A stretch of 33,593 nucleotides of DNA from IMG/VR virus record IMGVR_UViG_3300017782_000093; one strand, given 5' to 3'. The notes under the pieces were generated by a model. It worked only from the letters and a program-made list of their open reading frames with translations, was not told the origin of the DNA and searched no databases. Source of the stretch: a virus. The position numbers and the translations under genes were made by a program. Below are positions 1 through 33,593 of the stretch, piece by piece; positions within the stretch are counted from its first letter, which is position 1; every line of letters begins with the position of its first letter.

Positions 1-123
1 CTAAAACAATACCCAGATCAAAGTAGTTACTATTAGATATGTTATCATAACAGAACCTTAACAGAAAAAAAAAAAAATTACAATAGCGACATCGAACCTT
101 AAACGATTCTAACGAGTGAGTAA
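1..123. repeat. Direct terminal repeat, left copy (exact match to 33471-33593)
   Basis: Base-by-base comparison of the first and last 123 nt shows identity, including the A13 run (65-77). It is either a physical DTR of a T7-like genome or the overlap of a circularly assembled contig. Confidence 0.97.
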
Positions 124-149
124 CCCTTACTGTATATGTCAGCCTCAGT

Positions 150-189
150 TTTTTCGGACGCCTATTGTTAATAGACTGTGTCCGAAAAA
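150..189. other. Compound hairpin between the terminal repeat and terS
   Basis: A 10-bp stem TTTTTCGGAC (150-159) / GTCCGAAAAA (180-189) encloses an inner 5-bp stem CTATT (162-166) / AATAG (170-174). No U-tail follows on either strand, so it is not a canonical terminator. Confidence 0.5.
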
Positions 190-202
190 GTTCGGCTACA
201 GG

Positions 203-228
203 TTTGGAATAGCGATACCAAAAAATCC
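203..228. repeat. Left copy of inverted repeat TTTGG-R-ATAGCGATACCAAAAAATCC
   Basis: 209-228 is the perfect reverse complement of 1986-2005 (20/20). The match extends to 26 nt with one mismatch. The site is intergenic, downstream of terS. Confidence 0.9.
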
Positions 229-266
229 CCTTTATATGAATCAGCTAAAGCAATGATTCAAGTGAT

Positions 267-656
267 TTACTTCAAGTCTATATTAATACTAAAATCACCC
301 TTGACCATATGCTGATGTTTATCTGGTGCTTTGAATCCTGCACGATCAAGGATATCTTTACTTGCTTCTAGTTGTACATACTCACTCTTAGCTGATGTAC
401 ATAGATCAAGCAACCTTGATTGAGCCTTAACTGCACTCATTCCTAAGTTGTGAGTGATTTGTTCAAACATATACTTCTGTACTTCTGGATTTCGTAGCAT
501 ACGGCTTGCACTTACTCTTGATGAATTTCCTTTGTATCCTGCAACTTTGGAGGCTTCTGTAATTGTACATCCTGTAGCTACGAGTGTATCCACAAGTTTC
601 CTTGCTCTGGGAGTAATCTTATTGCTTTCTTTGATTGCAACGGACATACTCTTCAT
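267..656 (-). CDS. terS: Terminase small subunit (Terminase_2-like)
   Basis: 129-aa ORF. The N-terminal TPRARKLVDTLVATGCTITEASKVAGYKGNSSRVSASRMLRNPEVQKYM fits the HTH signature of P27-type small terminases (..AGY...a...asrlLrnp.vq..i). It heads the minus-strand morphogenesis arm. Confidence 0.8.
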   Translation of the reverse strand: MKSMSVAIKESNKITPRARKLVDTLVATGCTITEASKVAGYKGNSSRVSASRMLRNPEVQKYMFEQITHNLGMSAVKAQSRLLDLCTSAKSEYVQLEASKDILDRAGFKAPDKHQHMVKGDFSINIDLK

Positions 657-708
657 ATATCAGGTGCTGTTAAAAAAGTCAACATACCTAATTGCGTATG
701 ACGGGATT

Positions 709-767
709 GTTAGAAAAACCACAAGTGGTAAGATTTGTGAAAAACAAATCTTTTCTAACAACCACTT
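709..767. promoter_or_regulatory. Nested palindromes in the divergent control region
   Basis: Outer stem GTTAGAA (709-715)/TTCTAAC (753-759). 12-bp palindrome ACCACAAGTGGT (718-729). 9-bp stem AAGATTTGT (730-738)/ACAAATCTT (744-752). Alternative pairing AAGTGGT (723-729)/ACCACTT (761-767). Confidence 0.45.
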
Positions 768-800
768 ACATACTCTTTATTATATAATTGTTTATAATTT

Positions 801-821
801 TACGGGGGTTGCGACCCCGTA
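801..821. other. GC-rich hairpin TACGGGG-GTTGCGA-CCCCGTA
   Basis: A 7-bp perfect stem with a 7-nt loop, conspicuous in an AT-rich genome. No flanking T-run on either strand. Confidence 0.5.
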
Positions 822-910
822 CGCCGCCCTTTATATGTGGAAGCCTTTTTCTTCAAAAGCTCCACACCTCCCCATAAGCCTTTAACGGACAAAGAAATGA
901 TATGTAATAG

Positions 911-1169
911 AAATTTACCTAAGGGTGGTGGCTATCGTAAGCTATTTTATTTTCCAAATCTGTAGTCATTTCGGTGCTTCGCACATTTGTCTTTCAAGGG
1001 CAGACGGCCCTCAACAACAATAGTCCTTCTGCCTTCCCCCCAAGTAGGTGGGTAAGTCATTCATTCGCGAAACTCACGATTGTTGTTGAACAGATTTAGA
1101 AAACAAAATAGCCAACTATCGCTCACCCCCCTCAGGGAAATTTCGCTGGAGGGTGAGTGAAAATGACTT
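911..1169 (+). promoter_or_regulatory. Candidate structured RNA leader / long imperfect inverted repeat (unclassified) upstream of CDS 1191..1682
   Basis: 911-963 pairs with 1090-1143 (44 Watson-Crick pairs over 53 positions, one bulge at 1123). There is an internal perfect 11-bp helix 1011-1021/1079-1089. The alternative hairpin 1122-1131/1148-1157 (9/10) reuses the 3' arm. 1161-1169 is complementary to both 964-971 and 1054-1061. Confidence 0.5.
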
Positions 1170-1190
1170 GATGTCGTAGGATAAAATAAA

Positions 1191-1682
1191 ATGACAAAAC
1201 AACTATTTAAATATAAAAAAATCGTTTACACTCCAGAACAGTTTGAAGAAACTGTAAAGGCTGTTAGACCATTAGTTGATTTATTATTTCAACTTACGCC
1301 ATCAACTAAGAATAAAAATTGGTCAACTTCACATAGTGCTTGTGCAGGTTTGGGCAATCTTGTTCTTGGTGCTTTAAGAAATTCCAATAAAAAAACATTG
1401 TATTGGGAAAAAGTAAGAGGTAATTCTGATCCATCGTTTTCAACAGATGAAAAAGGTGAAAATGAATATCTCGTCGCTTGTAAGAATTATAAATGGAATA
1501 TAAACAATTCTATTGATCTTACATTGATTGATCAGCTAATGACTCACGCAGTCGAAAGCTGTATTGAAAACTTACATATCCAAAAAAATTCTGTTTCTAA
1601 GGATAAGACACCCGAGCAAGTTGTTGCCGAAGAAAAAGAACTGGATAAAGAATATAAAAAAATAGTAAACTTCGATATATAA
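1191..1682 (+). CDS. Hypothetical protein (orphan, moron-like unit)
   Basis: 163-aa ORF with an ATG start, followed 37 nt later by an intrinsic terminator. I recognised no family motif. Confidence 0.7.
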   Translation: MTKQLFKYKKIVYTPEQFEETVKAVRPLVDLLFQLTPSTKNKNWSTSHSACAGLGNLVLGALRNSNKKTLYWEKVRGNSDPSFSTDEKGENEYLVACKNYKWNINNSIDLTLIDQLMTHAVESCIENLHIQKNSVSKDKTPEQVVAEEKELDKEYKKIVNFDI

Positions 1683-1718
1683 ACTTAAAACAAAAATCGG
1701 CATCGAGTCAGCTAAAAG

Positions 1719-1747
1719 GGAGATTGGTAACAGTCTCCTTTTTTTTT
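1719..1747 (+). terminator. Rho-independent terminator
   Basis: Stem GGAGATT (1719-1725)/AGTCTCC (1732-1738, one G-U pair), loop GGTAAC, followed by T9 (1739-1747). Confidence 0.8.
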
Positions 1748-1805
1748 GTATAAAAAAATTTTTTTTTCGCTACACTTCGTTCCGCTAACTTTATTGGAGA
1801 ACATT

Positions 1806-1970
1806 ATGAATAAAACTATCATCATTACATTGCTACTACATCTAATCTTAATTCCATTTGCAGTATATTATCTTCCAACCTTTAATGGTTTATCCTTAAT
1901 GTTATGTTGTGTATGGATTGTTGATTGTTGGTTACTCATAGAATATTGTTATTGGCGCTTACGTCAGTAA
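1806..1970 (+). CDS. Small hydrophobic membrane protein (two predicted TM segments)
   Basis: Internal ATG at 1806, preceded by GGAG (1796-1799). The sequence MNKTIIITLLLHLILIPFAVYYLP...LMLCCVWIVDCWLLIEY is strongly hydrophobic. The upstream extension to 1746 runs through the terminator T-run. Confidence 0.5.
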   Translation: MNKTIIITLLLHLILIPFAVYYLPTFNGLSLMLCCVWIVDCWLLIEYCYWRLRQ

Positions 1971-1985
1971 CAATCTTCAAGTAGT

Positions 1986-2011
1986 GGATTTTTTGGTATC
2001 GCTATCCCAAA
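1986..2011. repeat. Right copy of the inverted repeat (GGATTTTTTGGTATCGCTAT-Y-CCAAA)
   Basis: Reverse complement of 203-228 (20/20 core). Intergenic, upstream of the 2150 operon. Confidence 0.9.
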
Positions 2012-2054
2012 ATTAAAACACTATGCACTATCATCACTATTCCTCATTATGTAT

Positions 2055-2101
2055 CCATATGACTATACAAGATTTCCTTCCCCACAAGTGTAGTCATATG
2101 G
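2055..2101 (+). promoter_or_regulatory. Hairpin with CCTTCCCC-CAAGT loop
   Basis: 11-bp perfect stem CCATATGACTA (2055-2065)/TAGTCATATGG (2091-2101). The loop carries CCTTCCCCACAAGTG (2076-2090), a near copy of 1032-1046. Confidence 0.5.
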
Positions 2102-2149
2102 TTGCATTGTATGTGTAATCAGTAATAGACAATAAACAAAGGAGTAATT

Positions 2150-2470
2150 ATGTCTAAATATCTAAAAACAGATGAACAACAACATCATTATGAAGCTGAA
2201 GTTCACCAACGTAGAATGCACGAACTCAATCGTGTAAACACATTTAGAACTATGTCAAATGAATATCAAGATGTCATACAATCAAAATATTCTGACGATC
2301 TAATATCTCATAATAAGTTTCATTTGGCTATGCATTACTATGGTGTGATGGAGCACTTAACACACGTATGCTTACTTGAAATAGAAAACAAGTTGTATGC
2401 ACCTGAGTACGAAGAGCGTATGAAAGAAATTGCTCACGCTGTAGATGAACTAGAAAAAATTGCTAAGTAA
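2150..2470 (+). CDS. Hypothetical protein
   Basis: 106-aa ORF. Strong SD context AACAAAGGAGTAATTATG (2135-2152). Confidence 0.75.
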   Translation: MSKYLKTDEQQHHYEAEVHQRRMHELNRVNTFRTMSNEYQDVIQSKYSDDLISHNKFHLAMHYYGVMEHLTHVCLLEIENKLYAPEYEERMKEIAHAVDELEKIAK

Positions 2471-2500
2471 CAATACACAGCATAAAGGAGGTGATATGTA

Positions 2501-2764
2501 TTGGCTATAGAAGCACTTGAAGAACGCTATGAGTGGGAGGATAATATGGAACTCTACTCATTGCAGTACCTAATCAAATGTGAATACGAAATGAAAGTAA
2601 TCAACAAATGTATAGGTGCAATCGAAGTGGCGTTGGATTCATGCGAGAGTAAACAGCTTTCGCAAAGTAATTTTGAACACATCACCACTTCTCTCGTCAT
2701 ACTTAAAGAACAAGCAAAGGGACTAGCTGATCTTTTACGAAAGGAAAAGTATGATGTAATATAA
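2501..2764 (+). CDS. Hypothetical protein (TTG start; alternative ATG at 2546)
   Basis: 87-aa ORF. AAAGGAGGTG (2485-2494) lies 6 nt upstream of the TTG. Confidence 0.6.
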   Translation: MAIEALEERYEWEDNMELYSLQYLIKCEYEMKVINKCIGAIEVALDSCESKQLSQSNFEHITTSLVILKEQAKGLADLLRKEKYDVI

Positions 2765-2798
2765 TAATATAAATCTAATAAAAAACAAAGGAGTAATT

Positions 2799-3656
2799 AT
2801 GTTAGATGTATTAAAAGACTACGAGTTTCCAACAGAAATGGTGGAGCTTGAAGCACTAAACAGGACAGATAATTTTGGTAATCAGAACTATGCTGTTCCA
2901 ACTGATATGGCAAGAGCCTGTGTGCGTACTGATACCGGACAAGTTCTTGGTATTCACGGAAGTAAATACAAACCAATATCACACAAAGATGTTGTAGATA
3001 GAGTAATGGAGGGTGTTGAAAAGACAGGCTTCACTAACTACAGCACTAAGATACAAGTGCACGAGGCAGGTGCGAAAATGCGTGGGTCTGTTACCTTCAA
3101 TGATTTGGTAGTTGAACCACAGAAAGATGATATCATAAAATTTCGTATCAACTTCTTCAATTCATATGACCAATCGTGGGCATTTGCTACAATATGTGAT
3201 GGCTTACGCTTATGGTGTATGAATGGTTGTACTACACCTGTCAATGCTTCTACTTTACGATTCAAACATACAACAAATGTAAACATTCAAAGTATTACAG
3301 ATCGTGTAAAGACAGGTGTTGATTTCTTTATGGACTCTAGTATGGACTATGCTCAATGGGCACATATCAAGTTACATCCACATTCTGTGCAAAGATTTTT
3401 AGAACAAACTGTAGCTAAAACATTCAAGCGTTCTTCTAACTCAATACCATTCAATGTAACAAGAACTGAAACATTACTTGCAGGTTTTGATCGTGAGACA
3501 CGAACACTTGGTAGAACTAAATGGGCGTTATACAATGCTCTTACTTATTGGTCTACTCATACTGACGGAGAACGTGGACACGCTATTCGTAAACGCAGAG
3601 AAGATGAAGTAGCTAAAGCACTTGGTTCAAAACAATGGCAAGAACTTGTTGCATAG
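2799..3656 (+). CDS. DUF932/DUF945-like phage/plasmid protein
   Basis: 285 aa. The N-terminal pattern ..VRTDTGQVLGIHGSKYKPISHKDVVD.. and overall length are typical of the DUF932 family. It has the same 18-nt SD/start context as 2150. Confidence 0.65.
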   Translation: MLDVLKDYEFPTEMVELEALNRTDNFGNQNYAVPTDMARACVRTDTGQVLGIHGSKYKPISHKDVVDRVMEGVEKTGFTNYSTKIQVHEAGAKMRGSVTFNDLVVEPQKDDIIKFRINFFNSYDQSWAFATICDGLRLWCMNGCTTPVNASTLRFKHTTNVNIQSITDRVKTGVDFFMDSSMDYAQWAHIKLHPHSVQRFLEQTVAKTFKRSSNSIPFNVTRTETLLAGFDRETRTLGRTKWALYNALTYWSTHTDGERGHAIRKRREDEVAKALGSKQWQELVA

Positions 3657-3698
3657 TAGAATATAAATAGTATAATAGTAGTACGAAAGGAAGATGTT

Positions 3699-3860
3699 AT
3701 GGAATATAATGACACCGAAGTTACAGCAAGACTAGGTGAATCTGAATGCATTAATGAGTTTAGATTTGCTGTAAAACCACTATTAAATAAATTAACAGAC
3801 AAACAATTTCAAGATGTAACTCAAGAGTTATGGAATGAATATTGGTCTGAACATATATAG
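3699..3860 (+). CDS. Small hypothetical protein (53 aa, not in the ORF track)
   Basis: Hand translation gives MEYNDTEVTARLGESECINEFRFAVKPLLNKLTDKQFQDVTQELWNEYWSEHI*. GAAAGGAAG lies upstream. It fills an otherwise empty gap. Confidence 0.45.
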   Translation: MEYNDTEVTARLGESECINEFRFAVKPLLNKLTDKQFQDVTQELWNEYWSEHI

Positions 3861-3963
3861 AATCAACTGTAAGGTTTATTGTTGTACCTTATATTGATTA
3901 GGTTTGGGCGTACCTAGTTATGAGCAAACGCCCACATTAATCCATTAAACAAAGGAGTAAATT

Positions 3964-4329
3964 ATGGATATGCATTTTGACCGTCAAACATTAAAGTTTG
4001 GCAAATCAACTAACACGTGTGAGTTTATTGACTTTCACCTTGATAACCCAAGAGTTTGGGATCTGTACCTATCGTTTGCTACAGATATGGCTCAGCTTGG
4101 ACATAAAAGATTATCAAGTGAAATGCTTATTAATCGTGTTCGTTGGGAAACTATAATTGATACTACTGATAAACAGTTCAAGATAAATAACAACCACAAA
4201 CCTTTTTATGCAAGGCTTCTCTTGTCTTTACCACGATTTAAAAATACAAAGTTCCTCGAGGTTAGACAAAGTTGTGCTGATGACTTATCATATTCCGAGT
4301 GTGAAATACTGCTCAGTAAATATGTATAA
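3964..4329 (+). CDS. Hypothetical protein
   Basis: 121-aa ORF with SD AACAAAGGAGTAAATTATG. Confidence 0.75.
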   Translation: MDMHFDRQTLKFGKSTNTCEFIDFHLDNPRVWDLYLSFATDMAQLGHKRLSSEMLINRVRWETIIDTTDKQFKINNNHKPFYARLLLSLPRFKNTKFLEVRQSCADDLSYSECEILLSKYV

Positions 4330-4804
4330 AGTTATATTGCAAGACCTACAGACAAGGCGGCAACATCTTGGTATATCATCTCAAGAAGTATCTGAAAAGA
4401 TTGGTGTATCGGATAGCCTTGTTTCATTATGGGAATGTGGAAAGAAACAACCAAGTATGATTAACTTTATTAATTGGTGTAGTGTACTCGGTTTCAATCT
4501 TATTCTTAATGTTCATCAACAACAAATACCAAAGTCGTTTGTTCCTAGTTACGATACTAAGCAATGGATCATATCAGAGTTTGGAGAAAGGTATAATTAT
4601 GACAACGAACTTAAAATCTTTATCAACCATTATCGGGCAGGTGGAACAGTTAAATCAGATTGGCAATACGCTTTCCGATCTTGGTTACTCCGTGCCAAAA
4701 AATTCACGACCAATACAACTCAAACCTCCGAAGGTACTAAAGAACGCCGTGAACGAATCAACAATGTCTTTGCTATCAGCAATCAAAGAGAGCCAAGTAG
4801 ATGA
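4322..4804 (+). CDS. XRE-type helix-turn-helix DNA-binding protein with C-terminal extension
   Basis: The internal ATG at 4322 overlaps the stop of the preceding gene. LQTRRQHLGISSQEVSEKIGVSDSLVSLWECGKKQPSMINFINW is a classic HTH_3/XRE motif. The C-terminal ..SDWQYAFRSWLLRAKKF is reminiscent of DnaT-like/replisome-organiser tails (weak). Confidence 0.7.
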   Translation: MYKVILQDLQTRRQHLGISSQEVSEKIGVSDSLVSLWECGKKQPSMINFINWCSVLGFNLILNVHQQQIPKSFVPSYDTKQWIISEFGERYNYDNELKIFINHYRAGGTVKSDWQYAFRSWLLRAKKFTTNTTQTSEGTKERRERINNVFAISNQREPSR

Positions 4805-5204
4805 GTATATATCTACAGAAAACAAAGCAGTACAATATTTAGATTGTCTACGCAGAACATTGAAAATTTGTCAACATATGATGTTACCTGCAGATCCTAA
4901 ATATATTGGCACAGCAATAGAAATGTGTGCATCAACTTTCGGGTGTGATGTGCCTAACGAACTTGGGCTTAAGATGTATGGACAAATCTTAGCCAAGTAT
5001 CCCCAATGTGTTATTGAAGAATATACATTGGAATTAATAAAAACCTATAAGTATAGAAGATTGCCTGTACCTGCAGACTTTCTAGCTATCTATGAACCAC
5101 CTTACGAACACGGAATGTTGTTCATAGAAAATACTTATTTAAAAACAAGAAGGTTTGCAAATATAGTACAAGAGTGCTATAAAATAGATACGAAAGGAGT
5201 ATAA
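4599..5204 (+). CDS. Hypothetical protein (start uncertain: 4599 or 4764)
   Basis: ATG 4599 follows GGAGAAAGG but gives a 206-nt out-of-frame overlap with 4322..4804. ATG 4764 gives a 41-nt overlap. Confidence 0.6.
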   Translation: MTTNLKSLSTIIGQVEQLNQIGNTLSDLGYSVPKNSRPIQLKPPKVLKNAVNESTMSLLSAIKESQVDEYISTENKAVQYLDCLRRTLKICQHMMLPADPKYIGTAIEMCASTFGCDVPNELGLKMYGQILAKYPQCVIEEYTLELIKTYKYRRLPVPADFLAIYEPPYEHGMLFIENTYLKTRRFANIVQECYKIDTKGV

Positions 5205-5205
5205 T

Positions 5206-6015
5206 ATGCAACCAAAGAAAAAAGTAGAACGACCTAAAACTATTGGTGGTTCAGATGCTACACGCATTATGGAAGGTGATTGGCACACACTCTGGCTAGA
5301 GAAGACAGGGCGTCAAGAACCTGCTAACTTAGATCGGGTGTTACCTGTTCAGATCGGCATTGTTACAGAAAAACTTAACAAGCATTGGTTTTGGCAGGAA
5401 ACAGGACATAAACTATTATCACATAGGGTGCAACACGATTTCACAGATGGATTCCGGCACGCTAGTCTTGATGGTATAGCAAATGTTAGTGACAAATTTT
5501 GTGTCCTAGAGTGTAAGCATACCAATGCCAACAACACTTTAGAAAATGTTATACGAAAATATATGCCTCAGCTACAACATTATATGCAAGTTGCAATGAT
5601 GGATAGAGCGTACCTCTCAGTAATTTTTGGTAATATGAGATACGAATGGTGTGAAATACAATTAGATAATGAATATGTAAAAATGTTATATGAAATGGAA
5701 TCAACCTTTTGGAATGAACACGTAATTAAAGATAAAGAACCAGAAAAATTAAAAGCAGAAAAATTAATACAAGATTTAACAGATACAATAAAAGTAAACG
5801 ATATGATTCGTATTGATATGGATACTAACAATGAGTTTGTAGCTAATGCACATACTTGGCGTGAAACAAAAATATCATACGATCAACACCGAGCAGTTGG
5901 TAAGGTATTAAAAGAACTAATACCTGCCAACTGTCGTCTTGCTGAAGGTGCAGGTATTAAAATATCAAGAACAAAAGCAGGACATTTAACCATCAAAGAA
6001 AACAAAGGAGGTTAA
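5206..6015 (+). CDS. YqaJ-like / lambda-Exo-type recombination exonuclease (PD-(D/E)XK)
   Basis: The motifs IGGSDATRIMEG..W..LWLEKTG, ASLDGI and VLECKH match the YqaJ viral recombinase signature. Confidence 0.85.
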   Translation: MQPKKKVERPKTIGGSDATRIMEGDWHTLWLEKTGRQEPANLDRVLPVQIGIVTEKLNKHWFWQETGHKLLSHRVQHDFTDGFRHASLDGIANVSDKFCVLECKHTNANNTLENVIRKYMPQLQHYMQVAMMDRAYLSVIFGNMRYEWCEIQLDNEYVKMLYEMESTFWNEHVIKDKEPEKLKAEKLIQDLTDTIKVNDMIRIDMDTNNEFVANAHTWRETKISYDQHRAVGKVLKELIPANCRLAEGAGIKISRTKAGHLTIKENKGG

Positions 6016-6016
6016 T

Positions 6017-6604
6017 ATGATGGGACACATTGAACCAAGAGTAAAGAAAATACTACAACAGTATGATCTAAAACCCGAACACGCATTGTGGGAACTCAAA
6101 CGTGGAGGTAAAGCAACACTTGTAATGCTACACAAATACTGTGAACTTGTAGGAGCTAAAGCAGGTATTGTTATTGATGACATTGTAGAAGTAGAAACAA
6201 ACTCTGCACAAGGTATTGCAGTAGTTAAATGCTATGCACACAATGACAAAATGAAAGTCATTACCTACGGAGAAGCTAGTCCAAAAAATAGTAAGGTTGC
6301 CTATCCATATGCAATGGCAGAAAAACGTGCAGTAGACAGAGCAATACTAAAACTTGTTGGATTGCATGGCTTTGTATATTCAGAAGATGAACTTGACACA
6401 AGTAATGAGAAGTTAGGTTCAGCAGATGATGATGCAATCAAATCATTTATTAGTAACATCGAAGGGAGTAAAACTGTTAAGCAGGTTACAGGTTACTTTG
6501 AAATGAACAAGGTAAACATAGCTAAAGCTAAGAAGTCCAATCCCGGATTGTATCAAATGGCAATAGCTAAATATGAATCTAAACGAAAGGAATTAAATGT
6601 ATAA
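6017..6604 (+). CDS. Putative single-strand annealing protein (Rad52/Sak-like)
   Basis: It sits between the exonuclease and SSB. GEASPKN...YPYAMAEKRAVDRAILKLVGL resembles the G-[DE]-A ... A-x-x-R-A-x-x-R-A-l motif of Rad52-type phage SSAPs. Confidence 0.55.
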   Translation: MMGHIEPRVKKILQQYDLKPEHALWELKRGGKATLVMLHKYCELVGAKAGIVIDDIVEVETNSAQGIAVVKCYAHNDKMKVITYGEASPKNSKVAYPYAMAEKRAVDRAILKLVGLHGFVYSEDELDTSNEKLGSADDDAIKSFISNIEGSKTVKQVTGYFEMNKVNIAKAKKSNPGLYQMAIAKYESKRKELNV

Positions 6605-7022
6605 CAAGATTCAAATCATTGGTAATCTTGGTGCTGACCCCGAAGTAAAACAAACGGGGGCAGGCACTAACTACGCCATCTTGTCTGTAGCTACAAACAG
6701 AGTAGTGAAGGGCGAAAAAGAAACTGAATGGCACAAGTGTGTCGTTTGGGACGATAAAATAGCAGACATCTTAGCCAAATATACTAAGAAAGGAAGCAGA
6801 GTTTTATTGGAGGGAAGACTAACATATAGAAAATGGCAGACAGATACAGGAGAAGAAAGAGTAAAAGCAGAGATACACCTTGATAGGTTTAACTCTGAAA
6901 TGAAACTTATGGATTCTAAGTCTGACAGCAATGTTTCAACTATTACATCACCTACTGCAAACCAAACAGTACCAAGTGACGTAGAGGCGGGACCTATTAT
7001 TGAAGATGATGTGCCATACTAA
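6597..7022 (+). CDS. ssb: Single-stranded DNA-binding protein
   Basis: OB-fold signature MYNKIQIIGNLGADPEV...TEWHKCVVW...KKGSRVLLEGRL..RKW, plus the acidic C-terminal tail IIEDDVPY. Confidence 0.92.
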   Translation: MYNKIQIIGNLGADPEVKQTGAGTNYAILSVATNRVVKGEKETEWHKCVVWDDKIADILAKYTKKGSRVLLEGRLTYRKWQTDTGEERVKAEIHLDRFNSEMKLMDSKSDSNVSTITSPTANQTVPSDVEAGPIIEDDVPY

Positions 7023-7237
7023 TGTTTAAAATATTTATAGTAACACTATGGATAGAGTATCAAGGCAAACTTTGGGTTAAGTATGCCTTGCCACTCCAAG
7101 GTAGATGTGATGTTGTTACTTGGTGGGGAGTCCAAGAACAATATAAACATTCACCTATCAATATTGTAGCAATGAAATGTACACGAGTAAAAGATTTTAA
7201 ATTAGATCGGAGGATATATAATTATGACAAAAAATGA
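7022..7237 (+). CDS. Possible small hypothetical protein
   Basis: 71-aa ORF with a TAATG overlap on the ssb stop. No motif recognised. It could instead be non-coding spacer. Confidence 0.3.
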   Translation: MFKIFIVTLWIEYQGKLWVKYALPLQGRCDVVTWWGVQEQYKHSPINIVAMKCTRVKDFKLDRRIYNYDKK

Positions 7238-7421
7238 ATCACGTGTTTATAAATTTGTTGATGACTTTATTAGTATGTATAAATTTAGTCCATCATACAA
7301 AGAAATAGCAGAACAGCTTAACTTTGCCTCACCCTCACAAGCACACAAAATATGTATGCAGTTGGTAAAGAAAGGTAAATTAACAAAAGGCGAGGGTGCC
7401 AGAAACTTGGAGATATTATGA
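7224..7421 (+). CDS. LexA N-terminal DNA-binding domain-only protein (winged helix)
   Basis: SPSYKEIAEQLNFASPSQAHKICMQLVKKGKLTKGEGARNLEIL aligns by eye with E. coli LexA [42 protein letters not shown]. At 65 aa it has no S24 peptidase domain or cleavage site. Confidence 0.7.
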   Translation: MTKNESRVYKFVDDFISMYKFSPSYKEIAEQLNFASPSQAHKICMQLVKKGKLTKGEGARNLEIL

Positions 7422-7603
7422 AAAAGAAAACGCAAACACAACACTTAATAGCACAACTATATTGGGATCATGAGCGATTAAGCACGGCAGGGCAAAAAAC
7501 TCTCAACGACTTAGCTAGATTATGGGATGTACCTACAGAAGAAGATATGGTAAACGGACATTCAAATGACCTACCATCAGATGTGGAGCCAACCAATGGG
7601 TAG
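7418..7603 (+). CDS. Hypothetical protein
   Basis: 61-aa ORF. ATGA overlap with the preceding stop. Confidence 0.55.
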   Translation: MKKKTQTQHLIAQLYWDHERLSTAGQKTLNDLARLWDVPTEEDMVNGHSNDLPSDVEPTNG

Positions 7604-7976
7604 ATTTAGCAAGAAAAAAGGATACAGAGTTGAGAACCAAATTGTAAATCAAATCAAAGCATATGGAATACAAGCAAGACGACAACCAATGAGTGGAGCA
7701 ATACCAGATTTTCCATATGATATTGAGATACGCAAAGAACCATTTCACAAATTAAGTGTAGAAGTTAAAGCACGAGCAAACGGCGAAGGATTCAAAACCC
7801 TCGAGCGTTGGAAAGACAATGCGGATCTTTTGTGCCTACATAGAGATAGAGCAGACACACTTGTTTGCTTGAATTTAGAATTGTTTTTGGATATACTTTC
7901 GATCACAGATGATACAATATATGAACAACAAGAATCAACTCGTAGACGTAAACGGAAATCCACTAAAAGATCATAA
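7596..7976 (+). CDS. Hjc-like Holliday junction resolvase / PD-(D/E)XK nuclease
   Basis: KKGYRVENQIVNQIKAYGIQARRQPMSG...DIEI....LSVEVKAR fits the G..ER......G....R...SG...D(I/L)......(E)VK pattern of archaeal-type resolvases. The start is taken at ATG 7596, which overlaps the upstream stop. Confidence 0.6.
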   Translation: MGRFSKKKGYRVENQIVNQIKAYGIQARRQPMSGAIPDFPYDIEIRKEPFHKLSVEVKARANGEGFKTLERWKDNADLLCLHRDRADTLVCLNLELFLDILSITDDTIYEQQESTRRRKRKSTKRS

Positions 7977-8192
7977 AGGTAACATCATTACTGTACCTAT
8001 AGAGTATGAATATATGTACACTAATATAGATGAATTATCTTTATAGGTAGAATAAAAGTAGAATTAGTCCTACAACGCCTATAGCTGAGTACAGGGGATA
8101 CTTTGAGATTTTAAGTATAATCTTACCCCAAACCTTACTGCAGTATGCTCTAGCCTTCTCTATGCTTGACATTTTTACCTCCAAATAATCTA

Positions 8193-8579
8193 TTATGGTT
8201 TTTTGTTTTTGTTTTGCCATTGTTGTCCAATTTTTTCTGCACTACGCCCAACAGTATATCCACCAACACCAATCATTATTATATCGAGCAATGAGTTTTG
8301 TACAGACTCAGGAATATTCGGCGCAGTAAAACCAAACCAATGAGCAACCATTAGTCCTGCAAACAAAAGCATCATTATAGGTCGCCAACTTCTTTGCAAC
8401 CAAGTACCTTGTGCTTCTAATTGTATAACGGTTGCGGCGGCCTCTATTTCTTTAAGATCGCCAGTAATAATTTTGTGTTGTAATTCAGCTTTAATCTTTT
8501 CTTTTTCTGCTTTAGATGTAATTACTTTATCTACAGTAGAAAATATTGATTTAGCTATAGGTGCAAGTAAAGGTAACAT
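8193..8579 (-). CDS. Holin (3-TM, gene-transfer-agent type)
   Basis: The amphipathic N-terminus KAEKEKIKAELQ...AQGTWLQRSWRPIMMLLFAGLMVAHWF, followed by TM segments, resembles the 'holin of 3TMs for gene-transfer release' family. It is the last gene of the lysis cassette. Confidence 0.7.
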   Translation of the reverse strand: MLPLLAPIAKSIFSTVDKVITSKAEKEKIKAELQHKIITGDLKEIEAAATVIQLEAQGTWLQRSWRPIMMLLFAGLMVAHWFGFTAPNIPESVQNSLLDIIMIGVGGYTVGRSAEKIGQQWQNKNKKP

Positions 8580-8980
8580 TAGATTATATTATTATAAAAT
8601 TTATGATCGCCAATAACGACCACAGGTTTTTGATCTTGTGCCCACTTGGGCATAATGTTAGTAGTATGATAATGTGTAGACCCATTAGTATTATCTTGTA
8701 ACTGTCCAGTCATTACCAGATATGCTATACCTAATAACTTTAAATAATCCTCATCAACTTTAGGTAAGTTTTCCATTTTCTGTTTATTTGGATCTCCTTC
8801 ATTCCAACAACTAAACTGCCACTCTTTTAAACACACTTCTTTTGGTGTATCTCCGTACCACCTTCGAGCCTCTGCTCTATTCTTTATTACACTAGCTACA
8901 GCTATTTGCCCACTAGTGTCTTGGTTGCGAGATTCACCCCACATTGTTTTTGCCATTATGTCTAAATCTTCATTTGTCAT
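8579..8980 (-). CDS. Endolysin, SleB-like cell-wall hydrolase (Hydrolase_2)
   Basis: MAKTMWGESRNQDTSGQIAVASVIKNRA....QFSCWN matches the SleB/CwlJ-type signature (GEar.e...g..aVa.Vi.NR...QFs.w). Confidence 0.85.
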   Translation of the reverse strand: MTNEDLDIMAKTMWGESRNQDTSGQIAVASVIKNRAEARRWYGDTPKEVCLKEWQFSCWNEGDPNKQKMENLPKVDEDYLKLLGIAYLVMTGQLQDNTNGSTHYHTTNIMPKWAQDQKPVVVIGDHKFYNNII

Positions 8981-9435
8981 ATTATTTCTAATAACTTTAA
9001 CTCATAATAAAGAAAAAGCAATACCCCTACTACTGCACCTACAGATATAATAATAGTCTTTCTTCTTTCTGCAAGTCTTTCTGCCTCTTTAATCTGTCGT
9101 TTTTTTTCTGCTCTTACAGATGCAATCTCTGCTTGTAATCTTTCCCATTGACCCGGTGAACCATACAATGCAAATATTTCTCGCAATTCATTTCTCATAT
9201 TGCGTAGTTCTTCTTTACGAAGATGAGCTTGTATTGCTTGTGCTTCAACTGAACTAAATCTGCCAAATAAACTTCTCCCTTTTTTTTCTGCTTTAGCTTC
9301 AATGTTAGCTTCGCCTATTGCCCACTTAGATATATATCCAGACATAGAACTAAGGTCTTTACCTATTTTTATACCTTGCATTATTACCGAGTGAGCAGAT
9401 TTTACAGCGGCAAATGCAGAAATTGGATCAATCAT
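8977..9435 (-). CDS. Coiled-coil protein with C-terminal TM anchor (possible lysis accessory/spanin-like)
   Basis: 152 aa. Charged coiled-coil centre with hydrophobic C-terminus IIISVGAVVGVLLFLYY. 4-nt overlaps with both neighbours in the lysis cassette. Confidence 0.35.
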   Translation of the reverse strand: MIDPISAFAAVKSAHSVIMQGIKIGKDLSSMSGYISKWAIGEANIEAKAEKKGRSLFGRFSSVEAQAIQAHLRKEELRNMRNELREIFALYGSPGQWERLQAEIASVRAEKKRQIKEAERLAERRKTIIISVGAVVGVLLFLYYELKLLEII

Positions 9436-9629
9436 TTTAATAAATTAAGTATTATAGTTATCAACAGGGCAATAATAGACCCACTTGATGACCATAGCAA
9501 TACCTCTAGCTTTTTTATTCGTGAATCAACAGAGTCTAATCTTTGAGTTGTCATCTGTCTATATATAGCACATTCTCTTTCATGAGCTTCCATCTCTGAT
9601 GCTACATCTTTTATAGTACGAGTATCCAT
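9432..9629 (-). CDS. Small C-terminally TM-anchored protein (possible lysis accessory)
   Basis: 65 aa. C-terminal LLWSSSGSIIALLITIILNLL. First gene of the overlapping 4-gene cassette. Confidence 0.35.
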   Translation of the reverse strand: MDTRTIKDVASEMEAHERECAIYRQMTTQRLDSVDSRIKKLEVLLWSSSGSIIALLITIILNLLK

Positions 9630-9632
9630 CCT

Positions 9633-10238
9633 TTAAGTATTTTTCAAAGCCGTAACTGTTAATATAGGTTGTACATAAGAAAGTCCTGGACCACTACCAG
9701 ATGCACCTGTACCATCCCATTCAACCAGAGCGTGTGCTGATGCCTCATAAGTACCACTATATTCTCTAGCTTGTATTTTCATTGTTTTATTAGAAGTCCA
9801 AGAGGCAAGTCTTGGTAAAGTTGTATCAGCACTACCACCAATTTCAATCATATATCCAAACTCTAAAAAGGTTCTTAAATGTTGTCCAAAAACATTTCTT
9901 CTAAGTGTAGTTACTTCGTCAGAGTCTATAAAAAATTTAAAGTGTGCTAAAGGATAATCATCTGTTCTGGAAAAATACAAACTTAAATTGTAAAAAACTC
10001 TTGTTGCATTACTTGGTGGAGTGTATGTAAAGGTTGAACCTGTTACATCAGCGTAAGAGGTAGTAAAGTCTTGAACTGCTGTAACATTAGGCATAGTGTA
10101 TGTACCACTAGGAACTGTTACTGAACGACCATCACAAGGTGATTTTATAACTTCTATAATATTACTACCTGTACTTATTGCGCTAGGTAATGCAGTTACA
10201 CTAGATAAAGTATTATTGTTTGCTCTAATTATTGCCAT
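9633..10238 (-). CDS. Tail fibre distal protein, D1-type domain (paralogue of the C-terminal half of 12612..13496)
   Basis: NIIEVIKSPCDGRSVTVPSGTYTMPNVTAVQDFTTSYADVTGS..YTPP...KFFIDSDEV...SWTSNKTMKIQAREY aligns along its length with residues ~123-294 of the 294-aa protein. Confidence 0.7.
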   Translation of the reverse strand: MAIIRANNNTLSSVTALPSAISTGSNIIEVIKSPCDGRSVTVPSGTYTMPNVTAVQDFTTSYADVTGSTFTYTPPSNATRVFYNLSLYFSRTDDYPLAHFKFFIDSDEVTTLRRNVFGQHLRTFLEFGYMIEIGGSADTTLPRLASWTSNKTMKIQAREYSGTYEASAHALVEWDGTGASGSGPGLSYVQPILTVTALKNT

Positions 10239-11210
10239 CTATCCCACCTTCCATATTCTTATATTTGCATATATTTCTACTAAACTAGCATTTGTCGCAA
10301 TACCAGAAGCAGAACCAGATTGAATGTAATGTCTTAATTCAAAAACTTTTTGAGCCGATATAGTAAATCTTCCTTTTAACATACTTGGACTTGTAGTGTA
10401 ATAACTAGCATGGGAGTTTGATGAAAGACCTACTAGAGTATAACTTGAGTCTGTTGTATTATACAAACTTATTTTGTGCCTTGCATTTACATACCCATTT
10501 GCTTCTGCTTCAGCATAATATGTTCCACTCGGTAAAGTAATTTGATTACTACCAAGAGATGCTCCTGTAATTTCATTTGTTTTTACTGTTGTTAATTCTC
10601 TTGTATTTTGTCCTGTAGAAAAAGTTTGTGGAGAAGTATTATTAGCTTTCTCATCCACTAGATGCAATAATGCACTTCCAAAAACTCCTGCACTTCCAAA
10701 AGATAGATTACCACTACCATCTGTAATTAATGCTTTGTTTGCACTTGGTGCTGTGCTAGGCAAGGTAAGTGTATAACTTTGTGCCGCACTATGAGGCGGA
10801 CCTTTGATTGTAACACCATGGGAGTTTTGTTCGCAATTTAATTTTATTGCTCCAGAATCTGATCCTGCTCCCTTTGATATAATTATAGGTGCAGTAGCTA
10901 ACTTATCATTTGTAACTGTATTGTCGCTAGGTGTTCCCACAGACAAAACATCGCCTAAAGCTAAAATATAATTTATAATATCACCCGAAACTAAATTTGA
11001 AGCGAAGGTAAGCGTACTGCCTGAAACTGTAAAGCTATCTTGAGGTGCTTGAATAACACCATTCAAACTTACAATAAGATGATTTGCACTAGCAGGACTA
11101 TAGTTAGCCGATCCACTTTGTAAAGTATAAGCGGCTTGACCATTAACTACTGTAATAGCATCTAGCTTTTTATATGCTCCGATTTTTGGTTGCTTACCAA
11201 TGTAAGGCAC
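10239..11210 (-). CDS. Tail fibre protein (MPYIG N-domain + fibre repeat + D2-type C-domain)
   Basis: The N-terminal MPYIGKQP.. is paralogous to MPYLGSTP.. of 12612..13496. The middle IKLNCEQNSHGVTIKGP...TLTLPSTAPSANKALITDGSGNLSF is a common phage fibre motif. The C-terminal ~148 aa are paralogous to 12097..12612. Confidence 0.75.
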   Translation of the reverse strand: MPYIGKQPKIGAYKKLDAITVVNGQAAYTLQSGSANYSPASANHLIVSLNGVIQAPQDSFTVSGSTLTFASNLVSGDIINYILALGDVLSVGTPSDNTVTNDKLATAPIIISKGAGSDSGAIKLNCEQNSHGVTIKGPPHSAAQSYTLTLPSTAPSANKALITDGSGNLSFGSAGVFGSALLHLVDEKANNTSPQTFSTGQNTRELTTVKTNEITGASLGSNQITLPSGTYYAEAEANGYVNARHKISLYNTTDSSYTLVGLSSNSHASYYTTSPSMLKGRFTISAQKVFELRHYIQSGSASGIATNASLVEIYANIRIWKVG

Positions 11211-11500
11211 TACTCACCATCCTTCGGATATTTATCTTTAACAGCTTTAATTGCATCTTTCCAAGTAGTTGTACTGCTAACAGTATCGTGATACTGCATA
11301 TCTAACTGATCTGGAATTGATGGATATTCTTGCTCTCTCTTTTCTGCATATGTCAACTCTGGTGGAGTTGGATTAGCAAAAGAGCCATCACTTTGTTTTA
11401 TTTGACCGCATACTACATTATCAGAAACTTCCTCAAAACCATCTTCTTGGTAAGGTTGTTTCTGTGTAACTACGTTATCAACTATTTTTACCCAAGCCAT
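11210..11500 (-). CDS. Small fibre-associated protein (XkdW-like motif)
   Basis: 96 aa. YPSIPDQLDMQYHD....W.DAIKAVKDKYPK resembles the XkdW-type motif seen next to phage fibre genes. Strong SD AAAGGAGAG. Confidence 0.4.
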   Translation of the reverse strand: MAWVKIVDNVVTQKQPYQEDGFEEVSDNVVCGQIKQSDGSFANPTPPELTYAEKREQEYPSIPDQLDMQYHDTVSSTTTWKDAIKAVKDKYPKDGE

Positions 11501-11518
11501 GCTACTCTCCTTTCTTTT

Positions 11519-12112
11519 TTAGTTAACATAAACCCATCCTGTATGCACATACTTAGTTCCATTAATAGGAGGATTACCTCTATGAACATAAGGAAAATGT
11601 GCAGGTGCAATAAGAACTCTACCTTGTTTTGGTTTTACTCTTTTTTGCATATTTAAAAATTCTGTTTCTCCTGCTTCAAAATCATCATTTAAATAAGTTA
11701 TAAAAAATAATATTCTTTTAAATCTTTTTTCATCATGTTCTATATGCCATACATGATATCCCTCAGTTGGTTTTGTCTTTTGTAACTTTGTTGTTTCGAA
11801 ACTAAATTGTGCTTCTTTATAATAATCAGCAATACCTGTAATGCTTTTATAAGAATTCCATGCTATACCTACACCATTAAATATTTTTTTTAAGGCTTCT
11901 TCCCATTCTTCAACTGTTGTTTGCTCAAGAAAATAAGATGTGTCTTTTTTTATATTTTCACTTACACCCTCTGCCATAAGTCTTGTATAAGTTTGATCTA
12001 GAGATATTTTGTTATCTAAAAAACTCATAGCACCCTTACAATCTTGTTTAGAAATAATATTATCAAAAACACCAATATAATTTTCAATAAGATTTGTCAT
12101 GCTGTTTTCCAT
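11519..12112 (-). CDS. 2OG-Fe(II) oxygenase superfamily protein (prolyl-hydroxylase-like)
   Basis: HVWHIEHD (H-x-D iron ligands), FEAGETEF and PAHFPYVHRGNPPINGTKYVHTGW (distal His / basic residue) fit the double-stranded beta-helix dioxygenase pattern. The alternative ATG at 12100 gives an ATGA overlap with the upstream stop. Confidence 0.7.
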   Translation of the reverse strand: MENSMTNLIENYIGVFDNIISKQDCKGAMSFLDNKISLDQTYTRLMAEGVSENIKKDTSYFLEQTTVEEWEEALKKIFNGVGIAWNSYKSITGIADYYKEAQFSFETTKLQKTKPTEGYHVWHIEHDEKRFKRILFFITYLNDDFEAGETEFLNMQKRVKPKQGRVLIAPAHFPYVHRGNPPINGTKYVHTGWVYVN

Positions 12113-12612
12113 ATCTGTACATCTGTAAATACATTTATTTGACTATTGTTTGCTCCAGAACCAAGACCATATGTTCCTTTTGAATGTGAAGCATAATGTC
12201 TAATTTCAAATACTTTTTGTGCTGATATAGTAAATCTACCTCTTACGTCAATTAATTGATTAACCATACTTAAATTAGGATGAACATATCCTGTGTTACC
12301 AACTAAAGTAAATGAGCTGTCGCTTGTATTGTAAAGATAAGGTTGTATATATCCAGACAAAGATGAGGGTACTCTTGCTTCTAAATAATATGTACCACTT
12401 GGTAAAGTAATTTGATTAGAACTTAGACTTGCACCACTAATCTCATTTGTTAAAACAGTATTTAAATCTCTTGTATGTGTTGTTCCTGCTGATGATGCTC
12501 CTCCACTAGTATTAGTTGCCTTTTCATCTCTTACATGAAGTAAAGCTGTTTCGTAAGCTCCTTGTCCTACACCACTTGCTAACGAATCTGATAATATTTT
12601 ACTTAATGGCAT
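12097..12612 (-). CDS. Tail fibre distal protein, D2-type domain (paralogue of the C-terminus of 10239..11210)
   Basis: LLHVRDEKATNTS...LTNEISGASLSSNQITLPSGTYYLEA...LYNTSDSSFTLVG...GRFTISAQKVFEIRHY...IWK aligns with residues ~178-323 of the 323-aa protein. Confidence 0.7.
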   Translation of the reverse strand: MPLSKILSDSLASGVGQGAYETALLHVRDEKATNTSGGASSAGTTHTRDLNTVLTNEISGASLSSNQITLPSGTYYLEARVPSSLSGYIQPYLYNTSDSSFTLVGNTGYVHPNLSMVNQLIDVRGRFTISAQKVFEIRHYASHSKGTYGLGSGANNSQINVFTDVQIWKTA

Positions 12613-13496
12613 TATGAATCCTTTAAAGCTATAATTGTTAAAGTTGGTACTGATACAGTTGTTGTATCACTAGCTCCCTCCCACAGTTTTAAAGAATGAC
12701 AAACTGCTGTATTACTACTATTATATTCTCTTGCTTGAATCTTTAATGTTTTAGCAGATGTCCAAGAAGTTAAATCACCTTGTGCTGTACTTGCTGAACT
12801 TGCATTACAATTAATTGTGTATTCAAAATGATTTTTAATTGCTAATGTATATCCATAAAGTGTTTCTCTTGCATCTGTTACTTCATCTGAATCAATAAAA
12901 AACTTAGTATGTAAAGCTCCATATGTTGTATCATAACCCATATGAAAATAAAATTTGTATATAACTCTTGTAGTTCCTGTCGGTGGAGTATACGATATTG
13001 ATGACCCAGTTAAATCTGCATAAGATGTTGTCATAGATTGCACAGCGGTTACATCTGCCATAGTATAGTTACCACTAGGTACTGTAACTTGAGTGCCATT
13101 ACAAGGACTTGATAACATTTCAATTACATTTGAACTACTTATAGGTGCAAAACTATTATCACCTCGTAAAAATGTTGTATTGTTTTTTGTACCTGTAGCT
13201 GATAATTCTCCTAGACCTACACTACCACTAGCAGGATTTATTGTACCTACTGCTCTTCCTAAATAGATACAATACATATCGTCTGAACCAGATGTTGCCG
13301 CTGTAAGAGTTAATGCAGTACCAGATGCACTATAAGCATAAGTTGGCTCTTGTCTTACATTATTAATAAATAAAGCTATGTCGTTAGCTGAACTAACACT
13401 CTGAGATAATGTGTAGCTTGTAGTCGCACTTGTAGAAAAATCTTGTTTAGCTAGTGTCTGAAACAATGTTGATGGTGTTGACCCTAGATAAGGCAT
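12612..13496 (-). CDS. Tail fibre protein (MPYLG N-domain + D1-type C-domain)
   Basis: N-domain paralogous to 10239..11210. Fibre motif TTFLRGDNSFAPI. C-terminal ~170 aa paralogous to 9633..10238. Confidence 0.75.
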   Translation of the reverse strand: MPYLGSTPSTLFQTLAKQDFSTSATTSYTLSQSVSSANDIALFINNVRQEPTYAYSASGTALTLTAATSGSDDMYCIYLGRAVGTINPASGSVGLGELSATGTKNNTTFLRGDNSFAPISSSNVIEMLSSPCNGTQVTVPSGNYTMADVTAVQSMTTSYADLTGSSISYTPPTGTTRVIYKFYFHMGYDTTYGALHTKFFIDSDEVTDARETLYGYTLAIKNHFEYTINCNASSASTAQGDLTSWTSAKTLKIQAREYNSSNTAVCHSLKLWEGASDTTTVSVPTLTIIALKDS

Positions 13497-13840
13497 TAGG
13501 TTATCTCCATAATTGACAATGCAACATCTAATGCCGTTCCGGCACTTGCTTGTGCTTTAATAACATCAGTAGTTTGCACGACAACCTTTTGTCCTCCAAA
13601 CACCTCAAGTGTAGTATTAGCAGGTATATCTACTCCTTTTAACAAAAAGACATCTGCATTTGTTTCTGTATCAGAAGTATTACTTACTAATTGTACATCT
13701 GCAGTTATTGCACTAGTTGTTTTATTGCTTAATGCCATACCTAATACAACTGTGCTTGTGCTCGAAGGCACAGTATAGATTGTATCTAAAGAACTATTGC
13801 TTACACTTGCTTTTGTTTTTACTTTAAATGTATTTGCCAT
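13496..13840 (-). CDS. Small beta-rich virion-associated protein (function unknown)
   Basis: 114-aa ORF, Ser/Thr/Val-rich, with SD AGGAAA. Translationally coupled (1-nt overlap) to the downstream fibre gene. Confidence 0.6.
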   Translation of the reverse strand: MANTFKVKTKASVSNSSLDTIYTVPSSTSTVVLGMALSNKTTSAITADVQLVSNTSDTETNADVFLLKGVDIPANTTLEVFGGQKVVVQTTDVIKAQASAGTALDVALSIMEIT

Positions 13841-13853
13841 AATGTTTCCTATA

Positions 13854-14678
13854 TTAACCTAAAGCTATAGCTAATGCAACAGGGTCAGGTGCTGTGTTAG
13901 TTATCGTTACTGTATCAGTTGCACTTACTGATACCTGCATATTAGTACCTGCCGTTAATGTTAGTGTATTTCCATCTACTATTGTTTGTGATGTTGAGCC
14001 ATCTGTAATTGTAAAACTATTAAATGTACCACTACCTGCAGGGCCTGTTGCACCTGTTGCTCCTTGTGGTATTCCTAGTGTAAGCACACCTGTTGTAGAA
14101 TTATAAGAACCTGTAGCTGATGCACCTGCTGATAATGTTGTTGTAGTTACACCACCAGATATTGGAACAGCACTAGTTGTTACATTACCTGAACCATCAA
14201 ATGCAATAACCTTATTATTTCTGTCTGTAGGTATTGTTAATGTAGCACTAGGACTATGATCATTTAATTTTATTGTTCTATTTAATTTATCGTCGTGCTC
14301 GGCAAATATTGCTATGTTTTTATCTAATTCTGTATTTAATGCTGTTACATCAAATGTTCCATTAACAGGAAAATCTGTTGTTCTCTCTATATCTATTTCT
14401 CGTATAATTACTATTTTTTGTCCTGCAGTATGACCACTGCCAAATGTAATAGTTGCTCCTGTACCAAACTCATAAGCACTATCGCTTGACGAATTAGTAG
14501 CTGTTACTTTGTATGTTGTTGTAGTAGTAGGATTAGCATTGTATGTAGCTAACGAACCATCTACATATACTTTGAGATCAGCAATAGCAAAAAATTCAAA
14601 CGTAATAGTATATGTTGTTTGACTAGCTGTTGCAGTAAAACTGTGTCTAGGTGTATTTTGTGCTGACACTAATGTCAT
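13854..14678 (-). CDS. Tail fibre/adaptor protein with T7 gp17-like N-terminal domain
   Basis: YTITFEF....DLKVYVDG........Y......ITF......G.KIVIIREIDIERTTDFPVNGTFDVTALNTELD fits the T7 tail-fibre N-terminal (tail-attachment) pattern. Short collagen-like GATGATGPAGSG. It follows the gp16-like gene, as in T7. Confidence 0.75.
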   Translation of the reverse strand: MTLVSAQNTPRHSFTATASQTTYTITFEFFAIADLKVYVDGSLATYNANPTTTTTYKVTATNSSSDSAYEFGTGATITFGSGHTAGQKIVIIREIDIERTTDFPVNGTFDVTALNTELDKNIAIFAEHDDKLNRTIKLNDHSPSATLTIPTDRNNKVIAFDGSGNVTTSAVPISGGVTTTTLSAGASATGSYNSTTGVLTLGIPQGATGATGPAGSGTFNSFTITDGSTSQTIVDGNTLTLTAGTNMQVSVSATDTVTITNTAPDPVALAIALG

Positions 14679-17600
14679 TATATACCTCTTATTCCATCAT
14701 ATATGTTTTCAATCATATTACCTATAATGTAAGTATTTGACAATGGTAGCAGTCTTTTTATTGTGTCGTGTTTTTCTTCGTTAGTAAAATCACTACCACC
14801 TAATGCTCTACTTAAATCATAAACTGCGGCAGGGCCTGCGCCGATAATACTTGTAAAAGCATCGTGTTCATCTGCATCACCAAATCTTGGCTCTACACCT
14901 AATAAAGGTCTAAGTCCTACCGATTGTCCTGTAATACCACCACTCATTGTTTCCATTGTAAAGTTAAGATCACCAAGCAATGCCATAGTTCCTGACAACT
15001 CTACACCTCTAATAATTTTTTCTGTTGCTTCTTTATTTGCCCAATATTGTGGATTTTTTGCCCAATCTGCAAACATACCTAAACCAATCATTGTACTCAT
15101 TCCTGCCCACATATTTGCTCCCGCTTCTCTACCTTGTGTTGCAGATATTAAAACTTTTCCATTTGCTCCAAATGCCCAAGAATAAAATTGTGTTAGTAGC
15201 TGTAGTGGGGCTGAATTAATTTTAACTCCAAACTGTGTTCTGTCTACTTTACCTACAGAAATTATTTCTATAAATTTCCTAAACAATTTGTTTTCAAATA
15301 ATTGTGTAATACCTTCGTCATTTATTCTTATTACACCACTCATCATATTAGGTGCATCACCTGCAGTAGGTGTTACTATTGCTCTATCTACATCTGTTTT
15401 TATAGCTTTTGATAATACGTCTCTTGCTACAATACCACCATCATATTTATGCCACTCTGTCATATTTGCTAATAATCCCGGCAAGTTAGGGTCATCAGTT
15501 TTTATTTTTTCTATAGGCATACGAGCAATTACTTTTGCCATATCCTTGTCTATACCATATGACAAAAGACGATCTTGTTCTGCTTTAGATAATTTACCTT
15601 TACTCCATTTAATACTGTCTTCTAAAAATCTATGTATAGAAATCATACTATTAAATGTTTTGTAGTAATATGTCATAGGTTGTAAACCATTAAATGTAAA
15701 AAAATATTCTTGTGCTCTTTCTGCATATTGCCCAAAATATTTATCAAATACTCTACCAGACCTTGTTGCATCAAGCGTAATGCCACCTTCATAAACATAT
15801 CTATTAGTCATAGCTACAGCTAATTCTTGGAATGGAGCAAAATATCTAATGTCTTTTAAATTAGATTTGGCAAAACCATTTTGTGCATCAAATAAATTAT
15901 TTAAACCCATTCTAAATGTTTTTTGAAAACCATTAACCATAACAGGGCGACCTGCTTCAGGTAAAGCTGATAAGGCAACTTTACCCATATACGCAAGACT
16001 AATCATATTTCGTAGTGCTACAACTCCACGAGCAGTAAGAGCCGTAGGATCAGCACTATAGAATGTGCCTAAAAGTTTATCTTTTTCATCTTGAAAAGAG
16101 TTCATTACTTTATTTATTTCTGTTTTGTCCATTCCTGCTCTTAACATTTTTATTTCTAGGTGATTAAGAAAGTCTTTCATGTGAGTATCACCATAACGTC
16201 TAGTAAACTCTATTGCACCACCCATTCTTTGCGAATAACTTCTCATTACAAAATTAATATCTGTTTCTACAAATGGTGCAAATTCAGAAGGTGGTATATC
16301 AGTTTCTCGTGCTAATAAATTTTTAGAACCAATTTTACCTGCACCTGTATACGTTCTATCTATATTGTTAATACCTTCTATATCTTGAAATTTAGATTGT
16401 GTTTCTAAAATATATGTATAACGCCTTTCTACCTCTGCTCTAACAATTTCTTGGCGTTCATTAACAGGCACATTATCACCCTCAAATCTACTTATGTTAA
16501 AACCTTTATTAGGATATCCTTCTTCTCTTAATCTTGCTCTTGTAGTTATATACTTGCTTCCCGGAAAAGGTGCCTGCTCTATCATTTCTTCTACATTTCT
16601 TTGCAACATATCTTTTAATGCAGTTTCATTTTTTTTTACTTTTTCGTGATTAAATACTAATGGCATATAATCTTCTATTGTAGATTCTTTGCTTGGTAAA
16701 TTAGGAATATCTCTTTGTGCAAAATTAATATCTCGTTCTAATTCTAACTTTTTTTTTACTTGTGCTTTTTGTGTTGCAGACAAAGAATTTATAATTTTTG
16801 ATTTTTCTGTCATAAATGCCATAGGATCTGATCTTACACCTGCTGTAAAATATTCTTGCCTTTTTTCTGCAAGAAAATCATCTATTTCTTTTTTTAATGT
16901 TTGCCCTAAATCTTTATCTATTTCATTTTTAGCAAACTCAAATTTTCTTAATAATTGTGTTTGTGCACCCTGTGTTGCAAACATACCTAATCTGCTTGCT
17001 TCTTTATTATAAAAATTAAAAAATTGGTCTACTTCTTTTAACGAATTAACTACAGCTTTTTTTTCTTCACCTGTTAGTCTTGTTAAAATAGATTTATCTA
17101 ATCTAGCTTCTCCTACTAACTCAAAAAATTCTACCTTACTAAGATTACGAGGAGTTGCTGTTTTATTTCTTGCAAAAAAATTACCAACCTTTTTAGCTGT
17201 ATTTTTTGTAGCAATAACAAAACCTTTACCTCTTCTTTGCATATTAGACATAGACTCATCAAAACCATATAGTCTATGAAACTGATCTTCTATTTTAGCT
17301 ATATGTTGTATGTATCTAGCAAAATGTTTTACAGACAAATCCATTGCAACAGAACTTGGACTATGTACTCCTAATCTATTTGCCTCTAATATTGTTCCGT
17401 GATTACCTGTTATTTCGTATAACTTTCTTGCATAATAATTTTTGTCATCATCATTCATTTTTTTGTTAACGTATATGTTTTCTAAGCCTCGTCTAAGTGG
17501 ACTTGCTTTTTCTAGCGTGCCTAATAATACACCAACATCTGTTTTAAAATTTGCATTAGCAGGTCTTTGTACATAATCTATAGTCCACTCTGTTAATGCT

Positions 17601-18835
17601 TTTTGATATCCAATATCTGTTTTAAATTGTTTTGTTCTTGGTCTATATACTTTTTCACCTATTGCTCTTACAGCATTAAAGTGAAACCAATCTTCTTCTG
17701 TCTTTAACATACCTTCAGGTAATTTTACTTTTAATTTTCTAAATTGATCTAAATATAATTTATTAATCCATTGACCTTTAGCTACTCTTTCATCAAAATT
17801 TAAAACATTTGCTTTTACATCATAGTCTGCAACTTTAGAGAATGTTGCTATATCTTTTTCGTATTTAACAAAATCATCTGTTTGTTGAAGCAATCCTTTA
17901 ATTTGATCTTTTGTGTATATTGTATTATTACTATCTAAGTCCAAATTACTTTGTACATTAATTTTAGCTCGGCGTTTACCTTTTCTAGTTAAAGTTTTGC
18001 CGGGATTATTAAATCCTTTTTTGCCTTCCATTTTTTTAAAAACAATACCAGATACTGCATTTGTAGGATCAATATTAAAAACTGTTTCTCCTACATCAAA
18101 TTTTACAGTAGCTTTATTATATCCTTCATTATATTTTTCAATATGCTCTGTCATTGATTTGCCATTAAAAGACTTAGCATAAGCATCTTCAGGCATTGTT
18201 TTCTTTAATGCACCAACAGCACTACCTAACGCACCACCAAACAACATACTATATCCAACAGTAGCTACACCCTCACTCTTAGTCATAGTAGGATCAAGGT
18301 TATATCTAAGATACTGATTAGGTATTTCTGCCGCACCTATTTGTCCTGATGTTCTCATAAAGTTTTTTACTAACCCAACACCTTTAACACCAAATATAGG
18401 TATAAGAACTACAGGATCTATTATACCTGCACCCAAATGAGTAAAAAATCCTGCATCTGCTGTTCTTTCTCTACGCGCAGTATTTCTATCAATTTGATCT
18501 TTTATTATTTGTGTATGTATTGCATTTTTTGATTCTATAAATTGTTTGTAATTTGGCTCATAACCTTCTATGTCCATCATTGGTTCATAGTTAGGATCAA
18601 AATCTCCTGTTTCTCTACCAAACTTATATTTATCTACAAGTTGACCAACTGTATTTAACATAAACAAATCTACAAAATCACCTCTAAATGATTGATCATC
18701 TTGTGGTCTATGTATAAGAGTTTTAGGTTGAGCAACATCATCTAGTATTATAGATTCAGCAGTCTGTGAACCTAAATAACTTTTTTGTTCTGGATTTGGT
18801 AATTGTTCGGCACTTTCATATACATCTTTACTCAT
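14678..18835 (-). CDS. Large internal virion/ejection protein (gp16-like by size and position)
   Basis: 1385-aa ORF in the T7-like position between the gp15-like protein and the tail fibre. I saw no catalytic motif. Confidence 0.6.
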   Translation of the reverse strand: MSKDVYESAEQLPNPEQKSYLGSQTAESIILDDVAQPKTLIHRPQDDQSFRGDFVDLFMLNTVGQLVDKYKFGRETGDFDPNYEPMMDIEGYEPNYKQFIESKNAIHTQIIKDQIDRNTARRERTADAGFFTHLGAGIIDPVVLIPIFGVKGVGLVKNFMRTSGQIGAAEIPNQYLRYNLDPTMTKSEGVATVGYSMLFGGALGSAVGALKKTMPEDAYAKSFNGKSMTEHIEKYNEGYNKATVKFDVGETVFNIDPTNAVSGIVFKKMEGKKGFNNPGKTLTRKGKRRAKINVQSNLDLDSNNTIYTKDQIKGLLQQTDDFVKYEKDIATFSKVADYDVKANVLNFDERVAKGQWINKLYLDQFRKLKVKLPEGMLKTEEDWFHFNAVRAIGEKVYRPRTKQFKTDIGYQKALTEWTIDYVQRPANANFKTDVGVLLGTLEKASPLRRGLENIYVNKKMNDDDKNYYARKLYEITGNHGTILEANRLGVHSPSSVAMDLSVKHFARYIQHIAKIEDQFHRLYGFDESMSNMQRRGKGFVIATKNTAKKVGNFFARNKTATPRNLSKVEFFELVGEARLDKSILTRLTGEEKKAVVNSLKEVDQFFNFYNKEASRLGMFATQGAQTQLLRKFEFAKNEIDKDLGQTLKKEIDDFLAEKRQEYFTAGVRSDPMAFMTEKSKIINSLSATQKAQVKKKLELERDINFAQRDIPNLPSKESTIEDYMPLVFNHEKVKKNETALKDMLQRNVEEMIEQAPFPGSKYITTRARLREEGYPNKGFNISRFEGDNVPVNERQEIVRAEVERRYTYILETQSKFQDIEGINNIDRTYTGAGKIGSKNLLARETDIPPSEFAPFVETDINFVMRSYSQRMGGAIEFTRRYGDTHMKDFLNHLEIKMLRAGMDKTEINKVMNSFQDEKDKLLGTFYSADPTALTARGVVALRNMISLAYMGKVALSALPEAGRPVMVNGFQKTFRMGLNNLFDAQNGFAKSNLKDIRYFAPFQELAVAMTNRYVYEGGITLDATRSGRVFDKYFGQYAERAQEYFFTFNGLQPMTYYYKTFNSMISIHRFLEDSIKWSKGKLSKAEQDRLLSYGIDKDMAKVIARMPIEKIKTDDPNLPGLLANMTEWHKYDGGIVARDVLSKAIKTDVDRAIVTPTAGDAPNMMSGVIRINDEGITQLFENKLFRKFIEIISVGKVDRTQFGVKINSAPLQLLTQFYSWAFGANGKVLISATQGREAGANMWAGMSTMIGLGMFADWAKNPQYWANKEATEKIIRGVELSGTMALLGDLNFTMETMSGGITGQSVGLRPLLGVEPRFGDADEHDAFTSIIGAGPAAVYDLSRALGGSDFTNEEKHDTIKRLLPLSNTYIIGNMIENIYDGIRGI

Positions 18836-21239
18836 TTAATACACTCACAAAATTATTAAATGTTTCTATTTGTTCACGCAATGCACCACCCATATTTATT
18901 CTTTCTGCTACCTCTACTTTTTGTTCTATAGAAAGATCATTGTATTCATATTTATTTCTTGTACTAGTTCCCATTATTGCATTATTTGCATCATCACTAG
19001 CAACTTGATTATCTTTTAGTTTTCTAAATACATTAAAAGGATTAATTATAAGTGGTCCATCTTGTCCTATTCCTGTTAAAGATATACCACCATTAATACC
19101 TGTATCATCAATCATATGTACAGTATATCTTTCAAGAAGTGGTGATTCAGGTGCTGTAAATCTTCCTTGTTCAGATAATGGTATAACATATATAACATCT
19201 TTAATATCTTTCCATTTTCTTGGTTTTTGTCCCTTTGGTACTGTATCTAAATATGCTCTATACATTAAAGCATCTATATGTTTTGTTGTTATTTCTCCTG
19301 TATTTGGATTAATTAATTTATGATTTTCTATTGGATATTTAACTAATTGAGATTTAGTTCTATCTCCACTATTAGGTCCAAATAATGGTTTTGTATATTT
19401 GCTTACACCTATTTGCCCTGTACCTGCAAATCTAATTAATGTATCTTTTGCTATTTCTTTTAAATCACTTAATGAAGCATCTGGTCGTATTTTAGCTGAT
19501 ACAAATGTAGCTGTTTTAATATCATCAATAATTGATTGTGAATAAGCATCACTTTCAATTAAATTGCCACCAAACCTTCCTTCTGCAATTCCAAGTCCAA
19601 ATCTATTTATAGTTCCATCTACATCAAATATTGCTTTTTCTGCCGCTTCTTTTGCTCGCTGTTTAATAAGTGGTAACTTTTCTCCTGTAGCCGCTGATAA
19701 CTCTTTTAATCTTTCTTCTACTGTTGGCAAATCAAATACTGTTGCATCTAGTGGTATACCTATATTTGTTAGTGCATCTACTTTGTCTATAAATTTTAAA
19801 GCGTTTTCACTAAGATCAAGTCTACGAAATGTATTATCTTCTACACCCATTGCTACATCTCTATTCATAATTGTTTCAAGCACTTGTAAATTTCTATTCT
19901 GAAATATTTCTTTATCAATTCTTTTTTTGTAAACATTTGGAAAAAACCCAACTTTTTCAAACATTCGTAAATGCATTACATTTGTTGGATCAAAATCGTA
20001 ATTACCATTTAAAGTAAAACTTGGATCACTATTTTGTATTATTTTTTCTACTGCTTTAAGACCTTTAATTTGATTTGAAGGTTTTCCATTAAATAAACTT
20101 TCTAATGCAGAAGAATTGTATGTGCTTTCTTGAACTTGGTCTGGTGTAAGTGCTGATAATTGTGATGCAAATAAACTAGACTCATCATCTTCTATTAATG
20201 CATTAAGTGCTGAAACTCGTCCTGTAATATGTTTATTAAAGGCTTTAATTGTACTAGGTCGTAGTTCACCAAGATCATTATTAAATTGTTCTAAAGTTAT
20301 AGTCATATCAGGTTCTTTGACATCTGAGTTAGAATAAAACTTTACAGGTTGTCCTTTTAACAAAGATTGCATTGCTACCATATTATGCAAATATGCTTTT
20401 TGTCCTTTGACTGTTTGTCCATTAAGTTCCATAGGATTAATTAAGTTTCCATACTTTTCATAAAAAGTTAATAATGATTTATTTGCTTCAAGATTTCTTT
20501 CTGCAAACTTTGCTCCATAAGGAGAAGTTTTTTCCATTGTTTCTAAATTGTTAGTTTGCTCTAAAATATATTGTTTTGCTTTATTGTAAGAATTAGATTG
20601 TAGTGCTAAACCAATTTTTTGTGCAAACATATTATCCATTTCTTCAGCTTCGGCACTATTTTTTTCTACTTGTAATTTTTGATAATATGCATCAATACTA
20701 TTAGCGTGTTGTGCCTGTATCTCTTGCATAGTAACATCAAGTATTGGCTTATATGAATTTGGCAGTTGCTTTGCGTATGTTTCAACAATAGGTGCCATTA
20801 ATCCATTAAAATCATCAGATGTACCTCCTATGTCATACTTAATCTTATTAGCAATATTCATTGCTTCTTTATCTAATTCTAAACCAATCTGTGCTTTAGC
20901 TTTTGATATGGCAAAGTTATCAAATAACTTAACTGCTTCGTCTGTAAAAAAAAGTGGTCTGTTTATTGGTTTTGGTCTTTTTATATTTTGAATTTTACCA
21001 TCATCATCTTGTATCTCTACTTCTTCAAATTCAACAGCAAAATCATCTATAGCAGACTTTGCTCTTGCCTTATCAACTTCTTTACCAACACCTGCTATAC
21101 TTTGCACAAGTTTAGCTTCAGCATCCTTTTCAAGTTCTGCCGCTTGTCCAAATGCTCGTGATATTGCTCTACCACCTGATTGATCAACAACTCTAATTTG
21201 TGGTGCATATTGTATCTGTCTTTTATATTCTTCAGCCAT
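18828..21239 (-). CDS. Internal virion protein (gp15-like by position)
   Basis: 803-aa ORF. 8-nt overlap with the downstream gene. Called on synteny only. Confidence 0.55.
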   Translation of the reverse strand: MAEEYKRQIQYAPQIRVVDQSGGRAISRAFGQAAELEKDAEAKLVQSIAGVGKEVDKARAKSAIDDFAVEFEEVEIQDDDGKIQNIKRPKPINRPLFFTDEAVKLFDNFAISKAKAQIGLELDKEAMNIANKIKYDIGGTSDDFNGLMAPIVETYAKQLPNSYKPILDVTMQEIQAQHANSIDAYYQKLQVEKNSAEAEEMDNMFAQKIGLALQSNSYNKAKQYILEQTNNLETMEKTSPYGAKFAERNLEANKSLLTFYEKYGNLINPMELNGQTVKGQKAYLHNMVAMQSLLKGQPVKFYSNSDVKEPDMTITLEQFNNDLGELRPSTIKAFNKHITGRVSALNALIEDDESSLFASQLSALTPDQVQESTYNSSALESLFNGKPSNQIKGLKAVEKIIQNSDPSFTLNGNYDFDPTNVMHLRMFEKVGFFPNVYKKRIDKEIFQNRNLQVLETIMNRDVAMGVEDNTFRRLDLSENALKFIDKVDALTNIGIPLDATVFDLPTVEERLKELSAATGEKLPLIKQRAKEAAEKAIFDVDGTINRFGLGIAEGRFGGNLIESDAYSQSIIDDIKTATFVSAKIRPDASLSDLKEIAKDTLIRFAGTGQIGVSKYTKPLFGPNSGDRTKSQLVKYPIENHKLINPNTGEITTKHIDALMYRAYLDTVPKGQKPRKWKDIKDVIYVIPLSEQGRFTAPESPLLERYTVHMIDDTGINGGISLTGIGQDGPLIINPFNVFRKLKDNQVASDDANNAIMGTSTRNKYEYNDLSIEQKVEVAERINMGGALREQIETFNNFVSVLNE

Positions 21240-21241
21240 AT

Positions 21242-21730
21242 TTACAAGTCCGCTATCTTAAATCCAAGTCCTATTGCTTCACCAACTGCATCTCCTGCTG
21301 ATGCCCATAGTCTTGTTCGTCTTGCTGATAATTGTGCTTGCCCTCTTATTCCTGCCGCTTGTCCTTCCATAACAGCTTGTCTTGCTCCAAGCATAGCATT
21401 ATTAGCCCGTTCCATTCCCATTAGTCTAGCATTATTTACATCTTTACTTGTTGCTTTTTTATTTGCTTGTAAAAACGCACCATAACTTGGTGAATTTATT
21501 TCTACACCACTAGCACTAAATGCTGCTAAGTTTTTTTTTTTAAGTTTTTGTGCTTGCTCTTTAATATCATTTGCTCTTTGTTGTGCCGCTAACATTTCTG
21601 CTTTTGATTGTTCTTCGTATTGCTTTTTCTTTTCCATAGCCATACGTTGCTCCATTTCCATTTGAGCCTTTATATATTTAGATTCATCACTAAATAAGTT
21701 GCCAAAAAAACCTAGTATTGCACCACACAT
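21242..21730 (-). CDS. Internal virion protein (gp14-like by position)
   Basis: 162 aa. Coiled-coil centre and Gly/Ala-rich C-terminus. It follows the tail tubular B-like gene. Confidence 0.5.
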   Translation of the reverse strand: MCGAILGFFGNLFSDESKYIKAQMEMEQRMAMEKKKQYEEQSKAEMLAAQQRANDIKEQAQKLKKKNLAAFSASGVEINSPSYGAFLQANKKATSKDVNNARLMGMERANNAMLGARQAVMEGQAAGIRGQAQLSARRTRLWASAGDAVGEAIGLGFKIADL

Positions 21731-24351
21731 TAGTAATATACCTCCGAAGTTATTGCTACAATACGCATAGGTACAGGAACAGTTTGTGAAATTGTAACAT
21801 TGGGTGTTTGTGAATACCCAAGTGTATGTATATCTTTCTTACCTGTAAATCCTATCATTTGTAATCCATTATCATTAAGCAATACATCATTTCCATTTAC
21901 TTGTAAATTATATGTTTTCGATAATTCTAATATAGTTTTACCTATTTTTCTAGGTAAACCATAGGTAGATCCTAAACCTCTTACAGGTTGGACTGAATCC
22001 ATTGGTAATGTTTCTATTTCTACTGTATATGTTAATCCTATATCACAAGCACTTGCAGGTAAGTCAAAGTTTGCTACACCACTTGCACTTACTATTGATG
22101 AGCCATAATACCTAATATTGTCGTCTTCATTTGATCCTGATGTAGCATGCACTGTTTTTGCTGTTAAATCTGGATTTGTATCTAGTCCTGTAAATACTCT
22201 ACTTGTCGTAAACTCTATAGTTGCATTATCAGATGCTGATACAGATTGATCAATAATAACTATATATTCTCCTGACACACCTGTAGCATTTACACTTTGT
22301 ATAGTATATTCTGTTGATCCTGATGCTATTTTAATTTTTTCGCCAGATGTTGGTGCATTATTAAATCCATCTAAGGTAAGTTGTTTTGATGATGTAACAG
22401 CACCATTAACCAATACTGTTCCGTGTGGTTGATAAGAAGCACTTATAGTTTTACTTACAGAGCAATCTGTAGGCAAAGCATATTGTGAATTAGCTATTTG
22501 CTCTAGATAATATTTTGTTGCACCATCAATCGTTCTTTTTACAACAACATACAAAAATGATGTTGTTCCGGCTGTTGATTCAAAATTTCCATCAGTTTCC
22601 CATACTACCCATCCTGCTAGTTTTTCTTGTCTTTGCGCAGAAAAAACACCAAGAGTTCCATTGTCATTAGCAAATATAATCATCTGTTCTGTTTTCTTAC
22701 CTGTTGATTTTATAATACCTGTATCTGTTGGATTTGATACCGCTTGTGGTGAAAGAAAAGTAATAACAGTAGGTACATAATCTTCTGTTGCTGTATTGTA
22801 AAAAAACTCTCTAACAGTTTTTCCATTAGGTTGTATAAATATTGCCGCTCCATCAAACAATCGTGGCATACACGTTTGTGTACAACCTAAACTACTTTGT
22901 CTTTCTATTCGTAAATCGGCAGGCGTTAGTGGTCTTCCTGTCTGTGGTTTTAAATAAAACTCACCTGTGCTTGTAAATATTTCTAAATGTTTACCTGCAA
23001 TAATATGTCTTATTTCATTTATTTGATCTGATGATATAGATATTTGTATTGAGTCTGTATCTTCACCCTCACCTACATCAAAATTAAAGAAGTCAGCTAC
23101 TTTACTACTTGCTATAAAATCACTTATTGCTCCTCCTGCAAAAAATAATCTTTGTTGATGAAACTTACAAGTTGTTGGGAAGCCGTTAATATTACTATAG
23201 ACCTGTTCGTCCCACGCTCGTGTTGGTGGATGAGCAATAATTTTTACGCTTGTTCCACCACCATCTCCAGAATCTCCTCCTGTATCACTAGAGTCAGCTT
23301 CAAATGTATATCTATCGTCATCCAATACTGTTATTGTTTTGCTACCATTTAAATTTGCCGCTGTTATTCCATTACCATCTTCATTTAAAATAGCTTCAGC
23401 ACCCTCTACTTCTATTGTAGCACTACTTGTAAACCCATGTTGTGGATGCAAAACAGTTACTGTGCTATCTCCTTCTTCTGTTTTAAATGGATCATCATCA
23501 AGCTCAATCTTAACATCTGCTTGTAATCTTCCTCGCATAACTGTTGTCGATGTATATGTATCTAATAATATTTCTATGCCGTGATATCGTATAGTTTTAT
23601 TTACATAACTTGATGTCCAATATGCACTACTTGCTGTAACTATAACATATGAATCAACTGTACCTGTACCACTTGATGAGGTACCATCTGATGTAGATGT
23701 AAATTGTACACCTACAGTATTAGATGCGGCACCTAAAGCTGTAAAATCTGTTGTGCCTACAGTTTTAATTACATATGTAGTTCCTGTTAATATATTTTCT
23801 GCAGTAATATCATCTGCACTTTTTGCAGTAGAATCTATATCAATAGTAATATCATCATCTGCAAACTTAAAATAAGGTTGAAATATTTTTTCACTATTTG
23901 TTGAAGTTTTAAAAGCAAAATCTTCTTTAGTAAATGTAGTTGCTCCTGTTCTTTTTATAATTGTTGGTGCAAAATTTTTATGTGTAATAATCATTGTATC
24001 AGCTTGTTGTGTATATGTAAGTTCAAATAACTCTGCTGTCACCCAAGAACAACCTGTTATAGTTTGCAGTAATACACCTGCTGTACTAAATATTAATAGT
24101 TTTGTATTTTGAAATCCTAATATATATTCTTGATTTTCGTTAAATATAAATGGCTCTATTCTAGTTTGTGCTCCTAAATCATATCTAAATAATGTGCCTT
24201 GTCTTCTTTCTATCGGGCCTTGGTTAAGACAAAAAACATTTCTTGCTCTTTTTAATGCTTGTTGAAATGCACCAAGATCAGTTCGTGCTATAAGGGTTTC
24301 GTCTACTTCGCCACGAGTAAAACTATTCTGGTGTACTCTCTGTGTTGCCAT
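21730..24351 (-). CDS. Tail tubular protein B / nozzle (gp12-like)
   Basis: 873-aa ORF immediately after the gp11-like gene. Size and position are typical of podovirus nozzle proteins. Confidence 0.6.
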   Translation of the reverse strand: MATQRVHQNSFTRGEVDETLIARTDLGAFQQALKRARNVFCLNQGPIERRQGTLFRYDLGAQTRIEPFIFNENQEYILGFQNTKLLIFSTAGVLLQTITGCSWVTAELFELTYTQQADTMIITHKNFAPTIIKRTGATTFTKEDFAFKTSTNSEKIFQPYFKFADDDITIDIDSTAKSADDITAENILTGTTYVIKTVGTTDFTALGAASNTVGVQFTSTSDGTSSSGTGTVDSYVIVTASSAYWTSSYVNKTIRYHGIEILLDTYTSTTVMRGRLQADVKIELDDDPFKTEEGDSTVTVLHPQHGFTSSATIEVEGAEAILNEDGNGITAANLNGSKTITVLDDDRYTFEADSSDTGGDSGDGGGTSVKIIAHPPTRAWDEQVYSNINGFPTTCKFHQQRLFFAGGAISDFIASSKVADFFNFDVGEGEDTDSIQISISSDQINEIRHIIAGKHLEIFTSTGEFYLKPQTGRPLTPADLRIERQSSLGCTQTCMPRLFDGAAIFIQPNGKTVREFFYNTATEDYVPTVITFLSPQAVSNPTDTGIIKSTGKKTEQMIIFANDNGTLGVFSAQRQEKLAGWVVWETDGNFESTAGTTSFLYVVVKRTIDGATKYYLEQIANSQYALPTDCSVSKTISASYQPHGTVLVNGAVTSSKQLTLDGFNNAPTSGEKIKIASGSTEYTIQSVNATGVSGEYIVIIDQSVSASDNATIEFTTSRVFTGLDTNPDLTAKTVHATSGSNEDDNIRYYGSSIVSASGVANFDLPASACDIGLTYTVEIETLPMDSVQPVRGLGSTYGLPRKIGKTILELSKTYNLQVNGNDVLLNDNGLQMIGFTGKKDIHTLGYSQTPNVTISQTVPVPMRIVAITSEVYY

Positions 24352-24354
24352 TCA

Positions 24355-24972
24355 TCAACTACTACTACTTGGTACACTTGCCCTTATACCATTTGCAGTA
24401 CCTCTGTTTCTAACTTCAATTAATAAACTTGTATTAAGTTTTCTTGTAGTTTGTGTTTGTGATTCCATACTTCGAGCAACTACTAATTGTTGTCTTGCTC
24501 TTTTTTCGTATAAAAGTGATAATTGATCATTTCTTGCTATTGCTCCTGCAAATAAACTAGCAAGTTCAAATACAACAGATTGCGTAAAATAATCTGGAAA
24601 CTCTGCTTCGTGTGGCTGATATGTATAATGACATACTACAACATCACTTGAACTTGTATTTGTAAATAACTCTTCACCATATCTATCAAAAACTATAACA
24701 TTATCTGATACTGTAACTGTATGTATAAGAATAGCATCATTCGGAATTTGATATGCTGAATCCCATTTATCTAAAGGATCTATAGAAAGTTTTGAAAGTT
24801 GTTGTTGTTTTGTTGCAAATCGCCATCGTGCTTTTGTAAGTAATGCTCGCAATGTTGTTTCATATAATTGATTTGCAACCTTACTTTCAACTGTATTATC
24901 AGTAAATGATGCAATAGTATTTGCACCTATTAAAACTAAACCTTGATTACATATATCTATTTTACTTACCAT
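24355..24972 (-). CDS. Tail tubular protein A / adaptor (gp11-like)
   Basis: 205 aa. The N-terminus ..ICNQGLVLIGANTIASF.D.T.ES..ANQLYETTLRALLTKARWRFA resembles the conserved start of gp11-type adaptors. Synteny supports the call. Confidence 0.65.
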   Translation of the reverse strand: MVSKIDICNQGLVLIGANTIASFTDNTVESKVANQLYETTLRALLTKARWRFATKQQQLSKLSIDPLDKWDSAYQIPNDAILIHTVTVSDNVIVFDRYGEELFTNTSSSDVVVCHYTYQPHEAEFPDYFTQSVVFELASLFAGAIARNDQLSLLYEKRARQQLVVARSMESQTQTTRKLNTSLLIEVRNRGTANGIRASVPSSSS

Positions 24973-24984
24973 AATTTAAATATC

Positions 24985-25002
24985 GGGGGAGTTGTCTCCC
25001 CC
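24985..25002 (-). terminator. GC hairpin after the capsid genes (possible attenuating terminator)
   Basis: Minus strand reads GGGGGAG-ACAA-CTCCCCC followed by GATATTTAAATT. 7-bp GC stem between CDS 25009..25257 and 24355..24972. The tail is only partly U-rich. Confidence 0.45.
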
Positions 25003-25008
25003 AATACC

Positions 25009-25257
25009 CTATGTACCATTAATAGTGGTTACAGTAGCCGCCGCCGTTGCACTTGATACAACAACAACATCTACTGTTCTTGTGCCACCTGTAGCTCCAA
25101 CAGCAATGATTACATCATTCTGATGAAGTTGATTAGTAGCATTGTTAAAATATCCAGATCCTACAATAGTACCTATAGCATCTGCAGAGTTGTAGAGAAA
25201 TACATTTTGATCTCCACCACCTGCAATCTTTTTTAAGTTTGCTTGAGTAAAAGCCAT
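25009..25257 (-). CDS. Small capsid-adjacent protein (possible decoration/cement protein)
   Basis: 82 aa with SD AGGAGA, immediately downstream of the major capsid gene, as in BPP-1-like modules. The function is inferred from position only. Confidence 0.4.
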   Translation of the reverse strand: MAFTQANLKKIAGGGDQNVFLYNSADAIGTIVGSGYFNNATNQLHQNDVIIAVGATGGTRTVDVVVVSSATAAATVTTINGT

Positions 25258-25267
25258 TAGTTTTCTC

Positions 25268-26092
25268 CTATTCTGTTATTTGACATTCTATCGCACCATC
25301 ATTGTCAATCATCGTAGCACCCATAGACATATATGAAGTGATTAGATTACTGACCTTTTCAGGGATATAGTTTACTTCTGTTCTGATATCAGAACCCATA
25401 GCAAGACCAACTGATGATCTGTGCCAAGCATGACAATCTCTAGTTGTACTAGAAATAGATAAACCAGAGAATGTAAACCACATAAATCCTAGCCATCTTT
25501 TTGCTGTCAAGCCACCTGCATATGGTAATTCTGATTCGCCAACATAGTTTGATCTTGAAAATTGATCAATACCAAGTAAGTCAGACCAACCTGCAGGAGA
25601 TACAACAAAGTATCTTTGTCCATCATCAGGAACATCTGCTTCACCAAATGCTTCGTAAACTGTTAACGCCTTTGCAAGTGTAAGACCTGCAGAGCCGTGT
25701 ACGACATTGTTACTATTAGACCCCGCATCTAACACATCAATAACTAATTGATCTGTTTTTCTACCTAGAGCGGCGGCCGCTGATTGAGAAAGAACTTGTC
25801 TTTCATCAATGTTAGTTTTCAACTCATCTAGTCTATCGACATAATCTGCCGCATAGAAATCTGATAGAGTTACATCAACTGTATTGTGCGTGATTTCCAT
25901 AGTTGGAACATTAGCGTGCCTTGACTTTTCAGTCGCAGAACCTTTGCCCACCTTTTGGAATCTCGCTTGATTGCCTTTTACATTGTTAAGCTGTCTTACT
26001 GTATTTCTCAGTTTAGAACCCATACGTTGGTATGCCATATGGACTTCTGATTCAAACTGCTTAATAAAGGCAGTAGTAATGGAAGTTGCCAT
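25268..26092 (-). CDS. Major capsid protein
   Basis: 274 aa with a strong SD (AGGAGA). It sits after the scaffold gene. The N-terminus TAFIKQFESEVHMAYQR.GSKLRNTVR is typical of the small HK97-like capsid family of BPP-1/HTVC010P-type podoviruses. Confidence 0.8.
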   Translation of the reverse strand: MATSITTAFIKQFESEVHMAYQRMGSKLRNTVRQLNNVKGNQARFQKVGKGSATEKSRHANVPTMEITHNTVDVTLSDFYAADYVDRLDELKTNIDERQVLSQSAAAALGRKTDQLVIDVLDAGSNSNNVVHGSAGLTLAKALTVYEAFGEADVPDDGQRYFVVSPAGWSDLLGIDQFSRSNYVGESELPYAGGLTAKRWLGFMWFTFSGLSISSTTRDCHAWHRSSVGLAMGSDIRTEVNYIPEKVSNLITSYMSMGATMIDNDGAIECQITE

Positions 26093-26122
26093 AACTATCT
26101 CCTATAAAGTTAATATTACAGT

Positions 26123-26659
26123 TTATGAATTGTCCGCAGATTTCTGATATCGGGTTATCCAACGAGGGCCACACACATTATCTATGGGTTCACCTTTAAA
26201 ACCTTTCGGTTCAATACTAAAATACTTCATTTTTACGTTCTTGACAAGTATCGGACGTTTAGAAATTGTAAACCCCATATATTCTACCCACCGCAGAGTT
26301 GTTATTTGCTCTTCAGTAGCCACATTCCACATAAATGAATAATGACTAGCAAGCCATTGAAACACACGTTTTTGGTGTCGCATATAGTGATAACTCTCAA
26401 AGGGTTCGTGTGTACTTAGCCACCAAGCTGTTCCTTTTTTTGGATTAGAGTGTGAACCACATCCACCAAACATAGCTACTATTGTGCCATCATCTTTATA
26501 AACACCAAAGGTATGTACATTTTTTCTATTAATTCTAAATGGATACAATAAAACCCAAAGAGGATCTTTGCCCATTACAGCAAGTTCATACTTGTCTGTT
26601 TGTTTTATTTTTGGAGCAAGTTCAAAACAATCGTCAGGAACTGCTATGTCCATATACAT
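26123..26659 (-). CDS. Hypothetical protein inserted between scaffold and capsid genes (possible GNAT-fold/DUF2833-like)
   Basis: 178 aa. The pattern ..IVAMFGG......GTAWWLST.....Y.......F.WL......MWNVATEEQITTLRWVEYMGFTI resembles acetyltransferase-fold phage proteins. This is a weak assignment made by eye. Confidence 0.35.
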   Translation of the reverse strand: MYMDIAVPDDCFELAPKIKQTDKYELAVMGKDPLWVLLYPFRINRKNVHTFGVYKDDGTIVAMFGGCGSHSNPKKGTAWWLSTHEPFESYHYMRHQKRVFQWLASHYSFMWNVATEEQITTLRWVEYMGFTISKRPILVKNVKMKYFSIEPKGFKGEPIDNVCGPRWITRYQKSADNS

Positions 26660-27444
26660 TATCTATACAATCTTTGAAATGCATCATCGACACGTTTTAC
26701 AAAAGCTTCATCTCGTTCTTTTGGATCAAAGTATCTTGGATCTTTCATCATAGAGCGAACATCTTCTATTGTCATACGATTAGCAGGTTCAGTAGGTGCT
26801 CTTGATATGTTCTGATTTTGCAGTTCCATAACACGCTCAAGTATCTCAATGCCTTGTGCCGACTGACCAAGAGTTGTTTGTATATACTCGTAGTCATCTG
26901 GTGCAAAATAGTTTTGTGTAAACGAATCTACAGCATCTAATCTAGCTTGTGCATTTTCTCCTAACTTTTCTGATTCTGCTTCAAGATTTGGCGCATATTC
27001 TCCTTGTGCAGTAATAAATGAATTTATACCATCTTCAAACATTTCTTGGTCATATGCATTTGCTTTACAATGATCGACCCACCAATCAAATAATGGATTA
27101 TCTGCCACATCTTCTTCTGTTACAGTTTCTGGTAATGAAGGTAAAGTATATTCTTCTGGCATTTCAGACTCTGCTTCTGATGATAACTCGTTTATTATTT
27201 CTTCTCTCAGTTCTTCTTTTTTTCCACCAACAAACTGTTCAAGATGAGCATTAGATTTTAATAATTCATCTGTACGTATCTCTCCCGTTTCAGCATTCCA
27301 AAACTTGTCTGGTATGTTTTCAGGTCTTTCTTGTGTAATTGTTTCACGTGGAACATTACCCTCAATAGATTGCGGATCTGGTTGTGGATCTTGTGTAATG
27401 TTTTCAGGTACGGGTTCTTGTAATTCTTCAGCATTATCTGACAT
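26659..27444 (-). CDS. Scaffolding protein
   Basis: 261 aa, very acidic (E/D/Q-rich) and predicted helical. It lies between portal and capsid genes. Confidence 0.7.
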   Translation of the reverse strand: MSDNAEELQEPVPENITQDPQPDPQSIEGNVPRETITQERPENIPDKFWNAETGEIRTDELLKSNAHLEQFVGGKKEELREEIINELSSEAESEMPEEYTLPSLPETVTEEDVADNPLFDWWVDHCKANAYDQEMFEDGINSFITAQGEYAPNLEAESEKLGENAQARLDAVDSFTQNYFAPDDYEYIQTTLGQSAQGIEILERVMELQNQNISRAPTEPANRMTIEDVRSMMKDPRYFDPKERDEAFVKRVDDAFQRLYR

Positions 27445-27721
27445 TTTGTTTCTCCTTTATAATATTTTGACTTCTACCTTTATTAAGTCTTCGTTGTATT
27501 AAACCTACAATATAGCGTTGACCTTCTATATGACGTAACTGATTATCAGATATTTCTGAACCTGCTACTGCTTCTATAGTTATTTGGCGTAGGTATTTAA
27601 GAACCTCTGCTCCTGCATCAGCTTTAAACACACTTTCAAAGATAAAATTAAGACGGGTTTCTTCGTCAGGACTTCGTTCAAAATTATCTAATCCTACTAT
27701 ACGATTAGGTTTTGTTTTCAT
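27434..27721 (-). CDS. Small conserved portal-adjacent protein (Bbp19-like)
   Basis: 95 aa. ..GAEVLKYLRQ......LRHIEGQRYIVGLIQRRL resembles the small protein found between portal and scaffold in BPP-1-like phages. Confidence 0.45.
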   Translation of the reverse strand: MKTKPNRIVGLDNFERSPDEETRLNFIFESVFKADAGAEVLKYLRQITIEAVAGSEISDNQLRHIEGQRYIVGLIQRRLNKGRSQNIIKEKQNVR

Positions 27722-27733
27722 TCTACTTTTATA

Positions 27734-29338
27734 TCACCCTGTAAATGATTTTGCAATATCTGTTGCTTGTTTTGGATCAACTCCGCCTTGTTGCATATTA
27801 GCACCCATCTGTTGTAACTGTTGTCCTGCTTCAATCATCTCTTCATCTGATCTAATTAATTCTTCTGGAACACCTAATTTTTTAGCAATAAACTTAGCCA
27901 TATCTTGTTGTTTAATTAATAAGTTTGTAATCTGTGGGCCTACTCTACCTTGTAACATTGCAACAAATCTATCAATAGTTGCAACATCTTGTTGTTGTTG
28001 TGCTTGTGCAAGTGGCGAAGATGAACGTATTTTTATTTCTCTACCATTAACAGTAGGTATATTGATTCGTCCTTGTTTTTTTAGAATGTAAATAACTCGT
28101 TGTAATACAGGATTTACAAGTTCTGCTTGTAATCTACCAAATGCCGCACCTATTTGACGAGACAGGTCAGCCATACGTTCTGCTACTTCTGTTGCAGACA
28201 TCGGTGTCTTCTCATTAGGATTACCTAACATATCATTATACAGGGCTTTTTTAATATTAGTTCGCATATCTCTTATCACTAAATCAGATACTTGAAAGTT
28301 TCCTGCAGGTGCGACAGGTGTTAAACCACTACTACCTACGGCTTTGGGAATAATTGTTCCGGGTATTAATTGTATATTATCTACATTAATTACACCATCA
28401 TCTTCTACTTGGTACATACCAGAAATTGCCATTTGTGCATTTTCTAATATTAGTTCTATAACTAGATTTGCTGTTTTAATTGCAGGCAAAGCTAATTGAA
28501 GTGGTCCACGACCATAGACTTCTCCTGCACATTTACTCCATCTATATACAATGAATGGATTAGAACCAATACCTTTAAAGGTATCTGAAAATAATTCTGC
28601 ATCATAAATTTCAGATATAACACAATATGTATATTCTTCTTGTTTTTTATTTTCGTAGTTTCTATATACTACTTCAATTATTTTACAATCTTGATCTGGA
28701 TTTTTGCTCATCTCCTGCACCATTTTTTCAGGTAGTTTAGCATTAGGATATGCAACCATTATTTGTTTAAACTTTATATATCTTTCTCTAAAAATATGAT
28801 CTATCTTATCATCATATCCAGAATCTAATAATACCTGTGGTAAAGGAATTGATCTAAATCTAATAGGTTGTACAGCATCACCTTCTTCAACAAGCAATAC
28901 TCCTGTGCCTACTGCACAATCTAAAAACGTTTCATGCACTTCTTGTGAAAAATTAGAGTTTTGTAATATCTCAAATATATATTCAGTTACTTGATCTAAG
29001 TTTTCATTAACTTCTTTTTGTTGTTCTTTTGGTATTTCTGTACCTGAAGTTAAATCTGCCCACCTTGCATAGTTTGGCACAATGCCTGCTTGTAAACGAG
29101 ATGCAAACTCTTGCACGCCTACGACAGCTGTTTCATCAAAAATAGATTCACTTCTTCTTTTTGCAATACTTTCTGAATAGAAAGATTCTCTTTGTGGCAT
29201 AGCATATTCGTAACAATCTTCAAAAATAGGAGTCCATTGGTCTTTAACAGCTTTAGCTTTTCTATAGCGTGATAACAGCTGTTTAACTTTAGATTCACTA
29301 TAATCTATAGTTACTTGTGGCTTAACATCTACAACCAT
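27734..29338 (-). CDS. Portal (head-to-tail connector) protein
   Basis: 534 aa, directly downstream of terL and the small ORF and upstream of the scaffold. Size and position fit podovirus connectors. Confidence 0.85.
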   Translation of the reverse strand: MVVDVKPQVTIDYSESKVKQLLSRYRKAKAVKDQWTPIFEDCYEYAMPQRESFYSESIAKRRSESIFDETAVVGVQEFASRLQAGIVPNYARWADLTSGTEIPKEQQKEVNENLDQVTEYIFEILQNSNFSQEVHETFLDCAVGTGVLLVEEGDAVQPIRFRSIPLPQVLLDSGYDDKIDHIFRERYIKFKQIMVAYPNAKLPEKMVQEMSKNPDQDCKIIEVVYRNYENKKQEEYTYCVISEIYDAELFSDTFKGIGSNPFIVYRWSKCAGEVYGRGPLQLALPAIKTANLVIELILENAQMAISGMYQVEDDGVINVDNIQLIPGTIIPKAVGSSGLTPVAPAGNFQVSDLVIRDMRTNIKKALYNDMLGNPNEKTPMSATEVAERMADLSRQIGAAFGRLQAELVNPVLQRVIYILKKQGRINIPTVNGREIKIRSSSPLAQAQQQQDVATIDRFVAMLQGRVGPQITNLLIKQQDMAKFIAKKLGVPEELIRSDEEMIEAGQQLQQMGANMQQGGVDPKQATDIAKSFTG

Positions 29339-29599
29339 TTATACTCCGAGAGTATTCTTAGTTTGAATATCACCTTGTACCATAAATCCTTGTCCACCTT
29401 TTCTACCAGATAATAAAGAACGTCTGCCTCTTTTACCTGAAAGATCAGCAACAGATTGTTGATACTGCTCATCTTTTAACTTAGCTTTTTCTGCCAAAGC
29501 GTCTGCACGAGCTTCTCTCCTTTGTTGCCTTAAGGTTTTTTCATAAGGACTAGGTGGTGGTGGTGGTGGTGGTTTGTATCCTCCTCCTCCTCCGCACAT
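29339..29599 (-). CDS. Small Gly5/Pro8-repeat basic protein
   Basis: 86 aa, MCGGGGGYKPPPPPPPSPYEK..., wedged between terL (2-nt gap) and portal (abutting). Confidence 0.6.
   Translation of the reverse strand: MCGGGGGYKPPPPPPPSPYEKTLRQQRREARADALAEKAKLKDEQYQQSVADLSGKRGRRSLLSGRKGGQGFMVQGDIQTKNTLGV
29553..29593. repeat. Trinucleotide microsatellites (GGT)7 and (TCC)5
   Basis: 29553-29573 is GGT x7 (coding CCA x7) and 29579-29593 is TCC x5 (coding GGA x5), at the 5' end of CDS 29339..29599. Confidence 0.9.
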
Positions 29600-29601
29600 A
29601 G

Positions 29602-31107
29602 TTACCTCCTTCTTTCATAGATGTTTTTAGGTTTAACATTAAAAACATCAAAATTACGTTTAGCTATTATAGGTTTACTATATTTTGCTCCAATCGTCAA
29701 CGACCTGCCTTCTCCTGCTCCTAATAATAAATATTGCAATGCATCGTGTATATGTGAAAATCTATTTTTATTTGGGCGTTCATCATAGCGTTCTCCAGAA
29801 ACTTGCAGTCTTCTGTAATGATACCCACCTGCAAAACCTCTAATTAAATTAATACAACTTTTATCTATAAGAATACCTGATTCGCCATCTACCATTCGTG
29901 TTAATGTAGCATTAACACTTTCTAATCGTATAAGTACATCATTACTTGGTGCAGGGCGTGCAGTTATTCCTTTACCTCGCAGTATTTGAAATGGGGTATT
30001 TTCATCTGTTTGTACTCTATGATCTCCTGCAGGATCTCCAAATATATGAAATGGTCTTGGTAAATATTTTGCCATTGATTGTTTCATTAAGTCGGAAAAT
30101 TTTACAATACCCATATCTTCCGCCACTAACTCTTCTAATACAATCCAACGTGTTCTTATTTTTTGTGCAAACACACACGCAGGTGTCAAACCAAAATCTA
30201 TACCCATATAGATAGGTAATGTTTCAGCTATAGCTAATTCACCTGTTGCAACGTGTACATCCTGTCTAAATGCTTCATATACAGGTTTACCATCTTCTAC
30301 TTGTCCCAGTTTGTTTAAAACATATACATCTATCCACGATTTAGTTTTACCTCTTATAATATTACTATAATAGTTTTCAGTAAGATTGTTTTTATTCTCA
30401 GATAGATTATACTTTTTATATTCAACCACCTGATTGTTCTTGTCTTTAATTTCTTCCATAGCAGGTGGTTGATTAAAAAATTTCCAATTATCTGGTTTGA
30501 TAAGCATTTTTGCTTCTTGTTTACTTATGTAATCAGGTATAACAGTTTCACCTGCCATAATTGCCCACCAATGATCTGTATCTGGTGGGTTGGTATCGCA
30601 AACAACACCATACCATGTCGGACCACCATCACGCATAGAAGGAAAACGACCCACACGCATAGAACAAGCATCAACAATACTTTTAGGAATTTCTCGTGCC
30701 TCATTAATCCACACTCCTGTCAATTCCAGAGATAACAATTTTTTTACATCTTCAGGTCTATCAAGAGCCAAAAAGATTACCTCACAATCTATATCTCCTT
30801 TTTTTAATTTATGTGTGTAAGGTACACTCCACGTAAAGTTTCCCCAATCTTCTTCCGGAAACCAATCCAACCAAGTCTTAATTGTTGTTGTTTTAAGCTG
30901 TGGATTAGTATTACGAATAACTGCCCAACGTGTTTTTCGTATGCCCTCGTCATTTGGTTTTTGAGATATAGCTCGTTTTATTATTTCAATACAACAAGCT
31001 ACTGATTTGCCAGAACCTACCGGTCCTCGCACTCCTCTAAAAAAAGTATCATCTTTAAGAAAATTTTTTAATACCTGTCCATCAGGTTTATAATTTAGTG
31101 ATGCCAT
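29602..31107 (-). CDS. terL: Terminase large subunit
   Basis: Walker A GVRGPVGSGKSVA, Walker B-like LTGVWINEA, and a C-terminal nuclease region with HIHDALQY. 501 aa. Confidence 0.95.
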   Translation of the reverse strand: MASLNYKPDGQVLKNFLKDDTFFRGVRGPVGSGKSVACCIEIIKRAISQKPNDEGIRKTRWAVIRNTNPQLKTTTIKTWLDWFPEEDWGNFTWSVPYTHKLKKGDIDCEVIFLALDRPEDVKKLLSLELTGVWINEAREIPKSIVDACSMRVGRFPSMRDGGPTWYGVVCDTNPPDTDHWWAIMAGETVIPDYISKQEAKMLIKPDNWKFFNQPPAMEEIKDKNNQVVEYKKYNLSENKNNLTENYYSNIIRGKTKSWIDVYVLNKLGQVEDGKPVYEAFRQDVHVATGELAIAETLPIYMGIDFGLTPACVFAQKIRTRWIVLEELVAEDMGIVKFSDLMKQSMAKYLPRPFHIFGDPAGDHRVQTDENTPFQILRGKGITARPAPSNDVLIRLESVNATLTRMVDGESGILIDKSCINLIRGFAGGYHYRRLQVSGERYDERPNKNRFSHIHDALQYLLLGAGEGRSLTIGAKYSKPIIAKRNFDVFNVKPKNIYERRR

Positions 31108-31282
31108 AATTTACTGCTAGTTCATATAGTTTTTCTCTAGCTTGTTCTGATAGAGATTCTATTATTCTATCAGCTTCATAGTTTGTTACCATCTCTTTCG
31201 GATAATGTTTCATATGTTGTGATTTAACTACAGTTCGTAGTGTGTCTATTTCTCTAATACTATATTTGGTAAATATTGTCAT
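31088..31282 (-). CDS. Hypothetical protein
   Basis: 64-aa ORF with overlapping start and stop on both neighbours. Confidence 0.55.
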   Translation of the reverse strand: MTIFTKYSIREIDTLRTVVKSQHMKHYPKEMVTNYEADRIIESLSEQAREKLYELAVNYGITKL

Positions 31283-31677
31283 ACTTTTCTAAATCTCCTT
31301 ACTTTTCTTGCGATTGATTTAGGTTGTTTACTAAATTGCTTTCCACTAGCTTTATCTTTACGTTTCTTAGCTGACGTTTGTGCATATTCTTTCGCTGATA
31401 GATTTTTAATAGCTTTGGATGGTAAATAACGTTCTCCCGTTTCTGATGATTTTTTTCCTGACTTTGTACGCCATTTTTGTTTAGACCATTTAGATAAAGA
31501 GTTTTTGGAGTTTTTGGACCCCACGTAGCCTCCTCCTGCTTTCTTGTATGCTTTGACTGCCGCTTGTGCTTTTCTGCCTGACCATTGACCTGCCGCCGTT
31601 CCGTGTGATGCTTGTGCTTTCACTCGAGCAACTATTCTTTTCCATAGAGAGGGATTTTTTTTTTTTGCTGAACTCAT
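31279..31677 (-). CDS. Highly basic small protein (DUF5872-like motif)
   Basis: 132 aa, roughly 30% K+R by hand count. GQWSGRKAQAAVKAYKKAGGGY....SL.KW..QKW.T..G....GERYLP resembles a conserved phage/giant-virus family. Confidence 0.65.
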   Translation of the reverse strand: MSSAKKKNPSLWKRIVARVKAQASHGTAAGQWSGRKAQAAVKAYKKAGGGYVGSKNSKNSLSKWSKQKWRTKSGKKSSETGERYLPSKAIKNLSAKEYAQTSAKKRKDKASGKQFSKQPKSIARKVRRFRKV

Positions 31678-31895
31678 CTTTTTGCCCTATTTGTTGATCT
31701 ACTTACTACTTGTATATTTTTTTTTGAATTATTTTGAGGGTTGCCATCTTTATGATCTATATCTTTATTATCACCTTTTTGTACTTTTTTTAGTTTAAGA
31801 TAAAGTCTGCGTAGTTTATTTCTTTTTGCACGATCTTTTTTTGACGAAGTAGAAGATTGGAATTTTTCATACTCCTTCTTATAATCTCTAGTCAT
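31674..31895 (-). CDS. Small basic protein with minimal HNH-like motif
   Basis: 73 aa. KGDNKDIDHKDGNPQNNSKKNIQVVSRSTNR matches the D-H...N...N core of HNH nucleases. Confidence 0.55.
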   Translation of the reverse strand: MTRDYKKEYEKFQSSTSSKKDRAKRNKLRRLYLKLKKVQKGDNKDIDHKDGNPQNNSKKNIQVVSRSTNRAKR

Positions 31896-32082
31896 TGTTA
31901 TTTAGAATATGTGCTTTTGCCATTTTCATTGCAGTTTCTTTCGAATGACCTTTCATTACTTTGTATTCTGCATATTCTTTTATTTGTTTCATTCTATGTA
32001 ATTCAAGGTCTGCTTTTTCAGTACGTACCATAGTTTCGGCAAGTTTTTTATTGCGTGCAAGAACTTTGTTATCTTTTGGCAT
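31888..32082 (-). CDS. Small basic hypothetical protein
   Basis: 64-aa ORF with an 8-nt overlap on the downstream gene. Confidence 0.55.
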   Translation of the reverse strand: MPKDNKVLARNKKLAETMVRTEKADLELHRMKQIKEYAEYKVMKGHSKETAMKMAKAHILNNND

Positions 32083-32089
32083 TGTTAGG

Positions 32090-32902
32090 TTATTGACCTT
32101 TTAGTTTTTTGATTTGGGCATCTGACATTCCCATCTTTTTAAGTTGTGCTACTGATAAGTCCTCTAGTGCTGATGCTTTAAGGTTTCTTGACATTAGATT
32201 ACCAACAAGTGGTACTCTTTTTAATCCGCCTTTTAATAAAGTTTTACCAACTCTACCTGCTTTTTTTGCTTTAGATAAAACAGTTTTACCAACAGTTTTT
32301 GCTTTGTCTTTTATTTTTTTAGCTATTCTTTTTGCCTTTGTTTTTTTAGAATCTTTAGGTTTTGATTGCTCATTACTTCCTTGTTTGACATTTCCTTCTT
32401 TATCTACATTCATCGTTTTAGAGCGATCTGTAATAGCTAGTTTTTTTCTTTTATCTTCAATAGCAGTTTTTTTACCAATTTTTTGTGCATCTGTTACAAT
32501 TTTTGCTATTGAACCTGCAAGTGCCGCTCCACCTACAACTTTCAATGCTGTATTATCACCACCTTTTCTAGCATCTCTTGATTGACTTTCTCGTGCTTTT
32601 TCTCCTGAAGGTGTGCCTACTTGTCCGGGTTTTCTTATATCATCATAATTAGTTTGTTGTGTTCCAGAACCTTTGCGATTAAGTAATGATTTGGAAGAAG
32701 ACTTTCCTTTTCCTTTAGCTTGTTCTGAATAAGATGGATATTTTTTAGGATCATCTTTTGTACTAATCTTAACTTTTGTTTTACCATTTTCATCTTTTTT
32801 ATATTTAAGATCATACTTTCTTTTACCCATAGCACGTAGTTTATAGTTCGTAGGTTCTTTACGCAGTGCTTCTGAATAAGACATTTGTGAATAACTAGCC
32901 AT
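32090..32902 (-). CDS. Lys-rich, low-complexity basic protein
   Basis: 270 aa with SD AAAGGA. Long K/S/G-rich tracts around one hydrophobic stretch (VVGGAALAGSIAKIV). Confidence 0.65.
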   Translation of the reverse strand: MASYSQMSYSEALRKEPTNYKLRAMGKRKYDLKYKKDENGKTKVKISTKDDPKKYPSYSEQAKGKGKSSSKSLLNRKGSGTQQTNYDDIRKPGQVGTPSGEKARESQSRDARKGGDNTALKVVGGAALAGSIAKIVTDAQKIGKKTAIEDKRKKLAITDRSKTMNVDKEGNVKQGSNEQSKPKDSKKTKAKRIAKKIKDKAKTVGKTVLSKAKKAGRVGKTLLKGGLKRVPLVGNLMSRNLKASALEDLSVAQLKKMGMSDAQIKKLKGQ

Positions 32903-32909
32903 AGAGTTA

Positions 32910-33101
32910 TTATCCTTTCTTTTTCTTTTTTGTCAACATAAGGACTTTTCTTTTAACTTTTGGCGGCAGTTCTTTTAGATGAAATAATTTTTTACTAGAA
33001 GAAGAGTGTGTCTTGCCAGAGTGTAAAGAACCATCAGGCATCTTATGAGTTCCACCCTTATGTTCTTTACCATCTTTGGTGTAATGAGGTACGCCTTTCA
33101 T
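32910..33101 (-). CDS. Small His/Lys-rich basic protein
   Basis: 63 aa, HYTKDGKEHKGGTHKMPDGSLHSGKTH, with a poly-K C-terminus. Confidence 0.55.
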   Translation of the reverse strand: MKGVPHYTKDGKEHKGGTHKMPDGSLHSGKTHSSSSKKLFHLKELPPKVKRKVLMLTKKKKKG

Positions 33102-33153
33102 TACTTCTTCTTCTTTTTCTTTTTCATTGGTTTTGGCATTTTATATCCGGGCA

Positions 33154-33471
33154 TTATTTCTTACCTTTCTTTTTTTTATTTTTTAATCGTATAGACATTG
33201 CTTTAGCTTTTGTACGAGCATCTGCTTTACTCGAGGCACCCCACGCTCTTAATGACAAAAGTAAACGAGTAGGTCTTCCTTTACTATCTCTCTCAGGTCC
33301 GGGCATATTACCCATCCGTGCTAAAAAAGATGCTCTTCGTGGATTATCGCCAGACTTAACAGGTGCTTTTAATGTACCACCCGTTTGTGCTTTATAAGAA
33401 GCACGACCCTTTGCATTCAATCCACCTTTAGGATTCTTACCTGCCTTTCTTTGCCACGCAGGAGAGGGCAC
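33154..33471 (-). CDS. Small basic protein (conserved W-RK-GKN..GGLN.KGR motif), GTG start
   Basis: 105 aa. PAWQRKAGKNPKGGLNAKGR...RRASFLARM....KGRPTRLLLSLRAW. The frame stays open upstream through the repeat, but no ATG occurs before the stop at 233-235 when the genome is read as a circle. Confidence 0.6.
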   Translation of the reverse strand: MPSPAWQRKAGKNPKGGLNAKGRASYKAQTGGTLKAPVKSGDNPRRASFLARMGNMPGPERDSKGRPTRLLLSLRAWGASSKADARTKAKAMSIRLKNKKKKGKK

Positions 33472-33593
33472 TAAAACAATACCCAGATCAAAGTAGTTAC
33501 TATTAGATATGTTATCATAACAGAACCTTAACAGAAAAAAAAAAAAATTACAATAGCGACATCGAACCTTAAACGATTCTAACGAGTGAGTAA
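33471..33593. repeat. Direct terminal repeat, right copy
   Basis: Identical to 1-123. It begins at the first base of the GTG start of CDS 33154..33471. Confidence 0.97.

Follow-up and report, generated by a model that had tools for sequence, protein, structure and literature searches.

A self-pairing element conserved by compensatory change between the early and late genes of a SAR11-type marine podovirus

The locus and its genes

The window, i.e. the whole stretch of DNA analysed here (IMGVR_UViG_3300017782_000093, 33,593 nucleotides), is a complete podovirus genome of about 33.5 kb from an uncultured SAR11-type marine phage, and its assembly is closed by a 123-bp overlap between the window ends. 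The nearest cultured relative is Pelagibacter phage Hodr. The replication and recombination set is lambdoid, comprising an HTH/DnaT-like initiator, a YqaJ exonuclease, an SSB and RusA; terS and terL are both encoded, and an RT and a transposase are absent. Early and late genes diverge from a non-coding region of about 530 nt, the largest in this streamlined genome, which holds a self-pairing element of 235 bases. The neighbours of this element are the packaging gene terS and an orphan, ORF1191, the first of the early genes.

The intergenic region is strongly mosaic, even between phages whose terS genes are 89-98% identical. It found no match by blastn against 50,697 phage records, a tRNA/tmRNA search of it gave none, and literature searches yielded nothing about Hodr, nor about hairpins or palindromes of pelagiphages. 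The features of the locus are the following; variants of the region in related phages are designated by L numbers, and the window type by WIN.

789..870, plus strand: upstream conserved blocks, namely TATAAT (790-795), a GC hairpin (804-822), a CTTTATAT box, a hairpin at 838-870, and CTCCCCATAAGCC
910..930, plus strand: 5' strand of the basal helix P1a, with near-invariant ATTTACCTRA; SD-like (TAAGGGTGGTG); inverted repeat of 21 nt, 86%
931..963, plus strand: 5' side of an internal loop (GCTATCGTAAGC), then 5' strand of the distal helix P1b; inverted repeat
973..986, plus strand: unpaired junction motif GGTGCTTCGCACAT, present in 10 of 11 variants and single-copy in the window
998..1010, plus strand: P3 hairpin, GGGC-AGACG-GCCC; its RGACR loop is conserved and its 4-bp stem covaries
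1011..1089, plus strand: inner module, in which helix P4 (1011-1021/1079-1089) surrounds tip hairpin P5 and a conserved junction, TCATTCATTCGCGAAACTC (1057-1075); inverted repeat
1032..1047, plus strand: C-run motif CCTTCCCCCCAAGTAG at the P5 tip, common to the centres of Hodr-clade palindromes and the loop of hairpin 2049-2107
1090..1122, plus strand: 3' strand of P1b and 3' side of the internal loop (CCAACTATCGC), with three plus-strand A.C mismatches that would be G.U on the minus strand
1119..1144, plus strand: 3' strand of P1a, including segment 2, a C-rich anti-SD-like CTCACCCCCCTC; inverted repeats
1148..1160, plus strand: segment 3, SD-like GGAGGGTGAGTGA (GAAGGAGGTGAG in L003), alternative partner of segment 2; 85% complementary inverted repeat
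1163..1179, plus strand: overlapping mini-ORFs ATG ACT TGA (1163-1171) and ATG TCG TAG (1171-1179), then a weak SD, TAGGAT (1177-1182); a sequence pattern
1191..1682, plus strand: ORF1191, first early gene, encoding an orphan helical protein of 163 aa with a conserved N-terminus
1714..1743, plus strand: intrinsic terminator with a T9 run, end of the ORF1191 transcription unit, with compensatory changes in L231 and L244
2049..2107, plus strand: second early-region hairpin, with AUUUCCUUCC in its loop, 43 nt upstream of ORF2150

Anatomy and folding of the element

A previous reading made from the sequence alone (hereafter the sequence-only reading) had paired 911-963 with 1090-1143 at 44 of 53 positions, and these arms are indeed complementary: a strand-neutral realignment gives 45 Watson-Crick pairs plus four A.C over 54 aligned positions, with one bulged T. 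An inverted-repeat finder resolves the arms into 931-963/1090-1122 (33 nt, 82% complementary) and 910-930/1124-1144 (21 nt, 86%). It also detects 1011-1024/1076-1089 (14 nt, 93%), which includes a perfect 11-bp helix, and 1119-1131/1148-1160 (13 nt, 85%), a helix that competes with the closing stem. The other inner helices of the sequence-only reading, i.e. the GGGC/GCCC hairpin (998-1010) and a C6/G-rich hairpin, are recovered in minimum-energy folds, so that all of them lie where it had placed them. P1a has about 20 bp and P1b about 22-23 bp; the latter is broken by three plus-strand A.C mismatches in the WIN type and is perfect or nearly perfect in L097, L111 and L018.

The real fold is better than those of shuffled controls on either strand. 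Folded as RNA, 880-1190 reaches -87.8 kcal/mol (z = -3.4) on the plus strand and -100.8 kcal/mol (z = -6.4) on the minus strand, and none of 100 shuffles was as low in either case. Under DNA parameters, 905-1150 gives z values of -7.1 and -9.0 (0 of 200 shuffles).

Rfam 15 gave no hits over the whole window at the gathering threshold, and its best permissive match in 650-1300 was RsaOG (25 bits vs a gathering threshold of 50, E = 0.12) at 696-835, outside the element; the sequence-only reading had likewise recognised no known RNA family. Several other identities were considered and rejected. N4-type hairpin promoters read by a virion RNA polymerase do not fit, since the large proteins of the virion resemble the internal or tail proteins of T7. 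A genome terminus, cos site or telomere was discarded because the assembly closes elsewhere, the arms are imperfect and there is no early gene of protelomerase size. A retron msr/msd, an omega/reRNA, a bridge RNA and a phi29 pRNA were set aside for want of an RT, TnpB/IscB or IS110 recombinase partner and because terS is present.

Variants and covariation

The element is characterised by ATTTACCTRA..TCAGGGAAAT. Eleven sequence variants were found in all, every one at this locus and oriented alike; a pattern scan of metagenomes contributed just one variant. Each arm is complementary to its own partner at 0.79-0.84 of positions, vs 0.54-0.70 to other arm types. RNAalifold detects compensatory changes at 19 of 63 pairs. 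In the well-aligned helices 93% of cells are paired and double changes affect 8 pairs and 24 cells, a tally that is reached by none of 500 shuffles, slid controls giving at most 2. This covariation in related intergenic regions, as well as the comparison with shuffled controls, bears out the structure proposed by the sequence-only reading.

Compensatory changes are seen in P1a, P3, P4 and P5. For instance, double changes occur in 4 of 17 P1a pairs and in 2 of the 4 pairs of P3, whose cells are all paired (GGGC, CGGC, GGCC, AGGC), and the distal pairs of P4 covary as CAAT/ATTG, CTAATTT/AAATTAG, TTAATT/AATTAA and TTATTTT/AAAATAA. Asymmetric features persist between variants as well: the A.G mismatch of P1a is kept in 9 of 11 and the bulged T in most. 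The core is built of modules: the P4/P5 module is missing from L009, the L005 type has an extra hairpin and lacks P3, the P5 of L018 differs, and the same inner module is nested inside another outer stem in L006. The junction motif GGTGCTTCGCACAT also occurs twice in an unrelated intergenic region of L029.

The element is a genuine nucleic-acid structure under selection, conserved through compensating mutations. Because it evolves in this way and lies at the early/late divergence site, it is very likely a control element.

The C-run motif is present in two copies in the window, vs 0.03 expected. The loop motif of hairpin 2049-2107 is pyrimidine-rich and the same as in the element, and the stem of this second hairpin covaries: L231 retains the loop on an entirely different stem, and three one-sided changes between WIN and L244 each turn a G.U into a Watson-Crick pair on the plus strand. 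In six Hodr-clade loci the plus strand carries TTCCCCC..AAGTAGGT or ..AAAGGT no more than about 8 nt from the centre of the palindrome.

ORF1191 and transcription signals

ORF1191 deserves the name of orphan gene that the sequence-only reading gave it. Its homologues form only seven clusters among 5.8 billion proteins, it had no match in Pfam, PHROG or PADLOC, and its AF2 model (helical, mean pLDDT 67) matched nothing in PDB or BFVD. The conservation of its N-terminus implies that the mRNA must begin upstream of about 1150, spanning 1191 and the upstream SD.

The conserved blocks at 789..870 are candidate plus-strand promoter and leader parts. The window has a -10-like TATAAT at 790-795, the loop of the GC hairpin at 804-822 is TTGACA in four relatives, and TTGAAA-18-TATAAT upstream of P1 in L003/L082 has a consensus score of 11/12. 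Weak terminator-like hairpins are also predicted in this region, and all of its blocks are missing from L244, L018 and L111. No promoter conserved across variants was found within the element; a candidate at 1084-1112, TTGAAC-17-TAGCCA, was rejected because L097, L005 and L111 lack it, as judged by reading. The conserved mini-ORF block can alternatively be read as a promoter, TTGACN-17-TAAAAT, that overlaps the mini-ORFs.

In the clade of L002, L004, L006 and L008 a GC-rich hairpin of the terminator type, with a covarying stem and followed by TTTTTGG on the plus strand, lies between terS and the long hairpin. It argues for rightward transcription entering the region, the scan tool having scored it on the opposite, terS-direction strand only. 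The terS promoter is sigma-70-like and conserved and adjoins terS, as a GGTATGTTGAC box in the WIN clade and as TTGACA-17-TATACT in the Hodr clade. The 3' arm of the corresponding long hairpin in other clades either reaches over both the RBS and the start (by -23 to -165 nt) of the first early ORF or stops 41-56 nt upstream of it.

A proposed translational leader

The sequence-only reading had noted that 1122-1131 can pair with 1148-1157 instead of closing the stem, and this competing helix holds up in the comparison. The segment 2/segment 3 duplex has an energy of -22.1 kcal/mol vs a shuffle mean of -11.2 (0 of 500 shuffles), it outdoes shuffles in five of eight variants, and it shows compensatory changes, from CTCACCC/GGGTGAG to CTCACTC/GAGTGAG in L015 and to CTGTC/GACAG in L097/L009. 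The locus has one of the marks of a translational SD-sequestering leader, an SD-like site able to pair with an upstream anti-SD, in a pairing conserved among relatives. Other pairings and functions suggested for the region fared less well. The complementarity of 1161-1169 to the AGTCATT copies at 964-971 and 1054-1061 is true in this genome and is treated as chance, since L003 and L015 lack one or both copies. A 22-codon mini-ORF starting at 897 and covering the 5' arm does have its ATG and frame; it is not conserved, the ATG being missing from L015, L003, L005 and other relatives, and its supposed role over the 5' arm is unsupported. A transcription attenuator does not suit the sequence, as the segment 2/3 hairpin is followed by GAAAATGACTTG, without a U-tract, and no terminator is predicted in 900-1190. 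Neither does a metabolite riboswitch, given a modular and variable core and a P1 of about 54 bp that is not short or marginal.

The mini-ORFs at 1163-1179 were compared in the seven variants that have ORF1191 with this spacer. In six of the seven, the only variable sites are the start codon (A/T), the wobble base of the Thr codon and the stop (G/A), a restriction that points to plus-strand translation. In L015 the first mini-ORF stays open until it overlaps the main start as ATGA.

When the 5' arm is deleted computationally, segment 3 becomes less likely to be unpaired in every one of the 11 variants, its probability falling for instance from 0.53 to 0.09 in L015 and from 0.51 to 0.19 in L005. 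In 10 of the 11 variants, formation of P1 is favoured by 10-30 kcal/mol over the state in which the 5' arm is free, which excludes a balanced thermodynamic switch.

Our preferred reading, to which we tentatively assign a probability of about 0.45, is that the element is the structured plus-strand 5' leader of the ORF1191 unit and controls its translation. The early unit would consist of the leader, ORF1191 and the terminator at 1714-1743. In the leader, a closing stem of about 54 bp (P1a, internal loop, P1b) encloses P3, P4 and P5 with its C-run. Segment 2 (CUCACCCCCCUC, the C-rich 3' strand of P1a) would choose between the purine-rich 5' strand of P1a, which would serve as an anti-anti-SD (910..930), and segment 3 (GGAGGGUGAG), which sits 6-10 nt before AUG ACU UGA / AUG UCG UAG, just upstream of ORF1191. 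In the ON state P1a would be closed and segment 3 free, and ribosomes would load, translate the start-stop ORFs and pass to ORF1191. In the OFF state, with the 5' arm absent, cut or held open, segment 2 would capture segment 3 and loading would fall. Since P1 is far more stable than the alternative in most variants, the default would be ON, and shut-off would then presumably need an active event. Cleavage of P1b by RNase III or another RNase specific for double strands would be the most likely event; alternatively, a factor might bind the conserved core or the loops. We infer that the leader transcript starts upstream of 910, and the coupled translation and the trigger are inferred in the same way.

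Alternative explanations

Some observations do not fit the leader model well. The transition mismatches of P1 are mostly A.C on the plus strand (about 11-13 events vs 2 firm and up to 4 doubtful G.T), and in 5 of 6 variants the minus strand has the more stable fold; the A.C excess may be a mutational bias, and in L005-type variants the wobble bias is reversed. The promoter upstream of P1 is a consensus match only, in blocks that three variants lack. In sister clades there are palindromes of up to about 480 bp with the same C-run motif at the centre, whose arms of about 240 nt run some 150 nt into coding sequence; such arms exceed the needs of any leader hairpin, and some predicted early promoters are located inside or downstream of them. 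These giant palindromes add weight to the main rival explanation, possible if doubtful, that the element acts as DNA and forms a hairpin or cruciform in the middle of the control region from which early and late genes diverge. Candidate roles are a replication origin, a minus-strand single-strand initiation signal and a symmetric regulatory platform for the two divergent promoters; the asymmetric core (GC hairpin, TCAAC helix and C-run motif) would be the recognised site, the arms needing only self-complementarity. An imperfect palindrome with arms of 100-240 nt is indeed present here in most terS relatives, its sequence being lineage-specific and its arms co-varying. The Hodr-clade arms take in the terS promoter (TTGACA-17-TATACT, 11/12) on one side and the RBS with about 48 codons of the first early ORF on the other, and TTCCCCC is central in them and at the P5 tip in the window. 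A DNA function is also consistent with P1 mismatches that favour the minus strand, DNA-parameter z values of -7 to -9, the concentration here of three of the six C5+ and G5+ runs in the genome, and lambdoid replication and recombination genes that come without a recognisable origin. The cumulative GC skew has its minimum near the region; this turn coincides with the switch in gene orientation and is therefore not independent evidence for an origin. The minus-strand complement of the junction motif includes GCGAAGC, which Hirao et al. reportedly described in the early 1990s as an unusually stable DNA mini-hairpin at phage and viral origins; we take the minus strand of the conserved GCTTCGC to be this mini-hairpin sequence, as a lead only. 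However, the searches turned up neither DnaA boxes nor iterons nor an AT-rich unwinding element, the intergenic region has no tandem repeats, as a theta-type origin might, and no conserved DnaA box was seen on reading the sequences. Moreover, a loop of at least 126 nt makes cruciform extrusion from duplex unlikely. A DNA origin also leaves unexplained the conserved competing helix with its SD-like segment, the mini-ORF pattern, the fixed spacing of 41-56 nt to the first ORF, and the shared loop motif and plus-strand G.U pairs of the second hairpin. The stem measures 54 bp here and up to about 240 bp in Hodr-like phages, whose arms recruit promoter and coding sequence. A broader reading, which we regard as rather unlikely, is that the functional unit is the core (GC hairpin, TCAAC helix, C-run/AAGTAGG motif), which would have to be displayed at the end of a long stem whose sequence is free as long as it is self-complementary. 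The whole would be an undescribed phage element that acts as single-stranded nucleic acid and is common to an abundant group of SAR11 phages. Examples would be a transcription-primed origin, a single-strand replication origin, or an RNA with a structural or regulatory part in the early/late switch.

The better fold of the opposite strand (-98.6 kcal/mol vs -80.3 on the plus strand in WIN), where the A.C mismatches of P1 turn into G.U, would also suit an RNA read from the minus strand, whether as a long leader of the late (terS) operon or as an independent non-coding RNA towards terS. We consider such an RNA distinctly improbable: promoter prediction gave none pointing leftward between 1145 and about 1300, the conserved terS promoter lies downstream of the element on that strand, and the wobble bias of the L005 type is opposite. 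It is improbable, too, that the long arms are by-products of recurrent inverted duplication, through template switching or gene conversion, with only small pieces such as promoters and the RBS being functional. This would account for the 5' arm of the Hodr clade, which copies the 5' end of the early ORF in inverted and truncated form with RBS and ATG included, and for an intergenic region that is mosaic even between phages with closely similar terS, and the phage has recombination proteins of its own. However, P3, P4 and P5 covary while their loops stay conserved, the competing helix and the spacing are conserved, and gene conversion would erase the A.G mismatch and the bulged T, both of which persist. 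The MITE-like mobile palindromic insert that the sequence-only reading offered as an alternative is effectively refuted. Terminal inverted repeats are present, and the inner module appears in another outer stem in L006, but the element is single-copy in the genome, all homologues share locus and orientation, and scans of IMG/VR and metagenomes gave no other context among the matches listed. There is no target-site duplication, and the pairing of the stem ends covaries, with no fixed terminal repeat.

If the element is an RNA leader, it would represent a new, uncatalogued cis-regulatory family in which a very long closing helix acts as anti-anti-SD and start-stop mini-ORFs provide coupling; if it is a DNA element, it would be a pointer to the origin or switch of this phage group. 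Hodr, which is cultured on HTCC1062, has an analogous palindrome, so the question is open to experiment.

Comparison with known systems

Among DNA elements, the plasmid ssoA, Frpo/ssi and the G4/phiX complementary-strand origins are hairpins of 150-300 nt. They share with the element a long imperfect hairpin, a structure kept without sequence, orientation dependence and loop motifs. Here, however, the phage is a dsDNA podovirus without a known ssDNA stage, the strand bias is no more than suggestive, and no rolling-circle Rep protein or nick site was identified in the window phage. HSV-1 oriL/oriS and the SV40 core origin are also palindromes placed exactly between divergent early and late units. 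They are near-perfect and 27-144 bp long, with AT-rich centres and initiator-binding sites, whereas the centre here is a GC-punctuated asymmetric core.

Among RNA leaders, the add adenine riboswitch and the SD/anti-SD/anti-anti-SD leaders share the three-segment layout, in which the 3' strand of the closing helix is anti-SD-like and has two partners. Unlike the add riboswitch, the element has no conserved ligand-binding core, and its P1 is about ten times longer than in riboswitches and far more stable than the alternative helix. In addition, the controlled SD serves start-stop mini-ORFs and, directly, the main gene only in L097/L009, which sets it apart from those leaders.

The lambda N-leader hairpin, which is cut by RNase III, and early T7 sites of this enzyme like R0.3 likewise belong to phages in which host RNA polymerase reads the early genes. 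They are related to the element neither in sequence nor through Rfam; the closing stem of about 54 bp, the 126-nt multi-helix core and the conserved loops are particular to the element, in which cleavage by RNase III is only proposed. Nevertheless, these sites are also long irregular hairpins in the leader of the first early gene, with their structure coupled to RBS accessibility, and T7 likewise has a second, similar hairpin in the next early intergenic region.

Genome and Setting of the Element

The first 123 bp of the window recur exactly at its other end (1-123 = 33471-33593), so the assembly is closed and the genome, of about 33,470 bp, is complete; an overlap of this length is compatible with the k-1 overlap of an assembler and does not establish a physical terminal repeat. 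A run of 13 A (A13) is present at 64-76. The G+C content is 34%; among cultured phages, the Pelagibacter phage EXVC031P Hodr is nearest (amino-acid identity of 78% for the portal and 69% for terS). Minus-strand genes include terS (656-267), terL, a T7-type portal, the major capsid protein, tail tube proteins and an internal virion protein. On the plus-strand arm (1191-7976), the orphan gene ORF1191 is accompanied by DUF932, an HTH/DnaT-like initiator, a YqaJ exonuclease, SSB and RusA. No phage DNA polymerase or RNA polymerase was found among the window's genes. Two plus-strand ORFs, 4208-4804 (HTH plus DnaT-like replication initiator) and 4482-5204, share about 320 nt; the latter has no family match except a weak, probably chance, Cas11f-like PADLOC match (E = 7e-4).

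From a 534-nt gap (657-1190), the late arm runs leftward and the early arm rightward. The element within it is organized as follows (plus-strand coordinates).

910-930/1124-1144: P1a, basal helix of about 20 bp; A.G mismatch kept in 9/11 variants, bulged T in most
931-963/1090-1122: internal loop after P1a, then distal helix P1b, about 22 bp
Core junction: carries GGTGCTTCGCNCAT
998-1010: P3 hairpin, RGACR loop; stem varies (GGGC, CGGC, GGCC or AGGC)
1011-1021/1079-1089: P4 helix, TCAACAA.../...TTGTTGA; distal pairs covary
Tip: P5 hairpin with a C-run
Second core junction: TTCNTCGCG
1119-1131: segment 2, C-rich 3' strand of P1a
1148-1160: segment 3

Pairing and Its Conservation

The sequence-only reading had described a self-complementary element with mutually exclusive pairings, and this observation is confirmed. 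A repeat finder recovers both parts of the long stem, 931-963/1090-1122 (82%) and 910-930/1124-1144 (86%), as well as 1011-1024/1076-1089 (93%) and, as the competing helix, 1119-1131/1148-1160 (85%). Folding of 880-1190 as RNA is clearly better than shuffled controls, with -87.8 kcal/mol (z = -3.4) for the plus strand and -100.8 kcal/mol (z = -6.4) for the minus strand; DNA parameters give z = -7.1 and -9.0. An Rfam search returned no family match for the element, in agreement with the statement that it belongs to no recognized RNA family.

IMG/VR contains more than 597 terS relatives; ORF1191 homologues amount to just 7 protein clusters in all. BLAST searches, scans for motifs and inspection of contigs brought together 11 distinct element variants: the window's own copy and those of the related viral loci L015, L003, L097, L009, L111, L018, L005, L231, L241 and L244. 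All lie upstream of terS, in one orientation and directly before the first early ORF, which belongs to the ORF1191 family in nine of them and is an unrelated 179-aa ORF in L097 and L009. The complementarity of each 5' arm is 0.79-0.84 to its own 3' arm vs. 0.54-0.70 to arms of other types. RNAalifold detects compensatory changes in 19 of 63 pairs; when only helices with a reliable alignment are counted, 93% of cells are paired and 8 pairs (24 cells) show double changes, values reached by none of 500 shuffles (slid controls, at most 2). Thus, the pairing is under selection, since arms fit their own partners and compensatory changes exceed those of shuffles.

Competing Helix and ORF1191

Segment 2 (CTCACCCCCCTC) is complementary both to the 5' strand of P1a and to segment 3 (GGAGGGTGAG; GAAGGAGGTGAG in L003), which looks like a strong Shine-Dalgarno (SD) sequence. 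The competing-helix layout of the earlier RNA reading is supported: the segment 2/segment 3 duplex is better than shuffles in 5/8 variants, and the partners change in step (CTCACTC/GAGTGAG in L015; CTGTC/GACAG in L097/L009). The attenuator, the riboswitch and the role given to a 22-codon ORF were not sustained. Removal of the 5' arm in silico lowers the computed accessibility of segment 3 in all 11 variants. In every variant except the window's own copy, the P1 state is the more stable one by 10-30 kcal/mol; a switch, if there is one, would thus have to be driven and could not be a balanced one.

Downstream of segment 3, two overlapping mini-ORFs (1163-1179) follow the pattern (A/T)TG ACN T(G/A)A overlapping ATG TCG TA(G/A), with GGAT(A)AA and the start of ORF1191 after them. 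Seven variants have this spacer, and in 6 of them variation is limited to the first start-codon base, the wobble base and the middle stop base. L015 has lost the first mini-ORF stop, and its small ORF runs on until it overlaps the main start as ATGA; in L097/L009 there is no gap between segment 3 and the main SD (TAGGAG).

Strong sigma-70-like matches (up to 11/12), in which the last bases of the -10 hexamer fall on the first early ORF's start codon (TAAAATG/TATAATG), occur in two unrelated sequence clades (window 1163-1192; L082 1386-1414; L008 3604-3575; L006 3672-3643). They are either real internal promoters or by-products of the AT-richness of regions where translation starts.

RNA Leader or Other Readings

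We tentatively read the element, with a probability of about 0.45, as a leader on the plus strand that controls how ribosomes load for ORF1191. In its favour are the mini-ORF pattern, promoter-like boxes upstream of P1, the lack of a conserved promoter inside the element and a terminator after ORF1191, whose conserved N-terminus implies that the mRNA starts upstream of about 1150. A second early-region hairpin (2049-2107), 43 nt before ORF2150, also counts toward plus-strand RNA. Its loop, AAGATTTCCTTCCCCACAA on a 19-bp stem, carries the pyrimidine motif of the element's tip (AUUUCCUUCC; 2 copies vs. 0.03 expected). L231 keeps this loop on a different, covarying stem, and the three one-sided changes between the window and L244 all convert G.U to Watson-Crick pairs on the plus strand. 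Pairing of the loop sequence UUCCUU with the SD AAGGAG is conceivable. Similarly counted is a GC-rich, terminator-type hairpin between terS and the long hairpin in the L002/L004/L006/L008 clade, with a covarying stem followed by TTTTTGG on the plus strand, which a terminator scan scored on the terS-direction strand only. Three small hairpins precede it, and the set, at ~40-175 upstream of terS, resembles a ~130-nt plus-strand small-RNA or leader unit.

Against plus-strand RNA, the transition mismatches of P1 on that strand are about 11-13 A.C vs. 2 firm G.T, the minus strand folds better in 5/6 variants, and L244, L018 and L111 have no upstream promoter-like blocks. The main rival, somewhat less probable than the leader, is a DNA or ssDNA element, origin-like or serving as a symmetric control platform. 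That the long arms are a by-product of inverted duplication is improbable, and a minus-strand RNA slightly more so. The MITE-like insert once proposed is very improbable, since the element is single-copy in the window and all variants share locus and orientation.

Other Features of the Divergent Region

A 22/23-nt inverted repeat, GGATTTTTTGGTATCGCTAT(T/C)CC, is present at 200-224 (minus) and 1985-2008 (plus); its 16-nt core has 2 copies vs. 0 expected. The copies lie just past the stops of terS and ORF1806-1970, so that the pair brackets the whole divergent control module. On the minus strand, the box GGTATGTTGACT is conserved (window 657-690 and 644-656), and the second ATG of terS (M4) lies 6 nt beyond TTGACT-17-TATATG, an arrangement that suggests a leaderless terS mRNA starting at M4 and not at the annotated ATG at 656. 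A Y-shaped hairpin of ~90 nt (690-775; perfect 11-bp stem, 707-717/751-761) forms an insert that separates the terS box from the remaining intergenic region and is common to L029 only; its sub-threshold RsaOG match (25 bits, E = 0.12) was taken as chance. At 804-822, a GC-clamped hairpin with loop TTGCGA (TTGACA in L015, L009, L097 and L231) is followed after 17 nt by a conserved CTTTATAT box, and this region could be a promoter with its -35 element in the hairpin loop.

Giant Palindromes in Sister Clades

Most other terS relatives carry a large imperfect palindrome upstream of terS. In the Hodr clade its arms are ~240 nt long, with 85-90% of positions complementary (giant palindromes of this size: L083 [Hodr] 3017-3484; L022-L028, L031, L032, L034, L041 and L043). 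The 5' arm repeats, inverted and truncated, the RBS and opening codons of the early ORF and has the terS promoter (TTGACA-17-TATACT, 11/12) embedded in it, and the other arm holds the RBS and ~48 codons of that ORF; elsewhere, the 3' arm covers the first ORF's start or stops 41-56 nt before it. Arms diverge between lineages yet change together (Hodr vs. L023). Within ~8 nt of the palindrome centre, the plus strand bears the motif of the window's P5 tip (TTCCCCCTGAAGTAGGT in L024/L026/L028; TTCCCCCTAAAGGT in L025/L027/L031; TTCCCCCCAAGTAGGT in the window). Given this shared motif and layout, the window's element seems to be one version of a more general scheme, in which a long self-complementary stem appears to carry an asymmetric core at its tip.

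Follow-up and report, generated by a model that had tools for sequence, protein, structure and literature searches.

In the phages KP32, KP34, G7C and K1-5, an anchor-bearing RBP1 is accompanied by an RBP2 with a conserved N-terminal peptide (PMC6872550), which in KP34 is the heptapeptide MALxxLV (PMC6872550, Latka et al. 2019), and docking of receptor-binding proteins (RBPs) has been validated by experiment in such anchor-branched systems (PMC13352976). In HTVC010P-like contigs, C1q-domain proteins whose N-termini are conserved and whose heads vary adjoin the tail fibre in 'metaviromic islands' (Mizuno et al. 2014, PMC3909814), and HTVC010P-type phages have a hypervariable tail-fibre region (PMC10504331). 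The N-terminal domain of gp24 of cyanophage A4 fixes the fibre where adaptor and nozzle meet (PMC12002296).

We analysed a 33,593-nucleotide stretch of viral DNA, referred to here as the window (IMG/VR record IMGVR_UViG_3300017782_000093). Its top DNA matches were the Pelagibacter phages HTVC106P, 035P, 203P, 019P and 010P, with which it shares synteny, and the region listed below constitutes the host-recognition module of a marine podovirus, uncultured and pelagiphage-like, of the HTVC010P type. The evidence supports its genes A to D as encoding tail-fibre or receptor-binding proteins, and A and C match PHROG tail-fibre families.

13854..14678, minus strand: p274, tail or tail-fibre-like protein (context)
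13496..13840, minus strand: p114, conserved 'virion structural protein', first gene of the module (context)
13496..12612, minus strand: A, 294 aa, MPYLG start; AN anchor and D1 head
13212..13496, minus strand: A residues 1-95, AN-type N-terminal fibre anchor, a small beta domain
12615..13142, minus strand: A residues 119-294, D1 head, subtype a, predicted TNF-like jelly roll fused to AN
12612..12097, minus strand: B, 171 aa; pepA peptide and D2 head
12562..12612, minus strand: B residues 1-17, pepA N-terminal peptide MPLSKILSDSLASGVGQ
12100..12561, minus strand: B residues 18-171, D2 head, subtype a, free-standing
11519..12112, minus strand: 2OG-Fe(II) oxygenase, 197 aa, PF13640 (E=3e-9), phrog_61
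11210..11500, minus strand: s_96, 96-aa ORF matching phrog_9114 and phrog_1787, both of unknown function
11210..10239, minus strand: C, 323 aa, GTG start, MPYIG; CN anchor, neck and D2' head
10896..11210, minus strand: C residues 1-105, CN-type N-terminal fibre anchor domain
10689..10895, minus strand: C residues 106-174, shaft/neck segment, called a 'fibre repeat' in the preliminary description
10242..10688, minus strand: C residues 175-323, D2' head, subtype b, predicted C1q/TNF-like, fused to CN
10238..9633, minus strand: D, 201 aa; pepC peptide and D1' head
10167..10238, minus strand: D residues 1-24, pepC N-terminal peptide MAIIRANNNTLSSVTALPSAISTG
9636..10166, minus strand: D residues 25-201, D1' head, subtype b, free-standing

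All four open reading frames were present at the sizes first reported. The pairwise alignments that the preliminary description had called for bore out its homologies: A[122-294] and D[25-201] were 48% identical (E=1e-51), C[175-321] and B[18-169] were 49% identical (E=7e-41), and the N-domains of A and C were related at 30% identity (E=1e-5), which by sequence comparison places all three matches far above chance level. HMMs again recovered the reciprocal layout, with AN+D1 and pepA+D2 in one pair and CN+D2 and pepC+D1 in the other. These pairs had been described as two cassettes; the pairs exist, but the oxygenase and s_96 genes lie between them. Likewise, B and D had been read as single domains standing alone, but each begins with a conserved N-terminal peptide of 17-24 aa. 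The oxygenase is an auxiliary insertion within the fibre module, outside the fibre itself; it is found in the close relative L097 and is missing from the same position in L163, L105 and L246. Of 66 unique D2-ending genes, 37 have an s_96-like ORF immediately after them, as against 2 of 70 D1-ending genes, and s_96 is a candidate head-associated assembly factor.

All genes of the module lie on one strand and are tightly coupled. The start of B overlaps the stop of A (TAATG) and has the Shine-Dalgarno sequence AAAGGA, the stop of s_96 overlaps the GTG start of C (TAGTG), and the ATG of D directly follows the TAG of C, its Shine-Dalgarno sequence AAGGTGGG lying within the 3' end of C. The gene order 294/171/193/96/323/201 aa recurs in two JGI samples, on a 33,593-bp circularly permuted contig in each, and in three Logan assemblies; this identical order in five independent assemblies rules out an assembly artefact as the source of the layout. 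Upstream, p274 directly follows and adjoins a 1385-aa internal virion protein and matches phrog_1640 'tail protein' and HTVC010P gp22/gp23, with no informative match among PDB sequences. Three anchor-like proteins (p274, A and C) would compete for the six fibre sites on a T7-like tail. The p114 product shares 54% identity with HTVC106P gp53, which carries the annotation virion structural protein, and its gene lies before the AN fibre in most loci.

Near-identical nucleotide runs between the paralogues had been reported, with 10511-10548 versus 12385-12422 as the example. As written, this pair is out of register by 4 nt and matches at only 8 of 38 positions, but a true run is present at 10515-10548 versus 12385-12418 (32/34 matches) within a 101-nt block of 78% identity (10506-10606 versus 12376-12476). 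Because the run codes for NQITLPSGTYY, a nearly invariant motif of the family, it reflects protein constraint and not recent gene conversion.

AN and CN are two old lineages, conserved separately, and both are found in cultured pelagiphages. AN of A matches phrog_18673 'tail fiber' and is 62% identical to HTVC106P gp52 and 45% identical to HTVC019P gp40, while CN of C is 62-63% identical to HTVC010P gp27, HTVC019P gp43 and HTVC106P gp49 and has 463 relatives in viral contigs. A joint AN/CN profile matched tandem domains in the N-terminal region of a Klebsiella K1 depolymerase; T4 gp10 was absent among the PDB matches listed for this profile. All fold predictions are monomer models. That of A had an overall pLDDT of 87.6, with values of 90-95 across residues 20-80 of the anchor. 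The shaft/neck of C, of which residues 99-181 match phrog_31104, had a low pLDDT of about 50, as expected of a trimeric shaft modelled as a monomer.

Both D1 and D2 are predicted to be C1q/TNF-like jelly-roll heads. Such heads are typically homotrimers and are the usual trimeric tips of receptor-binding proteins. D1 of A and D2' of C were modelled with pLDDT above 90; Foldseek matched the former to the Pgp3 C-domain, the BC2L-C N-terminal lectin, PLTL and the Bd2734 C-domain (target-normalised TM 0.63-0.68), and the latter to the F-BclA tip (target-normalised TM 0.76), Caprin-2 C1q (0.73), TNF and others. D2 of B matches the C-terminus of the phrog_24210 tail fibre. Its family comprises 737 homologues, free (160-210 aa) as well as fused (260-300 aa), and the D1' family of D comprises 211, also free and fused.

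Comparison of 241 related loci revealed a common frame: p114, AN fibre, pepA protein, (small ORF, s_96), CN fibre and pepC protein. In other contigs, each of the four slots can be filled by D1 or D2; AN-D1, AN-D2, CN-D1, CN-D2, free D1 and free D2 all exist, and the combinations seen in relatives include AN+D2/pepA+D2, AN+D2/pepA+D1, AN+D1/pepA+D1, CN+D1, CN+D2 and others, as well as D1 or D2 paired with unrelated heads. For every head of the window, other contigs contain relatives with 80-96% identity, and these occupy different slots. D1 of A is 91-92% identical to the heads on the pepA-type proteins P0179-P0182 and 80% identical to the free-standing pepA-D1 of L105, and D2' of C shares 85-91% identity with P0005, P0008 and P0010, free-standing pepA-D2 proteins that occupy slot 2 of otherwise syntenic contigs; D1' of D shares 60-62% identity with pepA-borne heads and 58% with AN-fused heads elsewhere. 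The heads of A and C thus share 85-92% identity with free-standing heads elsewhere and only 48-49% with their own paralogues. On these sequence grounds, the two copies of each domain appear to be independent acquisitions of diverged subtypes, not the products of an internal swap.

The closest relative (L097) is 93% identical from B through C residue 176, the shaft/neck of C being collinear with it at 93% nucleotide identity as far as that residue, and identity then breaks exactly at the head, with the breakpoint at the first residue of D2'. That this relative differs by the replacement of single heads, exactly at the head junctions, suggests that the reciprocal pattern is a product of combinatorial head shuffling. 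In addition, which head occupies the free slot does not depend on which one the upstream fibre carries, and the pairing of D1 with D2 is therefore not obligatory. The earlier proposal of shuffled modules therefore fits well: the four proteins are built from exchanged parts, and D1 and D2 heads are mobile between slots in related contigs. The reciprocity that it stressed is real but not special, since relatives show many other D1/D2 combinations; head swapping is ordinary and population-wide, and the reciprocal layout is one of its outcomes, with no demonstrated functional meaning of its own.

The N-terminal peptides follow the fibre and not the head. The pepA peptide begins MPLSKILSDS... and is the conserved N-terminus of proteins downstream of AN-type fibres, regardless of head; pepC begins MAIIRANNNTLSS... 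and is conserved downstream of CN-type fibres with many head kinds, including HTVC106P gp48 and HTVC010P gp30. Both are strongly conserved over hundreds of proteins, and the heads that they carry fall into at least 19 BLAST-level families, of which 6 occur with both peptide types. AN fibres were followed by pepA in 47 cases and by pepC in 5, and CN fibres by pepA in 4 and by pepC in 78 (Fisher p=1.4e-25, a value inflated by shared ancestry and synteny, as the loci are not independent). Among 73 unique intervals from p114 to CN, 35 contained AN and pepA, 6 AN only, none pepA only and 32 neither (p=9e-15, inflated for the same reason). A free-standing protein whose peptide is conserved and linked to the upstream fibre type points to a complex of two homotrimers, the fibre and a docked partner. 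Both peptides also resemble the shaft repeat after the anchor in fused fibres (for example, VSTAKIVDGAVTSAKLASGVG versus PLSKILSDSLASGVG), so that a structural neck, and not a docking surface, may account for part of their conservation.

Our analysis favours, as the probable arrangement, the joint display of four receptor-binding proteins, all homotrimers, in which B is docked on A and D is docked on C. In this reading A and C are short tail fibres, in which a short neck lies between an N-terminal anchor of about 95 aa and a predicted C1q/TNF-like head at the C-terminus, and the anchor would attach the fibre to the tail; B and D carry the same head kinds with a position-specific 17-24-aa peptide instead of the anchor, and through this peptide B would ride on A and D on C. 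Each protein would form its own homotrimer, and the virion would show four different heads at the same time, D1 and D2 each being present in two subtypes that are 48-49% identical. The layout probably arose by recombination at neck-head junctions (GSNIxE for D1; G-x-F/Y-E-x-x-LLHV for D2); in the phage population, such recombination would carry heads, at times along with their chaperone gene, from fused into free-standing slots and vice versa. Several receptor specificities per virion are plausible, in keeping with the dual specificity first suggested, but if all four proteins are displayed the specificity would be fourfold rather than dual.

B and D might instead be virion receptor-binding proteins docked elsewhere, on p274, p114 or the nozzle, making A to D four independent appendages. 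A is only 294 aa long, with no separate T4gp10-like branching domain detectable beyond its anchor, p274 and p114 are conserved directly upstream, and K1-5/SP6-type phages use a short adapter protein for both spikes (PMC6872550); p274 is a possible alternative docking partner for the anchor-free proteins. However, pepA proteins never occurred without an AN fibre while AN fibres do occur without pepA, peptide type follows fibre type, and the 32 intervals without AN and pepA still have both p114 and CN, so that we consider docking elsewhere rather unlikely. It is improbable that B and D are non-structural, whether as leftovers, 'spare' head cassettes for recombination, assembly chaperones or decoys. 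They are without an anchor domain, heads do move between slots, and recombination could be aided by two proteins of the phage, a YqaJ-like exonuclease and an SSB; yet both ORFs are intact, each has its own start and Shine-Dalgarno sequence and is coupled to the gene before it, both were recovered unchanged from independent assemblies, and the conservation of their peptides argues against this reading. The module family also has separate chaperone-type genes (PF16778 ORFs of 72 and 102 aa, plus s_96), whose families are not matched by B or D.

The preliminary description had suggested that fused and free D1 and D2 co-assemble into a heteromeric tip, A+B and C+D being two alternatives. The adjacent, translationally coupled genes, with one D1 and one D2 per pair, fit such a tip, but C1q/TNF-like heads are normally homotrimers, relatives pair D2+D2, D1+D1, D2+D1 or unrelated heads, and D1 and D2 show no profile-level homology or complementarity (hhalign probability 12%). 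Nor was there any sign of either/or expression of the coupled, same-strand genes: no inverted repeats flank the module, and neither an invertase nor other switching machinery was found. Heteromeric, alternative tips are accordingly quite improbable. We give very little credence to an origin within this genome by cassette duplication and a reciprocal swap of distal domains: the two pairs of paralogues, directly oriented and sharing short stretches of near identity, would suit it, but the low identity between paralogues compared with relatives in other contigs, the separate ancestry of AN and CN and the replacement of single heads in the closest relative all speak against it.

Parts of this module resemble known systems. 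D1 resembles the BC2L-C N-terminal domain, Photorhabdus PLTL, the Bdellovibrio Bd2734 C-terminal domain and the Chlamydia Pgp3 C-domain in its predicted TNF-type trimeric jelly roll, at a sequence identity of only 7-11% that is uninformative on ligand or family membership. Cyanophage A4 gp24, the best PDB match of the whole C model (9k09_A, E=1.8e-8), is likewise built of a tail-binding domain at the N-terminus, a stem and, at the C-terminus, a binding domain with a jelly-roll fold, but A4 has one fibre type, without a partner protein. The AN/CN profile matched residues 582-669 of the cyanophage P-SCSP1u fibre gp28 (E=9e-16; PDB 8i4m; PMC10575957), a clearly homologous domain followed by the same G-T-P-S-x-N-T-V-T motif, which is internal there and N-terminal here.

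As in the Klebsiella KP32/KP34 groups, E. coli G7C and K1-5/K1E/SP6, variable RBP genes of a podovirus directly follow those for internal virion proteins; as in KP34-type systems, the next gene encodes an anchor-free RBP with a short conserved peptide (MALxxLV in KP34, MA[IL]x[KR][ILA]... here), and C-terminal modules are exchanged horizontally, as in the anchor-branched dual-RBP systems of T7-like podoviruses. Unlike KP32, KP34, G7C and K1-5, this module has two pairs with two distinguishable anchor and peptide types, its heads are small C1q/TNF-like lectin-type domains instead of beta-helical depolymerases, and its putative docking would proceed without a detectable T4gp10-like branching domain. 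The pelagiphages of PMC3909814 and PMC10504331 belong to the same group and share the neighbourhood and the small proteins with a conserved N-terminus and hypervariable C1q-like head, and the metaviromic islands of PMC3909814 also contain a 2OG-Fe(II) oxygenase. Those two papers cover variability and recruitment; the two anchor/peptide classes, their pairing and the occurrence of the same head in fused form in one phage and free-standing form in another extend beyond that coverage.

The window is a podovirus genome of 33.6 kb with low GC content (about 34%), and its best DNA matches were the Pelagibacter phages HTVC106P, 035P, 203P, 019P and 010P; these matches cover short stretches and reach only 65-72% identity. 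The fibre module is on the minus strand; downstream of internal virion proteins of 803 and 1385 aa it runs in the order p274 (tail-fibre-like), p114 (annotated as 'virion structural protein' in relatives), the anchored fibre A (294 aa), its partner B (171 aa), a 2OG-Fe(II) oxygenase (197 aa), the 96-aa ORF s_96, the second anchored fibre C (323 aa, GTG start), its partner D (201 aa) and the lysis cassette. The genes around the fibres are:

8193-9629, minus strand: lysis cassette directly after D, with a 65-aa ORF, a 152-aa ORF, a 133-aa Hydrolase_2 protein (PF07486) and a 128-aa GTA_holin_3TM protein (PF11351)
11210-11500, minus strand: s_96, with counterparts at, for example, the related loci L163, L172, L190 and L246
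11519-12112, minus strand: 2OG-Fe(II) oxygenase inside the fibre module, overlapping the 3' end of B by 16 nt

TAATG overlaps occur at p114/A and at A/B, and a TAGTG overlap at s_96/C; the ATG of D immediately follows the TAG of C, and B and D are each preceded by a Shine-Dalgarno-like sequence. We considered a 525-aa read-through fusion of C and D (anchor, D2, D1) across the TAG and in-frame ATG at 10236-10241, and found it unsupported: relatives differ in the spacing (0-10 nt) and frame of the junction, and D is preceded by a Shine-Dalgarno sequence of its own. Promoter and terminator scans of the window gave no more sites than shuffled sequence, and a tRNA scan of the window found none. Pfam searches of A-D, p114 and p274 returned nothing above curated cut-offs, only the oxygenase passing the gathering threshold within the module, and PDB sequence searches with p274 and p114 yielded nothing useful.

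The preliminary description held that two head types occur in opposite combinations, each once fused to an anchored fibre and once in a free-standing protein, and this layout was borne out. Residues 122-294 of A and 25-201 of D (head type D1) were 48% identical (E=1e-51), residues 175-321 of C and 18-169 of B (head type D2, the copy in C being D2') were 49% identical (E=7e-41), and A and C were 30% identical over their first ~100 residues (E=1e-5). The same gene order recurred in two JGI samples (a 33,593-bp circularly permuted contig in each) and in three Logan assemblies, so the layout is not an assembly artefact. The 38-nt near-identical run quoted between paralogues does exist, but its register was off by 4 nt; the true run, 10515-10548 versus 12385-12418 (32/34), codes for the nearly invariant D2 motif NQITLPSGTYY and thus reflects protein constraint. 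B and D, which had been taken for bare distal domains, each open with a conserved N-terminal peptide (MPLSKILSDSLASGVGQ in B, MAIIRANNNTLSSVTALPSAISTG in D). The reciprocal permutation is real, yet it is not a mechanism in itself.

AlphaFold2 monomer predictions of A and C, built with family alignments, had mean pLDDT values of 87.6 and 79.7, exceeding 90 for the D1 and D2 heads, and the four heads are predicted to be compact jelly rolls of 150-175 aa in the C1q/TNF fold class. The D1 model resembled the Chlamydia Pgp3 C-domain, the BC2L-C N-terminal lectin, a Photorhabdus TNF-like lectin and the Bdellovibrio Bd2734 C-domain (target-normalised TM 0.63-0.68), and the D2 model resembled C1q/TNF heads, including the BclA-type F-ENA tip (0.76), Caprin-2 C1q (0.73) and TNF family members (target-normalised TM 0.6-0.76, probability 1.0); sequence identity to these structural matches was 7-19%. 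The best overall structural match of the D2/C model was gp24, the tail fibre of cyanophage A4 (E=1.8e-8), and in BFVD the C model matched cyanophage tail fibres as well as viral proteins of C1q- and collagen-like type. Pfam gave no significant match of A, B, C or D to curated C1q/TNF families. The 737 D2 and 211 D1 relatives retrieved by database searches all lacked Pfam domains and, where named at all, were called 'hypothetical protein' or carried Tara gene-call strings. As detectable homologues of each other D1 and D2 were rejected, with an hhalign probability of 12% and only the 13-column T[VL]PSGTY motif aligned. On these models the two head types share a fold class and the T[VL]PSGTY strand, with sequence homology not demonstrable, and both would be expected to form homotrimers.

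The anchor domains of A and C (AN and CN) were assigned to PHROG tail-fibre family 18673. CN was 62-63% identical to HTVC010P gp27, HTVC019P gp43 and HTVC106P gp49, and AN matched HTVC106P gp52 and HTVC019P gp40; across loci AN and CN retained 60-85% identity, with divergent C-termini. A joint AN/CN profile matched residues 582-669 of fibre gp28 of cyanopodovirus P-SCSP1u (PDB 8i4m chain e; E=9e-16) and the tandem domains 112-173 and 182-247 of a Klebsiella K1 depolymerase (PDB 9k4a; E=3e-11; a literature search on this entry returned nothing relevant). The domain is internal in the 1079-aa P-SCSP1u fibre, where it is followed by the same GTPSxNTVT motif as AN and CN, and the tandem pair lies near the N-terminus of the depolymerase; it is therefore a reusable domain of fibre junctions and not only an N-terminal anchor. 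Against the N-terminal domain of P-SCSP1u gp28 the profile score was insignificant (4.6 bits). T4 gp10 was absent from the PDB matches listed for the profile, Pfam gave no match to the T4gp10-like branching domain, and A, C and p274 had no Pfam match at E<=1 to the T7 gp17-type N-terminal domain PF03906. We regard the N-terminal anchor of A4 gp24 as the counterpart of AN and CN: it fixes the fibre where adaptor and nozzle meet, one of three copies facing outward, and is reportedly like the XD2 domain of CBA120 TSP4 (PMC12002296).

In 80 loci retrieved by the CN domain, the N-terminal peptide of the free-standing protein depended on the slot, irrespective of the sequence that came after it: behind an AN fibre it typically started MAITKIQSESLNLAD, MAITKIIADS or MPLSKILSDS (pepA), and after a CN fibre MAIIRANNNTLSSVTALP or MALNFANNNSLSAIT (pepC). 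With a refined classifier, which did not count pepC-like 'MALIKLNNxS' sequences as pepA, AN was followed by pepA in 47 unique proteins and by pepC in 5, and CN by pepA in 4 and by pepC in 78 (Fisher p=1.4e-25, an overstated value because shared ancestry is ignored). Among 73 unique intervals from p114 to CN, 35 held AN and pepA, 6 AN only, none pepA only and 32 neither (p=9e-15, overstated for the same reason), an asymmetry that would be expected from dependence of the pepA protein on the AN fibre. Among 165 unique proteins with such a peptide there were 19 BLAST-level head families, six of them with both peptide types. Under single-linkage clustering the pepA and pepC proteins formed one superfamily (267 proteins), which makes the classes two extremes of a continuum; as both are also similar to the shaft repeat found behind the anchor of fused fibres, the free-standing proteins look like fibres that start just past the anchor. 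The cultured phages HTVC106P (gp52/gp51 and gp49/gp48) and HTVC019P (gp40/gp41 and gp43/gp45-47) share the frame of two fibres with their partners. In some relatives at least three tandem pepC-type proteins (200-217 aa) follow the CN fibre (HTVC019P gp45-47; HTVC010P gp30-32, loci L001 and L003; L013-L019), which makes the window's one partner per fibre a minimal version of an expandable array.

Loci fetched by D1 and D2 profiles combined heads and slots in many ways.

Head types by slot in the window and in related loci (L-numbers)
Window: AN+D1, pepA+D2, CN+D2, pepC+D1
L097/L162: AN+D2, pepA+D2, CN+other, pepC+D1
L105: AN+D2, pepA+D1, CN+D2
L087: AN+other, pepA+D1, CN+other, pepC+D1
L096: AN+D1, pepA+D1
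L004: AN+D2, pepA+other, CN+D2, pepC+other

Among 240 listed relatives, D1 was fused to AN in 8, fused to CN in 6 and free in 84, D2 was fused to AN in 18, fused to CN in 28 and free in 69, and 27 had other N-termini, part of which were of a different type (MSELKVNKVTPRSGTT...). The window's reciprocal layout is one outcome among many of a combinatorial system. Each head in the window has far closer relatives elsewhere than its own paralogue. The head of A was 91-92% identical to heads on the pepA proteins P0179-P0182, 80% to a free pepA-D1 protein (L105) and 77% to pepC-D1 proteins, and the free pepA-D2 proteins P0005, P0008 and P0010 matched the head of C at 85-91% identity. These free proteins occupy slot 2 in the frame AN+D2, pepA+D2', s_96 (97% identical), CN+other, PF16778 ORF, pepC+D1. 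P0005 and P0008, which join the N-terminal peptide of B to the head of C, were considered as B x C deletion recombinants; because their contigs retain the full frame, they represent the head in another slot and not a deletion product.

Against the closest relative, IMG/VR UViG_3300032087_002049, 93% identity extends from B to residue 176 of C and ends exactly at the start of D2', in place of which the relative has a different head and a 102-aa ORF (the equivalent ORF in L246 carries PF16778); in A the anchor is 80% identical and the head replaced. This identity pattern indicates that the window's layout arose by independent head replacements at neck-head junctions and not by internal duplication and swap. 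The 42-kb contig of this relative contains two different fibre modules, L162 (1-9398; AN+D2, pepA+D2...) and L225 (30278-42167; AN+D2(273), pepC(186), s_96), which suggests that two related phages were chimerically joined or concatenated in assembly. In the window's early region (5206-7022, plus strand) lie genes for a 269-aa YqaJ-like exonuclease, for an unassigned 195-aa protein next to it and for an SSB, which could be a Red-like recombination system promoting short-homology head exchanges. D2 heads were also seen behind unlike N-termini (MSELKVNKVTPRSGTT..., MATLFVDKIDPQSG...), at the ends of 400-490-aa proteins and adjoining ORFs of 1000-1600 aa (P0006, P0007, P0011, P0016, P0031 etc.; L172, L189, L215, L219); other marine phages, probably non-podovirus ones, therefore share this head family.

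Accessory genes followed particular heads. An s_96-like ORF (about 90-115 aa) stood directly after 37 of 66 unique D2-ending genes, compared with 2 of 70 D1-ending genes and 17 of 123 other fibres; large fibres (400-720 aa) in contigs without the AN/CN frame are among these. It matched only PHROGs of unknown function and could be an assembly factor specific to D2 heads. D1-ending genes in relatives were often followed by a 70-72-aa ORF matching PF16778, Phage_tail_APC (E=1.6e-8), and true PF16778 ORFs in relatives are separate genes of two sizes:

72-aa PF16778 ORFs: L010, L084, L086-L091, L094, L096
102-aa ORFs: L246, 4723-5031, after the CN+other fibre and matching PF16778; L097, 5316-5624, in the same position

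A tblastn search for a PF16778-type ORF in the window found none, despite its two D1 heads. The oxygenase is present in the close relative L097 and absent at that position in L163, L105 and L246; members of its superfamily are listed among the genes of pelagiphage 'metaviromic islands' (PMC3909814).

The most likely mechanism is that the region encodes four homotrimeric receptor-binding proteins (RBPs), A and C attaching by their anchor domains and B and D by N-terminal peptides specific to their position, the simplest target of which is the fibre whose gene lies immediately upstream, so that the virion would display four distinct C1q/TNF-like heads. Homologies, predicted folds, gene frame, associations and head mobility are results of the analysis; trimerisation, presence in the virion, the docking partner and receptor binding are inferred. 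We infer attachment of B to A and of D to C from adjacency, translational coupling, the peptide-fibre association and the finding of no pepA without AN. It is possible that B and D instead dock on p274, p114 or the nozzle, an 873-aa ORF at 21730-24351, but the co-occurrence of AN and pepA counts against this. The preliminary description proposed heteromeric fibre tips built from D1 and D2, an idea we disfavour because D1/D2 pairing is not conserved in relatives and both predicted folds are of homotrimer type.

Two further explanations concern the free-standing proteins and the origin of the layout. B and D might be non-structural 'spare cassettes' or chaperones; this is disfavoured, as both come from intact, coupled ORFs with conserved N-termini, chaperone-type genes exist separately, and B and D matched only tail-fibre families or nothing in searches for chaperone families (PF16778 Phage_tail_APC and the like). 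Intragenomic duplication followed by reciprocal swap is rejected, being contradicted by the identity pattern of the heads.

Pelagiphages infect SAR11, the most abundant marine bacteria, and are themselves among the most abundant marine viruses. To our knowledge, their host recognition is essentially unknown, and the tail-fibre region is familiar chiefly as a hypervariable 'island'. Both the modular exchange of RBP domains and branching by anchor plus peptide are established principles, and this pelagiphage region is known to be variable; what appears undescribed in the literature searched is the presence of two related anchor types, each with its own peptide class, and of the same heads fused in one phage and free in another. 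The analysis brings order into the hypervariable island: a conserved scaffold with two anchor and two peptide types receives a limited pool of swappable heads of predicted C1q/TNF-like fold, some of them common to proteins with other N-termini. Tentatively, and with somewhat less than even confidence, we see here a natural four-slot 'plug-and-play' platform, in which two orthogonal pairs (AN/pepA and CN/pepC) would show one pool of C1q/TNF-like heads either fused or docked by a ~20-aa peptide, with heads moving between modes in the population. If the docking model holds, host range could be predicted from metagenomes by testable rules, and the anchor-plus-docking-peptide principle, which has to date been worked out in enterobacterial podoviruses, would extend to a distant marine group.

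The Mu G segment and P1 C segment are invertible systems in which alternative C-terminal cassettes lie in opposite orientation between flanking inverted repeats and are switched by a site-specific invertase. An arrangement of this type was rejected here, as all module genes are on one strand, the only inverted repeats are short and imperfect (<=31 nt, 74-94% complementary) without flanking the cassettes, and none of ten early-region plus-strand ORFs scanned (1191-7976) was an invertase. The four-RBP arrangement would most likely mirror the anchor-branched systems of the Klebsiella phages KP32 and KP34 and the E. coli phages G7C, K1-5 and SP6, in which a conserved N-terminal peptide (down to MALxxLV) fastens a second RBP to the first or to an adapter (PMC6872550; validated in PMC13352976). 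It would also fit an earlier remark on C1q-domain proteins beside pelagiphage tail fibres, with 'well-recruiting' N-termini and hypervariable heads (PMC3909814). Like the first RBP of the G7C/KP32/KP34/K1-5 type, the AN and CN fibres have an N-terminal anchor that is conserved and a variable C-terminal, putatively receptor-binding part, and, like the second, the pepA and pepC proteins lack the anchor and begin with a short group-conserved peptide. Unlike the Klebsiella and E. coli examples, the heads are predicted jelly rolls instead of depolymerase or tailspike beta-helices, a fold that is typical there and not essential to the architecture.
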